Assembly: GCF_000737315.1 (NCBI RefSeq)
Contig: NZ_JMCB01000030.1
Location: 1-64,000 of the forward strand
Length of the DNA: 64,000 bases
Direction of reading: 5' to 3'
Source of the DNA: Hyalangium minutum
GTDB taxonomy: Bacteria; Myxococcota; Myxococcia; Myxococcales; Myxococcaceae
In this document: positions 1 to 64,000 of the stretch, piece by piece
How the letters are laid out: every line of letters begins with the position of its first letter
How positions within the stretch are numbered: the first letter of the stretch is position 1
Notes under the pieces: generated by a model
Database searches by the model: none
Told to the model about the DNA's origin: nothing
Seen by the model: only the letters and a program-made list of their open reading frames with translations
Program-made: the position numbers and the translations under genes

Positions 1-72
1 GCCCCGTCCTGCCCCGTCCCGCCCCACCCACCACCGCCCCGCCGCCCTGCACCACCCGTCCTGCCCCGTCCC
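1..72. repeat. C-rich low-complexity tract with repeated gccccgtcc/ctgccccgtcc units
   Basis: gccccgtcctgccccgtccc at 1-20 recurs as cccgtcctgccccgtccc at 55-72; G-run-rich on the minus strand. Confidence 0.45.
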
Positions 73-282
73 GCTTACTGCCCACGCCTTTGTCCTTAGC
101 ATCCCCCGTGCCGACCCTCGGGCCCGCACTGCCTCTCTGTGATTTCAAGGAGTTACGCCAAATCGCCCTGCAGGACAGGGTGCCCATTCCGGCCGGGGCC
201 TGGAAAAACTTCAGCCACCCTCCAGGGCCCTGAAAAGAGGAGACGTCGCACCGTCTGCCGAGCGGGCTAGAACACAGCCACC

Positions 283-756
283 ATGTCGTCGCCCCTCCCC
301 CCTTGCGGGCTCTATCGGACCCGGCGCGCCCTCGGCACCAGCATCCCCGAGGGACGCCTCGTGTACTTCCACAACCACGGCGAGCCCGGCCCCGGCCTGT
401 ACTTGCCCAGCGGCTGGAGCGTGAACCGCGCCCGCTGGCACTCGCACGGCACCACCCTGCCGGATCCGCAGTGGGCCGAGCACCTGGAGCCGCTCCTGGC
501 CGAGGGCCTCTACCGCGTCCGCTCGGCCTTCACGTGCTGCGAGAAGAACTGCCGGACGTTCGAGGAGGAGCTGCTGGTCCAGCTCGGCTACAACGGCACG
601 GCCGAGCCCATCCTCTTCGTCCCCGAGTGGACGGCGGCGGGCCTGGACTTCCCCACCTCGGGCACGCTCGTGGACCCGAAGATGTTGGACCAGCTGGTGC
701 CCCTCAAGGTGGACAAGCGGGAGGAGCCCTCCGCGGACCGGGCCTTCCTGCACTGA
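283..756 (+). CDS. hypothetical protein
   Basis: 157-aa ORF, GC3-rich codons, globular-looking sequence (VYFHNHGEPGP); no family recognised. Confidence 0.7.
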   Translation: MSSPLPPCGLYRTRRALGTSIPEGRLVYFHNHGEPGPGLYLPSGWSVNRARWHSHGTTLPDPQWAEHLEPLLAEGLYRVRSAFTCCEKNCRTFEEELLVQLGYNGTAEPILFVPEWTAAGLDFPTSGTLVDPKMLDQLVPLKVDKREEPSADRAFLH

Positions 757-780
757 CGCCGTACGCCCTCGCACTGCCGT

Positions 781-1587
781 GTGCCAAGCTCGCCGCCCCC
801 CGGCCCGCCGCATCAGAAGAGGATCCCTTTGAGACTCCCGCTCCTCGCATCCCTGCTCGTGCTCGCCGCGTGCTCTCCCAGCACCGAGGGCCCCACGCCG
901 AAGCTGATCGGCACCGTCAACCCGCGCCAGCCCTTCACCAACCCCGCGCGCGTGTGCAACGCGCAGAAAGCCCCCGCGCCGGAGCTCAACTGCAAGACGG
1001 CGGAAGCCGCGCGCGGCTGGTGCATCAACCTGCTGGGCGAGCGCTTCACGCCCATCCCCGAGGACGTGCTCACCGGTGAAGCCACGCTGGGCCTGCCGGA
1101 GATCACCCTGAAGGGCCCCGTCACGCTGACGCTGGATCCGTCCCGCGTCTCGTACCGGGACTCCGAGCGGATGTTCCTGGACATCCCCACGCGGGACTCC
1201 AGCCCTGGGGCGGAGCTGCCCGAGGGCAGCTATGCGTTGGAGGTGAAAAACCTCGCTGGAGGCACGCACGAGCTGGCGGATCTGCTCGTCATGGTCCCGC
1301 CTCCGCAGGTGACGCGGGTGACGGCGCCGCAGGGCTTCCAGGCCGATGACATCACCCCGCTCGTCGTCGAGGGCACGGGCTTCCGGACGGACACGTTCCC
1401 CGCCATGCAGCTGCTGCGCGAGGGCGCCGAGCCGCTGGAGATCTTCATCCTCTCGGTGGACTCGCCCACGCGGCTCTCCACGGAGCTCGTCCCCGGCACG
1501 CCCGCGGGCACGTACTCCCTCTCCATCACCAACCCCGAGGGCTGCTCGTTCACGCTGCCCAACGCGCTCACGGTCAGCTACCCATGA
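781..1587 (+). CDS. lipoprotein with C-terminal IPT/TIG-like Ig domain
   Basis: Lipobox LVLAAC; PQVTRVTAP..VEGTGF..GTYSLSITNPEG pattern typical of IPT/TIG domains. Confidence 0.72.
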   Translation: MPSSPPPGPPHQKRIPLRLPLLASLLVLAACSPSTEGPTPKLIGTVNPRQPFTNPARVCNAQKAPAPELNCKTAEAARGWCINLLGERFTPIPEDVLTGEATLGLPEITLKGPVTLTLDPSRVSYRDSERMFLDIPTRDSSPGAELPEGSYALEVKNLAGGTHELADLLVMVPPPQVTRVTAPQGFQADDITPLVVEGTGFRTDTFPAMQLLREGAEPLEIFILSVDSPTRLSTELVPGTPAGTYSLSITNPEGCSFTLPNALTVSYP

Positions 1588-2198
1588 CTGCTCTCTCCGT
1601 CCTCGCGCTCCTCGCCCTCACTCAGGCCCCGGCTCCGGCTCCGGCGGCTCCAGTGGAGGAGGCCTCCGAGGGTGACAGCATCGTGCTGGCCCCGAAGGCC
1701 GGCTTCTTCCAGAGCACCGCCTCGCTCGGGGGCGCTCCGTACTTCGGTCTCGAGGTGGGCTACATCACCCCGCTGCTGCAGCGGCGGCTGGCCATCGTGT
1801 TGGAGGGCAGCTTCCACCAGCCGAAGACGTCCGGGACGCTCGACGATCCCCGGCTCACGCTGGGCGAGCAGGAGTACCGGCTCACCGAGCGCGAGCTGGC
1901 CCTGATGCTCTCGGCGGTGTACCGCTTCGAGGGTGCGTGGGGCTCGGTGACTCCGTACGCGGGCGCAGGCCCGGGGCTCTACCTGCACCGAGCCACCACG
2001 CAGGGCTTTGGCGCCACCATCGAGGAGAAGGAGGGCACCCTGGGCTTCCAGTTCCTCGGAGGCGCCGAGCTGCACCTGGGACCGGGAGGCCTCTTCCTGG
2101 AAGCGCATTACCACTTCACCAGAGTGAGCTTCCTCACCACGGGCTCGGTGAATGCCGGGGGCTTCCTCGGGAGCTTGGGTTACCGCCTGCGGCTGTGA
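1584..2198 (+). CDS. outer-membrane beta-barrel protein
   Basis: Signal peptide, alternating aromatic/Gly strands (PYAGAGPG, LFLEAHYHF), C-terminal LGYRLRL; ATGA overlap with the upstream gene. Confidence 0.75.
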   Translation: MTALSVLALLALTQAPAPAPAAPVEEASEGDSIVLAPKAGFFQSTASLGGAPYFGLEVGYITPLLQRRLAIVLEGSFHQPKTSGTLDDPRLTLGEQEYRLTERELALMLSAVYRFEGAWGSVTPYAGAGPGLYLHRATTQGFGATIEEKEGTLGFQFLGGAELHLGPGGLFLEAHYHFTRVSFLTTGSVNAGGFLGSLGYRLRL

Positions 2199-2213
2199 GC
2201 CCGGAGGCGAGGA

Positions 2214-2960
2214 CTACTTCGCCGGGGTGAGCGTCACCTGCGTCTCGCCCAGCACCTGGCCCTTGTCGTCCGTGAAGCGGGCCTGGACCTCCATCGGCGC
2301 GGAGAGCCAGCCGCCTTGCACCGGCGTGCTGTACGCGAGCGGCACATCCACGCCCGGCGTCACCGGAGCAGGCGCGCCCTCGCTCGGGAAGAACTGGAGC
2401 ACCTCGCCCGAGGAGGACTTCGCCGCCACCGAGAGCCGTGCACCCCGGGGCGCCGTGTAGCTGAACTGCACGGACGCGCCCTCCGGGCACGCCAGCTTGC
2501 CACCCGGCAGAGCCTCGCCCTTCACCTGCCCCTCCGAGGACACGCAGAACGCACGCACGCCGTACGCGCTCTCCGTCGAGCCCTTGCGTGCCTGCCACTC
2601 ACCCTCGGCGGGCCCCGTGCGCTGACCGCGAGGGACGACCACCAGCAGGGCCACCGCCGCCATCGCCGCGGCCGGGAGCACCACCTTCCACCAGTCCCAC
2701 ACCGAGCGGCGCTCGGGAGCGGCCGCCTTCTCCGAGGCCCGGACACGCGCCATGAGCTGCGCCTCGAGCAGCGCCTCGCGGCCCTGGGGCAGCACCCGCT
2801 TCTCCAGCGCGGACTCCACGCGCGAGAGCCGCTCGTAGCCGTCCCGGCACTCGGCGCAGGTCTTCGCGTGCTCACGCAGCAGGGCGTGGGCCTCGGGCTT
2901 CAGCTCACCGAGGAACAGCTGCCGCAGCGCGGCCTTCATCTCCGAATTCGTGCACGTCAT
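2214..2960 (-). CDS. zinc-binding (zf-HC2/ZAS) transmembrane anti-sigma factor
   Basis: HAKTCAEC (HxxxCxxC), one TM helix, C-terminal extracytoplasmic beta domain; ATG at 2960 overlaps the sigma stop codon (ATGA). Confidence 0.75.
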   Translation of the reverse strand: MTCTNSEMKAALRQLFLGELKPEAHALLREHAKTCAECRDGYERLSRVESALEKRVLPQGREALLEAQLMARVRASEKAAAPERRSVWDWWKVVLPAAAMAAVALLVVVPRGQRTGPAEGEWQARKGSTESAYGVRAFCVSSEGQVKGEALPGGKLACPEGASVQFSYTAPRGARLSVAAKSSSGEVLQFFPSEGAPAPVTPGVDVPLAYSTPVQGGWLSAPMEVQARFTDDKGQVLGETQVTLTPAK

Positions 2961-3616
2961 GCCTCGCCCCTCCCCTTCAAGAACCCCCACCCCTTCGCCT
3001 GAATGTTCTGCAGGTAGCCGCGGGACTGCAGGAAGTCGAGCAGCCGCTGCTTGAGTCCCTTCTCGCGCCGCCGCACCTGAATGCGCGTGAGGCCCACGCG
3101 CTCGGCCGCGCTCTCCTGAGCCAGTCCCTCGGTGAAGCGCAGCTCGAACAGCTGGCGCTCCTCGGGAGACAGACCCTCCTTGAAGCTCGCCAGGAGCGCC
3201 TCCATCTCCTGGTCCTCGAGCTGCTGCTCCAGGCTCTCACCGCCGCTGCTCGCGGCGCCCAGCTCCCAATCCACCGTGGAGCCCTCGTCCTGCGGCCCCA
3301 GCCCGGCCACCACCTCACGCGTGCGGGACTGCTCGAGCACCACGTTGCGCGCAATGCCCATGAGGAACTGGGCATAAGGGCGCACCCCGTCGTACGCCAG
3401 GCGTGTCCGGGGTTCGAAGGCGCGCGCGAAGGTCTCCAGCACCGTGTTCTCCACCTCGAGCGCACCTTGAAGGTGGGCGAAGCCGCGCCCACGGAAGGCG
3501 ATCGAACGCAGCGCGCGAGCCAGGGGCTCGGCGTGCGCGCGATACACCTCTCCCAACACCTCCGGTGCGCCGTCCCGGAAGCGCCGCAATCGCTCTGGGT
3601 CCCACTCCCACGCCAT
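2957..3616 (-). CDS. ECF RNA polymerase sigma factor
   Basis: Region 2-like FLMGIARNVVLE; region 4 LSPEERQLFELRFTEGLAQESAAERVGLTRIQVRRRE. Confidence 0.85.
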   Translation of the reverse strand: MAWEWDPERLRRFRDGAPEVLGEVYRAHAEPLARALRSIAFRGRGFAHLQGALEVENTVLETFARAFEPRTRLAYDGVRPYAQFLMGIARNVVLEQSRTREVVAGLGPQDEGSTVDWELGAASSGGESLEQQLEDQEMEALLASFKEGLSPEERQLFELRFTEGLAQESAAERVGLTRIQVRRREKGLKQRLLDFLQSRGYLQNIQAKGWGFLKGRGEA

Positions 3617-3743
3617 TCACGCCACATAGCAGCGGCGTTCAGCCGCCGTCACTCTCCCTTGTCGAGAGCCAGGCCGAGTGGATCGCCTCGCATTAAAATG
3701 GCACGCTGCTGTTCAATTTCGCGCCGTGCGTGCCTGGCCCCCC

Positions 3744-5024
3744 ATGCCTTCGCCCCGCTCTCCCTTCGGTTTCTCTCTCGGCTTCCCGCTGCTCCTGCTG
3801 GGGCTCGCCGCCTCGTGGCCTGCCCTGGCTGCGGAGCCCGAGCGGGTCTCCTACGCGCTCATCATCGCCAACAACGCCAGCCTGGATCCGAAGCAAGCCG
3901 CGCTGCGTTATGCGGACGATGATGGGGCGCGCTACTACGAGCTGTTCGCGCCCCAAGCCCGGGACACGGTGCTGCTGAGCGTGCTGGACGAGGAGACGCA
4001 GGCGCGCCACCCCGGTCTGGCCGCCCGCACCCAGCCGCCCACCCGCGCGCGGCTGAAGGAGTCCCTGGCGCGGCTCAACGCGGAGATGGCGGAGGACCGG
4101 AAGGCCGGGAAGGCGCCGGTGCTCTACTTCATCTTCACGGGCCACGGGCAGCGCGGGCCCGCGGGCGAGGGCATGGTGAGCCTGCTGGATGGGCCCTTCA
4201 ACCGGAGCGATCTCTACGCCCAGGTCATCACCCCGAGCCCCGCCAGCTTTATCCACCTCATCGTGGATGCGTGCGACTCGTACTTCTTCGTGAACGCGCG
4301 CGGGGCGCTGCCCATCGGCCCGGCGCAGACGGCGGCGGTGACGCAGCACCTGGCCTCGCGCGAGCTGGATCGCTACCCGCAGGTGGGCGTGGTGCTGTCC
4401 ACCTCGAGCGCTCGCGAGAGCCACGAGTGGAGCACGATCTCCGCGGGCGTCTTCAGCCACCAGGTGCGCTCGGCGCTGGCGGGGGCGGCGGACGTGAACC
4501 GGGACGGGCGGGTGGAGTACTCGGAGCTGACGGCCTTCATCGCCGCCGCGAGCCAGGGCGTGCAGGACGTGCGCGGCAAGCTGGACATCTTCGCGCGGCC
4601 GCCTCCGCTGGATCGAAGCGCGGCGCTGAGCGACCTGGGCCGCAACAGCGGGCTGGGCTACCTGCTGGTGCCCGAGGGGCTCAGCGGACGTATGTGGGTG
4701 GAGGACACGCGAGGCGTCCGCGTGGCGGACTTCCACAAGGAGCGCGAGCGCCCGCTGGTGCTGGCCCTGCCTCCGGACCGGGGCTATTACCTGCGCACGG
4801 AGGGCCGCGAGGCGCGCCTGAAGATGGACCGGGCGGGGGCGCTGGTGGATGCGGGAGGGCTGGCTTGGAGCAGCTCGACGGTGGCCAGCCGGGGCGCGGT
4901 GGAGGAGGCCTTCCGGGACAAGCTGTTCGGCGTGGCATTCGGTCCCAGCTTCTACAGCGGCTACGTGGCGAGCCAGGGCATGCCCCCGGTCGTCATGGAC
5001 GAAGGTCCTGACCTCTCGCCGTGA
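3744..5024 (+). CDS. exported caspase-family (peptidase C14) protein
   Basis: Signal peptide ending WPALA; His-Cys dyad FTGHG and IVDACDS; ADVNRDGRV motif; start chosen at ATG 3744. Confidence 0.82.
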   Translation: MPSPRSPFGFSLGFPLLLLGLAASWPALAAEPERVSYALIIANNASLDPKQAALRYADDDGARYYELFAPQARDTVLLSVLDEETQARHPGLAARTQPPTRARLKESLARLNAEMAEDRKAGKAPVLYFIFTGHGQRGPAGEGMVSLLDGPFNRSDLYAQVITPSPASFIHLIVDACDSYFFVNARGALPIGPAQTAAVTQHLASRELDRYPQVGVVLSTSSARESHEWSTISAGVFSHQVRSALAGAADVNRDGRVEYSELTAFIAAASQGVQDVRGKLDIFARPPPLDRSAALSDLGRNSGLGYLLVPEGLSGRMWVEDTRGVRVADFHKERERPLVLALPPDRGYYLRTEGREARLKMDRAGALVDAGGLAWSSSTVASRGAVEEAFRDKLFGVAFGPSFYSGYVASQGMPPVVMDEGPDLSP

Positions 5025-5779
5025 TGCTCCTGCCACTCGCGCTCATGCTGAGCCTGGGCGCCGCGCCTGCGGGAGCCGTGTGCGTGGGCGATCGCCTGGT
5101 GCTCGTGCCGTTCGATCCGGTGGCGCTGCCGCGCGCCGAGAGCCGCCAGACGGAGGACGTGGTCCGCCGGGCCGTGGCGAGGACGCCGGGCATCTGCCTG
5201 GAACCTCGAAAGGACACGGTGGAGCGGCTGCGCGCGCTGGCCGGCAAGCATCGTGCGTGCGCGGATGATGCGTGCCGGGTGGAGGAGCTCAAGGCTTACG
5301 GCACGAAGTGGCTCCTGCATGGGCGGGTGCTCGGGCTGGGAGGCCAGCGGACCGTGGCACTGACGCTGGTGAGGGCGGACGGGCATGAATCCCGGAGCAC
5401 CTTCTCCGTGCCCACGCTGGAAGTGGGTGCCGAGGAGGCTGCGGCGAAGGCCTTCGGCTCGTTATGGCAAGGCCGGGGACCTCCCTCTCAGCGGACCGAG
5501 GTGGAGAAGACGCTGAAGCCCCTGCCCCTGGTGCTCTTGGGCACGGGAGCCGCCGCGCTCGCGGCGGGCGTGGGCTTCGGGCTGGCGGCCAATTCGACGG
5601 AGAAGCGATTCTCCACGGGCACGGGCGGCTGCGTGGGCGAGGGCGACGACCTCCGCCGCTGCTTCGCGGACGGGCTGCGCAAGGGCGAGCGGCAGAGCCT
5701 CGCCGCCAACGGCCTGCTGGGCGCGGGAGCCCTGCTGGGGGCAGGGGGCGCGCTGCTCCTCGTCTGGGAGCTGCCATGA
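5021..5779 (+). CDS. exported/membrane hypothetical protein
   Basis: Signal peptide, Cys pairs, two C-terminal Gly/Ala/Leu-rich hydrophobic helices; overlaps the neighbours by 4 bp. Confidence 0.65.
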   Translation: MMLLPLALMLSLGAAPAGAVCVGDRLVLVPFDPVALPRAESRQTEDVVRRAVARTPGICLEPRKDTVERLRALAGKHRACADDACRVEELKAYGTKWLLHGRVLGLGGQRTVALTLVRADGHESRSTFSVPTLEVGAEEAAAKAFGSLWQGRGPPSQRTEVEKTLKPLPLVLLGTGAAALAAGVGFGLAANSTEKRFSTGTGGCVGEGDDLRRCFADGLRKGERQSLAANGLLGAGALLGAGGALLLVWELP

Positions 5780-6900
5780 ACGCGCGGTGGCTCCAGCTGG
5801 GCGCAGCGCTCGGGTGCGCGGTGGGGCTCGTCTTCGCCTGCAGCTTCAACCCGGATCTCTCCCGCTTCGAGCCCTGCGCCGAGGACGGCAGCTGCCCCAC
5901 GGGCTTCACGTGCTTGGCGGAGAAGCATCTCTGCCTGCCCGACTGCAGCGAGGAGTCCCGCTGCCTTCCCCCCGAACCCCCGGATGCGGGCACGGACGCG
6001 GGCCCGGAGGAAGATGGGGGCGTGGATGGAGGCACGGACGGGGGCGTGGATGGGGGGTCGGATGGTGGAACCGATGCAGGCGTCGACGCAGGCCCGCCCT
6101 TCTCACTGCTCACCCAGAAGCTCGCGCTCGCGGTCGAGAACACGCCCTACTCGGTGGAGCTGCAGGCGGAGGGAGGCACGCCTCCTTATATGTTCCGCGC
6201 CACGCAGCCACTGCCACAGGGACTCGCACTCAACGAGGGGACACTCTCCGGCCAGCTCAACACGCCAGGGACCTCCCCCGTGAAGGTAGAGGCCTCGGAC
6301 TCGGCGGACCCGCCAGCGCGCGTGAACGCGGAGTACAGCCTGCGCGTCCGCCCTCAACTGCTCATCGCCGGGCCGATGACCCTCGTGGAGGGCTACACGG
6401 GGAACTTCTACACCGAGAAGGTATCCGCCATCGGGGGCATCCCGCCCTACGCCTTCACGTACGTGAGCGGCAACCTCCCCTCCACCCTCCCATTGGGGCT
6501 GGACGGAACCGTGCAGGGCGCGCCCAACACCACGGGCAACTACAGCTTCCGGGTGCGCGTGACAGACTCGGATCCGGAGGAGCCGCAGACCGCAGAGGAG
6601 CAGTTAGAGGCCACCATCACCAGCGCCCCCCTGCTCGGGACGGTGATCTCGACCAAGTCAGTGCCCGCTGCGCGCAAGGGTACGCCCTACCAATACGCGC
6701 TGAGGCTCATGCCCAGCTCCGCGCTGACCTGGAGCCTCAAAGCAGGCACGCTGCCGCCGGGCATCGGGCTCAACACCCAGACGGGGCTGCTCTCGGGGAC
6801 GCCCAGCGCCACCGCGGGAACCTCCTACACCTTCACCATCCTCGTGTCGGATGGACTGCTGACCAACCTGGAGAAGTCCTTCACGATGAGGGTCTACTGA
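5776..6900 (+). CDS. lipoprotein with Cys-rich module, DGG/DAG linker and three putative-Ig (He_PIG-like) repeats
   Basis: Lipobox LVFAC; CAEDGSCPTGFTC; DAGTDAG..DGGVDGGTDGG linker; repeats GGTPPYMF, GGIPPYAF, LPPGIGLNTQTGLLSGTP. Confidence 0.8.
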   Translation: MNARWLQLGAALGCAVGLVFACSFNPDLSRFEPCAEDGSCPTGFTCLAEKHLCLPDCSEESRCLPPEPPDAGTDAGPEEDGGVDGGTDGGVDGGSDGGTDAGVDAGPPFSLLTQKLALAVENTPYSVELQAEGGTPPYMFRATQPLPQGLALNEGTLSGQLNTPGTSPVKVEASDSADPPARVNAEYSLRVRPQLLIAGPMTLVEGYTGNFYTEKVSAIGGIPPYAFTYVSGNLPSTLPLGLDGTVQGAPNTTGNYSFRVRVTDSDPEEPQTAEEQLEATITSAPLLGTVISTKSVPAARKGTPYQYALRLMPSSALTWSLKAGTLPPGIGLNTQTGLLSGTPSATAGTSYTFTILVSDGLLTNLEKSFTMRVY

Positions 6901-6922
6901 GCCCCGCGGCCCCGCGCGCGGC

Positions 6923-7339
6923 TCAGGCCTGGCCCACGGGAGGACGGAAGACGCGCAGCAGGTGCTGGGTGAGCACCTCCTCCACGGACTCCTTGAGCGC
7001 ATAGAGGAGGTGGTGGAGGCCCTCGGCGGACTCGGGCTGGACGTCGCGCATGTCGCGCACGCGCTCCTTGGAGCCATCGAACACGCGCAGGCTGCCCGGC
7101 ACGAGCGCGATGACCGGCTGGGCGGGGTGGCGCTTGCGCAGCAGGGCGAGGAACAGGGGGTGGTCCTCGTCAGGGCGGCGCAGGTCGACGACGACGACGG
7201 CGGGAGGCTTGGAGGCGATAGATGAGAGCGCGGCGTCGGCATCTTCGGCCGCGCGGATCTGCACCTCCGGCTCGGCGAGGAAACGCAGGAGCAGCTCGCG
7301 CGAGGCGCGGTGCGGGCTGACGATGAGGACGTGACGCAT
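6923..7339 (-). CDS. atypical single-domain response-regulator receiver
   Basis: VLIVSPH (DD replaced), PAVVVVDLRRP (phospho-Asp position kept), PVIAL. Confidence 0.65.
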   Translation of the reverse strand: MRHVLIVSPHRASRELLLRFLAEPEVQIRAAEDADAALSSIASKPPAVVVVDLRRPDEDHPLFLALLRKRHPAQPVIALVPGSLRVFDGSKERVRDMRDVQPESAEGLHHLLYALKESVEEVLTQHLLRVFRPPVGQA

Positions 7340-7386
7340 CTTCCAAGCAGGTAACCGCAGCCTCTGCCTCCGGGCAAGCCCTCGGG

Positions 7387-8832
7387 TCAGCTTTCGGGCA
7401 GTCCTGCCTGCTCGGCGAGGAGAGGGTCCAGCTCGGGGGCACGCAGGCTGCGAGTCCCCACATGGAGCGTGGGGAGGGCTGGGAGGTCCTCGCCCGCCGC
7501 AGCGCCCAACTCCTTGAACCGGCGGGCACCGGGCAGCACCCGCACCTCCAGGGAGCCGACCGTGGTGTTGTAAGCGTCCACGGCCTTGTCCAGGTTGCGG
7601 CCGAGCTCCCCGAAGTGCTTGGCGAGCGTCCGGATCCGATCATAGAGCGTGCGCCCCAGGTCGCGAATCTCCTGGGCATTGCGAGCCACGTTCTCCTGGC
7701 GCCAGCCATAGGCCACCGCGCGCAGCAGGGCAATGAGGGTGGTCGGAGTGGCGAGGATGACCTGCCGATCGACGCCCGCCTCGATGAGGGCCGGGTCTTG
7801 CTCGAGGGCGGCGCTGAAGAACGTCTCGCCGGGCAGGAACATGACGACGAACTCGGGGGCGGAGGGGAACTGCTCCCAGTAGGCCTTGTCGCCCAGGGCC
7901 TTGAGGTGGGCGCGGGTCTGCGCGGCATGCTCGCGCAGCTTGGCCACGCGAGTGCCCTCGTCCTTGGCGTCCATGGCCTCGAGGTACGCCTGGAGCGGGG
8001 CCTTGGAGTCCACCACCACGCTCTTGCTGCCGGGCAGGCGCACCACGAGGTCGGGCCGCAGTCGCCCGCGCTCGCTGGTGACGGTCTCCTGCTGGACGAA
8101 ATCACAGCACTCCACCATGCCGGCCATCTCTACGACGCGCCGGAGCTGAATCTCTCCCCAGCGGCCGCGCACGGTCGGAGCGCGCAGGGCGCCCACGAGG
8201 CTGGCCGTCTCGGCGCGCAGGGACTCCTGGGTGGAGGCGAGCGCCTGGAGCTGCTGCGCGAGGCTGCCATAGGCCTGGGCCCGCGCCTGCTCCAGGTGGC
8301 CCACCTGAGCGTCCACTTTCTCGAGGGACTCGCGCAGGGGCTTCACGAGCTGTTCGATGGAGCGCTCGCGATGGGTGAGGTCCGCGCGGGCGCCCTCCTG
8401 GAAGCGGGAGAGCTGAAGCTGAGCGAGCTCGAGGAAGGCCTGGCTGTTCATGCGCAGCGCATCGGCGGAGAGCGCCTTGAAGGACTGGGCGAGCTCATCC
8501 CGGGCGTGGGTGAGCAACTCCAGCTTCTCCTCCATGGCGCGGCGCTCCTCATGGGTGGCCGCCATGTGCGAGGACAGGCGGACCTCCAGCTCGGCACGGG
8601 CCTCCTGAAGCTGACGGGCACGCAGGCGCTCGGCATCTAGAGCGCGGCGCAGCTCTCCCGCTTCGGCCTCACGGCCTCGAAGACGCTCGGCGAGGGTGGC
8701 GCGCTCGGTCTCCCCTTCAGCCTGAACCAACCGGGTCGCATGTTGGAGGCGTCCCTGGAGGAGCAGCCACGTCAGACCGGCACCGAGGAGACACCCCAGG
8801 GTCAGCAGAGCAAGGGAGAGAACGAGGGCCAT
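7387..8832 (-). CDS. rmuC: DNA recombination protein RmuC
   Basis: N-terminal TM plus coiled coil; [47 protein letters not shown] motifs. Confidence 0.92.
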
Positions 8833-8900
8833 AGGGAGCCAGGACCGCGAGAGCGCTGTGGCGCGAGGACGAGGAAAAGGCTACTCACCAGGTTGTACGG

Positions 8901-10274
8901 ATGGCGACAGAGCTCCACTTCGACTGCGGCACACTGGTCGCGCCCACACTCCCGGATGATGCCCGGTTGCGGGCGCTCTTCCAGAAAGACGCCCGTACGG
9001 GGGTGTACCGGACGGAGGCCTGGCGCTACCGCGAGGTGGTGCTGCGGCTCCGAGAGTTGAAAGAGCCGTACGAGGACCGGGCCAAGCGCTTCGAGCCGCT
9101 GTCGCTGGAGCTGAAGGTGCCGATTGAGCCCTTCCCGCACCAGCGTGAGGCGCTGGAGGCGTGGACGCAGGCCAAGGGCCGGGGGCTGGTGGAGCTGCCG
9201 ACGGGGGCGGGCAAGACGCTGCTGGCGGTGCTGGCGATTGCTCACATCCAGCGGCCCACGCTGGTGGTGGTGCCCACGCTGGATCTGATGGCGCAGTGGC
9301 AGATGGTGCTGAGCAAGCATCTCGGGGTGGAGGTGGGGCTGCTCGGAGGCGGGGTGAATGACCGGCGGCCGGTGACGGTGACGACGTATGACTCGGCGAC
9401 GCAGCAGACGGAGTTCCACGGCAACTGCTTCGGGCTGCTCATCTGCGACGAGTGCCACCACCTCCCTGCCCCCAGCTACCGCTTCATCGCGGAGGGCTCG
9501 CTGGCGCCGTACCGGCTGGGGCTGTCGGCGACGCTGGAGCGCACGGACGGGGGCGAGCGCATCGCCGAAGAACTCCTGGGGCCTCGGGTGTACCGGGCGG
9601 AGATCCGCGAGCTGCAGGGCCGCTACCTGGCACCGTACGAGGTGCGGCGCATCGAGGTGCAGCTGCCTCCCGAGGAGAAGGCGCGCTACGACGAGGCGCG
9701 GGCGCGATACGTGGGCTTCCTTCGGAAGAACGGCATCTCGCTGTCGGCCCCGGAGGGCTGGGCGCGATTCCTGGCACAGAGCCAGCGCAGCGAGGAAGGG
9801 CGCGCGGCATACCGGGGCTATCGCGAGCAGAAGCGCATCGCGCTGACGTCGAGCGCCAAGGTGGACGTGCTGTGGCGCATCCTCGTGGAGCACCGGGGGG
9901 ACCGGGTGCTGGTCTTCACGGAGGACAACGAGACGGTGTACGCGCTGGCGCGGCGCCTGCTGCTGCCGGTCATCACGCACCACACGCCAGTGCCTGAGCG
10001 GAAGACGCTGCTGGCGGCGTTCGCGAGCGGAGAGCTGCCGGTGCTGCTCACCTCGAAGGTGCTGAACGAGGGCGTGGACGTGCCGGACGCGCGGGTGGGG
10101 GTCATCCTCAGCGGCAGCGGGAGCGTGCGCGAGCACGTGCAGCGGCTGGGGCGCATCCTCCGGCAGCGGCCGGGGAAGCGCGCGCTGCTGTACGAGGTGT
10201 GCTCGGCGCAGACGGCGGAGAGCGGCATCAGTGAGCGGCGGCGTCAGCACAGCGCCTATCAGGAGGGCCCGTAA
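8901..10274 (+). CDS. XPB/Rad25-like SF2 DNA helicase
   Basis: LPTGAGKT, DECH, LSAT, KVLNEGVD, QRLGRILR. Confidence 0.9.
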   Translation: MATELHFDCGTLVAPTLPDDARLRALFQKDARTGVYRTEAWRYREVVLRLRELKEPYEDRAKRFEPLSLELKVPIEPFPHQREALEAWTQAKGRGLVELPTGAGKTLLAVLAIAHIQRPTLVVVPTLDLMAQWQMVLSKHLGVEVGLLGGGVNDRRPVTVTTYDSATQQTEFHGNCFGLLICDECHHLPAPSYRFIAEGSLAPYRLGLSATLERTDGGERIAEELLGPRVYRAEIRELQGRYLAPYEVRRIEVQLPPEEKARYDEARARYVGFLRKNGISLSAPEGWARFLAQSQRSEEGRAAYRGYREQKRIALTSSAKVDVLWRILVEHRGDRVLVFTEDNETVYALARRLLLPVITHHTPVPERKTLLAAFASGELPVLLTSKVLNEGVDVPDARVGVILSGSGSVREHVQRLGRILRQRPGKRALLYEVCSAQTAESGISERRRQHSAYQEGP

Positions 10275-11489
10275 GTGCTGACGAGGGACTTGCTCCTGTT
10301 CCGGGTCCGGGAGGGACGGCTGCGCCCTTCGTTCATCAAGCGGGACGATCCGGAGCTGCTGGCCATCGCCCAGGAGCTGATCGCAGAGCTGGACGGTGGC
10401 AAGGGACAGACGCGGGATGACATCGAGGAAGCACTCTCCCTGCGAGCTGGAGCCTTCTCGAGGCCTCGCATCGCCAAAGGTCTGGTGAAGCTGCTGCTGG
10501 ATCGGGCTCTTTTCGACGAGGCCGCAGAGGGCGTAGCGGAGGCCCGCTGGGAGCGATTCCAGCGGGCCTCTCAGGTGCTGCGGGAGCTGCCTCCCGATGC
10601 GACGCTGGAGACCTACGAGTCCCGGCTCGCGGAGGCCCTGCCCGCCCCTCTCCCCGAGGTGCGCGAGGCGCTCTACATCGACCTGCCCGGCAACCGGAGG
10701 CTGCTGGGCTGGGAGGCACTCACCCCAGCCGGAGTGTTGGACCGCTACAACTTGGCGCTCGCGCAAGGCCCGCTGATGGGAGCAAGACGCCTCACCCTGC
10801 GAGCGCGCTCGCCGGAGCTGCTCCGAGTCCGAAAGCTGCTGCGGTGGCTGAAGTTCTGCCGCTTGGTAGCGGAGGTGCGGCGGGACGGAGAGGACTGGGC
10901 GCTGGAGGTAGAGGGCCCGGGAGCGCTGCTCTCGCTGCAGAAGAAGTACGGGCTGCAACTGGCGAGCTTCCTCTCGGTGGTGCCGGTGCTGGAGCGCTGG
11001 GAGCTGACAGCCGAGGTGGAGGCCCACGCCCGGCGCCGGGCCGTGCTGGTGCTGGACCACCGGGACCCGCTGGTCTCCCCGCTGCCCACGGCGCTCGGCC
11101 ACATCCCCGAGGAGGTGGCCACCCTGGCCCAGGGCTTCGAAGACGCGGCGTGGGAGGTGGACCTCACCCCACTGCCGCGCCACATGGGAGCCTCGGGACT
11201 GTGCGTGCCGGACCTGACCTTCCGCCACAAGGAGACGCGGCGCGAAGTGGCGCTGGAGCTCTTCCACGCGTGGCACGCGGGAGCGCTGGCACGAAGACTC
11301 GGCGAGCTACGCTCTCGGCCTGACGCCGGGCTGCTCCTCGGAGTGGACCGGGCCCTGGCCAAGGGCGAGGAGCGCGCGGCACTGGAAGCCCACCCTCAGG
11401 TGGTGCTCTTCAACGGCTTCCCCTCCGCACGGAGGCTGCTGGACCGCCTGGCCCGGCTCATCGAGGAGCCGGCGCCCGCGGGTACCTGA
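10275..11489 (+). CDS. DUF790 family (Bax1-like) nuclease
   Basis: MLTRDLL start, RYNLALAQG, LEVEGP..KYGLQLASF, PDL.F motif; GTG directly follows the helicase TAA. Confidence 0.85.
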   Translation: MLTRDLLLFRVREGRLRPSFIKRDDPELLAIAQELIAELDGGKGQTRDDIEEALSLRAGAFSRPRIAKGLVKLLLDRALFDEAAEGVAEARWERFQRASQVLRELPPDATLETYESRLAEALPAPLPEVREALYIDLPGNRRLLGWEALTPAGVLDRYNLALAQGPLMGARRLTLRARSPELLRVRKLLRWLKFCRLVAEVRRDGEDWALEVEGPGALLSLQKKYGLQLASFLSVVPVLERWELTAEVEAHARRRAVLVLDHRDPLVSPLPTALGHIPEEVATLAQGFEDAAWEVDLTPLPRHMGASGLCVPDLTFRHKETRREVALELFHAWHAGALARRLGELRSRPDAGLLLGVDRALAKGEERAALEAHPQVVLFNGFPSARRLLDRLARLIEEPAPAGT

Positions 11490-11506
11490 GCGAGACCCAG
11501 CGCGGG

Positions 11507-11890
11507 TCAGGTGCCGTTGTTGCCGCCCCGGCCTGGGCGGAAGTTCGACGCCAGGACGCTCAGCAACCGGATGGAGGTGCGGTCCAGCTGGCGAGCGCGG
11601 CGCATGAGCCGGCGCAGCTCGGCGGGTTCGCCGTGGTCCGAGGGCGGCTCGGCCACCCACTTCAGGTCGCCCGAGGGCTTGAGGCCCAGCGCCTCGTCCG
11701 CGGAGATAGAGAGGACGACGCAGAGGCGGCGGAAGGTCTGGATGCTGGGCAGCATGTGGCCGCGCTCCAGCCGGCCGTAGACTTCGCTCGCAATGCCAAT
11801 GCGCTCGGCGACGTCGGCCTGCGTGAGATTGAGGCGCTGTCGGGCGAGGCGTGCTGCCCCTCCGAGCCTGGATGCGAGGGTCTTTTCCAT
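11507..11890 (-). CDS. XRE/Cro-family HTH regulator
   Basis: ARQRLNLTQADVAERIGIASEVYGRLERG..PS. Confidence 0.87.
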   Translation of the reverse strand: MEKTLASRLGGAARLARQRLNLTQADVAERIGIASEVYGRLERGHMLPSIQTFRRLCVVLSISADEALGLKPSGDLKWVAEPPSDHGEPAELRRLMRRARQLDRTSIRLLSVLASNFRPGRGGNNGT

Positions 11891-12015
11891 GTTCGTTAAC
11901 CCAACGGGTTCGCCTATGTCGATATGACTTGCAGGGTTGGCTTCCAAGAACTCCCCGGGTAGGCTTGGTTTGAGGCAACCAAGCAGGTCACATGGCTCAT
12001 GGAGGTGTCTTGGGT

Positions 12016-12408
12016 ATGGCTCGGTATGAGAGGGCGTCTTTCCTCTTCGTGGATCAAGACCCGTGCTGGCTGGCGGCGCTGCGGCGCGCGAGCAGGGACC
12101 TGCCAGGTCCCAAGCACTTCGCGCGGAACGCGGAGGAGGCCCTGACGCTGGTCTGGGTCCACGAGCCCGAGGTGGTGGTGAGCGGCTACACCCTGCCCGA
12201 GGGGGATGGGCTGAGCCTGCTGGAGCGCATCCAGGTGCTGTTCCCGCAGGTGGCGTGCGTGCTGCACACGTCACGCCCACCGAGACAGCTGCGCAGCGCC
12301 CGGGGCATCGCGCTGGTGGAGAAGGGCGCGGCGCCCGGGCGACTGGAGGCGGTGCTGAGCGCGCTCTGCCCGCCGGAACTCAGCTCGCGGTGGGCGTCAC
12401 GGCATTGA
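12016..12408 (+). CDS. pseudo-receiver domain protein
   Basis: FLFVDQD, PEVVVSGYTLPEGDGLSLL (Asp replaced by Gly); GGAGGTG RBS at 12001. Confidence 0.65.
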   Translation: MARYERASFLFVDQDPCWLAALRRASRDLPGPKHFARNAEEALTLVWVHEPEVVVSGYTLPEGDGLSLLERIQVLFPQVACVLHTSRPPRQLRSARGIALVEKGAAPGRLEAVLSALCPPELSSRWASRH

Positions 12409-12958
12409 GGCTCACCATGGCATCGCGCTTCATCCCGGACTTGAGGAAGTCCTGGATGGCGCGGGCCAGGGTGGTGCCGAGCAGACCGATGAGCGGCAGG
12501 TGCTCGCCGCCCTCGCAGGTGGCCTGACCGGGCTGGTCCTCGGCGTCGGGAGCGAAGCGCTCGTCCCAGCGAACGATGCCGAAGGTGCCATCGCCGGAGA
12601 CAGCCGCGTGCACGAGCGGCTTGCCCGCCTTGCGAGCGAAGCCCGAGAGCAGCTCACGGCTGGCCTTGTTGTCGAAGCAGTCCACGAGCAGGTCCGCCGA
12701 GCCGCAAAGGGCCTCGACGTTGTCGGCCACGAGCTTGACGCCAAAGGACTCGGCCTTCACGCCGTAGAAGTTCTGGAACTGGAGCTTGAGGGCCTCGGCC
12801 TTGTTCTTGCCGATGGACTGCTTCACGTAGGCCTGAGCCAGGACGTTCTTCGACTCGACGCGGTCGAAGTCGACGAAGCAGAGCGTGGCGTTGAGGTTGC
12901 GGCAGAAGATGGCGGCGGTCGAGCCCAGCGCGCCCACTCCACAGAAGACGATACGCAT
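12380..12958 (-). CDS. minimal ThiF/MoeB/E1-like adenylating enzyme
   Basis: GVGALG, DFDRVESKN, KNKAEA, LLVDCFDN..SR; Cys in QATCEGG; no CxxC Zn pairs. Confidence 0.88.
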   Translation of the reverse strand: MRIVFCGVGALGSTAAIFCRNLNATLCFVDFDRVESKNVLAQAYVKQSIGKNKAEALKLQFQNFYGVKAESFGVKLVADNVEALCGSADLLVDCFDNKASRELLSGFARKAGKPLVHAAVSGDGTFGIVRWDERFAPDAEDQPGQATCEGGEHLPLIGLLGTTLARAIQDFLKSGMKRDAMVSLNAVTPTAS

Positions 12959-12969
12959 GGTGGCTCTCC

Positions 12970-13380
12970 TCAGCCGGGTGGCAGCTCGGGTAACGGTTCA
13001 GCTCCAGCGCCCTCGGTCATGCCCGAGGCGAGCCGGAGCAACTGGGTCCACCAAGGCTCTTCGGCAGCCCGTGACTCCTGCCCCTCCCGGTCCCTGACGA
13101 GCATGCCGTCCGGAGCGACCACGGAGAACCGGGGCCGCTTGCCGAGCGCCTGGATGAGCGCCTCCATGGTGGTCTCGTCCTCCTGGGAGAAGGCCAGCGG
13201 CCCCACAGGGTGGCTGTGGGCAATCTCCGCGAGCTGGGCGCGGAGGCCCCAGATGGCCTCCCAGCGAGCCCGGGAGTCCGGGAGTGCTACGGGGCTCGCG
13301 GAAGCATCGCTCCAGAGGATCCGCCCTTCGCCATCGATGAGGAAAAGCACCTCACGTCGCATGGGAGTGCCCTCACGCAT
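12970..13380 (-). CDS. JAB/MPN+ (JAMM) metalloprotease
   Basis: N-terminal Glu (RREV) and HSHPVGPLAFSQED = HxH-x7-S-x2-D. Confidence 0.83.
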   Translation of the reverse strand: MREGTPMRREVLFLIDGEGRILWSDASASPVALPDSRARWEAIWGLRAQLAEIAHSHPVGPLAFSQEDETTMEALIQALGKRPRFSVVAPDGMLVRDREGQESRAAEEPWWTQLLRLASGMTEGAGAEPLPELPPG

Positions 13381-14368
13381 GCCGCAGGATGACGAGGCGA
13401 TCGGTATCGATCGCCTCCTTGATGACGGACGGGAGGCTCTCGAGCGTCACGAGATCGTCACGCGGCGGGTGGCCGAGGCAGATGCCGGAGTCGATCACCT
13501 GAAGGGTCCGCATGTTCACCACGGAGATGAAGCGCTCGTCCTTGAAGGTGAAGATGACCTCCAGGTTGCCGTCGCCCAGGGCGCGGGCGGTGCGCATCCG
13601 GGCACCCGCGGCCTCCAGCGCCAGCTCGGCGCGAGCGATCGCATCCTCCTGGCGAACCCGCCCCCTCCCCTGCCGAGCCTCAGGGACAGCGAGCTGCTGC
13701 GCCTCGACGGCGCGCTGGGCCATCTCAACGACCTGGCGGCGGCGGTTCAGCTCCATCATCTCGCGCTGGGCCAATGCGCGCTCAGCGGCGAGCGCACGCA
13801 AGGCACGCTCGGCCTCGGGGCGCCCGAACTCGGCGACCTGGGCCACGTGGGGCCGCAGTTCCGCGGCAGCGGCCGGGATTCCGAGCCGACGGGCCGCCGC
13901 CTCCATCACGGAGTAGGCGAACGCCGCGCGCAGGGTGGCGGGCACGGCCTTGACCTGGGCCAGATTCATATCGTCCTCGAGCGCACGCCGCACGGACTCC
14001 TCGGCCTCGCTCTCGAACTCGAGCGACTCGAACAACAGCTCTCCGGAGTGCCAGCGCCGAGCCTTGACGGGGGACAGCCGGGGAGGCTCCTCGGCGGGGA
14101 GAAAGTGGACGCGCTCGGCCATGGCCCCATCGCGCACGAGCCGCTCGCCCACGAGGTGCCCTCGCACGGCAGGGCACTGATCCAGGGCCTCAGGCTCTGC
14201 GGGCCCCACGGGAGTGGCGTCGCGGCCCTTGATGCGGAAGGTGTACCAACCTGGGGCGGCGGGCTCAGTGCTGAGCCGCAGCCGCCGCTCCGCGGCATGG
14301 AGAAACGCACCGCCGAGGTACGGCAGCACGCGCTCCTCCTCCTTGCCCAGGAACTTCCGGTAGTCCAC
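13373..14368 (-). CDS. hypothetical protein: N-terminal beta domain, coiled coil, C-terminal DSGICL domain
   Basis: 331-aa ORF coupled to JAB (8-bp overlap); C-terminal VIDSGICLGHP..VTLESLPSVIKEA. Confidence 0.75.
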   Translation of the reverse strand: MDYRKFLGKEEERVLPYLGGAFLHAAERRLRLSTEPAAPGWYTFRIKGRDATPVGPAEPEALDQCPAVRGHLVGERLVRDGAMAERVHFLPAEEPPRLSPVKARRWHSGELLFESLEFESEAEESVRRALEDDMNLAQVKAVPATLRAAFAYSVMEAAARRLGIPAAAAELRPHVAQVAEFGRPEAERALRALAAERALAQREMMELNRRRQVVEMAQRAVEAQQLAVPEARQGRGRVRQEDAIARAELALEAAGARMRTARALGDGNLEVIFTFKDERFISVVNMRTLQVIDSGICLGHPPRDDLVTLESLPSVIKEAIDTDRLVILRHA

Positions 14369-14384
14369 GCCCGTCTCCTCCTGC

Positions 14385-16190
14385 TTACGCCGTAGCGCTC
14401 TTCTTGGAGACGACTCCCGAAGGCGTGAGCTGAAGCAGCGGCGTGCGCATCACCCGCTCGACCCAGCCGGACTGCGCCACGGTGCCCGCGGACACCGGCG
14501 CATCCATGAGCGCCTTGAGCACCCGAGGTACCTGGTAGGGGTCATTGAAGCTGTCGACGGAGACCTCGCTGAAGGGCACCTTGAGCTGATTGGCGCCGCT
14601 CTTCACGGTGCTGCCCCGCGCGTGCGACACCGAGACGAGCATCGCCATGGCCGACACGGCGTAGCCGCACTCGCGGAACGCGCGAGCGAACTGGTCTCCG
14701 GCCTCGCCCGCCTCATCGCCCACGACGATGACAATCAGCCGGGCGGTGGGGGGAAAGGCGACACCGGACTGGTGCAGGGCGCGCACGGCGGCGGCGTGCA
14801 TGGTGCCACCGCTGGCCTTGATGTCCTTGAGCATGTGCTGAACGGCGGTGCGCGACGGCGCCTTGGGCCGGAGCACCGTGCCCACCGTGTCGAAGGTGGC
14901 GATGTGGAGCTTGTCCATCGGGAAGCCCGCGAGGATGCGCGTGAGGGCCTCCTTGGACTGCTCGATGGCACCCTCCATGGAGCCGGACTTGTCGATGAGG
15001 AACATGACGCGCACGTCCGCCTCGCTCGTGGCCTCGGAGACGGCCTTGCGAGCGGCATTGTCGGCGGCCTCCTCCAGCTTGTCGCGCAGCTCCTTGTTGC
15101 GGACGTTCTTCGCCACGTTCAGCGCGCGCTGATCGGTGGACTCGGCGACGGCCTTCTCCCAGCGGGCACGGATCTCAGGCTCGGCCATGAGCCCCAGTTC
15201 CTCCAGGGTGGGCGTCATCAGCCGCAGGTCCCGATCCGACAGCGAGGGCAACAGCGTCACCATGATGGCGGGCGTAAGCCCCACATCCTTCGGCAGCCGG
15301 CCGACCACCTCCTTATAGGTGAGCTTCTGCGTCTCGATGGCCTCGCAGATCTCCGCCTCGGAGAGCCCGTCGAAGCGCTCGCGCTTCTCCAGCTTCAGTC
15401 CCGTGAGGCCCACCTTCCGGTGCCCGCTCGCGGCCTGCTTCTGCTTCCAGCCGAGAACCTCGAAGAACGCCTGGGACTCGGGCTTGTAGCCCGCCTTGCG
15501 AGCGATCTTCTTGATGGTCTCCTTGAAGCCCGCCTTCACCAGGCCCTCGAGCATGGCGGGGTTCCTCTCGCGGAGCGCCAGCCACTTGGTGGCAGCGCGC
15601 TTCCAGCGTCCGAGCGGCGGCTTCTTCGAGCCGGGATCCGAAAAGCCCGCGCGGCGATTGAGCGCGGCGATCTCCGGCGTCTCCAGCAGCTCGGCCACGC
15701 GGAGCACGCCCTTGGGGGTGAGCATGCGCGTGGACTTCTTCTCGTAGTGCAGGAGCATCGCCTCGCCGATGGAGCGGAAGTCATCGTCGAGGAAGGCCAC
15801 CGAGCCATCGTCCTCGCGCACGGGCTGGCCCGAGCGGCTCTGCACCAGCATGAGCGCGGCACACGCCACCTTGAGGTCGCGCCACTCGGTCTGAGTCAGC
15901 GCGTACGAGGCGAAGTGCGCCATCAGGTCCTGGTTGAGCTGGTAGATCTCCAGCAAGCGCCGGTAGAGGTTCACAGCGGCCGGGACGAAGAGGCCAGGAG
16001 GAACACGCGCGGCGTTGGCGGGGACCGCCGCGTTCCGGCCGCGAGGAGCGGGCTGCCAGACGTTGCGGACATTGAGGCCGGGGCGGTTGTGCCACAAGTG
16101 GGCCGAGGCGCTCAGAACCAGGTCGAGCAGCTTCTCGGCGGGGCCCAGCTGGGCCTCCGGGAGCAGCGGCGGGTTGCGCGGGGTGTTCAT
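14385..16190 (-). CDS. helical domain + C-terminal vWA protein (putative divergent Ro60/TROVE-like)
   Basis: MIDAS FLIDKSGSM, GGT, VVGDE; basic alpha-helical N-terminal ~390 aa; GGAGGGA RBS before ATG 16190; Ro-like call inferred from the adjacent RNAs. Confidence 0.78.
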   Translation of the reverse strand: MNTPRNPPLLPEAQLGPAEKLLDLVLSASAHLWHNRPGLNVRNVWQPAPRGRNAAVPANAARVPPGLFVPAAVNLYRRLLEIYQLNQDLMAHFASYALTQTEWRDLKVACAALMLVQSRSGQPVREDDGSVAFLDDDFRSIGEAMLLHYEKKSTRMLTPKGVLRVAELLETPEIAALNRRAGFSDPGSKKPPLGRWKRAATKWLALRERNPAMLEGLVKAGFKETIKKIARKAGYKPESQAFFEVLGWKQKQAASGHRKVGLTGLKLEKRERFDGLSEAEICEAIETQKLTYKEVVGRLPKDVGLTPAIMVTLLPSLSDRDLRLMTPTLEELGLMAEPEIRARWEKAVAESTDQRALNVAKNVRNKELRDKLEEAADNAARKAVSEATSEADVRVMFLIDKSGSMEGAIEQSKEALTRILAGFPMDKLHIATFDTVGTVLRPKAPSRTAVQHMLKDIKASGGTMHAAAVRALHQSGVAFPPTARLIVIVVGDEAGEAGDQFARAFRECGYAVSAMAMLVSVSHARGSTVKSGANQLKVPFSEVSVDSFNDPYQVPRVLKALMDAPVSAGTVAQSGWVERVMRTPLLQLTPSGVVSKKSATA

Positions 16191-16272
16191 GGGAGTCCCT
16201 CCGAGCGGGCAGTCTCCCCGAAACACGGCCTGGCGCGCGACCCTTTCTGCCGCTGCGGAGTGGAAGAAGTAT

Positions 16273-16406
16273 GCGCCCGAGTGAAGAAGCCTTGTTTTTA
16301 GACCCGCGCTCTAACCACTGAGCTATCTCCCGATGGTCGGGAGAGCCGGATTCGAACCGGCGGCTTCAGGTTCCCAAGTGCTTGTATGGCCTCTTCGGCC
16401 GGACGC
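16273..16406 (-). ncRNA. Y-RNA-like (YrlA-type) permuted tRNA mimic, copy 1
   Basis: Terminal stem GCGUCCG/CGGGCGC and GAAGAGGCC/GGCUUCUUC enclosing ACCUG-AAGCC, T-arm GCCGG-UUCGAAU-CCGGC, UCUCCCG-ACCAU-CGGGAGA, UA, D-arm GCUC-AGUGGUUA-GAGC, G, CGGGU; GCCGAAG motif. Confidence 0.8.
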
Positions 16407-16429
16407 GAATTCGTCAGAGAAAAATTGAA

Positions 16430-16562
16430 ACGCCCGAGTGGGGAAGCCGTTGACGTCTCGAGTCGAAGTCGAGTGCCTGTCCATTAGGCTATCCCGTCAT
16501 ATGGTGACGGGAGTTGGAGTCGAACCAACATAAGGGCTTGTATGGCCTCTCCGGCCGGGCGC
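16430..16562 (-). ncRNA. Y-RNA-like permuted tRNA mimic, copy 2, with intact anticodon arm (UCG)
   Basis: Terminal stem GCGCCCG/CGGGCGU and GGAGAGGCC/GGCUUCCCC enclosing T-arm GUUGG-UUCGACU-CCAAC, UCCCGUC-ACCAUAU-GACGGGA, D-arm GCCU-AAUGGAC-AGGC, anticodon arm CUCGA-CUUCGAC-UCGAG. Confidence 0.8.
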
Positions 16563-16607
16563 TTCAAAACCGTTTACCGATACCTCGAAGGACGCGGCGG
16601 CGCGGCC

Positions 16608-16620
16608 CCCCTGACAGGGG
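16608..16620. promoter_or_regulatory. perfect palindrome, candidate operator
   Basis: CCCCTG-A-CAGGGG between the RNA operon and the divergent lipoprotein gene. Confidence 0.3.
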
Positions 16621-16724
16621 ATTTTTTTGGCCATTCCTCCTCGGATTTCTGAGGCGGCCGCGACTCCAAACCCGCGAGCTTCCATGTGGCCCTCGCGGGA
16701 ATGGGCCTTGCAGCCAGGAGCGGT

Positions 16725-17066
16725 ATGCGAAAGAGCCTGCTTCTCTTCCTGATGTTCAGCGCCACGGCCTGCGGAGGAATGCTCGGGTCCGACGTGACGG
16801 GCCAGTCCTCGAATCCGGGCACCTACCGCATCTCGGACAGCGGCGTTCGCTGCGTCACGGCACCGTGCCCTTCTCTGCTCGCCACCCCGGAGGGTTCGGA
16901 GAAGGGCGTGCGAATCAGCGAGATCCACTTCCCTGCTTCGATGCTGGAGGCAGATCGGCGGGGCGTCATCAGCCGGGCGGCCACCTCCGGAGGACTGGTG
17001 GCGCGCGGGACCGTGCACGGAGCGGAAGGCACGGGCGTGTTCGAGCTCGAGGCCATCATCGAGTAG
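16725..17066 (+). CDS. small lipoprotein with CVTAPCP motif (DUF6748-like)
   Basis: AGGAG RBS, lipobox SATAC, DSGVRCVTAPCP. Confidence 0.7.
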   Translation: MRKSLLLFLMFSATACGGMLGSDVTGQSSNPGTYRISDSGVRCVTAPCPSLLATPEGSEKGVRISEIHFPASMLEADRRGVISRAATSGGLVARGTVHGAEGTGVFELEAIIE

Positions 17067-17089
17067 AGCGCCCGCGGCCGAAATGAAGA

Positions 17090-17119
17090 GAGCCACCGCC
17101 CAGACAGGCGCGGTGGCTC
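17090..17119. terminator. hairpin between convergent genes
   Basis: GAGCCACCGC / GCGGTGGCTC 10-bp inverted repeat; no U-tract. Confidence 0.5.
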
Positions 17120-17142
17120 GAGACTTCAGGCTCGCTCAGCCG

Positions 17143-19455
17143 CTACTCGTAGATGGCCTGGAACTGAACCACGGGCGAGGTGGAGAAGCCGTGGTTGGCC
17201 TTCAACTCCACGGTGGAGGTGACGGGGCCACCAACACCGGACCCTCCCGTGAGCCGGACGTTGGCGATTTGGCCGCCCGGCAGGAAGTTGAACTCCGCCG
17301 ACCGCACGCACCGGGTGGCCGCCGGCGAGGTGGAAGAGTTCGGCGGCGTGGGCTTACCTGTGTCGCACAGGGCTCCCAGCCGGACGGTGCCATCCGGCTG
17401 GGTGGTGCCCTCGCGCTTCACGTAGTTGATGGTGAAGCCACCGTAGGCAAACGCGTTCGCGTCGCTGGTCACAGACACCTGGCCACGGGTGCCCGTCTTC
17501 GTCACGCCGAAGCTGGCGCTGTCCGGAGACATCCGGTTGTAGTACGCGTCCGCCCAGCGAACGCTCACGTCGACAATGCCTCCCGCGGGCACGGAGTACG
17601 GCTGGTCCGGCGGGGTGTAGACGAGGTACCGCTCCGACGCCATCCCCGCTCCCGTGTAGAGCGGACCGCTGTAGACGATGTGGATCGAGCGCCAGATCTG
17701 CGTGTTGTTGTCCCAGCACCCGTTGGGGCCGTCCCACCGGTTGTTCTTCGCCGGGGGAGCGTTGGGGTTGGAGCAGTCCACGCGCTCGGTGTCGATGAAG
17801 GACTCGCCCGGATCCCAGACGCCGTTGTCATTGCGATCCACCAGCGGCTCGCCCAGGTCGGTGAACCACTCGCCCGGATCCCAGCGGCCGTTGGTCTGCC
17901 CCGCGGTCGGGCCACTGCCGGAGCCGTCCACGAACTCCTCCTCACCGGCCACCACGGCGATCACCGTCACCGTCATGTCGCGCGGGTTGCGGCCGTTCGG
18001 GTCGGTCGGGTCACCTTGGTACATCTCGGACGGGTTGGAGGTGGTCAGCGGCGTGACGGCGTAGGGAGGGAAAGCGCCGTTGGTGCTGAAGGTGGTGACG
18101 GCATCGCCCGTGTCGGCGGAGGGCGTGGTGCCCTGCTGGGGCCTGGAGTCCACCGGGCTGTTGATGGAGCCCGCCTCGGCGTACCACTGGACGGGGGTGG
18201 CCAGACCGACCGGGTTGCTGAAGCGATCCACCAGCTTGGCCTTGCACTGGGTGTTCACCACACGAGGCGGAGGCAGTGCGTGGAGCGCGCCCAGGTTCTT
18301 GAGGGTGCAGTCCACCGACAGGCCCGTGTCCGACGGCTTGCCGCCCACGATGGGCGTGCCCGGGTGGTTGGCGGAGACCTCGGGCGTCGAGCCCCGCGTG
18401 GCGGTGACCGTGGCCTTGACGATGGCCACGCCCACGGAGTTGCCCGAGCGCAGCGTGGTGGAGACGACACCATTGTTGTCGCTGACGGCGGTCGGCGTGA
18501 CGGACGCGCCGGCCGCGCCAGACACCTCGAAGCTCACCTCCACGCCCGGGACAGGCTGCTGCGCGGAGTTGGTGATCTTGAAGTTGACCGGCGTGGTCGT
18601 CTCACGGCCGGAGCTGTCGAGGCCCAGCAGGGCCTTGGCGGAGCCGGTCACGTACACGATGGAGGAGATGGCCGAGAAGGGCAGGTCCTTGATGCCGGTG
18701 CCGTCCCCATAGGTGGCGGTGATGCGCGCCGTGCCCGGCGGCGTGTTGGCCACATAGATGGACACCTGGGCCTTGCCTGTGGAGTCCGTGGTCGCCGTGG
18801 CAGTCTGGGTGCCCTGCGCGGGGGTGAACGAGCCCAGCGTGGTGTTGAAGGTCACCGAGGCGTTGGCCTCCGGGGCGCCACCCGCGGTGCGGGTCACCGT
18901 GGCGGTGACCACGGTGGTGTCGCCCGTGTTCGCCACCAGGAGAGGCTTGGTCGTCGTGACGACGGTGGTGTAGGTGCCCGTGGTGCCACCGCCACCGTCC
19001 GGAGTGCCGCCGTCCGGCTTGGGAGTGGTCCCGCCATCCGTGCCACCATCCCGAGGAGGCGTGCCCGAGCCGACCGTCAACGTCACGCTGGTGACCTCGG
19101 TGCCCCACGTGCCGTCGATGCGCACGTTGCCCGCGCACTTGGCATCCGCCCCCTTGTTGCAGAGGAAGCCGGTGGAGGCCTTACCCGCCGCCAGGGGCAG
19201 GGTCTCCTCGGTGGCCCCCGAGGTGAACACGCCAGCCGTGGCCTTCAGGACCACCGTGCCCGTACCCGCCGTGCCATCCGCGTTCTTCGCGGTGACATCG
19301 ATCTGGGAGATCTGCCCCTGATCATTGATCTGCCGGGGATTGGCGGAGATGAGGAACTCGGGCGCCTGGGGTTCCGGCGTTTCGCCGCCGCACGCAGCGA
19401 CGACCCCCAGGGCTATGGCGAGGGCAAGGCCCACGCGCAAAATGGGACGGTGCAT
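17143..19455 (-). CDS. large lipoprotein with bacterial Ig-like (Big_1/invasin-type) domains
   Basis: Lipobox VVAAC; DGGT repeats; ATTDSTGKAQV, SDNNGVVSTTLRSG; D-x-N-x-N-G-x-W-D-P-G-E repeats. Confidence 0.8.
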   Translation of the reverse strand: MHRPILRVGLALAIALGVVAACGGETPEPQAPEFLISANPRQINDQGQISQIDVTAKNADGTAGTGTVVLKATAGVFTSGATEETLPLAAGKASTGFLCNKGADAKCAGNVRIDGTWGTEVTSVTLTVGSGTPPRDGGTDGGTTPKPDGGTPDGGGGTTGTYTTVVTTTKPLLVANTGDTTVVTATVTRTAGGAPEANASVTFNTTLGSFTPAQGTQTATATTDSTGKAQVSIYVANTPPGTARITATYGDGTGIKDLPFSAISSIVYVTGSAKALLGLDSSGRETTTPVNFKITNSAQQPVPGVEVSFEVSGAAGASVTPTAVSDNNGVVSTTLRSGNSVGVAIVKATVTATRGSTPEVSANHPGTPIVGGKPSDTGLSVDCTLKNLGALHALPPPRVVNTQCKAKLVDRFSNPVGLATPVQWYAEAGSINSPVDSRPQQGTTPSADTGDAVTTFSTNGAFPPYAVTPLTTSNPSEMYQGDPTDPNGRNPRDMTVTVIAVVAGEEEFVDGSGSGPTAGQTNGRWDPGEWFTDLGEPLVDRNDNGVWDPGESFIDTERVDCSNPNAPPAKNNRWDGPNGCWDNNTQIWRSIHIVYSGPLYTGAGMASERYLVYTPPDQPYSVPAGGIVDVSVRWADAYYNRMSPDSASFGVTKTGTRGQVSVTSDANAFAYGGFTINYVKREGTTQPDGTVRLGALCDTGKPTPPNSSTSPAATRCVRSAEFNFLPGGQIANVRLTGGSGVGGPVTSTVELKANHGFSTSPVVQFQAIYE

Positions 19456-19603
19456 TGTCGTTGGACTCCTAAGAAAGGGAGGGCGGGAGTATTTCGGCTC
19501 CGGGGCCCGTCGTCAAAGCGACACTCCTATTGCAGCCACACTCCACCAATGGGCCAGGAGTGGAATGCACGGCGAGGAACAGCGCCTGTTATAGGAGGGA
19601 AGG

Positions 19604-20404
19604 ATGTCAGCCAACGCGAAGGCGCGGCCAGAGCTCAGCAGAGCCCACGTCACTGAGCAGCTCCGCGCACTGGGAGTCCGTGAGGGCGGCGTTCTGGTGG
19701 TGCACACGTCCTTCCGAGCGGTGCGGCCGGTGGAGGGCGGGCCTCTTGGGTTGATCTCTGCCCTGCGAGAGGCACTGGGGCCAGACGGAACGCTGGTCCT
19801 GCCGTCGGGCAGCGGCAACGACGACGAGCCATTTGATCCCCGAACCACGCCCGTGCGGGACGACTTGGGCATCGTCCCCGAGCTGTTCTGGCGTCAGCCC
19901 GGAGTCCTCCGAGGCCTTCACCATTTCGACGGCTTCGCGGCCGTCGGGCCGAGAGCGGCCGAGATCGTCAACGCGCCGCTCAAGCTGCCCCCCTCCGCGC
20001 CGGGAAGTCCGATCAGCGTCGTGCATGATTTGGACGGACAGGTGCTGTTGCTCGGCGTGGGCCATGACAGCAACACGATGCTGCACCTGGCCGAGCTCAT
20101 GGGCGGCGCGCCCTATCGCGTTCCCCACCATTACACGGTGCTCCAGGACGGGAAGCCGATCCGGATCGACTATCTGGAAAATGATCACTGCTGCGAGGGT
20201 TTCTCGAAGATGGACGCGTGGCTGCAAGCCGCGGGCCTCCAATCGGAAGGACGGGTCGGCCACGCACAGGCTCGGCTGGCGCGCGCGCAGGACCTGGTAC
20301 GCATCGCCGTCAAGCACCTGGCGACGGATCCGCTCGTGTTCCTCCATCCCGTAGAGACGGGCTGCGAGGAGTGCGGCGTGGCCCGGGCGAGCGTGAGGGG
20401 CTGA
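19604..20404 (+). CDS. aac(3): aminoglycoside 3-N-acetyltransferase, AAC(3)-IV-like
   Basis: VHTSFRAV, GQVLLLGVGHDSNTMLHLAELM, DYLENDHCCE, FLHP..GCEEC resemble AAC(3)-IV as recalled. Confidence 0.88.
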   Translation: MSANAKARPELSRAHVTEQLRALGVREGGVLVVHTSFRAVRPVEGGPLGLISALREALGPDGTLVLPSGSGNDDEPFDPRTTPVRDDLGIVPELFWRQPGVLRGLHHFDGFAAVGPRAAEIVNAPLKLPPSAPGSPISVVHDLDGQVLLLGVGHDSNTMLHLAELMGGAPYRVPHHYTVLQDGKPIRIDYLENDHCCEGFSKMDAWLQAAGLQSEGRVGHAQARLARAQDLVRIAVKHLATDPLVFLHPVETGCEECGVARASVRG

Positions 20405-20582
20405 CGGGCGCTCGTGCCGGTGGTGCAGCAGAACCGCAGCCCACCTGACACTCCCCCAGCCCCGGTAGACCATTATTTCCGAGCCGGAAACCCTTTACAC
20501 GACTCCTCTACATCCAGGGCACGTACGCGGCGTCGCTGGATGAACGCCAGGGTGTTGAACCTGGCTCTCGTGGGGGGGTGCC

Positions 20583-23500
20583 GTGAAGAGAACGATTCCG
20601 TGGATCGCAGGGGTGTTGATCCTCCTGGCCGTGGGCGCGGTGGTGCCCATGCAGGAGCAGGAGGATTCACCCGTTCCTGATGCTCCGGAGCCCACTCATG
20701 GCACGTGCGCCCGGACCCTCTCCGCCAACGTGGTGGTGCTGGACCAGCCGCTGATGTTCAACCGGCTGGGTGCCCAGAACGTCAACGGCATCGTCTACGC
20801 GCTGACCCGGGACGTCATCAACATGAAAACGGGCCGGCCGCTGACGCAGGGAGGCGCGCCCGTGCCGGGAGAGGTGATCCTGCGTCCGGACAAGCGGCCC
20901 CGGCCGCTGGTGCTGCGCGCCGCCGCGGGAGACTGCCTGCGGGTGCGCCTCACCAACCTGCTCACGCCCGTGGCCAACCCCCGGGACACACCCAACATCT
21001 TCAATCTCCTGCCCTTCCGGATTCCCATCGATGATCAGGTGGCCAGCCGCGTGGCGGGCTTCACCGTGCCAGGCCTGCAGCTGGTCGGCAGCATCGCCAG
21101 CGACAGCTCCTTCGTTGGCACCAACGGCAACAGCCTGGTGCGCCCGGGCCAGACCGCCGTCTATACGCTGCTGGCCCCCAAGGAGGGCACGTTTCTGGTG
21201 ACGAGCGACGGGGCCACCTTCGGAGGCGAGGCGGGCGCTGGCAACAGCGGAAACGGCATGTTCGCGGCCATCAACGTGGAGCCCCCAGGCGCCAACTTCT
21301 ACCGCAGCCAGGTCACGGAGGAGGAGCTGCGCCTGGCCACCACCGGAACGAGCCCCACCGGTCAGCCGGTGATCAACTACGAGGCGGTCTACCCCAACAA
21401 AGAGCCCTGGCTGAGGGAGGGCAAGAGTGGCCTGCCCATCCTCAACATGCTGTGGGGCAAAGAGCTGGTCCACACGGATATCGCCGCGATCATCGTGGGG
21501 CCCAAGCCGGATGGCTCCTTCCCACCGAACACCTATCCACTGGAGAGCGTGGGCAAGCGCAACCCCAGCCTGCCCAACCGCCTGGAGGCCTTCCGCGAAA
21601 ACACCGCCCTCTTCCATGACGAGGCCTCCGCGGCCAACGCCTTCCAGGGCTTCTTCCTGGATCCTGTCTTCCGCTTCACGCTGCAGGGCGTGCGGGACGC
21701 CTTCATGATCAACTACGGCTCGGGAGGCATCGGCTCGGAGATCATCGCCAACCGCCTGTCCGTGGGGCCCATGCATGACTGCCTGGACTGCGCCTACGAG
21801 GAGTTCTTCCTGAGCTCCTTCACGGTGGGGGATCCGGCCATGCTGGTGGACGTGCCGGCCAACCTGGGGCTGGAGGCCCTGCCGCCGGGTGCCACGCCGC
21901 CGCCCGGGACCACCGGGCCCAAGGCCACCAAGGCCTTCTACCCGGACGATCCCAGCAACGTCTTCCACAGTTACACCCGGGACTTCGTGAAGATGCGCAA
22001 CGTGCACGTGGGCAAGGAGCAGCACGTCTTCCACCTGCACAACCACCAGTGGCTGTTCAACCCCAACGACGACAACTCCAACTACATCGATGCGCAGGGC
22101 ATCGGGCCAGGCTCGGGCTACACATACGAGCTCGTCTTCGGGGGCGCGGGCAACCGCAACCACACCGCGGGCGACGCCATCTTCCACTGTCACTTCTATC
22201 CTCACTTCGCCCAGGGCATGTGGGCGCTGCTGCGCGTCCACGACACGTTCGAGGCGGGCACGAAGCTGGCCGCGAGCGGCTCGGGCTTCCACACCGCGCC
22301 CTTCGGCTTGCAGGACGGAACGCCCGCCGCCTCCAGCCGCGCCCTGCCGGATGGAGAGATCGTCGCCGGCACGCCCATTCCCGCAGTGGTGCCGCTGCCC
22401 GGCAGGCCCATGGCGCCCATGCCCGGAAAGGTCGAGGTGGTGCCCAACCCGAACACCACCACGGCCTCCGTTTTCCACCCGCTCAGCCCAGGAGCGCCCG
22501 TGCCGGTGGGCAGCAACGCGCGCGTCGTCCAGCGCGCCATCAACCCCGGCTATCCGTTCTTCATCGGCGGCATCGAGAACACCGTGGGCCAACGTCCGCC
22601 CACGCCTCCCCTGGACATGCTCACCGAGGCGGAGGCCGCAGCGCTCCAGGCCGGCACCAACCCGCTGTTCGCGGGGCGGACGGACCTGGTGACTGGAGCG
22701 GGAGGCTTCAACGGAGGGCTGCCCCGGCACACGCTGGAGGGCGTGGCCGCGGGCGGCGAGGCCCTCTCCGTCGTGAGCCGCCTGGACTTCAACAAGGAGC
22801 TCGTGAAGGCCCGGCCCGTGTACCTCCCCGAGCAGGGAACAGACGTGGAGCAGACGGCCATGCGCTTCCACGCGACGCCCTCGCACCCGAGCACGACGCT
22901 GCTGCGCAACGGCACCCCGATGGCCGGCACCTTCGCCAGCAATGGCCTGCCTCCCTCCCCCAGCGCCCCGTACTTCGAGCCATGCCGGGATGACGCGGGC
23001 AACCCGGTACGCGCGGGCGTGCCTCCGCGCTTCTTCGATGGCTCCGGAGGCCTGAGCACCACCGGCCCTGTGCGGTTCGGCATCGCCAACCCGCGCGTCT
23101 ACAAGGCCGCCAACATCCAGCTCGACGTGGTGTTCAACAAGGTGGGCTACCACTTCTCACAGGAGCGCATCCTCAGCCTCTGGGAGGACGTGCAGCCCAC
23201 CCTCAACAAGCAACGGCCCCCCGAGCCCTTCGTCCTCCGGTTCAACACCTTCGACTGCGGCAAGTACCTGCACACCAACCTCGTCCCCGCGAGGTACGAG
23301 CTGGACGACTACCAGGTGCGCACGCCCACCGACGTCATCGGGCAGCACATCCACCTGCCCAAGTGGGACCTGCCCTCCACCGACGGCGCCGCCAACGGCT
23401 GGAACTATGAGGATGGCACCCTGTCACCGGACGCAGTGCGCGAGCGAATCACGGCCATCAACGCGTTCAACTCCACGCCGGGCGTCACCCCGGTGCCCAC

Positions 23501-26222
23501 GCTGGACGGGCAACTCACTCTCACCGCCCTGCCCCACCCCTTCTTCGGCGCAGGCCCCGGTGGTGCCTGGCTGGGCGCGCGCATCACCCTGCAGCGCTGG
23601 TTCTTCGATCCCGTGGTCAACGTGGAGGGCACCCACCGCGGGCTCGGCAACATCTTCACGCATGATCACTTCGGCCCCTCCACCCATCAGCAGGTGGGCC
23701 TCTACGCCACGGTGCTCACAGAGCCCCCAGACTCCACCTGGGTGCACAGCGAGACGGGAGTGGTCCTTGGGACGCGGAACGATGGAGGCCCCACGAGCTG
23801 GCAGGCCGCCATCCTCACAGGCGATCTGAACGGGGACGGCATCAACGACAGCTACCGCGAGTTCTTCTTGATGCCCGCGGACTTCCAGCATGCCTACGAG
23901 GAGGGCGTCTTCGTGGGAGCCGGCCCGGATGGCAGACCCTCTCCGGGGCTGGGCCCCACCGCGACGACCTTCCGCAACGCGATCGCCCCTCCCCACCGGC
24001 AGCAGGTCAACCCCGTGTTCCCAGACCTGTATGTGAACGCGGCCATCTGTCCCGGCGGCGTGCCCCGGCCGTGCCCGCAGGCCATCTCGGCCGATGACCC
24101 CGGCATGTTCGTGGTCAACTACCGCAACGAGCCCGTCGCGCTGCGCGTCTACGATCCGAACAAGCGTGGGCCGGACGGGCAGCGGGGCACACAGGCCTCG
24201 GGGCTGGGAGGAGACCTGGCCTATGCGCTGCAGACGCGCACGGACCGCGCCATCCCCGAGCTCAACACGGCGCTCGGCGACACGCCCTATCCGGCGCTCA
24301 CGAGGGATATCGGCGCGGGAGATCCCTTCACCCCGCTGGTGCGCTCCTTCGCAGGAGACAGGGTGCGGGTGAAGATCCAGGCCGGCGCGCACGAGGAGGA
24401 GTTCAACGCGACCGTCCACGGCGTGAAGTGGCTGCAGGGAGGCTCCAGCTTTGGCGCCGCACCCAACTCCGGCTGGCGCAATGCCCAGGCCCTCGGCATC
24501 TCCGAGCAGTTCACCTTCGAGATACCCTCGCTGCCCTGGCTCGGCCGGCCCGGCGAGCGGGTGGACCTCGCCTACGACATGAACACCAGCCAGGACGGGT
24601 GGTGGACCGGCGTCTGGGGCCTGCTGCGCACATACAACTCCTCGCGGACGGACTTGTTCCGCCTGCCCAACAACCGCACGCCGGTGCGGCACGGCAACGC
24701 CGACGATTTCTACACCGACAACAGCGGCACCTGTCCGCACGCCGCGCCCGTGCGCACCTATGATGTCACGGCGGTGCTGGCCAATACCGCGCTCGGCAAT
24801 CCGCTGGGCGTCACGCTGGTACCCGGGGATGACTCGGCCACCCAGCATGTTGGAGCGCCGGTCAACCCCAGGGGCGGCACGCTCGTCTACAACCCCCGGC
24901 GTACCGCGCTGGACAACGGCAAGTCAGGCCCGCTCCATGATCCTACCGCCCTGCTCTACGTGCGCACGGCGGACTTGGGTGCCAACGGCAAGCTCCGGCC
25001 CGGAGTTCCCATCGAGCCCCTGGTGCTGCGCGCGGCCGCGGGCGAGTGCCTGGAGATCACCCTGCGCAACCGGCTGCCGGGGGATCTCAACCGCAACGGC
25101 TTCTTCGACGACAACCCCGACCTGGCCAACCTCACCAGCCTCATCGGCGTGGTGAACCGCGACCGGCAGAACCCGCAGGGGGTGACCACCTTCAACAACA
25201 ACCTCATCCGGGCATCGAGCTGGGTGGGGCTGCATCCCCAGCTCGTGGCGTACGATGTCACCACGGCGGATGGCACCAACGTCGGCATCAACCCGCAGCA
25301 GCTCGTGCCCCCCGGCGGCTCGAGGCTCTACCGCTGGTACGCGGGAGACATCCGCAAGAGAGCGCGCAACAACACCAGCAGCGTCCAGCTCGTCGTCACG
25401 CCCATCGAGTTCGGCGGCTCCAACCTGGTCCCCGCCGACAAGATCAAGCAGGGCCAGAAGTCGCTGGTGGGCGCGCTGGTCATCGAGCCCCTGGGCACGG
25501 CGTGGACCGAGGACGCGAACCGGCGCTCCGCGGCCAGTGTAGGCCCCGACACGAACCAGGATGGCCGGCCGGACAAAACCCTCTTCCGGGACTTCGCCGT
25601 GGTGCACCAGAAGCAGATGAGCCACCGCTACGCGGACGGCACGGCGGTGGAGAACGTGCAAGCCGAGGGGATCGTCGCCGAGGACAACCAGGACGCGGGG
25701 CAGATGGCCCTCAACTATGGCACCGAGCCGATGTGGTTCCGCTTCGGTCTGCGGCCGAACGCCCCGTTCGGCAACGTCCCTGGAGGCTACGGCGCCGTGC
25801 CCAACGCCTTCATGGCCTACAGCAACGGCCTGGTGGGGGGAGATCCCGTTACGCCCGTGTTCACCGTGAAGGCGGGCCGGCAGACGCGCCTGCGTCTGCT
25901 CGAACCCCACGGCTCGTTCCGAGGCACCACCTTCAAGTTGCACGGCCACCTGTGGCAGCGGGACCCGTATGTGTGTCCGGGCTCGGCGGACCTGGGGCTC
26001 CCGGGCAAGTGCACCCCCACCGAGGTCCCCTCGCGAGCGCTGGGCCTCAACCCCGTGGGCTTCTATGTGGGCGGACAGGAGAGCGTGCAGCCCTCGACCC
26101 ACTTCGAGGTGTTCCTGCCGAGCGCCGGTGGCGCGAACGAGGTGTCCGGGGACTACCTGTTCCGGGACTACGGGAGCCTGGGCAACATCTCCGGCGAGTG
26201 GGGCCTGCTGCGCGTGGAGTGA
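20583..26222 (+). CDS. mnxG: large exported multicopper oxidase, MnxG-type putative Mn(II) oxidase
   Basis: 1879 aa; signal peptide; HVFHLHNHQW, IFHCHFYPHFAQGM (T1 Cu), QHIHLPKWD..DGAANGWNYEDG, FTHDHFGPSTHQ, FKLHGH. Confidence 0.83.
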   Translation: MKRTIPWIAGVLILLAVGAVVPMQEQEDSPVPDAPEPTHGTCARTLSANVVVLDQPLMFNRLGAQNVNGIVYALTRDVINMKTGRPLTQGGAPVPGEVILRPDKRPRPLVLRAAAGDCLRVRLTNLLTPVANPRDTPNIFNLLPFRIPIDDQVASRVAGFTVPGLQLVGSIASDSSFVGTNGNSLVRPGQTAVYTLLAPKEGTFLVTSDGATFGGEAGAGNSGNGMFAAINVEPPGANFYRSQVTEEELRLATTGTSPTGQPVINYEAVYPNKEPWLREGKSGLPILNMLWGKELVHTDIAAIIVGPKPDGSFPPNTYPLESVGKRNPSLPNRLEAFRENTALFHDEASAANAFQGFFLDPVFRFTLQGVRDAFMINYGSGGIGSEIIANRLSVGPMHDCLDCAYEEFFLSSFTVGDPAMLVDVPANLGLEALPPGATPPPGTTGPKATKAFYPDDPSNVFHSYTRDFVKMRNVHVGKEQHVFHLHNHQWLFNPNDDNSNYIDAQGIGPGSGYTYELVFGGAGNRNHTAGDAIFHCHFYPHFAQGMWALLRVHDTFEAGTKLAASGSGFHTAPFGLQDGTPAASSRALPDGEIVAGTPIPAVVPLPGRPMAPMPGKVEVVPNPNTTTASVFHPLSPGAPVPVGSNARVVQRAINPGYPFFIGGIENTVGQRPPTPPLDMLTEAEAAALQAGTNPLFAGRTDLVTGAGGFNGGLPRHTLEGVAAGGEALSVVSRLDFNKELVKARPVYLPEQGTDVEQTAMRFHATPSHPSTTLLRNGTPMAGTFASNGLPPSPSAPYFEPCRDDAGNPVRAGVPPRFFDGSGGLSTTGPVRFGIANPRVYKAANIQLDVVFNKVGYHFSQERILSLWEDVQPTLNKQRPPEPFVLRFNTFDCGKYLHTNLVPARYELDDYQVRTPTDVIGQHIHLPKWDLPSTDGAANGWNYEDGTLSPDAVRERITAINAFNSTPGVTPVPTLDGQLTLTALPHPFFGAGPGGAWLGARITLQRWFFDPVVNVEGTHRGLGNIFTHDHFGPSTHQQVGLYATVLTEPPDSTWVHSETGVVLGTRNDGGPTSWQAAILTGDLNGDGINDSYREFFLMPADFQHAYEEGVFVGAGPDGRPSPGLGPTATTFRNAIAPPHRQQVNPVFPDLYVNAAICPGGVPRPCPQAISADDPGMFVVNYRNEPVALRVYDPNKRGPDGQRGTQASGLGGDLAYALQTRTDRAIPELNTALGDTPYPALTRDIGAGDPFTPLVRSFAGDRVRVKIQAGAHEEEFNATVHGVKWLQGGSSFGAAPNSGWRNAQALGISEQFTFEIPSLPWLGRPGERVDLAYDMNTSQDGWWTGVWGLLRTYNSSRTDLFRLPNNRTPVRHGNADDFYTDNSGTCPHAAPVRTYDVTAVLANTALGNPLGVTLVPGDDSATQHVGAPVNPRGGTLVYNPRRTALDNGKSGPLHDPTALLYVRTADLGANGKLRPGVPIEPLVLRAAAGECLEITLRNRLPGDLNRNGFFDDNPDLANLTSLIGVVNRDRQNPQGVTTFNNNLIRASSWVGLHPQLVAYDVTTADGTNVGINPQQLVPPGGSRLYRWYAGDIRKRARNNTSSVQLVVTPIEFGGSNLVPADKIKQGQKSLVGALVIEPLGTAWTEDANRRSAASVGPDTNQDGRPDKTLFRDFAVVHQKQMSHRYADGTAVENVQAEGIVAEDNQDAGQMALNYGTEPMWFRFGLRPNAPFGNVPGGYGAVPNAFMAYSNGLVGGDPVTPVFTVKAGRQTRLRLLEPHGSFRGTTFKLHGHLWQRDPYVCPGSADLGLPGKCTPTEVPSRALGLNPVGFYVGGQESVQPSTHFEVFLPSAGGANEVSGDYLFRDYGSLGNISGEWGLLRVE

Positions 26223-26241
26223 GTCTTCCAGGAACCCCACC

Positions 26242-28266
26242 ATGAACTCTCGACCCTCCCCCTCGCCTTCGAAGCCTCTCGTGCGCGCCGCCGCGGGAGT
26301 GCTCGTCCTGTCCTGCCTGGCGCTCGCGGGCTACGTGGCCCTCTCCACGCCCCAGCCCGAGGCACCCACCCCAGCGCCCGTCGCGGAGCACAGCTCCGGG
26401 AGGCTCGAGAAGAACGGCGCGGTGGTGGAGCTCTCCGTCACCCACCCTGTGGCCCCGGGAGAAGCGCCTCCGCCGCTCATGGAGGGCGATACGGTGCAGG
26501 TCCGCTTCCGCCTGAGCGATGCCACCAGCCACGAGCCGCTGCGAGGCCTGTCCCCCTCGGCCTGGATGGACCTGGGGCAGGTGCTCGCGGGCAAGCCGCA
26601 AGAGCCGCAGGAGTGCAGGGAGCGCGTGGCGCTCTACCTCAAGGGGCTCCCCGGTATCCGCCCGCTGGTGGACCTCAACAGCTACTACCTGCTGGTGATG
26701 AACCAGGACGCGAGCATCTCGGTCATCGATCCGCTGGTGGGAATGACGGGCAAGACGAGCCTGTATGCCACGGTGCTGCTGGACCGGCCCGGCGCCGACT
26801 GGGTCAAGAGCCGCGATGGGCGGAGGCTCTTCGTCTCGATGCCGCGCGCGGGCCAGGTGGCCGTGGTGGACACCGAGTCCTTCCGGCTCGTGGGGCGGGT
26901 GGAGGCAGGCCCGGAGCCCACGCGAGTGGCCCTGCAACCGGACGGGCGCTACCTCTGGGTGGGGGACGGCCCTCGCGCCGGAGCCAGAAGCGGCGTCACC
27001 GTCATCGCGCTCGAGTCCCTGAAGCCCGTGGCGCGGATTCCCACCGGGCGCGGCCACCACGAGCTCGCCTTCAGCTCGGAGGATCGCTTCGCCTTCGTCA
27101 GCAACCGCGAGTCCGGGACGGTGTCCGTCATCGACATCGCGCAGCTGCGCACGGTGAAGGAGTTGCGAACGGGCCCCCTCCCCATCTCCTTGGCGTACTC
27201 CTCGCTCTCGCAAGCGCTGTACGTGGCGGACGCGAAGGAAGGGACCGTCATCGCCATCGACGGGACGAGCCTGGAGGAGCGGGCCCGGCTCACGGTGCGG
27301 CCGGGCCTGGGGCCCCTGAGGGTGTCACCGGATGGGCGCTGGGCACTGGTGCTCAACCCCACCGAGCGCACGGTGTACGTCATCGACTCCGCGAGCCACC
27401 GGCTGGTGCATACCCTCTCCGTGGACGGGCAGCCCTACCAGCTGAGCTTCACCCGGGGGTTCGCCTACGTGCGGCTGCTGGACTCCGAGCGCGTCCAGAT
27501 GATCAACCTCTCCACCCTGGGCACGGAGTCCAAGCCCGCGGTGCAGAGCTTCGCGGCGGGGACCGTGGCGCCCCAGCTCGCGGGAGACCTGAGCCTGGCC
27601 GATTCGGTGACGCCAGCCTCCACGGAGGCCGCGGTGTTCGTGACCAGCCCGGCGGAGAACACCTCGTACTTCTACATGGAGGGGATGAACGCGCCCATGG
27701 GGAGCTTCGGCAACTATGGGCACGCGGCGCGAGCGGTGACCGTGGTGGACCGCAGCCTGAGGGAGCTGGAACCCGGGCTCTACGCCACGAGCCTCCGGTT
27801 GCCAGCGGCGGGCCGGTATGACGTGGCCTTCCTGCTGGACTCACCGAGGGTGCTGCACTGCTTCAGCCTCGAGGTGAAGGAGAACCCCCAGATGAGGCAG
27901 GCGCTCGGGGGACTCGAGCTCGTGTACCGGGATCTGCCCACGCAGCTTGCGTTGGGAGAGACGCCCCGGCTGCGCTTCCAGGTTTTGGAGGCCGCGACCC
28001 GCGAACCTCTGGCGGGGCTGAGCGATGTGAAGGTACTGACCTACGCCGCTCCTGGAAGGCTGCGCACCGAGGTGCCCGCGGAGGAGGTGGAGGAGGGCCT
28101 CTATGAGGCGAGTCCCTCGCTGCCGAACCCGGGCGCCTACTACGTCTATGTCTCGGTGCCTTCCCGGCAGGTGAATTACGGCGGACTGCCCTACCGGACG
28201 CTCTGGGTGACAGACACGAAGCAGCGCCCATCCCCTCAAGAGGAAATCTCTCATGTCTCTCCATAA
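26242..28266 (+). CDS. YncE/YVTN beta-propeller protein
   Basis: N-terminal TM; repeats GQVAVVD, GTVSVID, GTVIAID, RTVYVID. Confidence 0.82.
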   Translation: MNSRPSPSPSKPLVRAAAGVLVLSCLALAGYVALSTPQPEAPTPAPVAEHSSGRLEKNGAVVELSVTHPVAPGEAPPPLMEGDTVQVRFRLSDATSHEPLRGLSPSAWMDLGQVLAGKPQEPQECRERVALYLKGLPGIRPLVDLNSYYLLVMNQDASISVIDPLVGMTGKTSLYATVLLDRPGADWVKSRDGRRLFVSMPRAGQVAVVDTESFRLVGRVEAGPEPTRVALQPDGRYLWVGDGPRAGARSGVTVIALESLKPVARIPTGRGHHELAFSSEDRFAFVSNRESGTVSVIDIAQLRTVKELRTGPLPISLAYSSLSQALYVADAKEGTVIAIDGTSLEERARLTVRPGLGPLRVSPDGRWALVLNPTERTVYVIDSASHRLVHTLSVDGQPYQLSFTRGFAYVRLLDSERVQMINLSTLGTESKPAVQSFAAGTVAPQLAGDLSLADSVTPASTEAAVFVTSPAENTSYFYMEGMNAPMGSFGNYGHAARAVTVVDRSLRELEPGLYATSLRLPAAGRYDVAFLLDSPRVLHCFSLEVKENPQMRQALGGLELVYRDLPTQLALGETPRLRFQVLEAATREPLAGLSDVKVLTYAAPGRLRTEVPAEEVEEGLYEASPSLPNPGAYYVYVSVPSRQVNYGGLPYRTLWVTDTKQRPSPQEEISHVSP

Positions 28267-29335
28267 CCCTGGAGCGCAGGTGGCTGCGGTGCTCGCGGCC
28301 CTGCTGCTCGTCCTCCCCTCGCGCGTGTTCGCAGCGGACTCGGCGCAAGTGCGGCTCATCGATGCGGAGCTCGTCGACTCGAACGGCGCACCGGCGCGGC
28401 TGAGCAGCCAAGTCATCGGGGACTCGATCGTCGTCATGGACTTCGTCTTCACGACCTGCACGACGATCTGCCCCGTGCTCTCGGCCATCTTCTCGCGCGT
28501 CCAGGGCAAGCTGGGCGAGCGGCTGGGCAAGGAGGTGCGGCTGGTCTCCATCAGCCTGGATCCGGCAAGGGACACGCCAGCACGGCTGAAGGCCTACTCC
28601 GCGAACCATCGGGCGAAGCCGGGCTGGACATGGCTCACCGGAACCCAGGAAGACGTCCGGCAGGTGCTCGAGGGACTGGGGGCCTACACCCCGGCGGTGA
28701 CCCAACACACGCCCATGGTGCTCGTGGGGGATCCGCGCACGGGAAAGTGGGTGAGGCTCAACGGCTTCCCCAATGAGGATCAGATCCTTGCCCAGGTGGA
28801 CGCCTTGGCCAAGGCGCGCCAGGAGGCCCCTGCTTCCGCGTCCGAGAAGAAGGCCCGGGAGTGGTTCACCGACACCCTCCTGGTCACCCAGGAAGGAAAG
28901 CAGGTCCGCTTCTACAGCGACATGCTGAAGGACCGCGTGGTCGTCATCTCCTTCCTGTTCACGCGCTGCACCACGGCGTGTCCGCTGCTGACCGCCCGGC
29001 TCAACCGCATCCGCGAGGAACTCGGCGAGCGCTTCGGCCAGGAGGTGTCCTTCATCACCTTGAGCGTGGACTCCGAGTACGACACGCCCGAGCGGCTCAT
29101 GGAGTTCGCGCGCCGGCACAAGGCCACGCATCCGGGCTGGACCTTTCTCACCGGCAAGAGGGAAGACGTGAACCAGGTGATCACCCGGCTCGGGCAGTAC
29201 GTCGAGAACATCGAGGATCACTCCACGCTGCTCATCGCCGGCAACGAGAAGCAGAGACATTGGATCAAGCTTCCGCCCCAGGCCTCCCCCACCGCGGTCG
29301 CGGAGCGCGTGCGGATGCTGGCGGAGGGCCCTTGA
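28253..29335 (+). CDS. tandem two-domain SCO1/SenC copper chaperone
   Basis: FTTCTTICP..HT and FTRCTTACP..HS in duplicated thioredoxin-like domains. Confidence 0.87.
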   Translation: MSLHNPGAQVAAVLAALLLVLPSRVFAADSAQVRLIDAELVDSNGAPARLSSQVIGDSIVVMDFVFTTCTTICPVLSAIFSRVQGKLGERLGKEVRLVSISLDPARDTPARLKAYSANHRAKPGWTWLTGTQEDVRQVLEGLGAYTPAVTQHTPMVLVGDPRTGKWVRLNGFPNEDQILAQVDALAKARQEAPASASEKKAREWFTDTLLVTQEGKQVRFYSDMLKDRVVVISFLFTRCTTACPLLTARLNRIREELGERFGQEVSFITLSVDSEYDTPERLMEFARRHKATHPGWTFLTGKREDVNQVITRLGQYVENIEDHSTLLIAGNEKQRHWIKLPPQASPTAVAERVRMLAEGP

Positions 29336-30861
29336 GGCACGAGGCTCGGCGGTGGCCCTGGCTGTTCGCGCTGCTGCTCGGTGCCCTGCCTTGGACCACC
29401 GCTGTGGGCGCCCCTCCACTCACGGCCCGGGAGCAGGCGGGCCGGAGGCTCTACTTCCAGGGAGAGAGCGGCTCGGGCACGGAACTCACCGCGACCGTGG
29501 GAGCGGGCGTCCGGCTCCCGGGCTCGGCCCTCCCTTGCGCCAACTGCCACGGGCAGGATGGCCGGGGCCGGGCCGAGGGCGGCGTGACACCGCCCCCCCT
29601 CATCTGGAGCGAGCTCACCAAACCTTACGGCCACCAGCACCCGGCGGGCCGGGGACACCCGGTGCTCGATGAGAAGAGCGTAGCCCGGATCATCTCCGAA
29701 GGGATCGACACGGGTGGCAACCGGTTGGACCCGCTCATGCCGCGCTACGCGATGTCCTCGGAGGACATGACGAACCTGCTGGCATGGCTGAAGCGGCTGG
29801 AGGCCGAACAAGCGCCCGGAGTGACGGACTCGGCGCTGCGGCTGGGCGTGGTGTTGCCCACGCGGGGACAGTTCGGGGCGCTGGGGCAGGCCATGCGCGG
29901 CCTCCTGGAGGCCTACTTCGAGGAAATCAACGCCTCGGGAGGGATTCACGGCCGCAGGCTGGAGCTGGCCGTGGCGGAGTACGACAGCGATCCGAAGGCA
30001 GGGCTGGCCAGCCTGCGGAGCCTGCTCCAGCGGGAGCCCGTCTTCGCGTTGCTCTCCGGCTTTCTTCCAGGCGCGGAAGAGGAATGGGTGCGGCTGGCCG
30101 AGCAGGAGGCCCTGCCGCTCATCGGCCCTCTGACGCTGTCCGCTCGAAAGACGGGCACGTCCCACGCTCACGTCTTCTTTCTGTTCTCGGATCCGGGAGA
30201 ACAGGCGCGAGTCCTCGCGGACGATGCCGCCCAGCGGTTGCCCCTGGCCTCGCCAGAAGTCGCCATCCTCTACCCAGAGGACGAGGCCCTCGCCGAAGCC
30301 GCGCGAGCAGCCCAGGCCCGATTCCAGGCGCGAGGCTGGAGGCAGGTGGAGTTGCTGCAGTACACCCGCGACAGGTTCCCTGCGGCACTCTCCACGGCCC
30401 TGAGACGGAAGCCGCCGGAGCTGGTGCTGTTCCTGGGCGATGGCGCGGAGCTGAAGGCGCTTTTCGGGAAGGCGCGAACACTCGGCTGGGCCCCCTACCT
30501 GTTGCTGCCGGGGAGCCTGTCGGGCCAGGTGGTGGCGTCAGCCCCACCGTCCTTCCAGAACCGCATCTTCCTCACGGTCCACAGCTTGCCCGGGGATGAA
30601 CAGCCCCTGGCCCGTGAAGCGTTTGCCCGGCTCTGCGCCCGCGTCCCTTCCTCGGAGCGATTCCGGATGGAACAAATCTCCGCCTACACGGCGGCAACGG
30701 TCCTCACGGAGGCGCTGCGGCGCTCGGGCAGACTGCTGAGCCGGAACAAGCTGATCGAGCAGTGGGAAGGGCTGTATGCCTTCAAGCCCAGGCTGGTGCC
30801 ACCGTTGAGCTATGGCCCAACCCATGGGTGGGAACCGCGAGCGTCTCTATCGTCACAGTAG
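29332..30861 (+). CDS. cytochrome c fused to type-1 periplasmic binding domain
   Basis: Signal peptide, CANCH, MPRY, then LRLGVVLP...PLIGP; TTG start overlaps the SCO stop codon. Confidence 0.78.
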   Translation: MRHEARRWPWLFALLLGALPWTTAVGAPPLTAREQAGRRLYFQGESGSGTELTATVGAGVRLPGSALPCANCHGQDGRGRAEGGVTPPPLIWSELTKPYGHQHPAGRGHPVLDEKSVARIISEGIDTGGNRLDPLMPRYAMSSEDMTNLLAWLKRLEAEQAPGVTDSALRLGVVLPTRGQFGALGQAMRGLLEAYFEEINASGGIHGRRLELAVAEYDSDPKAGLASLRSLLQREPVFALLSGFLPGAEEEWVRLAEQEALPLIGPLTLSARKTGTSHAHVFFLFSDPGEQARVLADDAAQRLPLASPEVAILYPEDEALAEAARAAQARFQARGWRQVELLQYTRDRFPAALSTALRRKPPELVLFLGDGAELKALFGKARTLGWAPYLLLPGSLSGQVVASAPPSFQNRIFLTVHSLPGDEQPLAREAFARLCARVPSSERFRMEQISAYTAATVLTEALRRSGRLLSRNKLIEQWEGLYAFKPRLVPPLSYGPTHGWEPRASLSSQ

Positions 30862-31074
30862 ATGCGCCAACCCAGAGTCACCGGCCCCGTCACCGGCAGG
30901 GCGATGCTTGCCGAGGGAGGGGCACCCTGCCCCATCCCTCTCGCTGGGAGGGGCCCGGCGTCCCGGCTCGTGGACGCATCCCTGGCCTGGCATGTGCCGT
31001 TGGCGTGCCACATCGTCTCGTGAAGGCCACCGGCAGCCATGGCGTGGCCTTGCACCTCAGGAAGGGAGCGCGCG

Positions 31075-31251
31075 ATGCCTGTCTACGAGTTCTTCTGTCG
31101 CAAGTGCCAAGAGCCCTTTACCGAAATCATGAGCGTCAAGGAGCACGACCAGCGCATGCCAGAGTGCCCGCACTGCCACGGCACGAAGGAGGTAGAGAAG
31201 CGCATCTCCGCTGTGCACGCAGTGACCACCAAGAAGTGGCTAACCTCCTGA
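31075..31251 (+). CDS. FmdB-family zinc-ribbon protein
   Basis: MPVYEFFCRKC...CPHC..VEKRIS; GGAAGGGAG RBS. Confidence 0.85.
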   Translation: MPVYEFFCRKCQEPFTEIMSVKEHDQRMPECPHCHGTKEVEKRISAVHAVTTKKWLTS

Positions 31252-31286
31252 GGCCCTGCCCGCTGGGCGGTAGGCGAGCACCTGGA

Positions 31287-32420
31287 ATGGACGGCCCTGG
31301 TCAGCTGGAGATGATCTCCCTCTTCCTGTGCGGCGACGTGATGACCGGGAGGGGCATCGACCAGGTGCTCCCCCACCCCGTTCCTCCCCAGCTGCATGAG
31401 GAGTATGTGCGGGATGCCCGGGACTATGTCGCGCTGGCGGAGACGCGCAACGGCCCCATTCGCGTGCCCATCGGCTTCGACACCCTCTGGGGAGACGCTC
31501 TCGCCGTGCTGGAGCAAGCCGCGCCGGATGTGCGGCTCATCAACCTGGAGACGAGCATCACCACCAGCGAGGACTGGTGGCCAGACAAGGGCATCCACTA
31601 CCGCATGCACCCGGCGAACGCCGCGTGCCTCACGGCGGCCCGCATCCACTGCTGCGCGCTGGCCAACAACCACGTACTGGACTGGGGCTACCGCGGGCTG
31701 CGCGAGACGCTGACCACCCTCCGGGACCTGGGCATCGCCACCGCAGGGCTGGGCGAGGATCTGGAGGTGGCGCGCAGGCCCGCGGTGCTGGAGGCAGGAG
31801 CCAAGGGCCGGGTCATCGTGTTCTCGTTCGGTGAGCGCGGCAGCGGCATTCCACCCGAATGGGCAGCGGCGGCGGACATGCCAGGCGTGGACTTCCTACC
31901 GGACTTATCCCCCGCCACGGCGCGGCGCATCGGCGAGCGGGTGGCTGCCGTCAAGCGCTCAAGGGACGTCGTCGTCGCCTCCATCCACTGGGGCGGCAAC
32001 TGGGGCTATGAGGTGTCAGGCCAACAGCGGGCATTCGCCCACGCGCTCATCGAAGAAGCGGGGGTGGACCTCATCCATGGCCACTCCTCCCACCACCCTC
32101 GGGGCATCGAGGTCCACCAGGGCCGGCTCATCCTCTACGGCTGCGGGGACTTCCTGAATGACTACGAGGGCATCGAGCGCTACAGGGACTTCCGGCATGA
32201 CTTGGCCCTGATGTACCTGGCGTCGGTGGCCCCGGCGAACGGCCAGCTCGCCAGCCTGCGCATGATTCCCATGCGGCTGCGCCAGCTGAGGCCTCACCGG
32301 GCCTCGCGCCAGGACGCCGAGTGGCTGTGCGGCATCTTGGACCGTGAAAGCCGCCCGCTGGGGACTCGGGTGCGTCTGGAAGACGACGGCGCGCTCGTGC
32401 TCCGCGCGGAGCACGGGTGA
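31287..32420 (+). CDS. CapA-family metallophosphatase-fold protein
   Basis: GDVMTGRG, NLET, LANNHVLDWG, SIHWG, IHGHSSHH, YGCGDF; start could be 31311. Confidence 0.88.
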   Translation: MDGPGQLEMISLFLCGDVMTGRGIDQVLPHPVPPQLHEEYVRDARDYVALAETRNGPIRVPIGFDTLWGDALAVLEQAAPDVRLINLETSITTSEDWWPDKGIHYRMHPANAACLTAARIHCCALANNHVLDWGYRGLRETLTTLRDLGIATAGLGEDLEVARRPAVLEAGAKGRVIVFSFGERGSGIPPEWAAAADMPGVDFLPDLSPATARRIGERVAAVKRSRDVVVASIHWGGNWGYEVSGQQRAFAHALIEEAGVDLIHGHSSHHPRGIEVHQGRLILYGCGDFLNDYEGIERYRDFRHDLALMYLASVAPANGQLASLRMIPMRLRQLRPHRASRQDAEWLCGILDRESRPLGTRVRLEDDGALVLRAEHG

Positions 32421-32425
32421 ACCCG

Positions 32426-32478
32426 CAAAAACAAAAGCCCTGGAGCTTCTGCGGATGTCCGCGAAACCCCAGGGCTTT
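32426..32478 (-). terminator. intrinsic terminator 3' of tRNA-Pro
   Basis: AAAGCCCTGG/CCAGGGCTTT stem with inner GCGGA/TCCGC, followed by TTTTGTTTTTG on the minus strand. Confidence 0.65.
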
Positions 32479-32482
32479 CGAA

Positions 32483-32559
32483 TGGTCGGGGAGACAGGAT
32501 TTGAACCTGCGACCCCTTGGTCCCGAACCAAGTGCTCTACCAGGCTGAGCCACTCCCCG
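32483..32559 (-). tRNA. tRNA-Pro(CGG)
   Basis: 77-nt cloverleaf, anticodon arm CTTGG-TTCGGGA-CCAAG, GGTTCAAATCC T-arm, encoded CCA. Confidence 0.97.
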
Positions 32560-32777
32560 ATATGTCTGCCCCTTCGCCGGTATACGCCTCGGGACCGGAA
32601 CGAAGGTGGCGGCGGATGTACCCGACCCGCCCGGCTGAGTCAACGACTCAGGATCACCTTTTCATCCCCCTCTCAACGCTTGAGAAATTGGGGTCTAGGC
32701 TGACTCATGAGGCGTTGTTACCCCGCCCCCTCTGCCTCCAACCCCTTGGTGTTACTGGGGCGCCCCTCGTCACCCGG

Positions 32778-32794
32778 TGGGAACGCGGTTTGCT
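32778..32794 (+). promoter_or_regulatory. sigma54-like -24/-12 element
   Basis: TGGGAACGCGGTTTGCT, GG-N10-GC; near copy at 63048. Confidence 0.35.
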
Positions 32795-32807
32795 TCGAAC
32801 TTCTCGC

Positions 32808-33203
32808 ATGGCCATGCCCACCATCTTGATCTCCGACGATGAGCCCTTGCTGGTGTCTGCCCTCGCTCGCGAGGGCCGCCGCTCCGGGCTGACCTGCATC
32901 ACCGACACCACCGCCGAGAACGTCCTCGCCCTGGCCCGCGAGCATCACCCCGCCGTCATCATCCTCGACATCTTCCAGCGCCTCGATGGACGCGACCTGC
33001 TCGCCCAGCTCAAGCAGGACCCCGCCACCCGCGACTGCAAGGTCATCATCCTCAGCGCCATCGAGGACCAGCAGATGCGCCACCAGTGCTTCCAGCTCGG
33101 CGCCGATGCCTACGAGGTGAAGCCCTTCGCCGCCACTTTCATGCCCCGCGTCGCCCGGCTCGCCAACGCCGTCACCCAGCAGGCTGTCGCCGCCGCGAGC
33201 TGA
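32808..33203 (+). CDS. single-domain response regulator
   Basis: ILISDDEP, IILDI, VIILS, YEVKPF; start 32808 or 32814. Confidence 0.88.
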   Translation: MAMPTILISDDEPLLVSALAREGRRSGLTCITDTTAENVLALAREHHPAVIILDIFQRLDGRDLLAQLKQDPATRDCKVIILSAIEDQQMRHQCFQLGADAYEVKPFAATFMPRVARLANAVTQQAVAAAS

Positions 33204-33224
33204 GCCCCGCTCCCAGCGAGCCCC

Positions 33225-33893
33225 TCAGCCGCGCTGCCCCTCGGGGCGCAGCGAGCGAATGGCCGCCGCGTAGTCCTTCGCGCCGAACACGTACGAGCCC
33301 GCCACCAGCACCGAGGCCCCTGCCTCCACCACTCGCTGCGCCGTCTGCGCGTTGATCCCCCCGTCCACCTCGATGTCCACGTCCAGCTTGCGCGCGTCCA
33401 ACATCGCCCGCAGCCGACGCACCTTGTCCACCGTGCTCTCGATGAAGCTCTGCCCTCCAAACCCCGGGTTCACGCTCATCAACAGCACCATGTCCACCTC
33501 GCCCAGCACCTCCTCCACCGCCGACAACGGCGTCGACGGGTTGAGCACCACCGAGGGCTTCGCTCCCAGCTGCCGGATGTGCTGCAGCGTCCGGTGCAAG
33601 TGGGGGCTCACCTCCACGTGCACCGTCAGCACGTCCGCCCCCGCCTTCACGAACGCCTCCACGTACTTCTCCGGCTCCACAATCATCAGGTGCACGTCCA
33701 GCGGCCGGGTCGCCGCCCGCTTGATGGCCTCCACCACCACCGGGCCCAGGGTGATGTTCGGCACGAACCGGCCATCCATGACATCCACGTGAATCCAATC
33801 GGCGCCCGCAGCCTCCACGGCGCGGACTTCCTCCGCCAGACGGCCGAAATCACAGGAGAGCAGTGAAGGAGAGATGCGGACAGGGCGGCTCAT
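33225..33893 (-). CDS. rpe: ribulose-phosphate 3-epimerase
   Basis: [39 protein letters not shown]. Confidence 0.97.
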
Positions 33894-34071
33894 AGATGGC
33901 CCGCTTCATAACCGCTCCGGGTTTCCTGCGGTACCAGACATTCCCGCGATGCACGCCGGAAGTCGCCTTGCTATCCAACCTGGGAGGCAGCCAGGCAGGC
34001 CGGTGCCTCACTCATCGTGCTAGAACGAAGCGCCTTTCGGGTCCAGCCCTTTACTCCGGAGCCTCTTCCCG

Positions 34072-35577
34072 GTGATCTATCCGTCCGACGAAACCGCGCT
34101 CACCCGCCGTCTCCAGAAGCTCACGTCCATCCTGGACGTGACCAAGGCGATGAGCGCCGAGCGCGATCTGGATCTGCTGCTGCCGCTCATCCTCTTCGAG
34201 GCCTCCAAGGTCGTCGAGGCGGATCGGTGCTCGCTCTTCATCCTGGATCGCGAGCGCAACGAGCTGTGGAGCAAGGTCGCCCAGGGCGCCAAGAAGGAGA
34301 TCCGCCTCCCGGTGGGCAGCGGCATCGCCGGCCAGGTGGCCGCCACCGGCTCCCCCATCAACATCCCGGATGCCTACGCGGATGAGCGCTTCAACCGCTC
34401 GTTCGACACCTCCAGCGGCTACCGCACCCAGACCATCCTCTGCGTGCCCATGCGCGACGCCACCGGCGAAGTCACCGGCGTCATCCAAGCCCTCAACAAG
34501 CGCGGTGGCCGCATCTTCGACGCCGAGGACGAGGAGCTGCTGCTGGCCCTGGGCGCCCAGGCCGCCGGCGCCATCGAGAACGCCCTGCTCCACGAGGAGA
34601 TCAACAAGCTCTTCGAGGGCTTCGTCTCCGCCTCCGTCGTCGCCATCGAAGCGCGCGACCCGACCACCGCGGGCCATTCCGGCCGCGTGGCGGACCTCAC
34701 GGTGGGGCTCGCCGAGGCGCTGGAGCACGTCGCCACGGGCAGCTACGCCATGACGCGCTTCACCCCCACGGAGCTCCAGGAGCTGCGCTACGCCTCGCTC
34801 CTGCACGACTTCGGCAAGGTGGGCGTGCGCGAGCCGGTGCTCGTCAAGGCCGAGAAGCTCTACCCCCACGAGATGGAGATGCTGCGCTCGCGCTTCCAGC
34901 TCGCGCGCAAGGACTTGCAGCTCCAGAGCTACAAGCGCCGGCTGGCCACCGTGAAGCTGCGCGGCGAGAAGGCCATCCCCGAGATCGACGGCGAGGAGGA
35001 GGCCCGCCTCACCGAGGAGCTCAAGCGCCTCGACGAGGTGTTCGAGTTTCTCCTCACCTGCAACCGCCCCACCGTGCTGGCCCAGGGCGGCTTCGAGCGC
35101 CTCAGCGAGCTGCGCAAGCTCTCCTTCACGGACTCGCGAGACCAGGTGCAGCCGCTGCTGCTCGAGAACGAGATCCGCTCGCTCTCCATCGCCCGGGGCA
35201 CGCTGTCGCCCGAGGAGCGCAAGGAGATCGAGAGCCACGTCGAGCACACCTACCGCTTCCTCTCGCAGATCCCCTGGACGCGCACCCTGCGCCGCGTCCC
35301 AGAGATCGCCTACGCGCACCACGAGAAGCTCGACGGCACCGGCTACCCGCGCGCCATCCCCTCGAAGACCATCCCCGTGCAGTCCAAGATGATGGCCATC
35401 TCGGACATCTTCGACGCGCTCACCGCGTCCGACCGGCCCTACAAGAAGGCCGTGCCCTACACCCTCGCGGTCGACATCCTCAAGAAGGAAGCCTCGGCAG
35501 GCCAGCTCGACAACGAGCTGCTCACCGTCTTCATCGAGGCGGAGGTCCCCAAGAAGGTCCTGGGAACCTTCAAGTAG
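34072..35577 (+). CDS. GAF + HD-GYP cyclic dinucleotide phosphodiesterase
   Basis: GAF (NIPDAYADERFN, GVIQALNK); GHSGRV, LHDFGK, HHEKLDGTGYP. Confidence 0.9.
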   Translation: MIYPSDETALTRRLQKLTSILDVTKAMSAERDLDLLLPLILFEASKVVEADRCSLFILDRERNELWSKVAQGAKKEIRLPVGSGIAGQVAATGSPINIPDAYADERFNRSFDTSSGYRTQTILCVPMRDATGEVTGVIQALNKRGGRIFDAEDEELLLALGAQAAGAIENALLHEEINKLFEGFVSASVVAIEARDPTTAGHSGRVADLTVGLAEALEHVATGSYAMTRFTPTELQELRYASLLHDFGKVGVREPVLVKAEKLYPHEMEMLRSRFQLARKDLQLQSYKRRLATVKLRGEKAIPEIDGEEEARLTEELKRLDEVFEFLLTCNRPTVLAQGGFERLSELRKLSFTDSRDQVQPLLLENEIRSLSIARGTLSPEERKEIESHVEHTYRFLSQIPWTRTLRRVPEIAYAHHEKLDGTGYPRAIPSKTIPVQSKMMAISDIFDALTASDRPYKKAVPYTLAVDILKKEASAGQLDNELLTVFIEAEVPKKVLGTFK

Positions 35578-35607
35578 ACGTCCCGCCCGACTCCTCGGGC
35601 GGGCGTC
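35577..35607. terminator. hairpin between convergent HD-GYP gene and pyk
   Basis: CCCGCCCGA-CTCC-TCGGGCGGG. Confidence 0.5.
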
Positions 35608-35641
35608 CTCTCGGCGCCTGGCGTAGCGCCAGGCTCCAGGC

Positions 35642-37075
35642 TCAGGTGCCCTGGATGGTGTGCAGCCGCAGGCTGTTGATCTTGCCCGGCTGCCCCACCG
35701 GCGCACCGAAGACGATGACGATGCGATCGCCCGGACTGGCCAGGCCGCGCGTGAGCAGCTCCTCCTCCACGCGCTTCACCATCGCCTCGGTCTCTTGGAT
35801 GGGCTCCAGCACCCGCGGCACCACACCCCACAGGAGCGCCAGCCGGCGGCGGACCTCCTGGTTCGGGCTGAACGCCACGATGGGCACCGGCGGCCGGTAG
35901 TGCGCCAGCAGCCGCGCCGTCACGCCCGACAGCGTGAACGCCGCGATGAGCGATGCACCGCTCGCCTCCGCCGCCTGGCACGCCACGCGCGCAATCACGT
36001 CCGGGAAGTGTGACGGCAGCCCCAGCGGCGCCTCGATGACGCGCTTGAGGTGCTGCGCCCGGGTGGCCGACTCGGCCGCCAGGACGATGCGGTCCATCAT
36101 CTGCACCGACTCGATGGGGTACTTGCCGCTGGCCGTCTCGCCCGACAGCATCACCGCGTCCGCGCCGTCAAACACCGCGTTGGCCACGTCGCTGGCCTCG
36201 GCGCGCGTGGGCCGCGGGTTGTCGATCATCGAGTTCAGCATCTGCGTGGCCACGATGACGGGCAGGCCGCGAGCGTTGGCGCGCCGGACGATGTCCTTCT
36301 GCACCGCCGGCACCTCCTCGGGAGGAATCTCCACGCCGAGGTCGCCGCGCGCCACCATCACGCCGTCCGTCTTGTCCAGGATGGCATCCAGCCGCGCGAT
36401 GGCCTCCGGCTTCTCCAGCTTGGCGATGATGGGCACCGTGCGGCCCACCTCGTTCATCGCCTGCCGGGCCATGTCGATGTCCGCCGGCTGGCGCACGAAG
36501 GACAGCGCGATGAAGTCCACGCCCGCCTTGATGCCGAAGACGAGGTCCTCGCGGTCCTTCGGAGTGAGCGCGTCCGCGCGCACCGCGACACCCGGCAGGT
36601 TGATGCCCTTGTTGTTCTTCAGCGTGCCACCGACCACCACTTGGGTCTTCAGCAGCTGCTTCTTGTCCGTCTCGACGACGCGGAGCTCCAGCAGGCCGTC
36701 ATCCAGCAGGATGCGGTCGCCGGGGTTCACGTCCGCCGCCAGATGCGGGTACGTGGTGGAGACGATGTCGTCGGTCCCCTTCACGGTCTCGTCGGTGGTG
36801 ATGGAGAAGTAGGTGCCTTCCTTCAGCTCCGTGCTGCCGTTGATGAAGCGGCCGGTGCGGATCTTCGGGCCCTGCAGGTCTCCCAGAATGCCCACCGGCT
36901 TGCGGACCCTCAGCTGGGCCGCGCGCAGCTTGGCGATGTTCTCCGCGTGCTGCTCGTGGCTGCCGTGGGAGAAGTTCAGCCGGGCCACATCCATCCCCGC
37001 GTCCAGCAGGGCCTCCAGCATCTCCTGGCTCTGGCTCGCAGGTCCCAGGGTGCAGACAATCTTCGCTCGTCGCAT
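35642..37075 (-). CDS. pyk: pyruvate kinase
   Basis: KIVCTLGPAS, RLNFSHG, DLQGPKIR, MVARGDLGVE, ATQML, DAVMLSGETA. Confidence 0.98.
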   Translation of the reverse strand: MRRAKIVCTLGPASQSQEMLEALLDAGMDVARLNFSHGSHEQHAENIAKLRAAQLRVRKPVGILGDLQGPKIRTGRFINGSTELKEGTYFSITTDETVKGTDDIVSTTYPHLAADVNPGDRILLDDGLLELRVVETDKKQLLKTQVVVGGTLKNNKGINLPGVAVRADALTPKDREDLVFGIKAGVDFIALSFVRQPADIDMARQAMNEVGRTVPIIAKLEKPEAIARLDAILDKTDGVMVARGDLGVEIPPEEVPAVQKDIVRRANARGLPVIVATQMLNSMIDNPRPTRAEASDVANAVFDGADAVMLSGETASGKYPIESVQMMDRIVLAAESATRAQHLKRVIEAPLGLPSHFPDVIARVACQAAEASGASLIAAFTLSGVTARLLAHYRPPVPIVAFSPNQEVRRRLALLWGVVPRVLEPIQETEAMVKRVEEELLTRGLASPGDRIVIVFGAPVGQPGKINSLRLHTIQGT

Positions 37076-37177
37076 AGGGGGCGGAGGATGGGGGGCGCAT
37101 CGCGCGGGGTCAAGGATGCAAACCGGCGCGCCCCACGCTCGGTAAAACGGTAAAACGGCGGCCGAGCAGCAGAGCCC

Positions 37178-38014
37178 TCAGCCTCGCAGGAGCACGCCGA
37201 GGTTCTCGCGCTCCCAGCGCAGTGCGGCAACGTAGTGCGGGAAGGCCTTCTCCCGGTCGCGGAACGCACGCGGGTGGTGCACCCGCCGGCCGCCCCGCCC
37301 CGTGCTCGGGAAGAGCTGGTGGAGCATCTCGTGGAAGACGATGAACTCCACGAAGAAGGCCGGCACCTCGGGGCGATCCAACGCGGGGTGGATGCGAATC
37401 TCGCGCGTCTGGTGATCGTACACGCCCAGGCGGATGGACTTGCGCCGCCGCCGGGGAGGCATGCGGCCCCACCCAATGCGCGCCTGGATGCCGTCCTGGA
37501 AGTAGGTGCGGTTCACGCCCTCGAAAATCGTTTGCAGGTCGAAGCAACGGCCCACGGGGTTGAGGTCCGCGTCCGTCTCGCGGCGGAACTGGCGGATGCG
37601 CGGCTGTTGGCCGCGAATGTACTCGTCCAGCAAGCCACCCGCGCCCCGGTGCCCCCGGCCCGCGTAGTCCGCCACCGCGCGCAGCACGGGCTCGGGCGCG
37701 TCCAGGAACATGTGGTGCAGCCGCAGCTGCAGCACGTTGCCCCCGCGCCGGAAGGACACCATCGTCGAGCGGTTGTCCGTCACCGCCAGCCGGACGGGGA
37801 TGCCCAGGTCCGCCGAGAGCCGCCACGCCAGCGACTCGGCGCGGGAGAACAGCTCGTCCCGCTCGGAGGCAATGCGCGGGGCCTCCTCCACCACCCGATT
37901 GCGAACGGGCGGCTGAGGCGCGGGCTCGGGCGGCGGCGGCGGGGAAGGCCGCAGCGACGCCGTCGGGCTCCCGGACAGCGTGAAGAGGGACATCTGGCGG
38001 GGGTACAAGGTCAT
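37178..38014 (-). CDS. SprT-like/M48-like zincin domain protein
   Basis: RLGVYD, HPALD, HEMLH (HExxH). Confidence 0.75.
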   Translation of the reverse strand: MTLYPRQMSLFTLSGSPTASLRPSPPPPPEPAPQPPVRNRVVEEAPRIASERDELFSRAESLAWRLSADLGIPVRLAVTDNRSTMVSFRRGGNVLQLRLHHMFLDAPEPVLRAVADYAGRGHRGAGGLLDEYIRGQQPRIRQFRRETDADLNPVGRCFDLQTIFEGVNRTYFQDGIQARIGWGRMPPRRRRKSIRLGVYDHQTREIRIHPALDRPEVPAFFVEFIVFHEMLHQLFPSTGRGGRRVHHPRAFRDREKAFPHYVAALRWERENLGVLLRG

Positions 38015-38092
38015 CTCTCGCCCAGCATCGTACCCGCCACCCTTGAGGACTCAAGGCCGCTGGCGGCTGGTTGCCCGCACTCCGTCAGGCCG

Positions 38093-38650
38093 TCAACCGC
38101 GACCATGGCTTCGAGACTCCCTTGCCAACTGCGCCCCCAGGGACTCCACCGTCTCGCGCGAGGTGCCAAACGCGGCGAAGACATCCTCCATCGACTCGGC
38201 CTCCTCCACCGCGAGGCACGCCCCGCCCTGCTCCCGCGCCAGTAGGAGATCGCCAAAGCGCCCCACAGCCAGGCTCCAGCTCCCATCGGCCCACTGGTCG
38301 AAAGGAAAGAGCTGGCAGGCAATCGGACGAACGTCGGAGGGCAGTGTGCACCCGGACGTGTGCTTGTAGAAGACGCAGGCCCCCTCCTTGGCCCGCAGCA
38401 CGGTGCGCACGGGGCCGCGGCGGAAATAGCCTCGGTAGAGCGGCCAGCGGTTCTCGAAGTCCGCGGCGCCCGCCTCGCTCACGCCTTCCTCCTCGGTGAA
38501 GCGGCGCGCGGGCAGGCCCGTGTGCGCGCTGATCCGCTCCATGTCCGAGCGGGTCACCATGGCCAGCTGCTCGGTGCCTCGGGGCTCGCAGCAGGACTTC
38601 CCCAGCACCTTCGAGCAGCGCGCGCAGGCCGGGCTCACGGGCGCCTTCAT
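38093..38650 (-). CDS. YkgJ-family cysteine-cluster protein
   Basis: CARC..SCC, CVFY..GC, RPIACQLFPF. Confidence 0.85.
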   Translation of the reverse strand: MKAPVSPACARCSKVLGKSCCEPRGTEQLAMVTRSDMERISAHTGLPARRFTEEEGVSEAGAADFENRWPLYRGYFRRGPVRTVLRAKEGACVFYKHTSGCTLPSDVRPIACQLFPFDQWADGSWSLAVGRFGDLLLAREQGGACLAVEEAESMEDVFAAFGTSRETVESLGAQLARESRSHGRG

Positions 38651-40107
38651 GCGAGCGGCGGCTCCGTGTGGCGCGTCTTCAGCAGGCGCTCGAGCCGCTC
38701 GGGCTCCATGCGCACCAGGAACGTCTTCTCGCGGCTGTAGAGCACCTGGCCCGGCGCTCCTCCCTTCACCTTGCGGACGAACTTCACCGGCACGTAGCTC
38801 ACCTCGCCGCGCGGCTCGCCCTTGGCCCCCGAGTGGTGAAGCGCCAGGTGCGCGGCATCCAGCAACACCTCCTGCGCCACCTCCATGCCCTTCTCCAAGG
38901 GGACCACCACATGGCTGCCCGGCTGCCCTCGGGCATGCAGCCAGAGGTGGTACGGCTTCGCCACCTTGAAGGTCAGCATGTCGTTGTCCTCCGAGCCCCG
39001 CCCCACCCAGATGCGCTGCCCGCCGTGCCCCAGGTACTCCTTATAAGGACGGCCCTCCTGGGGGCCCTCCTCACTGGCGGGCGCCTGCAGCACCTCTGCC
39101 TGGGCCAGCAGCGCTGCCTCGTCCATGCGCTCCAGCTGCTCCAGCGCGGCCTGCGCCTGCGCCACCTCGCGCGCCAGCTCCGCCTCGCGGCGGCGGGCCT
39201 GCTCCACACCCCGCATCAGCCGCTTGTATTGGTGGAAGCGCCAGTCCACCTCCTCCTTCGGCGAGCGCTTCGGATCCAGCTTCACCTTCACCTCCTCCAC
39301 GCCCGTCTCCGTGTACGCCGTCAGCGTCACCTCGGAGGTGCCGCGGCGCAGGCGGTGGAGGTTCTGCGTGAGCAGCTCTCCCAGGCGGCGGTGCTCCTCG
39401 GCATCCGGGCCGCGCCCGGCCTCGGCGCGCACCTTCTCCAGCGTCCGCCCGGAGCGCTTGAGCCGCGCCCGGTACGGCTGCGTCAGGCGCCGGCGAATGG
39501 CCTCCGCGCGGCTCTTCCGATCGCGCTCGCCCAGCAGCCGCTCCGCGGCCTCCGCGTACGGCGCGAAGTCTCCTGGCGCCGGCTGCAGCCGGGAAGGCGC
39601 GCTCCGGGCCTTCTCCAGCGCCTCGGGCGGCAGCGGCTCGGGAGGCTTCCACTCCGAGCCCGGGTAGACCCCTCGCCTCTGCGCGAGCCCCTCTCCACTG
39701 TGCATCAGCACCCGGCCGCTCTCGCTCAGCAGCACCAGCCCGCCCGGCGGAGCCAGCTCCAGCACGAGCCGCCGCGTGCCCGCCTCTTCCTTGTGAAGCT
39801 CGAGCACCACCACGCGCTCTGCTTCACGCCAGCTCGCACCCTTCAGCTTGAAGCCCGTGAGCTCCTGCCGCAGCCAGCGCTGAAAGGGCGCGGGCTCACC
39901 CGGTGTGGGGAAGCGCTCGGCGGCCACCGAGAGCCGGGCCAGGTCTCCCTCCGCGCACAGACACAACAGGAAGGAGCGCCCTGGCAGCCGCAGCTCCAGG
40001 TACGCCAGCCGCGGCAGCGGGCACCACGCCTTCTGCAACACCGCCCCCGACAGGCGCGTGCCCACCTCCGCCACGACCTGCTCCAGCTCTGTGGGACGCA
40101 GTGACAT
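38647..40107 (-). CDS. NFACT (FbpA/Rqc2/RqcH) family protein
   Basis: NFACT-N, coiled coil, NFACT-R (IWVGRGSEDND, WLHARGQPGSHVV, AAHLALHHS, VRKVKGGAPGQV). Confidence 0.88.
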   Translation of the reverse strand: MSLRPTELEQVVAEVGTRLSGAVLQKAWCPLPRLAYLELRLPGRSFLLCLCAEGDLARLSVAAERFPTPGEPAPFQRWLRQELTGFKLKGASWREAERVVVLELHKEEAGTRRLVLELAPPGGLVLLSESGRVLMHSGEGLAQRRGVYPGSEWKPPEPLPPEALEKARSAPSRLQPAPGDFAPYAEAAERLLGERDRKSRAEAIRRRLTQPYRARLKRSGRTLEKVRAEAGRGPDAEEHRRLGELLTQNLHRLRRGTSEVTLTAYTETGVEEVKVKLDPKRSPKEEVDWRFHQYKRLMRGVEQARRREAELAREVAQAQAALEQLERMDEAALLAQAEVLQAPASEEGPQEGRPYKEYLGHGGQRIWVGRGSEDNDMLTFKVAKPYHLWLHARGQPGSHVVVPLEKGMEVAQEVLLDAAHLALHHSGAKGEPRGEVSYVPVKFVRKVKGGAPGQVLYSREKTFLVRMEPERLERLLKTRHTEPPLA

Positions 40108-40215
40108 TTCCGCCTCTCCTCAAGGACTCTCGAAAGGGAGGACAGGCCACACGACCCATGAGCCGCCCCGCCGCCCCGTGCTGGAGCGTATCGTGGCGGA
40201 ACGGAGCGTCCCTCC

Positions 40216-40488
40216 TCAACAGGCGATGCGGATGTTGGGCGCCTTGCTCCGCTTGCTCGGGAGGTGGAGTGTCAGCTTCGCACCCTCCTTCTGCCCCTCC
40301 TCGACCACGGACAGATCGATCTTAGGGTCGAGCTTGTACTTGAAGTGCTTCTTCAGGGCCGCCCGCGGATCCTGGAGCAACTCCGAACGAAATGCATCAT
40401 CTGTCCGCGCGCGTTCCTGAGCCTGGGTCCACACGTCCAGCCAATTCTTGAACTCCGACACAGCTTCCTTGGCGTTTTTCGCGGCCAT
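40216..40488 (-). CDS. NHLP-like TOMM precursor (BMA_0021-like leader)
   Basis: DDAFRSELLQDPRAALKKHFKY..LSVVE..LTLHLP leader; short core ending NIRIAC; GGAGGGGAG RBS; AT-rich codons. Confidence 0.72.
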   Translation of the reverse strand: MAAKNAKEAVSEFKNWLDVWTQAQERARTDDAFRSELLQDPRAALKKHFKYKLDPKIDLSVVEEGQKEGAKLTLHLPSKRSKAPNIRIAC

Positions 40489-40511
40489 CTCCCCTCCGTG
40501 GATGATGTCTT

Positions 40512-40520
40512 ATAATACCA
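40512..40520 (-). promoter_or_regulatory. extended -10-like element for the precursor gene
   Basis: TGGTATTAT (TGn + TATTAT) on the minus strand, about 24 nt upstream of the ATG; overlaps TATAAT (40511-40516) on the plus strand. Confidence 0.45.
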
Positions 40521-40571
40521 CTTTCGCTTAGGACCCGGCTCGGATTCAGCGGCTCGAGCTCGCGACCCTCC

Positions 40572-43500
40572 ATGGAAAACGCTCCTCCATCGATTCATCC
40601 GCTCACGCCGCTGCAGGAACGCTACACGCTGCAGGCCAAGCTGGGAGAGGGCGGCTTCGGCACCATCCACGAGGCCACGCAAATCACCACGGGCCAGCGG
40701 GTCGCGGTGAAGTTCCTCCGCCTGCGCCCAGACGATGCGAACACGAGCGTGGAGAAGCAGGCCGCCCGCTTCCGCCGGGAAACTTCCCTGTGCGCCAAGC
40801 TGTATCACCCGCACATCGTCCGGCTCATTGACGCGGGCCTCAGCGCGGAGAACCAGCTCTACAGCGTCTTCGAGTTCGTCCCCGGCAAGAACCTGGCGCA
40901 AGTCCTCAAGGAAGAGGGACCGCTCGCGCCCCGTGAGGTGCACCGGCTGATGAGCCAGGTGCTCGATGCGCTGGGCTGTGCCCACAAGGAGAACGTGGTG
41001 CACCGGGACCTCAAGCCGCAGAACATCATGGTGACGGGGACCGGTGTGCGGCGCAACGCGGTGGTCCTCGACTTCGGGCTGGGCACGCTGGTCGAGGACA
41101 GCCTGTCGGCCCAGGACACGCGCCTGACCGGGACGATGGAGTGGATGGGCACTCCCTCCTACGCCGCGCCGGAGCAGCTGCGCAAGGACGCCACCACTGC
41201 CGCGGCGGACCTGTACGCGTGGGGACTCATCTTCATCGAGTGTCTGACGGGCGTGCGGATCATGCAGGGCGCCACCATGGCGGAGGTGCTCTACAAGCAG
41301 CTCGGTCCTGAGCCCGTCCCCCTGCCTCCCTCCCTGCGCAATCATCCGCTCGGGCAGTTGCTGCGCCGGGTGACGGAGAAGAACTCCCCGGAGCAGCGCG
41401 GCACCGCCGCGGAGCTGTTGTCGCAGCTCGAGGAGATGGATCTCTCGGGTCTGCTCTCCGCCCCGGCCTTGCCGGAGGCGGTCCTTCTGCCCTCCACCAC
41501 GCCCAGGACGGGCGAGGGCCAGGCCCTCACGCCCACGGCCGTCGGCAGCGCCCTGACTCTGACCACGAACGTCCCACCCCAGTGGATGCTCGCGGGAGGC
41601 GAGCGCCGCCAGGTGGTGGCCCTGTGCTGCGGGCTGGTCCTGTCCCACCCGGACCCTGCACGCGTGGACTTCGAGGACCTGGAGCTGCCCCTGCGGGCTT
41701 CCCAGGAGCTGCTCGGCGCCATCGCCGCCCGCTACCACGGGCACATCATGAGCGTGCTCGGGCAGCAGGTGCTCATGTACTTCGGCTATCCCAGCACGCG
41801 CGTGGATGACGCTCGCCGCGCGGCCGCCGCTGCGATGGCCATCCTCGAGGGCATCGACACCCTCAACTCCCAGCGAAAGGAGCCCCTGCGCTGCTCGGCC
41901 CGCATCGGCCTCCACGTCGGGCAGTTGGTGGTCTCCAAGGAGGCGGCCGCCCAACCTTGGCGGGAGTTCGGCGTCACCGCCTCGGTGGCGGCGCAGCTCG
42001 GCGAGCGGGCCGAGCCAGGAACGATTCTGGTGGGTGAGAGCGCGTACCCCCTGCTGCGAGACCACTTCACGCTGGAGTCCCAGGGCCAGGTGCCCACGGG
42101 GTTCCTTCAGCAGCCCATGGAGCTCTTCAGCCTGAAGGGGCCGCGCGTCGCCACGGACGAGGCGCCCTCCATGCGGGGCAGCATCGTCATGGTGAGCCGG
42201 GATCACGAGCTCGGCCTGCTGCTGGAGCGGTGGAGGCAAGTCGACGAGGGCTCGGGCCAGGTGGCGCTCGTCCGGGGTGAAGCGGGGATCGGCAAGTCCC
42301 GCCTGTGCCATGAGCTGCGGCGGAAGCTCCAGGGCAGGGAGCACCAGTTCTTCGAGTGCCGTTGCTCGCCCGAGGCTCGCAACAGCCCGCTGTTCCCCGT
42401 CATCGAGCCGCTCAAGCAGCTGCTCGGCTACAACGAGGGCGACTCCCCGGCGCAGCGGCTTGCGCGCATGGAGGAGGCGCTGTCGCGCTACCCCCTGGAG
42501 CTCAAGGAGGCCGTGCCGCTGGTGGCGAGCCTGTTCGCCCTGCCGGTGGAAGATCGCTATCCCACGCCGCAGATGACGCCGCTGAAGCTCAAGGAGCTGA
42601 CGCTGCGGCTGCTCGTGACGCTCTTCTATGAGATGGCCGAGCAGTGCCCCCTGCTGCTGTTCGTGGAGGATCTGCACTGGGCGGACCCCACCCTGCTGGA
42701 GCTGCTGGGCGCCCTGCTGGCGGAGTGCGCCACCTCGCCGGTCTACCTGCTGCTCACCTCCCGGCCGGAGTTCAGCACCCCCTGGCCCAATGCCCCCATC
42801 CTGCAGATCCAGCTCGGGCGCCTGGAGCGGGAAGCCACCGAGCAGCTCATCCGTGCGCTCACCGAGGCCAACCCCCTCCCTCCGAGCATGCTGGAGCAGA
42901 TCGTCCAGCGCACCGAGGGCGTGCCGCTGTTCGTCGAAGAGCTCACCCGCATGGTGGCGGAGACACGGCCCTCCTCGCCGCAGAGCGGCCTGGCCATTCC
43001 CTCCACGCTGCGGGGCTCGCTGCTGACGCGCTTGGACCTCCTGGGGTCCCCCAAGGTGACGGCGCAGATCGCCTCGGCGCTCGGGCGCGAGTTCCAGTAC
43101 GACGTGCTGTGCGCCATCTCGCCTCGCGATGAGGCGGAGCTGAAGGAGGACCTGGAGCAATTGCTGCGCGCGGACCTCATCTACACGCGCCGCCGGGCCC
43201 GCAGCCGCACGTACATCTTCAAGCACGCGCTCATCCAGGACATCGCCTACGACTCGCTGCCGAAGGCCACGCGCCGCCACCTGCACGCGCGCATCGCCGA
43301 GACGCTCCAGGCCCGCTTCCCGGAGCTCGCCGAGACACGGCCCGAGCTGCTCGCTCACCACTTCGCCGCGGCGGACCAGCTGCTCCAAGCGCTGGAGTAT
43401 GGCCGCAAGGCGGCGGTCATGGCGCTCCAGCGCTCGGCCAACGAAGAGTCCGCGCAGCACACCACCCAGGCGCTGGGCTGGCTCCAGACGGTGGAGAACC

Positions 43501-44651
43501 CCTCCGAGCGCCGTGAGACGGAGCTGGGGCTCAACGGCCTGCTGCTCACGGCGCTCATGGGCTACCGGGGCTTCAGCTCCGAGGAGGTGGGCAACGTCCT
43601 GCGCCGCTCCATGGCGCTGCTGGAGGAGCAGGGCGACAGCCCGAGCGCCTTCCCCACGCTGCACTCGCTCTGGGGCTACCACGAGATGCTCGGCGAACAC
43701 GCCCAGGCCAAGGAGATTGGCCGCCGGTGCCTGGAGCTGGCGCGCCGCAACAAGGACGAGGGCCAGCAGATCTGCGCGCTCATCCAGTTGGGTCACGGCC
43801 TCTGGTTCGATGGCCGCTTCGAGGAGGCCCAGGTGCACTTCGAGGAGGTGCTCGCGCTCTACGAGCCGTCCAAGCACGGAGGCAATGCGTACATCTACGC
43901 CGTGGACAGCCGCGCCCATGCCACCGGCATGCTGGCCCTGACGCACTGGTATCTGGGGTTCACGGACCTGGCATTGAAGCGGGCGCGCGAGGCGCTGGAG
44001 TTCGCCCGGCTCATCCAGCACTCCAACACCCTGGCCATGGCCACCTACTACCTGACGCTGCTGCACCAGCTTCGCGGCGAGCGGGAGGAGGTGCTCCGGC
44101 TGAGCACGGAGCTGCTGGAGATCTCCGTGGCCCAGGGGCTCCCCATGTGGAAGGGCCTCGCCCTGCTGCTCAACAGCTGGGCCAAGCGCCAGGCCACGGA
44201 GGCCGAGCAGATTCTGGCCGTGATGGAGTCCGTCCGCGTCTACCAGACGCTGCCGTACCAGCTCGGCCGCGTCGCGGAGACGGAGGCGGAGGTGGGCGCG
44301 GTAGACAAGGCCCTCCAGCGCGTGGAGCGCGCTCTGCAGTTGGCCACCTCGAAGGAGGAGCTGTACGCGCTCCCCGAGCTGTACCGCCTCCGAGGAGAGC
44401 TGCTCCTGCGCAGTACCCCGTCCGCCACGGAAGAGGCAGCCGTCTCCTATCAGAAGGCCATCGAGATGGCGCAGGAGCAACGGGCGCGGGTGGTGGAGTT
44501 CCGCGCCCGGCTGGCCCTCGCACGCCTCAAGCCCGAGCAGCTCCGGGAGCCGGGCTTCCGCGCCGCGCTCGCCGGGCTGCAAGACACGCTCACGCCTCTG
44601 GGCCAGGTGCCCGAGCGCGAGGAGACAGGCCGCCTCCTCGCCCAGGCCTGA
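40572..44651 (+). CDS. TOMM-system kinase/cyclase fusion (Ser/Thr kinase, cyclase-like, AAA ATPase, TPR)
   Basis: 1359 aa; GEGGFG, VAVK, HRDLKPQN, DFG; GEAGIGKS, FVEDLHWAD; helical repeats; context fits TIGR03903 as recalled. Confidence 0.88.
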   Translation: MENAPPSIHPLTPLQERYTLQAKLGEGGFGTIHEATQITTGQRVAVKFLRLRPDDANTSVEKQAARFRRETSLCAKLYHPHIVRLIDAGLSAENQLYSVFEFVPGKNLAQVLKEEGPLAPREVHRLMSQVLDALGCAHKENVVHRDLKPQNIMVTGTGVRRNAVVLDFGLGTLVEDSLSAQDTRLTGTMEWMGTPSYAAPEQLRKDATTAAADLYAWGLIFIECLTGVRIMQGATMAEVLYKQLGPEPVPLPPSLRNHPLGQLLRRVTEKNSPEQRGTAAELLSQLEEMDLSGLLSAPALPEAVLLPSTTPRTGEGQALTPTAVGSALTLTTNVPPQWMLAGGERRQVVALCCGLVLSHPDPARVDFEDLELPLRASQELLGAIAARYHGHIMSVLGQQVLMYFGYPSTRVDDARRAAAAAMAILEGIDTLNSQRKEPLRCSARIGLHVGQLVVSKEAAAQPWREFGVTASVAAQLGERAEPGTILVGESAYPLLRDHFTLESQGQVPTGFLQQPMELFSLKGPRVATDEAPSMRGSIVMVSRDHELGLLLERWRQVDEGSGQVALVRGEAGIGKSRLCHELRRKLQGREHQFFECRCSPEARNSPLFPVIEPLKQLLGYNEGDSPAQRLARMEEALSRYPLELKEAVPLVASLFALPVEDRYPTPQMTPLKLKELTLRLLVTLFYEMAEQCPLLLFVEDLHWADPTLLELLGALLAECATSPVYLLLTSRPEFSTPWPNAPILQIQLGRLEREATEQLIRALTEANPLPPSMLEQIVQRTEGVPLFVEELTRMVAETRPSSPQSGLAIPSTLRGSLLTRLDLLGSPKVTAQIASALGREFQYDVLCAISPRDEAELKEDLEQLLRADLIYTRRRARSRTYIFKHALIQDIAYDSLPKATRRHLHARIAETLQARFPELAETRPELLAHHFAAADQLLQALEYGRKAAVMALQRSANEESAQHTTQALGWLQTVENPSERRETELGLNGLLLTALMGYRGFSSEEVGNVLRRSMALLEEQGDSPSAFPTLHSLWGYHEMLGEHAQAKEIGRRCLELARRNKDEGQQICALIQLGHGLWFDGRFEEAQVHFEEVLALYEPSKHGGNAYIYAVDSRAHATGMLALTHWYLGFTDLALKRAREALEFARLIQHSNTLAMATYYLTLLHQLRGEREEVLRLSTELLEISVAQGLPMWKGLALLLNSWAKRQATEAEQILAVMESVRVYQTLPYQLGRVAETEAEVGAVDKALQRVERALQLATSKEELYALPELYRLRGELLLRSTPSATEEAAVSYQKAIEMAQEQRARVVEFRARLALARLKPEQLREPGFRAALAGLQDTLTPLGQVPEREETGRLLAQA

Positions 44652-44660
44652 GGGGCCTCG

Positions 44661-46235
44661 CTACGGCATGGGAACGCTCTGAGGGAAGTGGAAGAAGTCC
44701 TTCGGATCGTAGTGGCGCCGGATCTTCTCCAGCTTGTCCAGGTTGCTGCTCCAGTAGCGCTGGGCGTAGTCCGGCGTCTCCGGATACGGGTAGTTCTGGT
44801 ACGACTGGCCATTGAGCAGGGGCTTCGCCGGCTGGACGAAGCCGGTCAGCCACTTCTGGGCCTCCGCCCGCTGCGACTCCTCCAGCCACATCGAGATCCA
44901 GCTGAAGTCCATGTACACGTCGCGGTGGACGAACGCGGTGTCGTGCGGCGGGACGCGGTTGATGGCGCCGCCGTAAGGCTCGATGAGGATGAAGGTCAGA
45001 CTCATGTTCTGCTCTTCATTCCCGTTCTTGACGCGGAACACCGGTGACGTCTTGAAGTACTCGATGGCACTGGCCCACTCGTCCCGGCGGAGCTTCCGGC
45101 CGACGTAGCCCGCCATCTGGTTGGCCAGGTACGGGGAGTTGGGAGGCAGCTCCGGGATGTCCGCCACGAGCGAGTCGTTCAGGTACCGGTACGTCCCCCG
45201 CTTGGAGATGGCGAGATGCCCCGTCTTCAGCAAGGGGGCCAGCTCCTTGCGGCCCTCGGACTCCTCGCCGTGGTACATGCCGCGCATCACCAGCACCTGC
45301 TTGGGGGGCCGGCCGTGCTTCCCGGGCTGCGACATCACCACGGCCAGGTAGCCCAAGCGGTCCGACGCGCCCTCCTTCGTGTAGTGCTCCTGGAGTTGCT
45401 GGAGGGCCTCGGGGGCCTGGTCGATGCTCCACTGGATGCCAAAGCCCCAGACCTCCCGGAGATGATAGAGCTCGTATTCCAGCTCCAGCAGGACACCGAA
45501 GTTGTTGCCCGTCCCGCCCCGGAGCGCCCAGAAGAGCTCGGTGTGCTCCTTGGCGCTGGCGTGCACGATGCGGCCGTCCGCCAGCATCACCGTCGCCCCG
45601 CGCAGGGCATCGCAGTTCATCCCGTACTCGCGCGAGGTGAAGCCGTAGCCACCGCCCATCATATGTCCAGCCACCGCCACATCGCCGCAGCCCCCCCCGG
45701 GCACGTGCAGCCCGTACCCGTCGAGGACCGCGTTCAACAGATCGAGCGGCGTCCCCGCTCCGACGCGAGCGCGCTTCTGGCCCTCGTCGACGACGCAGTA
45801 GCGGATCTGGCTCACGTCGATGATCATCCCGCCGTTGTTGGCCGAATACCCCGCCGTGCTGTGGCCCCCAGAGCGGCAGGTGACTCGGAGCGAGTGCTGG
45901 TGCGCGAACTCCAGGCACCGCCGCACGTCGTCCGCGCACTCGCAGTAGACGATGAGCTGGGGATACTTCTGGAACGCCTGATTGAAGAGCTGCCGGGCCG
46001 TCTCGTAGTCCGGGTCATAGGGCGTGACGACCTTGCCCAACAGGGGCCGCTCTGGATCTCCCAAGGTGGCCAGTTGCTCGGGAGTGAGGCTCTCCCACAG
46101 CGGGGGCTTCTCTGGCATCTGGAACAGGGCCGAGGCCTCGCGGGCCAGGGTGTTCATGCCCGGCTTCCCGGTGGCCTGGCTCCATCTCTGAATGCGCTCG
46201 TACTGCGCCACTGCCCTCTTGGTGCGCGCGAACAT
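44661..46235 (-). CDS. berberine-bridge-enzyme-like FAD oxidase
   Basis: RSGGHS, GGGCGDVAVAGHMMGGGYG, WALRGGTGNNFG, YQNYP, N..L..I..YDP..FF. Confidence 0.88.
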   Translation of the reverse strand: MFARTKRAVAQYERIQRWSQATGKPGMNTLAREASALFQMPEKPPLWESLTPEQLATLGDPERPLLGKVVTPYDPDYETARQLFNQAFQKYPQLIVYCECADDVRRCLEFAHQHSLRVTCRSGGHSTAGYSANNGGMIIDVSQIRYCVVDEGQKRARVGAGTPLDLLNAVLDGYGLHVPGGGCGDVAVAGHMMGGGYGFTSREYGMNCDALRGATVMLADGRIVHASAKEHTELFWALRGGTGNNFGVLLELEYELYHLREVWGFGIQWSIDQAPEALQQLQEHYTKEGASDRLGYLAVVMSQPGKHGRPPKQVLVMRGMYHGEESEGRKELAPLLKTGHLAISKRGTYRYLNDSLVADIPELPPNSPYLANQMAGYVGRKLRRDEWASAIEYFKTSPVFRVKNGNEEQNMSLTFILIEPYGGAINRVPPHDTAFVHRDVYMDFSWISMWLEESQRAEAQKWLTGFVQPAKPLLNGQSYQNYPYPETPDYAQRYWSSNLDKLEKIRRHYDPKDFFHFPQSVPMP

Positions 46236-46300
46236 CCGGTCTCTCCTCGGTGAACCTACCCGCCACATTCTACGGTGAGGTAGGGTCCATCCGACCGCCC

Positions 46301-48487
46301 ATGCGCCCTTCCCTTGAGGCCATCCTGCGTTGGAGCCCTGATCTGCAGGTAGAGCCTGCGGCTTCGGGAGGAGCTCTCCTGCTGAGCGAGCAGGCGTGGT
46401 TCCCGCTCGTCGAGAGCCCCTACGAGGAACTGGCGGCACTGGTGGATGGCCAGCGCACGGTCCAGGAGATCCTGGAGGCCGCCGCTCCCGCGCTCACGCC
46501 TCACGAGGTCTTCTTCGCGCTGCGCGACTTGCTGGAGCAGGGCTACCTCGTGGAGCTGCCGCCCGGGAGCGAGTCCCCACTGGTGGGATTCTGGTCCGCG
46601 ATGGGCGCTGAGCCTGGCTCCGCCTCGGAGCGGGTGGCCTCTACACCCGTCTCGGTGGCGGGTGGCGGCGAGCCCGTGGCCACCCTGCTCGCGGAGGCAC
46701 TGCGTGGGGCCGGACTGGACGTGCGCCCCGATGCCGCACTGCGCGTGGTTGCCACCGACGACTACCTGTCTCCCGAGCTCGAGGCTTTCAGTGAGCGGGC
46801 CCGGGCCGAGGGCGTGACGTGGCTGCCGGTGAAGCCCGGTGGCCGCAGGGGCTGGTTCGGCCCGCTGGTCCGTCCATCGCAGGGCCCGTGCTGGCACTGT
46901 CTGACGGAGCGGCTGAGGATGAACCGCGCCGCCGAGCAGGTGGCGGGCGTCTCACGGCGTCCCTTACCCTCTCCTCCCGCCGCCGTGAGCGCCTGTCTCC
47001 AGGTGGCAGCCGTGCAGCTCGCCCGGTGGATTGCCTCCGGTCCCGAGTCAGATGCGCTGGACCCGCTCATCACGCTGGATCACCGGACGCTGGAGGTGAA
47101 ACGGCACCCCGTCACCCGCCTCCCCCACTGTGCCCGCTGCGGGCAGCCCGCTCAGGCCCCTGCGCGCGCAGGGGCGCCCCTCGTGCTGTCTCCGCGGCCC
47201 AAGCGCTTCACCCGGGAGGGTGGACACCGGATCTGCTCCCCGGAGGAGACCTCTCAACGGCTGGCCTCGCAGCTCAGTCCCCTCACCGGCATCATCTCTG
47301 GGGTGAATCCCGTGCCTCGGAGCGAGCCAGCGCCGTGGACCACGTTCGCCGCGCACTACTCCGTGCCGGTCCGCCCGGGGGACACCCTGCGCTCGCTCCA
47401 GCGCCGCTTCAGCAGCGGCAAGGGCGTCACCGAGGCTCAGGCCCAGGTGAGCGCCCTGTGCGAGGCCATCGAGCGGCACCACTGCTTCCTCCATGGGGAC
47501 GAGCCCCGGGTGCATGCCCGCGCGCACGAGCTGGATGCTCCGCACGTGCCGCCGCACGAGCTGCTGCACTTCAGCGAGGCCCAGTACCGGAATCGGGCCT
47601 CCTGGAACGAGCAGGTGTACGATCCCCGCCAGCGCATCCCCGCGCCCGTGTCCTTGGACGCCCCGCTGGACTGGACCCCTGCGTGGTCGCTCACGCATCA
47701 GGCGCGCCGCTACCTCCCCACCGCGCTCTGCTACGAGGTGCCGCCCCCAGCGGGAGAGCCCTTCTGCTTCCACAACTACCATGGGCACGCCGCGGGCAAC
47801 GTCCTGGAGGAGGCCATCCTCCAAGGCTTCCTGGAGCTGGTGGAGCGGGATGCCATCGCGCTGTGGTGGTACCCCCGTGTCCCGCGCCCCCAAGTGGCCC
47901 TGGAGCGCTTCGAGAGCCCGTGGATCGGCTCGATTCAGCAGTGGTACCGCGAGCGGGGGTGGAAACTGCAGGTCGTGGACATCACCACGGACCTGGGCAT
48001 CCCCGTCTTCGCAGCCGCCGCGTACGCCCCGGCTCAGCAACAGCTCTACCTGGGCTTTGGCTGCCACCTGGAGGCGCCCCTGGGAGTGCAGCGAGCGCTG
48101 ACCGAGCTGAACCAGATGCTCGACTGGGGACGGGCGAGCGGGGATGACGGCTCGCAGCGCGTGGATCCGGAGGCGCTGGAGTTCCTCCTGGGTGAGAGCG
48201 CGCTCCCCGCCAAGGGCCCCTCGGACTACACGGCCCAGGCGTCGGGAGATCTGCGCGAGGACATCCTCACGTGTGTGGAGCGGACGCGGGCCCTCGGGAT
48301 GGACTTCCTGGTGGTGGACCAGACCCGCCCCGAGGTCGACTTCCCGGTCGTCAAAGTGGTCGTCCCCCCGCTGCGGCACCACTGGCCTCGCTTCGGCCCC
48401 GGCCGGCTGTACGACGTGCCCGTGAAGCTCGGGTGGCGGAGTGCCCCCGTGGAAGAGGCCGCGCTCAACCCCTTCTTCCCTTTTTGA
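46301..48487 (+). CDS. fused TOMM leader-binding/E1-like + YcaO cyclodehydratase
   Basis: WFGPLVRP..PCWHCL..R, SSGKG, EAIER, GHAAG, ELVERDA, C-terminal LNPFFPF; GTG 46250 is an alternative start. Confidence 0.92.
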   Translation: MRPSLEAILRWSPDLQVEPAASGGALLLSEQAWFPLVESPYEELAALVDGQRTVQEILEAAAPALTPHEVFFALRDLLEQGYLVELPPGSESPLVGFWSAMGAEPGSASERVASTPVSVAGGGEPVATLLAEALRGAGLDVRPDAALRVVATDDYLSPELEAFSERARAEGVTWLPVKPGGRRGWFGPLVRPSQGPCWHCLTERLRMNRAAEQVAGVSRRPLPSPPAAVSACLQVAAVQLARWIASGPESDALDPLITLDHRTLEVKRHPVTRLPHCARCGQPAQAPARAGAPLVLSPRPKRFTREGGHRICSPEETSQRLASQLSPLTGIISGVNPVPRSEPAPWTTFAAHYSVPVRPGDTLRSLQRRFSSGKGVTEAQAQVSALCEAIERHHCFLHGDEPRVHARAHELDAPHVPPHELLHFSEAQYRNRASWNEQVYDPRQRIPAPVSLDAPLDWTPAWSLTHQARRYLPTALCYEVPPPAGEPFCFHNYHGHAAGNVLEEAILQGFLELVERDAIALWWYPRVPRPQVALERFESPWIGSIQQWYRERGWKLQVVDITTDLGIPVFAAAAYAPAQQQLYLGFGCHLEAPLGVQRALTELNQMLDWGRASGDDGSQRVDPEALEFLLGESALPAKGPSDYTAQASGDLREDILTCVERTRALGMDFLVVDQTRPEVDFPVVKVVVPPLRHHWPRFGPGRLYDVPVKLGWRSAPVEEAALNPFFPF

Positions 48488-48528
48488 CAGCTCCCCTCGC
48501 GGATTTCCCGGCGTAGGGTGGCGAGGCC

Positions 48529-49689
48529 ATGCGCAACGGGATGCGAGTCATCGACGCGGATCGCCACGTCTTCGAGCCGCTGGAGATGTGGCGCACCTAC
48601 CTGGATCCCCGCTTCCGGGACGATGCCCCCGTCGCCGTGCCTCGCCCCATCCACGAGCCGCTGGCGGAACGTGTGAGCAGGCTCGGCGCCCGGGGCCTCA
48701 CCTATCAGCCCGTCGACATCCTGGTGCGCGGCCAGCCCATCCAGCGCCCCCTCTCCGAGCGCGCGGAGCTGGCGCTGCTCGATGCCGAGGAGCGCGCGGA
48801 CGCGGACCTGGACACCTCCACCCCCGAGGCCCACCTGGCGCACATGGATGGCTGCGGCGTGGATCTGGCCTTCTGTTACCCCTCCACTGCCCTGTACATC
48901 GTCGGGATGGAGACGCTCGAGCCGGAGCTCGCGCACGCCCTGGTCACCGCCTACAACCGGTGGCTGCACGACTTCTGCAGCGCGGCCCCCGAGCGGCTCC
49001 AAGGCGTCGGGCTGGTGGCGCCCCACGCGCCGAAGGCCATGGTGGAGACGCTCGATCAGATCTCCTCCTATGGCTGGCGCGCCGTGGTGCTCCGGCCCAA
49101 CCTGCTCCAGGGCCGCTCGCTGAGCCACCCGGACTTCGAGGCCTTCTGGGCCGCCTGTGCCGAGCGCTCGCTCGCGGTGGCCCTCCACGAGGGTGCCCAT
49201 GCGCTGCGCCCCACCGCAGGAGCCGACCGCTACACCACGCGCTTCGGCCAGCATGCGTGCTCCCACCCCATGGAGCAGATGATGGGGATGCTGGACCTCA
49301 TCGAGGGCGGCATCCTGGAGCGCCACCCCCACCTGCGTGTGGGCTTCTTCGAGGCGGGCTGCGGCTGGGTCCCCCCCTGGCTCTGGCGCCTGGACGAAGT
49401 CGAATACAAGCACCTGGCCTCTGAAGTCGCCGAGCGGGTGAAGCGGAAGCCCTCGGACTACGTGCGCCGCCAGTGCTTCGTCACCCTGGAGCCGGGCGAG
49501 CCGGGGATCAGCGAGGCCTTGAGCTGGATGGGAGCGGACCGGCTGCTGTTCGGCACCGACTTTCCCCACGCCGATCACGACGGCTCCATCGTGGACGAGG
49601 TGCTGCGGCTGGAGCAGCGGCTGCCTCCCGGGGTGCTCGCGGGAATCCTCGGGGCCAATGCCGAGGCCTTCTATGGCCTGAGCCGGTGA
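48529..49689 (+). CDS. amidohydrolase_2 family protein
   Basis: IDADRH, ALHEG, FFEAGCGW, LFGTDFPHAD. Confidence 0.88.
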   Translation: MRNGMRVIDADRHVFEPLEMWRTYLDPRFRDDAPVAVPRPIHEPLAERVSRLGARGLTYQPVDILVRGQPIQRPLSERAELALLDAEERADADLDTSTPEAHLAHMDGCGVDLAFCYPSTALYIVGMETLEPELAHALVTAYNRWLHDFCSAAPERLQGVGLVAPHAPKAMVETLDQISSYGWRAVVLRPNLLQGRSLSHPDFEAFWAACAERSLAVALHEGAHALRPTAGADRYTTRFGQHACSHPMEQMMGMLDLIEGGILERHPHLRVGFFEAGCGWVPPWLWRLDEVEYKHLASEVAERVKRKPSDYVRRQCFVTLEPGEPGISEALSWMGADRLLFGTDFPHADHDGSIVDEVLRLEQRLPPGVLAGILGANAEAFYGLSR

Positions 49690-49716
49690 GCCGAGGCAGG
49701 GCCCTTCGAAAAGCGA

Positions 49717-49745
49717 AACGGCTCGGCGGAGTCCGCCGAGCCGTT
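49717..49745. terminator. 13-bp hairpin between convergent genes
   Basis: AACGGCTCGGCGG-AGT-CCGCCGAGCCGTT. Confidence 0.65.
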
Positions 49746-49786
49746 CACAGGCAACCGTAGATGTTCAGTTGCCCGCGGAGACCGCG

Positions 49787-49945
49787 CTAGGCAGTCGGGG
49801 CAGGAGCCGCCGCCGCCTTCTTGCGGCTGGAGGTCTTGCGGGCGGCAGTCTTGCGCGCCCCGCCCTTCTTCGCCGTCGCCGTCTTCTTCTTCGGCGCAGC
49901 AGCCTTCTTGGTGGTCTTCTTCGCGGTCTTCTTCTTCGCGGCCAT
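49787..49945 (-). CDS. small Lys/Ala-rich histone H1-like protein
   Basis: MAAKKKTAKKTTKKAAAPKKK.. 52 aa; GGAGGG RBS. Confidence 0.75.
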   Translation of the reverse strand: MAAKKKTAKKTTKKAAAPKKKTATAKKGGARKTAARKTSSRKKAAAAPAPTA

Positions 49946-50090
49946 GCAAACCCTCCGTTGAGTTGGGTGCCCACACCCAATGGGGGTGGGGCCCTGCACT
50001 CCGACACACTGTGGCTGAGTGCTTGTGGTGAATGGTAGAGGCGATAGGCGTGTGTGTCAACGCATGGTGACGTATTGCACTGCGTGGCGG

Positions 50091-50218
50091 GGCCGAATTT
50101 TAGGCCTCCGCGCACTCCGCGGGCCGAAAACGGCGCCGCGCAGCAGCGAGCGAGCGTGCTCCGAGGCCGGTAAATCGGCTCCGGAAGCGATCCGCGCGGA
50201 GGCCGGTAAATCGGCCTC
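50091..50218. repeat. four GGCCG-(A/T loop)-CGGC hairpin-like repeats
   Basis: Units at 50091, 50122, 50165 and 50201; GAGGCCGGTAAATCGGC is exact at 50163 and 50199. Confidence 0.55.
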
Positions 50219-50325
50219 GGACGCGACAAGTCGCGGGTACGAGGCAAGTGTCCGCTGGCCCGCAGAGCAGGCAGGGAACACCGCGCTTCCGCCCGTAGGT
50301 GCCGGCATCTAGGGTGCCGCCCGCG

Positions 50326-51648
50326 ATGAGTGCCGACGAGAGGACGTTTCCCGAGGGCTTCACCTTCGGAGTCGCCACCTCCGCCTACCAGGTGGAGGGT
50401 GGCATCGAGAACGACTGGGCCGAGTGGGAGCGCGCCGGGAAGCTGAAGGACCCGCACATGCGCTGCGGGCGCGCGGTGGACCACTGGAACCGTTACGAAG
50501 AGGACTATGGGCTCGCCCTGCAGGCCGGGGCCTCGGCCTTCCGCGTGTCGCTGGAGTGGGCGCGCATCGAGCCGGAGCGCGGCCGGTATGACGGCGCGGC
50601 GCTCGAGGCCTACCGGGAGCGGCTGCTGCGGATGAAGGCGCGCGGCCTGCGGCCCGTGGTGACGCTGCACCACTTCACCCACCCCACGTGGTTCCACCGC
50701 GAGACGCCCTGGCACACGCCGGCCAGTGTGGAGGCCTTCCGCGCCTACACCCGCGCGTGCGCGCCCGTCCTGAAGGGCCTGGATGCGCTGCTCATCACCC
50801 TCAACGAGCCCATGGTGGTGCTGCTGGGTGGCTATCTGCAGGGGCTGCTTCCTCCGGGCATCGCCGACGGCGAGAAGACGATGCGGGCGATGGAGAACAT
50901 GGTGCGCGCACATGCGGCCGCGCGCCAGGAACTGACCGCCGTGCTCGGCAAGGTGGAGCTGGGCATCTCGCAGAACATGCTCTGCTTCGCGCCGGACCGG
51001 TGGTGGCACCCGCTGGACCGCGCGCTCGTGCGGCTCGGCGCCCACGCCTACAACCACGCCTTCCACGAGGCGCTCGTCACCGGGAAGCTGCGCGTGACGA
51101 TGCCCGGCGTGGCCTCCACCCGCGTGGACATCCCCGAGGCCAAGGACTCCTGCGAGTTCATCGGCGTGAACTACTACTCGCGCGCCCACCTGCGCTTCAT
51201 GCCCCGCCCCCCGTTCATCGAGTTCAAGTTCCGGGACAAGCTCGGCCGGGGCCTCACGGACATCGGCTGGGAGGACTACCCCGAGGGCTTCGGGCAGATC
51301 CTCTCCGAGGTGAAGCGCTACGGGCTCCCCGTCTGGGTGACGGAGAACGGCCTGGATGACCGGAACGGGCTGCGGCGGCCTCACTACATCCACTCGCACC
51401 TGGCGCAGGTGCTGGACGCGCGCGCGCGGGGCGTGGACGTGCGCGGGTACCTCTACTGGAGCCTGCTGGACAACTTCGAGTGGCTGGAGGGCTGGGGCCC
51501 CCGCTTCGGGCTCTACCACGTGGACTTCGACACGCTGGAGCGCCGCCCCACCCCGGCCTGCGACTACTTCCGCACCGTGGCCCAGGGCCGGAAGCTCGTC
51601 GCCCCCAGCACGCCCGCGCCGTCCGCTCAGCCCAGCGCAGCCCGGTAG
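50326..51648 (+). CDS. GH1 beta-glucosidase
   Basis: FGVATSAYQVEG, TLNEP, VTENG, WSLLDNFEW. Confidence 0.95.
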   Translation: MSADERTFPEGFTFGVATSAYQVEGGIENDWAEWERAGKLKDPHMRCGRAVDHWNRYEEDYGLALQAGASAFRVSLEWARIEPERGRYDGAALEAYRERLLRMKARGLRPVVTLHHFTHPTWFHRETPWHTPASVEAFRAYTRACAPVLKGLDALLITLNEPMVVLLGGYLQGLLPPGIADGEKTMRAMENMVRAHAAARQELTAVLGKVELGISQNMLCFAPDRWWHPLDRALVRLGAHAYNHAFHEALVTGKLRVTMPGVASTRVDIPEAKDSCEFIGVNYYSRAHLRFMPRPPFIEFKFRDKLGRGLTDIGWEDYPEGFGQILSEVKRYGLPVWVTENGLDDRNGLRRPHYIHSHLAQVLDARARGVDVRGYLYWSLLDNFEWLEGWGPRFGLYHVDFDTLERRPTPACDYFRTVAQGRKLVAPSTPAPSAQPSAAR

Positions 51649-52640
51649 TCCACGTCCTGCTCCTCCGAGGGGCCGGACGCATCCACCTGCGCGGCCACGA
51701 AGAAGCGGCGCACGGAGGCCTCCACCGCCTCGGGGGTGTCCAGCGCGTTCACCTCCGCACGGAAGGCCGCGGCGCCGTACAGCCCGTGCGCGTACCACGC
51801 CATGTGCCGCCGGAAGCTGCGCACCGCCCCGAGCGCATCGCCCACGAACTCCACGTGCCCCCGGAAGTGGGCCAGCACGCCCTCGCAGCGCTCCTCGGGC
51901 GTGGGGGGCTCGCCGCCTGTCAGCTCTCGGAAGATCCACGGGTTGCCCAGCGCCGCCCGGCCAATCATCACGAAGTCACAGCCCGTGGAGTCCAGCATCC
52001 GCTGCGCGTCCGCCGGCGTCTTCACGTCCCCGTTGCCGATGATGATGCGGTCCGGGAAGTGGCGCTTGAGGTCCGCGATGACACCCCAGTCCGCCTGCCC
52101 CGAGTAGCCCTGCTCGCGGGTGCGCGGGTGGATGGCCAGGGCCGCGCAGCCCGCGTCGAAGAGCTGGCCGGCCAGCTGGAGGTAGTTGCGGCTCTTGTGG
52201 TCCCAGCCCGAGCGAATCTTGCAGGTGACGGGCAGCCCCGAGGCCTCGCGGATGCGCCGGACAATCTCGGCGGCGCGCGGGGGCTCGCACAGGAGGGCAC
52301 TGCCCGCGCCGTTCTTCGTCACCTTCTTCACCGGGCAGCCCATGTTGATGTCGATGATCTGGGCGCCGTACTCCTTGCCCATCACCGACGCCCGGGCCAT
52401 GGCCTCGGGGTCTCCGCCGAAGATTTGGAGCGAGTAGGGCCGCTCTACCTCGGCATCGAAGCGCAGGTACTTGAGCGTGCGCTGGTTGGCGTGCATGAGC
52501 CCCTGGGAGCTCACCAGCTCGGTGGGGCACAGGGCCGCGCCCATCTTGAAGGCGATGACGCGGTAGGGCCGCTCGCTCACCCCCGCCATGGGCGCCAGGA
52601 TGTAGGGGTTCGGAAGGGTGTAAGGGCCGATCTGCAGCAT
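51627..52640 (-). CDS. dusB: tRNA-dihydrouridine synthase B
   Basis: LAPMAGVS, QIFG, IDINMGCP, KIRSGWD, IHPRTR, GNGDV, MIGRAA. Confidence 0.93.
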   Translation of the reverse strand: MLQIGPYTLPNPYILAPMAGVSERPYRVIAFKMGAALCPTELVSSQGLMHANQRTLKYLRFDAEVERPYSLQIFGGDPEAMARASVMGKEYGAQIIDINMGCPVKKVTKNGAGSALLCEPPRAAEIVRRIREASGLPVTCKIRSGWDHKSRNYLQLAGQLFDAGCAALAIHPRTREQGYSGQADWGVIADLKRHFPDRIIIGNGDVKTPADAQRMLDSTGCDFVMIGRAALGNPWIFRELTGGEPPTPEERCEGVLAHFRGHVEFVGDALGAVRSFRRHMAWYAHGLYGAAAFRAEVNALDTPEAVEASVRRFFVAAQVDASGPSEEQDVDYRAALG

Positions 52641-52736
52641 GGAGGAACGGTGGGAATTCTGGCGGACTGGCTACCATAAAGCAGTGCCCGAGCAACGGCC
52701 TGCGCAGCCGTACCCTAACGGTTAAGGTGCTCCCCC

Positions 52737-54119
52737 ATGTTCCGCTTTCGCCTCGGAAGCATTCCCGTCGAGGTCCAGGCCAGCCACCTCATCACCTCCG
52801 CGGTGCTGGGCCTCAGCTTCGCACCTGCTGGCCGACCAGGCCTCATCGGCTCGATGGGGTTCCAGGTCGTCTCCTGGATGTTCATCGTCTTCGTCTCCGT
52901 GCTCATCCACGAGCTGGGCCATGCCGTGGCCAGCAAGGCCTTCGGCTACCAGCCGAGCATCACCCTCGAATGGATGGGCGGGCACACCCGGCCCAACGCC
53001 CCGGGCCCCATCCCCTGGAGCCGGGACGTGCTGCTGACGCTGGCAGGGCCCCTCTTCGGCCTGGGGCTCGGGATCGCCTGCTATGTGGGCAAGCGCTCCC
53101 TGGGCCACCAGTCCGATGTGCTCGCCTACCTGCTGGGCGTGGGAGCGCTCGCCAACTTCTTCTGGGCCGGGCTCAATATGGCCCCCGTGCTTCCTTTGGA
53201 TGGAGGCCGGATTACAAGTGTGTTGGCCATGCGGCTCTTCGGCCGGGAGCGGGGCTTCCTGTGGGCCCAGATCCTCGCGGTCATCACCTCCGTGGGCCTC
53301 GTGCTCTGGAGCATCGACAACCGGCAGATGTTCCTGGCCGTCTTCTTCGCCATGTTCGGGTTCCAAGCCCTGCGCGCCGCTTACGACGCCATGAAGGGGC
53401 CGGAGCAGGAGTCCCGGGAGCAGTCTCCCCAGGCGAACACGCTCCAGAGGGCCCAAGCGGCGCTGGCGAAGAACCAGCTCGAGGAAGCGCGGCACCTGGC
53501 CGCCACGGTGCTGGACTCGGGCGAGGCGCTCACGCCCGACCTGGCCAGCCGCGCCCACCACACGCTGGGGTGGGTGGCGCTCAAGAAGGGCCAGGGGCGC
53601 ATGGCGCTCGACCACTTCTCCCAAGTGCAGGGCCAGCCGGTGGAGCCCCAGGCGCTGGCGGCGGCCTTCTCCTTAATAGGAGACGAGGGCCGCGCTCTGC
53701 CGCTGTGGGAGATGGCCTGGCGCGACAGCGGAGACCGCACGGTGATGCACGAGTACGCCGGCAGCTTGATCCGCGCGGGCAAGGAGCCCCAGGCGCTGCG
53801 GCTGCCCCAGGTGGACCCCGCGGCGGCCTTCTCGTGCGCGGAGCGGGTGCTCTTCATCCGGGGCGCCTTCTCCGAGGCGGCGGCCATGGGAGAGCGGGCC
53901 CTGGCGTACGCCCCCAGCGCCACCATCGCCTATGACGCGGCATGCGCGTTCGCCCGTGCACACAACATTCCTGACGCGGTGCGCCTGCTGCAACGCGCCA
54001 AGGAGCTGGGGTTCCGGGATGGGACCTATGCCGCCTCGGACGAGGATCTGGCTCCCCTCCATGGAAACCCGGGGTTCGAGGCCTGGCTCACGGAACTTCG
54101 GCAATCTGCGCCGTCCTGA
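52737..54119 (+). CDS. site-2 (M50) protease with C-terminal TPRs
   Basis: HELGH, LAGP, NMAPVLPLDGG; YDAACAFA TPR. Confidence 0.87.
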   Translation: MFRFRLGSIPVEVQASHLITSAVLGLSFAPAGRPGLIGSMGFQVVSWMFIVFVSVLIHELGHAVASKAFGYQPSITLEWMGGHTRPNAPGPIPWSRDVLLTLAGPLFGLGLGIACYVGKRSLGHQSDVLAYLLGVGALANFFWAGLNMAPVLPLDGGRITSVLAMRLFGRERGFLWAQILAVITSVGLVLWSIDNRQMFLAVFFAMFGFQALRAAYDAMKGPEQESREQSPQANTLQRAQAALAKNQLEEARHLAATVLDSGEALTPDLASRAHHTLGWVALKKGQGRMALDHFSQVQGQPVEPQALAAAFSLIGDEGRALPLWEMAWRDSGDRTVMHEYAGSLIRAGKEPQALRLPQVDPAAAFSCAERVLFIRGAFSEAAAMGERALAYAPSATIAYDAACAFARAHNIPDAVRLLQRAKELGFRDGTYAASDEDLAPLHGNPGFEAWLTELRQSAPS

Positions 54120-54201
54120 CACAGCCATGACAAAGGGGGGTGTTGATTGCGGGTGAGACTGGGCAGCTTCCTGTCCGGTCTGCATCCCGCCGAGGCGCTT
54201 T

Positions 54202-55206
<1,005 letters not shown>

Positions 55207-55261
55207 GCCGGCTGTCGGGTCGTAAAAGGTACACGCCCCGGGGCGCTCGCCCCGGGGTAGA

Positions 55262-55891
55262 GTGCGCGGGCCTGTGTCACCCCCTTCCCTGAAACCTGAA
55301 TCGGGCCTCCCGCGTACAGGAACGGCCTCGGCGAGCTCCGCCGAGGTGTCCGACGAGGAGTTGATGGCCCGGTTCTGTCAGGGAGATGCCCCGGCGTTTG
55401 ATGCGCTCTTCCAGCGCTATTCGCGGCCGGTGCATGGCTACCTGGCCCGGCTGACGGGCAGCCCCTCGGCGGCCGAGGATCTGGTCCAGCTGACGTTCCT
55501 GTCCGTGGTGCGCGCGCGTGGCCGCTTCCAGGCCGGAGCGCGGGTGAAGCCGTGGCTGTACGCCATCGCCACCAACGCGGCGAGAGACCATCAGCGGCGT
55601 GGCCGGAGGCCGGAGGAGCTCACCGCAGAGGGAGAGCTGCCCGCGACGGTGGCCGCGGAGACGCCCGGGCCTCGGGACACGGGGCTGGAGCGCACGGTGC
55701 AGCGAGCGCTGGAGCTGCTCCCCGAGGGCCAGCGCGTCCCCATCATGCTCCACCGCTTCGAGGGGATGAGCTTCGCGGAGATTGCCGAGTCCATGGGGCT
55801 GACAGAGTCGGCGGTGAAGGTGCGCGCCCACCGGGGCTACGCGCGGCTGCGCGAGCTGCTGGCGGAGCTGCGAGAGGAGTCGAGCGGATGA
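55262..55891 (+). CDS. ECF sigma factor, CarQ-like
   Basis: AEDLVQLTFLSVVRARGRF, WLYAIATNAARD, VKVRAHRGY.RLRELL. Confidence 0.9.
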   Translation: MRGPVSPPSLKPESGLPRTGTASASSAEVSDEELMARFCQGDAPAFDALFQRYSRPVHGYLARLTGSPSAAEDLVQLTFLSVVRARGRFQAGARVKPWLYAIATNAARDHQRRGRRPEELTAEGELPATVAAETPGPRDTGLERTVQRALELLPEGQRVPIMLHRFEGMSFAEIAESMGLTESAVKVRAHRGYARLRELLAELREESSG

Positions 55892-56673
55892 CGCCCGAGT
55901 GTGACCGCGTGCTGGAGGCCCTGGGCTCGGGGGCGCCGCTGCCGCCAGAGCTGGCGAGCCATGCCGCCACGTGCGCGGACTGCCGCCCTCTCACCGAGGG
56001 CTTCGATGCGCTCGGCGCCGTGCCGCCGGTGGCCACGCCCGAGCTGACGCCCGGGATGGAGGCCGCCCGCCGCAAGACGCTGGAGGAGCTCGGCAAACAA
56101 CCCGTGGCCACGCCGTGGTGGATCGAGCTGCTGACGCTGCTGGCCACCTATGCGGCGGTGATGGTGGGAGGCCTGCTCCTGCTAGGCCGTGAGGGGCTGG
56201 TGCAGAACACGGCCTCTCCGGCGGTGTTGGTGGGGCTAGGGCTTGCCATCCTCTTGATGGTGGCCAGCGGCGCATACATGGCGCTGGCCCCGGCCCGCCG
56301 CCATGTGCCCTGGGTGCTCGTGGCAATGGGAGCCGCGGCCGTGGCTGTTTTCCAGGTGGCGGGCGGCTCCGGCTATGCGACAGCGAAGGGCTTCGTCGCC
56401 GGAGTGCTGGGGTGCATGAGAACCGAGGTGCTCCTGTCCATTCCGCCGCTGGCGCTGGCCCTGGTGCTGCTGTGCCGCTCTGCCTTCCAGCCGGTGCGCG
56501 CCTTCGCCGCCGGGCTGTCCGCGGCTGGCGTGAGCCTCTTCGTCCTGCACCTGCACTGCCCGGATGGAACGGCCGGGCACTTGATGCTGGGCCACCTGGT
56601 GCCCTGGCTGCTGCTCGCGGGCGTGGCGCTCTGGCTGCGCTCCCGCCTGCCCACCCGCAGCTACGCGCCGTGA
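55888..56673 (+). CDS. multi-pass anti-sigma factor (NrsF/DUF1109/CarR-like)
   Basis: HAATCADC, several TM helices, GCM and LHLHCP..HLMLGH; ATGA overlap with the sigma gene. Confidence 0.8.
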   Translation: MTPECDRVLEALGSGAPLPPELASHAATCADCRPLTEGFDALGAVPPVATPELTPGMEAARRKTLEELGKQPVATPWWIELLTLLATYAAVMVGGLLLLGREGLVQNTASPAVLVGLGLAILLMVASGAYMALAPARRHVPWVLVAMGAAAVAVFQVAGGSGYATAKGFVAGVLGCMRTEVLLSIPPLALALVLLCRSAFQPVRAFAAGLSAAGVSLFVLHLHCPDGTAGHLMLGHLVPWLLLAGVALWLRSRLPTRSYAP

Positions 56674-56718
56674 GCCGAGGCGTGTAACCCGCCCGCCCCA
56701 GCGGCCGTACCAGCGGGC

Positions 56719-57450
56719 ATGAACGCCGTCCTCTTCGCCCTGCCCCTGATCCTCAGCGCCGCTCCGGCGCGCACACCCGTGCTGGTGGAGCTGTTCACCT
56801 CCGAGGGCTGCTCGAGCTGCCCGTCCGCCGACAATGCGCTGGCGCGGCTGGCGCAGAAGCAGCCCGTGGAGGGCGTGGAGCTCATCGCCCTGGGCTTCCA
56901 CGTGGACTACTGGGACTACCTCGGGTGGAAGGATCCGTACTCCTCGGGCGAGTACAGCGAGCGGCAGCGGCGCTACGTGCTCGATGGGGACGACAACCGC
57001 ATGTACACGCCGCAGATGGTGGTGGATGGGCAGCGCGCGTTCGTTGGCGGAGAGGATGAGGCCCGCACTCAGGCGGCTGCGGCCGCGCAGCGCCCAAAGG
57101 TGCCCCTGCGCCTTACCGCCCGCGTGGAGGGAGAAACCGTGGTGGTGCGCGTCCGGACGGAGGCCGCGCCCGCGCCCGGACTGGAGCTGTGGGCGGCGCT
57201 CGCCGAGGAGGGGCTCTCCTCGGACGTGAAGCGGGGGGAGAACGCGGGGAAGAAGCTCTCGCACGCGGCGGTGGTGCGGACGCTGGCGACGCTGCCACCC
57301 GCGAAGGCCTCGGAGGGCAGCTTCGTCTCGGAGGCCCGGCTGAAGCTGGCGGCGGGCTGGAAGCGGGACAAGCTGCGCGTGGTGGCGGTGCTGCAGGCCC
57401 CCGGCGGGCCGGTGAGCGGCGTGGCCTCGGTGGAGCCTGCAGCGAAGTAG
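56719..57450 (+). CDS. DUF1223 thioredoxin-like exported protein
   Basis: VELFTSEGCSSCPSAD, FHVDYWDYLGWKD, YTPQMVVDG. Confidence 0.9.
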   Translation: MNAVLFALPLILSAAPARTPVLVELFTSEGCSSCPSADNALARLAQKQPVEGVELIALGFHVDYWDYLGWKDPYSSGEYSERQRRYVLDGDDNRMYTPQMVVDGQRAFVGGEDEARTQAAAAAQRPKVPLRLTARVEGETVVVRVRTEAAPAPGLELWAALAEEGLSSDVKRGENAGKKLSHAAVVRTLATLPPAKASEGSFVSEARLKLAAGWKRDKLRVVAVLQAPGGPVSGVASVEPAAK

Positions 57451-57460
57451 CGGCGGAGGA

Positions 57461-57898
57461 CTACAGCTCTCCGAGGGCCTGCTGAGGGAACGCTCGCGCG
57501 TCCACCTTCGGGTAGTACGCCTTCACCTTCCCGTCCGGCCCGATGATGACGCCCACCCGGCGTGCATTGGCAGCCTGGAGCTCATCACACGCGCCGTAGG
57601 CGAAGCCCACCTTGCGGTCGGTGTCGCACAGCAGCGGGAAGTTGAACACGAACTTCTCGGAGAAGGCCTTGTTCTCCTCGGCGGTATCGAAGCTGATGCC
57701 CAGAATCACCGCGTTCTTCTTGCTGTACTGGTCCCTCTGGTCGCGGAATCCGCAACCTTCGGCCGTGCACCCCGGGGTGTCCGCCTTCGGGTAGAACCAG
57801 AGCACCACCGACTTTCCCCGGTACTCGGACAGCGTATGTGTCCGGCCGGTGTGGTCCTTGACGGTGAAGTCAGGGGCCACGTCTCCTGGCTTGAGCAT
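57461..57898 (-). CDS. bcp: peroxiredoxin Bcp/PrxQ
   Basis: [19 protein letters not shown]. Confidence 0.92.
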
Positions 57899-57950
57899 GG
57901 AGCCTCCTTGCGGCTCCGGTCCTAGCACGCCGGGGTGCCCGGCGTCCTCA

Positions 57951-59072
57951 TTACGCCACCTGCTCCTGCGCCCCCAGGGACGTCCTCCGAGCTGCGGTGA
58001 AGCCCAGCACCGCCTCTACCTGCAATGCACGGTGTGAGTACGTGTGCTCGGCCAGGACGCGCCGCCGGGCCGCCTCGCCGATGCACCGGGCCTGCTCCGC
58101 GTTCAGCTCGCTGAGCAGCTCCGCCACCCCGGCGCCATGGTGCGCCACCAGCACCTCGTACCCGGGCTCGAGGAACATCTCGATGCCCTCCCACGCGTCG
58201 GTGATGAGGCAGGCCGCCGCGCCCGCCGCCTCGAAGACGCGCATGGCGGGAGAGAAGCCAAAGCGGGTCATGCTCTCGCGGCTGATGTTCAGCACCGCGC
58301 GGGGCGTGCAGTTCAGCGCGTTGTGGTCCGGCGTGTAGACGTGCCCCAGGTACCTCACATTGGACGGCAGCGGACGATCGCCCCACCCGCTCCCACCCAG
58401 GAGGAAGCGCTGCTGGGGCAGCAGCTTCGCGGCCGTCAGGAAGAAGTCCTCCACGCGGGCCTCGCGATCCGGCAGCCGGTTGCCCAGGAAGGCCAGGTCC
58501 CCCACGAAGCGCGGGTGCCGCGCCACCGGGTGGTGAGTGGAGGGGTCCAGCGCGTTGTAGATGGGCACGCACTGGCGCGCGCCCAGCGCCCGGTAGGCCT
58601 GCACCACCGGCTCGCCCCCGCCGTAGGTGAGGATGTGGTCATAGTGGGGGATGAGGGCGCGGAACGGATCCCCCGGGTTCTTCCTCATGCGCTCCAGCGT
58701 GGTGGACGCGTCCACGTCCCAGAACACCACCTGCGTGTCCGGTCCCCGCAGGTCCAGCACGCGGGCCTCCAGCAGCGCGTCGAAGACTCCCACGCCGCTG
58801 GCCTTCACCACCACGTCCGAGCCCCGGGCGCTCTCCAGGCAGCGCTCGACGGCCTCGGTGCCCTCGGCCGGGTACACCACCACGCGCGCCCAGGGTGGAT
58901 CCGCGATGTCCCGGTGCTTCTGGCGCTCGTAGGCATCCGGCTCGTAGAAGGTGACTTGGTGGCCGCGGGAGTGGAGCGCGCGGATGATGCCCCGGTAGTA
59001 GGTGGCCGCGGCGTTCCAGTAGGCGGAGACGAGGCTCGAGCCAAAGAAAGCAATGCGAAGACCCTTGCTCAT
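57951..59072 (-). CDS. CgeB/DUF3880-family glycosyltransferase
   Basis: [33 protein letters not shown]. Confidence 0.88.
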
Positions 59073-60208
59073 GCGGTGACCCTTTCCTGTGCCAGCGGTT
59101 GCGCCGCCCGGGTGTCCAGCCCCAGCTCGCGGCAGATGATCAGCAGCTCATCTACACGGTGTGTGCAGGTGTGGCGCGCCAGCACCCTGCGCCGCCCCTG
59201 CGTGGCAAGCTCGCGGCGCAGCGGCTCATCCGCCAGCAGCATGCGCAGCGTCCGCTGCATCTCCTCGCCCGTCCGCGCGACGAGGAAGTCCCGGCCTGGC
59301 TTGAACAGCCCCTCCGCGTCCCACCACGGCGCGCTCACCAGGGGGATGCCACAGGCCAGCGCCTCGAACACCCGAATCGTGGGGATGCCCGGCAGTGCCT
59401 CCACATAGGGCCTGCGAGGCACGTGCACGGTGACGCGCGCGCGGGCGAACGCCAGGGGCGCCTCGTGGTTGGGCAGCCAACCCGCGTAGGTGATGCCCGC
59501 GTCCTTCAGCGCCTTGCGCGCCGAGTCCGGGTAGCGGACCCCGTGCACCCGGGCCTTGAGGCCCAGCGCCTTCACCGGGCCTAGCAGGAACTCGTGCAGG
59601 TCCGCGGTCCGCTCCTCATCTCCCCAATTGCCGCTCCAGACCAGGTCCTCCTGAGGGACCACGAACGTCAGCGGCCTGAAGGCGCGGGTGTCCGCCGCCT
59701 CGTGCCACGTCCAGGCGCGGTGCGACCACCCCCGAGCAACATAGAGCTGGCGGATGACCTCACCGAAGGCCAGCACGCCGTCATAATGCTTCAGCTCGTA
59801 CCGGGCCAACTCCTGGGGAGCGGTGACGCTCCGGTGGTGCGTGTCGTGGAAGAGCAGCCGGAAGCGCCCGCCCCCCGCGCGCAGCTCGCCCAGGCGCTGA
59901 ACCAGCTCCGGCGTGCTCCACTCGTGGACAATCACCAGATCCGCGCCGTCCACCGCGCTCTCCAGATCCAAGGTGTCCAGCGTGTACCGGTGCGGAGTGA
60001 CGCGCGGGTAGAGCTCCTTCACCGCCTCCAGCGCCTCCGGCCCCCGCGGCTCGGCCAGCAGGTTCCGCAAGCTCCAGGCCTCGTACGGCTCGTAGACGTG
60101 GACATCGTGGCCACGCTCACTCAGCTCCGTGACGATGCCTCGCAGGAAGTGGGCATGCCCGTGGTTCCAGTCGGACAGCAGCGAGTGGCAGAAGAAGAGG
60201 ACTCTCAT
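59069..60208 (-). CDS. CgeB/DUF3880-family glycosyltransferase
   Basis: SDWNHGHAHFLRG, HDTHHR, IRVFEALACG. Confidence 0.88.
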   Translation of the reverse strand: MRVLFFCHSLLSDWNHGHAHFLRGIVTELSERGHDVHVYEPYEAWSLRNLLAEPRGPEALEAVKELYPRVTPHRYTLDTLDLESAVDGADLVIVHEWSTPELVQRLGELRAGGGRFRLLFHDTHHRSVTAPQELARYELKHYDGVLAFGEVIRQLYVARGWSHRAWTWHEAADTRAFRPLTFVVPQEDLVWSGNWGDEERTADLHEFLLGPVKALGLKARVHGVRYPDSARKALKDAGITYAGWLPNHEAPLAFARARVTVHVPRRPYVEALPGIPTIRVFEALACGIPLVSAPWWDAEGLFKPGRDFLVARTGEEMQRTLRMLLADEPLRRELATQGRRRVLARHTCTHRVDELLIICRELGLDTRAAQPLAQERVTA

Positions 60209-60217
60209 GAGGGGAGC

Positions 60218-61381
60218 TCACAAGGTGGGCTGCCGCCGCGAGGACGGCTCGGGTTGAACGGGATGGCCTCTGCGCATCCGCACGAGCGAGGCGTAGGCAG
60301 CGAGGTAGTTGGCGCACATGCGTGCCGGGCCGTACTCGAGCGCCCGGACCCGCGCACACGCGGCCAGCCGAGCCAGCCGCCCGGGCTCACAGCGGAGGCA
60401 CTCCAGCGCCTCCGTCAGCGCCTCCACGTCCGTCGGAGAGATGAAGATCGCCGCGTCATCCCCCCACACCTCACGCAGGCTGGGAATGTCCCCCAGCACC
60501 AGGGCACAGCCCGCGAGCGCGGCCTCCAGCACGGAGAGGCCAAAGGGCTCGTACCGCGCCGGGAGCGCATAGATGGCTGCACGCCCCATCCACCCGGCCA
60601 GCTCCTGAGGCGAGAGCCACCCCAGTGCCTCCACCCGGCGGGGGTGGCTCCCCTCTTCGCGAGGGGGGAGCTGGGTCTCCCCGGCCACCTTCACCGGCCA
60701 GCGCAGCCGGGGCGCCGCGGCCTCCAGCGCGGCCACGTTCTTCGCCTCGTCCCACAGCCGGCCAGCGGTGAGGATGAAGGGCTCCCGACGGGCGCGCGGC
60801 GGAAAGCCGTCGGGGCGCCGGGCGTTGACGATGACCTCGGCCTCCGGCAGCGGGCCATAGTGCTCGCGGAGCGCCCCCAGCATCGCCCGCGTTGGAGCCA
60901 CCACCTTGCCCGCGGCCCGGAGCCCCCGGGCCACCTCGGCCTGGTAGCGCCTGTACCGCTCGGGCGCGTCCTCCCCTCTCACTGCCCGCCACCAGGAGAG
61001 CACGCACGAGTGCCCCACCATGAGTGTGGGGCTGCTCCAGGGCAGCGCCCCGTGGCAGTAGCCGTTGAGGTGCACCACGTCCGGCCGCACCCGCGCCTCC
61101 AGTCCGAGCAGCCACTCGCCCGCGGCCTTCACGTCCGCCCACGGCTCGTCCATCCACTCGAGCTGAAAGGTGCTCTGCTCGACGCGCAGGTTCGGCAGGG
61201 CGCGCGCCTCGTGCCACTGGCCGGGCGTCAGCGGCGCGCCCAGGGTCGCCAGTGTCACCTCCACCCCCGGGGCCGCGAGGGCCCGGGTGAGCTCCAGCGC
61301 ATAGGTCCAGACACCGCCGGTCGTCTCGGCGGTCATCAACACCCGGCGCACGCCCGATCGGGACGCAGCTTTAGCCAACAT
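60218..61381 (-). CDS. GT4 glycosyltransferase
   Basis: GGVWTY, EPFGLSVLEAA. Confidence 0.9.
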   Translation of the reverse strand: MLAKAASRSGVRRVLMTAETTGGVWTYALELTRALAAPGVEVTLATLGAPLTPGQWHEARALPNLRVEQSTFQLEWMDEPWADVKAAGEWLLGLEARVRPDVVHLNGYCHGALPWSSPTLMVGHSCVLSWWRAVRGEDAPERYRRYQAEVARGLRAAGKVVAPTRAMLGALREHYGPLPEAEVIVNARRPDGFPPRARREPFILTAGRLWDEAKNVAALEAAAPRLRWPVKVAGETQLPPREEGSHPRRVEALGWLSPQELAGWMGRAAIYALPARYEPFGLSVLEAALAGCALVLGDIPSLREVWGDDAAIFISPTDVEALTEALECLRCEPGRLARLAACARVRALEYGPARMCANYLAAYASLVRMRRGHPVQPEPSSRRQPTL

Positions 61382-61447
61382 GGGACTCCACGGGCTCTGG
61401 AAGGAGGACGAAGAGAGGGGGGATGGCCACCTGACGTGCGGTGGGCC

Positions 61448-62569
61448 TCATACCGTCAGCCCCCGTGCCTCGAGCTCCGCCTGGGCCTGAGCCACGCGAT
61501 CGTGCGCCACCTGGCCTCGCAGCCACCCGGCCAGCTCCATGAGCCCCTGGTGGAAGGAGACCTGCGGCGAGTACCCCAGCACCTTGCGCGCCAGCGAGAT
61601 GTCCGCGATGCAGTGGCGCGCGTCGCCCACCCGGTACTTGCCGGTGATTTCGGGCCGGAGGTGCGGCTTGCCCATCAGCTCGGCGATGGCCGCCGCCGCT
61701 TCCCGCACCGTGATGGACTGCCCGCTGCCGATGTTGAAGACGCCGCCCACGGCCTCGGGCACCTCCAGCGCCAGCCGGCACGCCCGCGCCACGTCATGCA
61801 CGCTGACGAAGTCCCGCTGCTGCAGCCCGTCCTCGAAGATGAGCGGCCGGTTTCCGTTCAGCAGCCGCGAGGCGAAGATGGCCAACACGCCCGCGTAGGG
61901 GTTGGAGAGCGCCTGCCGGGGCCCGTAGACGTTGAAGAGGCGCAGCACCACCGTGGGGATGCCGTAGGCCTTCCCCACCATGAGGCACAGCCGCTCCTGG
62001 TCGTACTTAGAGAGCGCGTACACCGAGGAGAGAGAGAGCGCCTTGACCTCCGGCGTGGGCACCGGCATCAGCACCTGGCCCGTCGCGTCCCGCACCTCCC
62101 ACTGGCCCGCCTGGAGCTGCTCGCGCGTGCGCTCCTGGCCCGTCGTCAGCCGCCCCGCGGGGCCGGTGAAGAGTCCCTCGCCGTACACGCTCATGCTCGA
62201 GGCCACCACCAGCCGCTGCACCGGCTTCTGGCTGAGCGCCTCCAGCAGCACCGCCGTCCCCAGGTTGTTCACCGAGGTGCAGTGGGCAATCTCGTACATG
62301 CTCTGGCCCACGCCCACCGCGGCTGCGAAGTGGTACACGGCGTCCACGCCCTCGAGTGCGTGCCGCACCGCCTTCCCGTCCCGCACATCCCCCACATGCA
62401 ACTCCACCTCTGGGTGGAGATAGGCCGGGCGCTGGCGGCCCTCCCCGTGCACCTGCGGCAGCAGACAGTCGAGTACGCGGACCCGGTGCCCCTGCGCCAT
62501 GAGCTGCTCGGCCACGTGCGAGCCGATGAAGCCCGCACCGCCGGTCACCAGGATGAGCTTGCTCTTCAT
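61448..62569 (-). CDS. NAD-dependent epimerase/dehydratase
   Basis: TGGAGFIGSH, ASSMSVYG, YALSK, RDFVSVHD. Confidence 0.93.
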   Translation of the reverse strand: MKSKLILVTGGAGFIGSHVAEQLMAQGHRVRVLDCLLPQVHGEGRQRPAYLHPEVELHVGDVRDGKAVRHALEGVDAVYHFAAAVGVGQSMYEIAHCTSVNNLGTAVLLEALSQKPVQRLVVASSMSVYGEGLFTGPAGRLTTGQERTREQLQAGQWEVRDATGQVLMPVPTPEVKALSLSSVYALSKYDQERLCLMVGKAYGIPTVVLRLFNVYGPRQALSNPYAGVLAIFASRLLNGNRPLIFEDGLQQRDFVSVHDVARACRLALEVPEAVGGVFNIGSGQSITVREAAAAIAELMGKPHLRPEITGKYRVGDARHCIADISLARKVLGYSPQVSFHQGLMELAGWLRGQVAHDRVAQAQAELEARGLTV

Positions 62570-63047
62570 TGCGCCTCCGACACCGTCATGCCCTGTGTAA
62601 GCCCCTCTCCCACTTGCATCAGGGGAAGAAGAGGGCACCCGCCGCGGCCAATTCACCGAGCCACCGTGGTCTTGCCTGCGGTCCACGCTTTCGGGGGCGA
62701 ACCTAGGCAGGTCCAAATCGTGCGGGTAGTGGCGGATCGCCTGCTTGTGCCGCCGTACGAGACCTTTGCTGGGAATCGAGCAAGCTCTCGAAAAGAATAA
62801 GGATTTCACCCTGGGGGGCATCGCCCCTGGGTCGTATGGAGCGGGCCCAAGGGACGTGTTGGGTCGCGCGTCCACAACCTACCTCACAGGTCGATCAGGG
62901 CGGACTGCCTCACCTGTGGCGAATTGCAACGGCCCTTCAGGATTGCATCCCCTCTTCAAACCCCACGCAGGCGCGCAGAATCTGCGGATCCCCGGGGTAG
63001 GACGCAGGAATTGCGCGCTCCCGGCCCTGGGAGGCCTTCTGTTCACT

Positions 63048-63064
63048 TGGGAACACGGCTTGCA
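63048..63064 (+). promoter_or_regulatory. sigma54-like -24/-12 element
   Basis: TGGGAACACGGCTTGCA, GG-N10-GC, about 30 nt upstream of the start codon. Confidence 0.4.
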
Positions 63065-63093
63065 GTGCTGATGGCCCGAAAGGGAACCCCACC

Positions 63094-63753
63094 GTGAACG
63101 AGCCCAGCATTGCCATTCTGTCGGATCAAAACCTGTTTCGAGAGGGCGTGGTCCAGCTCCTCCGGTCTCAGGGATTTCAGCAGATTAGCGAGTACCAGTC
63201 GGCCGCCGAGCTCCAGCGGGAGGTGCACAACCCGCCGCAGCTGGTGCTGGTCGACATGGATCACCGCACGGATGATCCCCTCGCGCTGGTGAGGGAGCTG
63301 CGTTGCAAAACGCCACACGCCACCGTGGTCATCATGGGCGCGGTGCAACAGCGGGCCGCGTTCCCGGGCACTGGGCCTACGCCGGTAGAGCGGCCCGAGG
63401 CGGCCCCCCAGGCCCTGCGCGCCGCGGTGAGCCTGGCGCAGGCAGCCCAGGAGTCGAACACCCCAGAGCAGCCGTCGGCCGAGGCACAGAACCAGCAGCG
63501 GCTCTGGGCGATGATGACGCCCCGGCAGCGGGACGTGCTGGGCTACCTGTCCACCGGCTCGGACAACCTGAAGATCGCCGCGAACCTCGGCATCTCCGAG
63601 CGGGCGGTGAAGGCGCACGTGTCCGCGCTGCTCTCGCTGTTCAGCGCGGAGAACCGGACCGAGCTGGCCGTGCTCGCGTGCCGCGCGGGGCTCCGCCCGC
63701 CTCTCCGCAGCCTGCCACGCAACCAGAACATGCCGCAGGCTCGGGCCGGCTGA
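63094..63753 (+). CDS. NarL/LuxR-family response regulator
   Basis: ILSDQNLFREG, VLVDMD; TPRQRDVLGYL..G.DN..IA..L.ISERAVKAHVS. Confidence 0.88.
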   Translation: MNEPSIAILSDQNLFREGVVQLLRSQGFQQISEYQSAAELQREVHNPPQLVLVDMDHRTDDPLALVRELRCKTPHATVVIMGAVQQRAAFPGTGPTPVERPEAAPQALRAAVSLAQAAQESNTPEQPSAEAQNQQRLWAMMTPRQRDVLGYLSTGSDNLKIAANLGISERAVKAHVSALLSLFSAENRTELAVLACRAGLRPPLRSLPRNQNMPQARAG

Positions 63754-63914
63754 GGCGCCTGCCCCGCCTCCCTTGAGTGGGCGCCCGTGCGACATGCCCC
63801 TGGGTGCGTAACACCTCTGAGTTTCGCGCACTCATACTGCGAGCTGGCAGAAGCGTGACACAGCCATGCGCCGGCGGACCCGCCTGGGCCGGCCAGAGCT
63901 GGGGGGGAAGCACC

Positions 63915-64000
63915 ATGGAAGCAAGTGCCGTGGGGGGCTCGCGCCTCCCGGAAGAGCTGTATTCGAACACCTCGGCCGAGCTCATCGCCACCGAGCTGCA
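63915..64000 (+). CDS. 5' end of a probable CDS truncated by the window edge
   Basis: ATG after a G-rich RBS; open to the end (MEASAVGGSRLPEELYSNTSAELIATEL). Confidence 0.35.
   Translation, partial: MEASAVGGSRLPEELYSNTSAELIATEL

Follow-up and report, generated by a model that had tools for sequence, protein, structure and literature searches.

The minus-strand operon at 12380-16226 of the analysed stretch (64,000 nucleotides of Hyalangium minutum contig NZ_JMCB01000030.1, hereafter the window) is, as judged by comparison with related loci, a copy of a conserved cassette of five genes that retains four of them and cleanly lacks the gene for a small ubiquitin-like (Ubl-like) protein. The complete cassette, as read from the aligned loci, encodes a vWA protein, a cysteine protein that we call CysX, a JAB peptidase, the small Ubl-like protein and an E1. 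We hold with moderate confidence that the window carries the Ubl-less copy of a Ubl-type cascade whose modifier would be supplied in trans and whose role would be tied to tRNA or translation. In the window, the genes for the vWA protein (613 aa; 14385-16226), CysX (331 aa; 13373-14368), the JAB/JAMM metallopeptidase (136 aa; 12970-13380) and a minimal ThiF-type E1 (192 aa; 12380-12958) follow one another on the minus strand. The first two are separated by 16 nt, the second and third overlap by 8 nt and the last two are 11 nt apart; this tight packing, together with a GC3 of 0.81-0.91 across all four ORFs, indicates a real operon. The 11-nt spacer between JAB and E1 (12959-12969) is the site at which relatives carry the gene of the ~80-aa Ubl-like protein. 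An earlier note on this DNA described the unit as E1 plus JAB without a Ubl gene and without any ORF ending in GG, and for the unit itself the description is accurate: no Ubl homologue was found within the 64 kb (of a 78.5-kb contig) by tblastn or by a family HMM run against all six frames, and the four products end in SATA, LRHA, LPPG and PTAS. Neither the operon nor its flanks showed a CD-NTase or an effector, E1 is not fused to CysX, and the single tRNA of the window, a tRNA-Pro at 32483-32559, lies 16 kb from the operon and forms no tRNA array.

Both enzymes are genuine. The E1 has the Rossmann-type ATP-binding motifs and the catalytic Asp motif of the ThiF superfamily, its Pfam ThiF score is 71.5 bits (E 7e-20) for a cut-off of 28.1, and its motifs GVGALGS, DFDRVESKN, GKNKAEA and DCFDN are invariant in an alignment of 18 family members. 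As had been observed before, its 192 residues contain no CxxC zinc pair, a feature which is not needed for membership and whose absence marks a minimal subtype, and they do contain a cysteine in QATCEGG (12506-12526); this is Cys148, which is invariant in the family alignment and sits 52 residues past the catalytic Asp, a position comparable to those of ThiF Cys184 and MoeB Cys187. Pfam gave no rhodanese domain in the E1, its best NCBIfam matches are the ThiF and MoeB models, none of its 15 NCBIfam matches at E<=0.1 is a TcdA model, and its best PADLOC matches are Cap2 models (E 5e-15). The JAB motif HSHPVGPLAFSQED at 13177-13218 is an intact HxHx7Sx2D, a pattern found in 82 of 82 distinct orthologues, and a conserved Glu in PREV completes the metal-binding motif of a JAB/JAMM peptidase. 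Pfam Prok-JAB scores the window protein at 20.3 bits, under its cut-off of 25 (E 5e-4), and some orthologues match the same model at E <= 1e-5 in precomputed tables.

At the level of the whole system the absence of a Ubl does not hold, because relatives carry a Ubl-like gene upstream of E1. Of 80 related genome loci, 19 have this ~80-aa gene, as do 22 huge-phage contigs. Thirteen of the genome loci, including those of Polyangiaceae, Labilithrix and the actinobacterial Virgisporangium, are compact and co-linear, and in the other six the Ubl-E1 pair is displaced by 3-6 kb; the small-protein gene directly adjoins E1 in cellular loci, and inserted genes of up to about 2.4 kb separate the two in several phage contigs. 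The terminus of the protein, RxYLRPK(V/T)PFG, is invariant and closes in a single Gly (FG) rather than GG, followed by a tail of 0-61 aa; several of the proteins stop exactly at the terminal Gly, and that of locus L078 ends PFG-CF. Dedicated peptidases mature Ubl precursors whose terminal Gly is followed by a variable tail, and an exposed or exposable C-terminal Gly with a variable tail is what a modifier of this kind would have. The protein has no match in Pfam or NCBIfam and none in the PDB by profile search, and hhalign detected no similarity to ubiquitin, ThiS or MoaD. From its terminus and position the ~80-aa protein may be a Ubl modifier, with a putative beta-grasp fold. Neither the Ubl gene nor E1 was found within 5-6 kb at 47 of the 80 loci, thus the vWA-CysX-JAB core may work alone there, or the pair may lie far off; on plasmids, only a single weak and distant vWA match was obtained.

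Only the small-protein ORF between JAB and E1 is missing from the window and from loci L008, L014 and L088, while L010, which is 78% identical, retains it, and DNA alignment with L010, L014 and L008 shows a clean absence. In Hyalangium rubrum the Ubl-less operon of the window recurs among the same neighbouring genes, and an intact orphan Ubl gene is kept on a second contig, where a vWA paralogue and a 26-tRNA array adjoin it. This orphan locus is syntenic with an Archangium locus that has all five genes, and L125 is a second orphan-Ubl locus. The orphan gene of H. rubrum counts against the Ubl-less reading, for which the earlier note had itself named a Ubl gene elsewhere, serving as substrate, as a refutation. 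For Hyalangium minutum the likeliest source of the modifier is likewise an older second locus beside a tRNA array, acting in trans, a conclusion that is drawn from its relative H. rubrum rather than from the genome of Hyalangium minutum itself. For annotation, the lesson is that a locus with E1 and JAB and no Ubl can be one half of a two-locus system.

Phage Rctr197k also has the cassette in co-linear order, as have 22 IMG/VR contigs (55-536 kb), which were found by a scan with the E1 alignment; a viral scan with vWA patterns gave no matches. Identity to the window proteins is 41-50% for phage E1 homologues and 38-42% for phage vWA homologues (E 7e-120), the phage vWA proteins being 46-60% identical among themselves. 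At 17 of the 20 viral loci the cassette is flanked by tRNA genes of the same strand, of which as many as 43 lie within 10 kb. In Polyangiaceae, as in phages, it lies inside the tRNA arrays and shares their orientation. The arrays in or beside the cassettes of relatives comprise 11-43 tRNA genes together with an HNH endonuclease, for which myxobacterial and phage proteins are 51% identical, and an RF-1/PCRF-domain gene. Arrays that combine 10 or more tRNA genes with an HNH gene, which we count as tRNA array units, are present at L076/77/81, L087, L091, L125 and the phage loci, and not in the window. Given this association with tRNA arrays, seen in huge phages and in some Myxococcota, the role of the cassette probably concerns translation or tRNA-directed conflict.

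The earlier note had suggested that the 331-aa ORF, here CysX, is an E2-like cysteine partner, on account of a DSGICL segment without HPN. The segment lies at 13475-13492 and carries Cys297, HPN is indeed absent, and the strand runs straight into D-S-G-I-C-L. The cysteine passed the conservation check that the suggestion called for, as D[SA]G[IVL]CL occurs in 84 of 84 distinct orthologues and the equivalent of Cys297 is kept in about 20 phage homologues as well. In the AF2 model (pLDDT 90.4 for the full protein; 81 for the C-terminal domain alone), a beta-rich N-terminal domain (residues 11-116) is followed by a long helical hairpin (121-253) and by a C-terminal domain in the order helix, four strands, Cys loop, helix, with Cys297 predicted in the loop after the fourth strand, where a UBC domain has its catalytic Cys. 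While this part of the suggestion stood, kinship with UBC proteins was not recovered. The comparison of the last ~90 aa with UBC folds gave no E2 or RWD match: Foldseek against the PDB, with both the full and the domain-only model, returned nothing below 1e-3 and no E2 or RWD protein in the top 50, with a sensitivity that is limited for a ~90-aa domain, and the C-terminus came closest to a DsbC/G-like dimerisation domain (E 0.1). The Foldseek search of BFVD likewise returned nothing under 1e-3, and a CysX profile drew nothing but noise from the PDB sequences (ARNT PAS-B, E 0.1; KNL1, E 0.7). No UQ_con, Prok-E2 or other Pfam match was found in 28 CysX C-terminal domains even at E<=10, and CysX has no family match in Pfam, NCBIfam, PADLOC or PHROG. 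On these searches a UBC fold is not supported for the CysX C-terminus. By its alignment and its predicted structure, CysX is a strictly conserved cysteine protein without detectable UBC or RWD ancestry.

In the cascade that we favour, the ~80-aa protein would be synthesised with its variable C-terminal tail, JAB would trim the tail and expose the invariant glycine of ...RPKVPFG, and the minimal E1 would adenylate this glycine and probably load the modifier onto Cys148. The modifier would then be handed to Cys297 of CysX, which would take the role of an E2 despite its lack of detectable UBC ancestry, and the vWA protein would serve as recruiting partner or target. A wider proposal is more tentative, and we regard it as possible rather than probable: the cassette would represent an undescribed kind of Ubl-type transfer with a non-UBC carrier, CysX, and a vWA partner, present in huge-phage tRNA arrays and domesticated across Myxococcota, acting on the translation and tRNA-conflict axis, for example by tagging translation factors or those defence proteins of the host that target tRNA, or by servicing the tRNAs that the arrays encode, and split over two Hyalangium loci by complementary gene loss.

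Some of the same observations would fit a sulfur-carrier relay, in which the E1 thiocarboxylates the small protein in the manner of ThiS/ThiF, CysO/MoeZ with the JAB peptidase Mec, QbsE/QbsC/QbsD, TtuB/TtuC or Urm1/Uba4, the sulfur is donated, plausibly for tRNA thiolation, and Cys297 of CysX acts as a persulfide relay. In Thermus, archaea and eukaryotes, tRNA 2-thiolation makes use of Ubl-E1 pairs, and JAB-trimmed sulfur carriers are known, for example QbsE, which ends GG-CF; to this precedent are added the embedding of the cassette in tRNA arrays, the PFG-CF end of the L078 protein, the ThiF and MoeB models as best NCBIfam matches of the E1, and weak OB/S1-like Foldseek matches of the N-terminal domain of CysX (exosome Rrp4, E 0.018; phage S1 protein, E 0.007). 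However, we consider such a relay unlikely. The small protein ends in a single Gly and not in GG, the E1 has neither a rhodanese domain nor the CxxC zinc site, no conserved PP-loop thiolase, cysteine desulfurase or biosynthetic gene is present in the cassette, the OB-like matches are all above 1e-3, and the vWA partner is left unexplained. A GG terminus, a rhodanese or sulfurtransferase and biosynthetic neighbours, by which sulfur-carrier systems are recognised, are all missing.

Improbable to a greater degree is that the window copy is a decaying remnant, with its E1 and perhaps its JAB deprived of a substrate and the locus heading to an E1-less state. A graded loss would agree with decay, from the complete L010, through the window, L008, L014 and L088 without Ubl, to L001 and L012, which are also without E1 and have MbtH and thioesterase genes in its place within the same flanking synteny. 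However, the dN/dS of E1 is 0.08-0.13 between the four independent Ubl-less operons, equal to the values against the Ubl-containing L010, and E1 in the Ubl-less operons is under purifying selection with a dN/dS of about 0.1. The catalytic motifs are all intact, there are no frameshifts, and an orphan Ubl is present in H. rubrum, all of which argues against a remnant.

The vWA protein consists of a conserved ~395-aa N-terminal domain without a family match and a C-terminal vWA domain (Pfam VWA_2, E 6e-9), whose MIDAS DKSGS motif lies at 14979-14993, and it has 73% mean column identity across Myxococcota and the actinobacterium Virgisporangium. Searches with 13 members in Pfam, and of the PDB sequences by phmmer and by profile, matched the vWA part only and not the N-terminal domain; the 13 members have no TROVE match at E<=10 and the PDB profile search no Ro60 chain, thus identity with TROVE/Ro60 proteins is unsupported, and Rfam gave no Y RNA at 7 loci. 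The window protein ends ...LTPSGVVSKKSATA, with a Gly 10 residues from the end, and orthologues stop about 12 residues earlier, at ...TPLL(K/Q/E)(V/L), without a conserved Gly. This Gly was rejected as a conjugation site because the tail is not conserved in orthologues. The earlier note had let E1 and JAB act without any Ubl, either with a CBASS-like trimming by JAB of the vWA tail at LTPSG-VVSKKSATA or with a tRNA-type substrate as for TcdA, and we give this very little credence: although a Ubl was not found in the 64-kb window, the vWA protein does have the Gly and homologous cassettes do lie inside tRNA arrays, the tail is missing from orthologues, CBASS is a poor analogy with no CD-NTase and no E1-E2 fusion, TcdA is not matched, the E1 is paired with the small protein in full cassettes and wherever both were found in the survey, and the window has one tRNA-Pro and no array.

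Among known systems, Bil (BilABCD), Bub and the E1/E2/JAB/Ubl operons of Iyer, Burroughs and Aravind 2006 (PMC1779556; PMC10557695; PMC11601596) resemble the cassette in encoding together a Gly-ended small protein, an E1 and a JAB, in having a separate protein with a conserved nucleophile, and in their mobile, patchy occurrence, conflict contexts included. Unlike them, the cassette has no recognisable UBC-fold E2, RING E3 or Bub-type serine protease, adds a vWA protein whose 395-aa domain has no family match, has a candidate modifier with an FG instead of a GG end and without a match among Ubl family models, has a minimal E1 consisting of a 190-aa domain, and occurs in huge phages and inside tRNA arrays. 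With type II CBASS (Cap2/Cap3) the window unit shares an E1 akin to Cap2, a JAB partner and the lack of a separate classical ubiquitin, whereas the cassette has no CD-NTase or effector, its E1 and Cys protein are separate, CysX has no PADLOC match, and its relatives would use a dedicated small modifier instead of the C-terminus of a CD-NTase. CysO/MoeZ/Mec, QbsE/QbsC/QbsD and TtuB/TtuC likewise combine an E1, a small carrier and a JAB with trimming of a tail to Gly, and the sulfur carriers TtuB and Urm1 have a link to tRNA biology, as does the cassette; it differs from the CysO, Qbs and Ttu sulfur carriers by its single Gly, by the absence of a rhodanese, zinc site, sulfurtransferase, thiolase or biosynthetic gene, and by vWA and CysX as extra partners. 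In the Atg8/Atg7/Atg3/Atg4 system the modifier ends ...FG after a protease removes a variable tail, and the E2-type enzyme has no HPN. This is an analogy only, which implies no kinship in sequence or fold; the cassette has a JAB metalloprotease instead of a cysteine protease, and nothing in it indicates a lipid target. The tRNA array units described for mycobacteria and for mycobacterial plasmids and phages (PMC5966550; PMC12803027), like the arrays of huge phages, share their typical HNH with the cassette-bearing arrays, and neither paper mentions ThiF, vWA, JAB or ubiquitin genes; PMC1779556 mentions neither Myxococcus nor vWA. No description of the cassette was found in the literature searched, which included PMC1779556, PMC7159879, PMC7824862, PMC5966550 and PMC12803027, and an earlier mention in Burroughs et al. 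2009, 2011 or 2012 is possible.

Ubiquitin-like systems of bacteria and phages (CBASS Cap2/3, Bil, Bub) have lately grown into a major subject of research on phage-host conflict and on the origin of eukaryotic ubiquitination. If the proposed cascade is true, it would add a distinct architecture, with a minimal E1, a JAB-matured FG modifier, a strictly conserved cysteine protein without detectable UBC ancestry and an extremely conserved vWA protein, and would join the few systems of this type that huge phages, and not their hosts, carry. Its place inside co-oriented tRNA arrays offers a concrete and testable link between Ubl chemistry and these arrays, which may serve in anti-defence or in translation takeover. 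The mention of tRNA in the earlier note proved a useful lead for a different reason than the one given there, as the cassette lies inside phage tRNA arrays.

The operon in the window is best described as a copy, lacking the gene for the small ubiquitin-like (Ubl) protein, of a Ubl-type cassette of five genes (vWA protein, CysX, JAB peptidase, Ubl and E1) that is apparently undescribed. No description of the cassette was found in the literature searched on prokaryotic ubiquitin (PMC1779556), NTP-dependent conflict systems, jumbo phages and tRNA arrays (PMC5966550; PMC12803027), although an earlier mention is possible. The window has a G+C content of ~70%, and its proteins have their nearest relatives in Hyalangium and Archangiaceae. 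Four closely packed minus-strand ORFs run from 16226 to 12380 with coding-type GC3 (0.81-0.91), the first pair 16 nt apart, the second overlapping by 8 nt and the third 11 nt apart. Their products are a 613-aa protein with a vWA domain in its C-terminal third (MIDAS motif DKSGS; Pfam VWA_2, E 6e-9), the 331-aa CysX, which matched no Pfam, NCBIfam or PADLOC family, a JAB peptidase of 136 aa in which the motif reads HSHPVGPLAFSQED (E 5e-4 for Prok-JAB, under the curated cut-off), and a 192-aa ThiF-type E1 (E 7e-20). As listed in the earlier note, the E1 has no CxxC and carries Cys148 within QATCEGG, CysX contains DSGICL and lacks HPN, the vWA protein has the tail LTPSGVVSKKSATA, and none of the operon products has a GG terminus. 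Its observation of an E1 + JAB unit without a Ubl gene is confirmed, and its interpretation is partly supported.

Across the neighbourhoods of CysX homologues and 80 genome loci screened by tblastn, vWA-CysX-JAB formed a constant core. An ORF of ~80 aa and then E1 directly follow JAB at 13 loci, among them the most divergent (those of Polyangiaceae, Labilithrix and the actinobacterium Virgisporangium), the Ubl-E1 pair is displaced 3-6 kb downstream at 6 further loci, and neither gene was found within at least 5 kb at 47 of the 80. The C-terminus of the small protein, RxYLRPKVPFG, is invariant, while the tail after PFG differs between bacterial members, both in sequence and in length (none, A, S, C, CF, AG, AAR, up to 17 residues), and this Gly-plus-tail arrangement reads as the classic signature of a modifier precursor putatively trimmed to its terminal Gly. 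The small protein matched no Pfam or NCBIfam model and, by profile, nothing in the PDB; its gene context suggests that it is a Ubl. In one lineage of Myxococcota (L005, 7495-8001) a DUF2007 gene separates the vWA and CysX genes, another locus (L090) has four additional genes within the cassette, and group II intron RNA domains were found directly 3' of E1 at L003 (10280-10896; Rfam RF02001, 97 bits, and RF00029). A Myxococcus-like cassette, with CysX 53% and vWA 72% identical to those of the window, was present in a record titled Comamonas sp. KCTC 72670 (L055), the organism label of which looks wrong for the contig.

The cassette is also carried by phages. A tblastn search of GenBank phages with the vWA protein identified Virus Rctr197k, a 197-kb member of Caudoviricetes (E 1e-103), in which the full cassette (vWA, CysX, JAB, Ubl precursor and a 207-aa E1) is located between two tRNA arrays; the Ubl precursor is 166 aa long and continues for 61 residues after RPKTPFG, and an HNH protein beside the cassette is 51% identical to the myxobacterial HNH. 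Scanning IMG/VR with the E1 alignment gave 22 contigs of 55-536 kb with a co-linear five-gene cassette, whose Ubls all carry RPK(T/V)PFG or a close variant at the C-terminal end, before a tail of 0-61 aa. Same-strand tRNA genes flank the cassette at 17 of 20 distinct viral loci, as many as 43 of them inside 10 kb, the closest being 88-500 nt from the cassette ends; three Polyangiaceae loci are likewise embedded in tRNA arrays, and the window cassette is not. None of the vWA protein, CysX, JAB and Ubl is represented by a PHROG family. HNH endonuclease genes lie inside or beside two phage cassettes (L095, 9612-9995; L093, 157-1956), that of L095 between Ubl and E1 and overlapping the E1 start, and these insertions suggest homing-endonuclease traffic in the arrays. 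Chromosomal tRNA arrays of 14-26 genes in Myxococcota (L087 of Hyalangium rubrum, 7801-10917; L091 of Archangium gephyra, 13819-16245; L125, 1809-4622) are accompanied by a 180-aa HNH endonuclease, a ClpB-like AAA-PCRF (release-factor) fusion and RNase J, and resemble mycobacterial 'tRNA array units' (PMC5966550; PMC12803027).

The CysX family had 324 matches in a 90%-clustered database, none with a Pfam domain and all source-named ones from Myxococcota, and its profile gave 655 matches at E<=0.001 among 1.84 billion representatives. The Cys of D[SA]G[IVL]CL (Cys297 in the window), which the earlier note had considered as an E2-like catalytic residue, is indeed invariant in 84 of 84 distinct orthologues and also among ~20 full-length phage homologues; the following His is not conserved. 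A confident AlphaFold2 model (pLDDT 90.4, 96 sequences used) predicts a beta-rich domain at the N-terminus (residues 11-116), then a long helical hairpin (121-253) and a C-terminal unit of a helix, four strands, the Cys297-bearing loop and a helix, an order of elements resembling the UBC core. Membership of the UBC family was not supported by the tests run: besides the missing HPN, Pfam gave no match for 28 CysX C-terminal domains even at E<=10, and Foldseek against PDB returned nothing below 1e-3 for the whole model or the separately predicted domain (pLDDT 81), with no E2 or RWD in the top 50 of either. The proposed UBC fold is therefore not upheld, while an E2-like role stays a reasonable functional hypothesis. 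The N-terminal domain gave weak OB/S1-like matches (exosome Rrp4, E 0.018; phage S1 protein, E 0.007), a lead rather than a finding. One 398-aa homologue (P0067) has an internal tandem duplication of ~68 residues (alignment columns 201-268) that reaches from the end of the N-terminal domain into the first helices.

We propose that JAB would mature the small protein, E1 would adenylate its Gly and then form a thioester at Cys148, CysX would accept the modifier on Cys297 as a functional E2, and the vWA protein may be adaptor or target. Cys148 is presumably comparable in position to ThiF Cys184 and MoeB Cys187. In function the cassette comes closest to CBASS Cap2/Cap3 and to the Ubl operons of bacteria, namely Bil, Bub and the sets of E1, E2 and JAB genes described by Iyer et al. 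2006 (PMC1779556), but it has no detectable UBC E2, no E3 and no CD-NTase, has an extra, very conserved vWA protein, and is housed in huge-phage tRNA arrays. The leading alternative is that the cassette forms a sulfur-carrier relay, which might serve tRNA thiolation, in keeping with its tRNA context; however, it has a single terminal Gly, a vWA partner and no rhodanese, zinc-site or thiolase genes, all of which argue against this.

By DNA alignment, 11-60 nt separate the JAB stop codon from the E1 ribosome-binding site in the window and two relatives (L014 and L008), and L010, whose CysX is 78% identical to that of the window, has a 243-nt Ubl ORF at exactly this position; the former three show a clean loss of this one ORF. 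The family HMM found no Ubl copy in any frame of the 64-kb window. The Ubl-less operon recurs in Hyalangium rubrum (L088), followed by the genes that also follow it in the window (receiver protein, XRE HTH, DUF790, XPB and RmuC), and this species has, on another contig (L087), an intact 81-aa orphan Ubl. At system level the reading without a Ubl does not hold. The orphan lies 5 kb from a second vWA paralogue, with 26 tRNA genes, an HNH endonuclease and a ClpB-like/PCRF gene downstream. The L087 locus is syntenic with that of Archangium gephyra (vWA-CysX-JAB, 6-kb insert, Ubl-E1, 14-tRNA array, HNH) and its vWA protein shares 83% identity with that of Archangium and 79% with the window type, so that Hyalangium has two copies with complementary gene losses. 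Another orphan-Ubl locus of this type is L125. In the operons that lack Ubl, E1 is still under purifying selection, with all motifs intact and dN/dS of 0.08-0.13 among the window, L008, L014 and L088, equal to the value against Ubl-bearing L010. Supply of the modifier in trans is the most parsimonious reading; it is shown for the relative, and we infer it for the window genome. The Ubl gene was lost in the window, probably because a second locus supplies the modifier. That the window copy is a remnant is disfavoured by these dN/dS values, and neither JAB trimming of the vWA tail for conjugation nor TcdA-like action of E1, both raised in the earlier note, is supported. One window-type locus, its flanking genes unchanged, has genes for MbtH and a thioesterase in the place of E1 (L001, 11459-12471). 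In Archangium gephyra, a microviridin-type RiPP cluster with two MvdD-type ATP-grasp genes and a small Inhibitor_I10-like ORF (L091, 10896-13141) lies between the Ubl-E1 pair and the tRNA array.

Directly downstream of the window E1 are a receiver-domain gene (11992-12408, plus strand), convergent with E1 and overlapping its 3' end by 29 nt, and an XRE-type HTH gene (11507-11899, minus strand), both kept beside the window-type operon in relatives. The stretch 8901-11489 (plus strand) encodes an XPB-type helicase (XPB_DRD, ResIII, ERCC3_RAD25_C) and, directly after it, a DUF790 protein that we take to be the Bax1-type nuclease partner. A divergent RmuC gene (7387-8832, minus strand) adjoins them, and all three genes are also neighbours of the cassette in Hyalangium rubrum and L001. 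Elsewhere in the window, 19604-20404 (plus strand) encodes a protein of 266 aa from the aminoglycoside 3-N-acetyltransferase family (Pfam Antibiotic_NAT, E 5e-53), and 20583-26222 (plus strand) is a very large ORF of 1879 aa that has a coding-type GC3, matches no Pfam model at 1e-5 and is overlapped by the ORF at 25969-28266.

Follow-up and report, generated by a model that had tools for sequence, protein, structure and literature searches.

Gene content and conservation of the locus

The window analyzed here is a stretch of 64,000 nucleotides from Hyalangium minutum, and positions 40216-49689 hold all five genes of the cluster, where the initial annotation had placed them (Table 1). Translations and profile matches recovered the whole of the inventory proposed there: a precursor, a kinase-cyclase-ATPase-TPR protein, a BBE-like oxidase, a fused YcaO protein and an amidohydrolase. 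The genes do not form one operon: the precursor gene is divergent from the kinase gene, while the oxidase gene is convergent with the kinase gene and divergent from the YcaO gene, with which it shares a 65-bp intergenic region. The cluster indeed lies between core genes, with pyruvate kinase, an NFACT/RqcH-like gene, GH1 and DusB as housekeeping flanks. A G+C-rich inverted repeat lies where the oxygenase gene converges with a gene for a small basic protein. It is kept in the related loci L001 and L002 and is probably the 3' boundary of the cluster.

Table 1. Features of the cluster and its 3' end (nt, position in the window; aa, residue of the protein)
Feature	Position	Strand	Basis
Precursor gene, NHLP/NHLP-Burk-like helical leader and short tail ending ...LPSKRSKAPNIRIAC-stop	40216..40488	-	Translation, 90 aa
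TOMM-system kinase/'cyclase' fusion, 1359 aa	40572..44651	+	TIGR03903, 1132 bits vs cutoff 706
Ser/Thr kinase domain	aa 18-284, nt ~40623-41423	+	HRDLKPQN, DFG, APE in sequence
Degenerate cyclase-homology domain	aa ~343-520, nt ~41598-42131	+	Catalytic residues replaced
AAA_16 STAND NTPase	aa 541-721, nt ~42192-42734	+	GEAGIGKS, FVEDLHWAD
TPR/MalT-like sensor region	aa ~948-1318, nt ~43413-44525	+	
BBE-like/VAO-type flavoprotein oxidase, ~524 aa	44661..~46235	-	PF01565 (FAD_binding_4), PF08031 (BBE)
Fused leader-binding E1-like and YcaO cyclodehydratase	46250 or 46301..48487	+	TIGR03882, TIGR03604, PF02624
Winged-helix/RRE-like and E1-like part	nt ~46370-47296	+	
YcaO domain	nt ~47414-48475	+	
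Predicted BarH/LynB7-like amidohydrolase-related dinuclear (di-iron) oxygenase, 386 aa	48529..49689	+	Pfam PF04909 Amidohydro_2
G+C-rich inverted repeat (AACGGCTCGGCGGA...TCCGCCGAGCCGTT)	49717..49745		Sequence and self-inverted BLAST match

The same five genes and flanks occur in three diverged relatives, L001, L002 and L092 (the L001 sequence ends before the precursor gene). Identity to the window is 95% (L001) and 87% (L002) for YcaO and 66% (L092) for the precursor. All five genes are under purifying selection, with dN/dS values of 0.15-0.48 that are lowest for the oxygenase (0.15) and YcaO (0.18). The genes are kept together in these flanks. Co-location in the four genomes with all five genes is weak evidence, because the whole region is syntenic there, as would be expected of neighbors with no shared function. 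The kinase domain also matches the PADLOC models PD-T4-6 and mad6, as it would if the kinase-STAND protein served anti-phage defense rather than a RiPP pathway. We consider it very improbable that the genes are unrelated neighbors or that this protein is a defense system. The PADLOC matches extend only over residues ~14-290, a generic kinase domain, and none was obtained with the other four proteins; the kinase/YcaO/precursor triad recurs with unrelated flanks in Burkholderiales, myxobacteria and one Rickettsiales MAG, and the YcaO-oxygenase pairing is seen in two phyla.

Precursor and cyclodehydratase

The initial annotation placed the locus in a TIGRFAM-defined context, which was borne out: matches to TIGR03903, TIGR03882 and TIGR03604 each exceed the cutoff, and RefSeq-annotated Burkholderia prototypes show the same context. 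The YcaO protein reaches 129 bits with TIGR03882 (cutoff 36.9), 223.8 bits with TIGR03604 (cutoff 219.25) and 299 bits with PF02624. Its ORF runs from a GTG at 46250, while relatives are called from a Met matching 46301, which gives 728 aa. Among 39 homologues the CxxC...CxxC motif and the acidic residues of YcaO do not vary; the C-terminus reads LNPFFPF, and NPFFPF departs from the family NPxPxF pattern.

The precursor is present as a single copy and its only Cys is its last residue (...NIRIAC-stop); orthologues end in ...KIAC. Its description as BMA_0021-type held in part: it has a precomputed Pfam match to PF27793 (RNP_Burkhold), but it falls below the cutoffs of TIGR03795 (27.6 bits vs 41) and TIGR03793 (28.1 bits vs 50.9) and is single and divergent. 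Judged by its sequence, it is a divergent NHLP-Burk-type member, short and single where the prototype has two in tandem. In the structure model, helices span residues 3-49, and residues 65-90 form a disordered tail; its only fold matches, all weak, are NHLP precursors or nitrile hydratase alpha subunits. Across the precursor family, the terminal residue is exactly Cys in 63 of 85 matches, and another five carry a Cys at most two residues from the end. Wherever a precursor was found at an oxygenase-linked locus, a Cys is among its last three residues.

The "amidohydrolase" is a predicted di-iron oxygenase

The top PDB matches of the Amidohydro_2 protein, both by sequence and by fold, are PtmU3, TruffO/SfbO, AibH and DitZ. 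The protein carries the motifs D11-R-H13 and D344-F-P-H347-A-D349, i.e., the ARO signature D-x-H + D-x-P-H-x-D with a BarH-type terminal Asp. D11, H13, H220, E275, D344, H347 and D349 are shared by all of 121 homologues and, by numbering and motifs, map to D11, H13, H197, E252, D320, H323 and D325 of LynB7. LynB7 converts 2-thiazoline-4-carboxylic acids into thiazoles and rejects the carboxamide (PMC10127204). A cyanobacterial homologue, E0U9F9, catalyzes the same thiazole-forming reaction with a di-iron cofactor; its clade spans cyanobacteria and myxococcota, has a thiazoline-synthase neighbor in ~69% of cases and has no known product (PMC13154177). From its motifs and nearest structures, the "amidohydrolase" is predicted to be a BarH/LynB7-type dinuclear oxygenase that would act as a thiazoline-4-carboxylate oxidative decarboxylase.

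In myxobacteria and cyanobacteria the oxygenase gene adjoins the YcaO genes most closely related to that of the cluster. It occurs at 17 of the 26 loci with the closest YcaOs and at none of the 60 more distant ones (p = 8e-12). It is therefore a core conserved partner of this YcaO branch and not an unusual tailoring enzyme, as first described; only the BBE oxidase is lineage-specific. Related clusters of other lineages add RiPP tailoring enzymes of their own; a related Corallococcus cluster has a radical SAM enzyme and a ThcOx-type dehydrogenase beside the oxygenase.

Could the protein instead be a true hydrolase, like PurAH of bottromycin biosynthesis, that trims a follower or leader and leaves a product with its thiazoline or carboxylate? 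Its Pfam assignment is Amidohydro_2, and the cluster has no dedicated protease. Moreover, some precursors at oxygenase-linked loci have one or two residues past the Cys (ACF, GCF, TCG, TCCA), for which an extra trimming step would be needed. However, the window precursor has no residue past its Cys, the D-x-H + D-x-P-H-x-D signature is that of an oxygenase with all dinuclear-site ligands invariant, no bottromycin amidohydrolase is among 40 PDB sequence matches, and LynB7 and PurAH are reportedly only 14% identical (PMC10127204). Such a hydrolase is, in our view, quite unlikely.

The BBE-like oxidase

The flavoprotein has the RSGGHS motif typical of a covalent His-FAD linkage, and by sequence its closest PDB entries are EncM and other BBE-like oxidases. 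The 524-aa gene call in L001 was used to set its start, which is uncertain: the reading frame stays open as far as 46439.

This enzyme bears on a second alternative for the Amidohydro_2 protein, in which the latter is a non-oxidative ACMSD/LigW-type decarboxylase or a hydratase, and the BBE flavoprotein replaces the FMN dehydrogenase as the azoline-to-azole oxidase. Sequence and fold searches do give significant matches to LigW, ACMSD, IDCase and resorcylate decarboxylases, and the flavin oxidase gene does adjoin the YcaO gene across the divergent intergenic region. We give this reading a small chance, since PtmU3, SfbO/TruffO, AibH and DitZ outrank the LigW/ACMSD decarboxylases in both searches and the first strand carries D-x-H, like that of PtmU3 and LynB7. 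Of the five genes, that of the BBE protein is under the weakest constraint (dN/dS 0.42-0.48), and among 86 YcaO loci it was found only in L001, L002 and L092. Its absence from all other oxygenase-linked loci means that it is not the general oxidase of the system. Conservation in the four syntenic genomes does not prove its functional link to the cluster, and its role is one that we infer.

Among the genes of the cluster, profile and Pfam searches showed neither a transporter nor a leader protease nor an FMN azoline dehydrogenase, as initially described. If the oxygenase is of the predicted thiazole-making type, a terminal-ring oxidation step would therefore be present, provided by a non-flavin enzyme.

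A kinase protein with a degenerate cyclase domain

Pfam recognizes Pkinase, Guanylate_cyc, AAA_16 and TPR_12 domains in the 1359-aa protein. The kinase-"cyclase" label of the initial annotation does not hold for the second of these, which lacks catalytic residues: the first metal Asp is replaced by Cys-Cys in the window and in the Burkholderia prototypes alike, and the domain is, from these replacements, taken to be catalytically dead. TIGR03903-type kinases occur at 8 of 17 oxygenase-positive loci compared with 2 of 69 negative ones, and other STK-AAA_16 giants adjoin five cyanobacterial loci and an Archangium locus. This co-occurrence across phyla suggests that the Ser/Thr-kinase-STAND protein is probably a sensor or regulator of the system.

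Alternatively, the kinase may be biosynthetic and phosphorylate Ser/Thr residues of the precursor tail, as do the kinase domains of class III/IV lanthipeptide synthetases. The catalytic motifs of the kinase domain are intact, LanL/LanKC kinase domains match with E = 2e-23 and 2e-12, alternating Thr/Ser is abundant in many family cores, and the gene adjoins and is divergent from that of the precursor. Residues that could be phosphorylated include the conserved S78 and S81 of the window precursor and the Thr/Ser-rich tails of other members. A biosynthetic kinase is still unlikely: the protein has no lyase or LanC-like domain, PknB-type models score higher than the Lan matches, which reflect generic Hanks-kinase similarity, and a STAND NTPase with TPRs is a typical signaling architecture. 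In the Burkholderia prototypes, moreover, the kinase is accompanied by a protein with an FHA domain, which reads phospho-Thr, and about half of the oxygenase-linked loci have another kinase architecture.

Proposed maturation pathway

We propose, with moderate confidence, that the locus encodes a myxobacterial-cyanobacterial NHLP-Burk/TOMM kinase-cyclase RiPP maturation system that has gained a di-iron oxygenase and makes a C-terminal thiazole. The predominance of Cys-ending precursors is best read as YcaO cyclodehydration of the terminal Ala-Cys, after which oxidative decarboxylation leaves a thiazole at the C-terminus. The 90-aa precursor would consist of a nitrile-hydratase-like helical leader and a flexible tail ending in Ile-Ala-Cys. 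The E1-like/YcaO enzyme would bind the leader and carry out an ATP-driven cyclodehydration of the Ala89-Cys90 amide, yielding a C-terminal 2-substituted thiazoline-4-carboxylate (-18 Da). The oxygenase, with Fe(II) and O2, may then decarboxylate this ring oxidatively and leave a C-terminal thiazole (a further -46 Da, net -64 Da), by analogy with homologues that act on small-molecule thiazoline-4-carboxylates; the published BarH/LynB7-type activities are on small-molecule surrogates only. The BBE-like flavoprotein might add a lineage-specific further oxidation, and the Ser/Thr-kinase/dead-cyclase/STAND-NTPase/TPR protein would be a coupled sensor or regulator and not a biosynthetic cyclase. As the cluster has no gene for export or leader removal, the end product may be a small protein that ends in a thiazole, or a peptide freed by an unlinked protease.

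According to a 2025 preprint from the Mitchell lab, no characterized azoline-forming YcaO had been demonstrated to modify a C-terminal residue directly (PMC12338566), and the cyclodehydration proposed here would therefore be new chemistry. A terminal Cys alone does not imply decarboxylation, since Burkholderia prototypes end in Cys-Cys with no oxygenase within 9 kb.

Comparison with known systems

The cluster is a genuine five-gene myxobacterial cluster of a known, TIGRFAM-defined but uncharacterized type. In line with the initial annotation, which knew of no characterized product, we found no paper in the literature on a product of the cluster.

Like the cluster in the window, the NHLP-Burk/TOMM kinase-cyclase clusters of Burkholderiales (TIGR03903 + TIGR03795 + TIGR03882; Haft, Basu & Mitchell 2010, PMC2887384) encode a ~1350-aa Ser/Thr kinase/cyclase-homology/NTPase/TPR protein, a leader-binding part fused to YcaO, and a precursor that resembles nitrile hydratase and has Cys or Cys-Cys at its end; they too lack a transporter. 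The kinase proteins of the window and the Burkholderia prototype are 32% identical and their YcaO proteins 34%. The prototype has tandem precursors of ~115-120 aa, one with a terminal Cys and one without, and an FHA-domain gene, whereas the window lacks the FHA gene and has both the oxygenase and the BBE oxidase that the prototype lacks. Neither system has a characterized product.

Proteusin/NHLP azol(in)e RiPPs, for which a model of NHLP-YcaO engagement exists (PMC12455567), likewise combine a structured nitrile-hydratase-like leader with a fused cyclodehydratase, and the best, though weak, fold matches of the precursor model are the proteusin precursors 9cjx and 8tb1. Classical NHLPs, however, have a Gly-Gly motif for cleavage, cores rich in Cys, Ser and Thr, and ABC transporter/peptidase genes of their own, none of which accompanies the window precursor.

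Bottromycin biosynthesis (YcaO, PurAH and the P450 BotCYP/BtmJ) also takes a YcaO thiazoline to a decarboxylated C-terminal thiazole in a RiPP, as predicted here. There, an internal Cys is cyclized, the follower is removed by a Zn/Co amidohydrolase and a P450 performs the oxidative decarboxylation; in the window the Cys is already terminal, there is no P450, and oxidative decarboxylation is predicted for the "amidohydrolase" itself.

Finally, BarH, LynB7, DolJ and E0U9F9 (PMC10127204, PMC13154177) share with the window enzyme a TIM-barrel Amidohydro_2 fold, the ARO motifs, the seven metal-site residues, an occurrence in myxobacteria and cyanobacteria and a thiazoline-forming enzyme as neighbor. 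The substrates of BarH, LynB7 and DolJ are small hybrid PK-NRP molecules after NRPS Cy-domain/TE release, whereas the predicted substrate of the window enzyme is the YcaO-treated C-terminus of a ribosomal protein of ~90 aa.

Five constrained genes between housekeeping flanks

All five genes that the initial annotation had placed at 40216-49689 were found there by domain and profile matches and by translation, and their positions are collected in the table. The cluster is surrounded by housekeeping genes (pyruvate kinase, an NFACT/RqcH-like protein, a GH1 glycosidase and DusB), and the cluster genes and these flanks are shared by three diverged relatives recovered from public read assemblies. 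Pairwise dN/dS was 0.15 for the Amidohydro_2 gene, the strongest constraint of the five, 0.18 for the YcaO gene, 0.22-0.29 for the kinase gene, 0.29-0.41 for the precursor gene and 0.42-0.48 for the BBE oxidase gene. All five are genuine genes under constraint. Promoter, terminator and Rfam scans over the cluster gave nothing informative.

Genes of the cluster, with the matches by which they were recognized
Gene	Position in window	Strand	Basis
Precursor, 90 aa	40216-40488	-	Translation ends ...LPSKRSKAPNIRIAC-stop
Kinase/cyclase fusion, 1359 aa	40572-44651	+	TIGR03903; Pfam Pkinase, Guanylate_cyc, AAA_16, TPR
BBE oxidase	44661-~46235	-	FAD_binding_4 and BBE domains
Fused leader-binding/YcaO, 745-aa ORF	46250-48487	+	TIGR03882, TIGR03604 and PF02624 above cutoffs
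Amidohydro_2	48529-49689	+	Pfam Amidohydro_2

Several other features of the window were recorded. The + strand upstream of the cluster carries a very large ORF (20559-26222, ~1887 aa) whose GC3 is of the coding type. At 52737-54119 (+ strand), 3 kb downstream and on the far side of GH1 and DusB, an ORF of 460 aa matches Peptidase_M50 weakly (1e-9) and has TPR repeats; it is the sole protease-like gene nearby. There is a normal tRNA-Pro(CGG) at 32483-32559 (- strand), and a marginal 160-nt match to the Rfam tRNA model at 16337-16496 (- strand; 33 bits vs a gathering score of 29) received no ARAGORN call.

A precursor ending in cysteine

The precursor terminates in ...IAC-stop, with the Cys as its last residue. 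It falls below the curated cutoff of TIGR03793 and misses that of TIGR03795, the BMA_0021/BMA_0022 family (27.6 vs 41 bits, profile positions 10-65 of 114 matched). A precomputed PF27793 (RNP_Burkhold) match exists for the window precursor (P0125) and its orthologues and is flagged as weak in a 66%-identical orthologue; a separate Pfam scan of the window returned no PF27793 match at E <= 0.01.

A family profile search gathered 85 members, 63 of which end exactly in Cys, with a further 5 carrying Cys at most two residues from the C-terminus. The window precursor falls in a subgroup of short (90-aa) members, every one of which ends in K/R-I-A-C. A second class within the family has no terminal Cys and ends in ...SFTT, ...SFTS or ...FTFTS (P0137, P0159, P0167, P0171-P0178 and others); these proteins could act as partner chains or serve as oxazoline-type substrates. 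At the Argonema locus (L013, 7422-8299), two precursors end in ...VVTT and ...VLTT, and the oxygenase is absent within 10 kb. A six-frame profile search detected a single precursor gene in the window and one in each close relative, with no tandem or fused pair, and a search of the window for a second precursor or partner chain found none.

The AlphaFold model of the precursor (pLDDT 67) has three helices at residues 3-49 and a disordered tail at 65-90. Its fold matches are weak (E >= 0.5), and almost all are proteusin NHLP precursors, nitrile hydratase alpha subunits or Os1348. The modeled fold appears compatible with an NHLP, and we take the fold search as weak support.

A small ORF that follows the oxygenase gene was considered as a RiPP precursor and rejected as Lys/Ala-rich and histone-H1-like. 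It encodes a basic protein of 52 aa (MAAKKKTAKKTTKKAAAPKKK...; 49787-49945, - strand) that is conserved in the three diverged relatives (L001, L002 and L092), and a sigma-70-like site, TTGACA-17-TACCAT, lies upstream of it at 50060-50032.

The YcaO protein and a predicted di-iron oxygenase

The fused YcaO protein scores 129 vs 36.9 for TIGR03882, 223.8 vs 219.25 for TIGR03604 (SagD-type) and 299 bits for PF02624. It combines the features of an azoline-forming YcaO, namely an ATP/Mg-binding YcaO domain, a fused E1-like leader-binding domain and Zn-binding Cys pairs, and residues C214, C217, C294, C297, E405, E408 and R409 are invariant among 39 homologues. At the C-terminus, the site of the proline-rich PxPxP-type motif of azoline-forming YcaOs, the window and close relatives have LNPFFPF or LNPLFPF, with the second Pro shifted relative to the family consensus LNPxPxF.

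The Amidohydro_2 protein is the key to the chemistry of the cluster. Among PDB sequences it is matched best by PtmU3 (7e-27), the SfbO/TruffO entries 8sm6-9, AibH and DitZ, and its model (pLDDT 91) has PtmU3, TruffO, SfbO and DitZ as top folds. These leading matches belong to the amidohydrolase-related dinuclear oxygenases (AROs), whose defining motifs are D-x-H in the N-terminal and D-x-P-H-x-D/E in the C-terminal part (PMC13154177); in the window protein they read D11-R-H13 and D344-F-P-H347-A-D349. A LigW-like decarboxylase would be the reading suggested by matches to LigW (1e-15) and ACMSD, which rank below the AROs in the sequence comparison; in the fold ranking the ARO margin over ACMSD is small (6e-20 vs 4e-17). 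We rank this reading low, as we do that of a PurAH-like hydrolase.

Residues D11, H13, H220, E275, D344, H347 and D349 are 99-100% conserved across 121 homologues. Their counterparts in LynB7, a thiazole-forming ARO, are D11, H13, H197, E252, D320, H323 and D325, as mapped by the motifs and a constant +23/24 offset rather than by direct alignment. The window protein carries the terminal Asp of BarH and LynB7, where PtmU3 has Glu. With Fe(II) and O2, LynB7 converts 2-thiazoline-4-carboxylic acids to thiazoles by oxidative decarboxylation and refuses the carboxamide (PMC10127204). E0U9F9 performs the same di-iron-dependent reaction (PMC13154177, 2026), and the conversion has been demonstrated for these two enzymes only. 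The dominant E0U9F9 clade occurs in cyanobacteria and myxococcota only; ~69% of its members neighbor a thiazoline synthase, and no natural product is associated with it (PMC13154177). On every sequence and fold criterion tested, the predicted oxygenase of the window agrees with the BarH/LynB7-type AROs.

The BBE oxidase has the domains of a BBE-like/VAO flavoprotein (PF01565, FAD_binding_4, 98.5 bits; C-terminal PF08031, BBE, 50.3 bits) and an RSGGHS motif, and its PDB matches are topped by EncM and BBE-like oxidases.

A kinase with a degenerate cyclase domain

The kinase protein matches TIGR03903 ("TOMM system kinase/cyclase fusion protein") nearly end to end (profile positions 2-1266 of 1267), and its 1132 bits exceed the cutoff of 705.75. 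Behind its N-terminal effector kinase come a STAND NTPase and then a TPR sensor. Motifs HRDLKPQN, DFG and APE of the kinase and the Walker motifs of the NTPase are intact in the sequence. When the cyclase-homology domain was aligned with solved class III cyclases and one canonical relative, the catalytic set (two metal Asp, transition-state Asn and Arg) was missing from the window domain, with C-C-G at the F-x-D position, G-Q at the G-D position, Ser where the Asn would be and Gln where the Arg would be. No family member examined, those of Burkholderia included, keeps the first metal Asp. Cys-Cys stands in its place in nearly all TIGR03903-type proteins examined, among them those of the window (ALCCGLV, ~41610-41640, kinase aa ~347-356) and of the Burkholderia and Paraburkholderia prototype loci L093 and L094 (LCCCVA, LCCSVG), and Gly-Cys (VVGCTFS) in a Rickettsiales MAG (L028). 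Judged by these residues the domain is a pseudo-cyclase, and an active cyclase with second-messenger output was rejected since the catalytic residues are absent.

The architecture of the protein, together with the FHA-domain partner in the Burkholderia loci, suggests that it serves signaling and not peptide chemistry. An anti-phage defense reading was also considered and rejected, the PADLOC matches being confined to the generic kinase domain.

The oxygenase accompanies a subset of YcaO loci

A genome-contig scan with the YcaO protein alone as query found no relative. The survey reported here comprises 80 loci obtained through a 39-sequence YcaO alignment plus loci from exact-protein look-ups, all searched with the five window proteins. 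Among the 26 loci with the YcaO proteins nearest to that of the window, 17 have the oxygenase gene adjoining the YcaO gene or within 2 kb of it; among the 60 with a more distant YcaO, none does (Fisher p = 8e-12). Oxygenase-positive loci come from myxobacteria (Archangium, Stigmatella, Sorangium, Corallococcus, Polyangium, Kofleriaceae) and from cyanobacteria (Moorena, Rivularia, Phormidium, Nostoc, Crinalium). At every oxygenase-linked locus where a precursor was found, Cys is among its last three residues, with one or two residues beyond it in some relatives.

A TIGR03903-type kinase is present at 8/17 oxygenase-positive loci vs 2/69 negative ones; giant Ser/Thr-kinase/AAA_16/TPR/GAF proteins adjoin instead at the Archangium and five cyanobacterial positive loci. 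Extra enzymes also occur: an amidase at the Stigmatella locus, radical SAM enzymes at another. At the Corallococcus locus (L011, 12224-14179 and 15276-16751), a radical SAM (DUF4070-type) gene lies between the YcaO and oxygenase genes, a ThcOx-like FMN dehydrogenase is also encoded, and the precursor ends in ...HCCGSPCC. Upstream in the same locus is a gene for a CmlA-like di-iron beta-hydroxylase (6403-8214). The initial annotation had made its reading depend on the genes being conserved together. This holds for the YcaO-oxygenase pairing and the kinase, which recur beyond close relatives, but not for the BBE oxidase, which among the loci surveyed is found only in close relatives of the window.

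A proposed route to a C-terminal thiazole

The most likely mechanism is ring closure by the YcaO enzyme followed by action of the oxygenase, yielding a C-terminal thiazole. The structured leader would be bound by the fused E1-like/YcaO enzyme, a mode of binding shown for other NHLPs (PMC12455567). The YcaO would cyclodehydrate Ala89-Cys90 to a C-terminal thiazoline-4-carboxylate, which the di-iron oxygenase would then turn into the thiazole. This mechanism would explain the terminal position of the Cys and the status of the oxygenase as the most constrained gene. It would also make an FMN dehydrogenase unnecessary in the window cluster and account for Corallococcus, whose precursor tail has several Cys and whose cluster encodes a ThcOx-type dehydrogenase as well as the oxygenase. 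One main weakness of the mechanism is that, according to a Mitchell-lab preprint (PMC12338566), none of the characterized azoline-forming YcaO enzymes had been shown to act directly on a C-terminal residue. Other main weaknesses are the residues that follow the Cys in some relatives and the lack of the oxygenase in the Burkholderia clusters.

The locus joins two orphan observations: the NHLP-Burk/kinase-cyclase family, defined bioinformatically in 2010 and for which we found no product report, and the clade of BarH-like oxygenases that neighbor "thiazoline synthases". The prediction is a ribosomal protein or peptide with a decarboxylated terminal thiazole, 64 Da below the precursor mass, and no available test case is simpler than the window version, whose only precursor, of 90 aa, has one Cys. 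If true, this would be a new maturation of a RiPP C-terminus, through direct YcaO action on the terminal residue and then di-iron oxidative decarboxylation, and would offer a genetically encodable means of capping peptide C-termini with the thiazole of dolastatin-type drugs. It would also pose the question why a Ser/Thr-kinase STAND protein of giant size should be coupled to a pathway of this kind.

One answer, which we consider improbable, is that the cluster is an intracellular peptide-signal module and not an antibiotic pathway, the C-terminal thiazole on a folded NHLP protein being the ligand of the kinase's TPR sensor and switching on phospho-signaling. This would explain why the kinase-STAND protein accompanies the system across three phyla and why an exporter and a leader protease are never encoded. 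If true, a YcaO would for the first time be seen to modify an unprocessed C-terminal residue directly, and the terminal thiazole of barbamide and dolastatin would have a ribosomal counterpart.

Comparison with known systems

The absence of a characterized product, as the initial annotation had it, agrees with the literature, in which our incomplete coverage found none for a YcaO + oxygenase or kinase/cyclase RiPP and no paper uniting the YcaO/NHLP-Burk and ARO observations. Its claim that an FMN azoline oxidase is missing was likewise borne out, with no nitroreductase/ThcOx domain in the cluster or its flanks and one in the Corallococcus relative. The window cluster thus differs from a canonical TOMM cluster, which has an FMN-dependent azoline dehydrogenase of the McbC/ThcOx type.

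The NHLP-Burk prototype has precursors as a tandem or fused pair, a terminal Cys or Cys-Cys and a large Ser/Thr kinase, and lacks a transporter (Haft et al. 2010, PMC2887384). Assignment of the window to this TIGR03903 context stands for three defining features and fails for the curated precursor cutoff and the tandem pair. In RefSeq annotation, the Burkholderia and Paraburkholderia loci encode an FHA-domain protein, the kinase/cyclase, two precursors and the YcaO, and no oxygenase homologue was found within 9 kb of these clusters. The gene for the FHA-domain (phospho-Thr-binding) protein lies directly upstream of the prototype kinase/cyclase (L093 7940-8941, L094 7841-8857) and has no counterpart in the window. 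A Cys at the very end of the chain is shared, the Burkholderia prototypes closing with ...FTCC and the window precursor with ...IAC.
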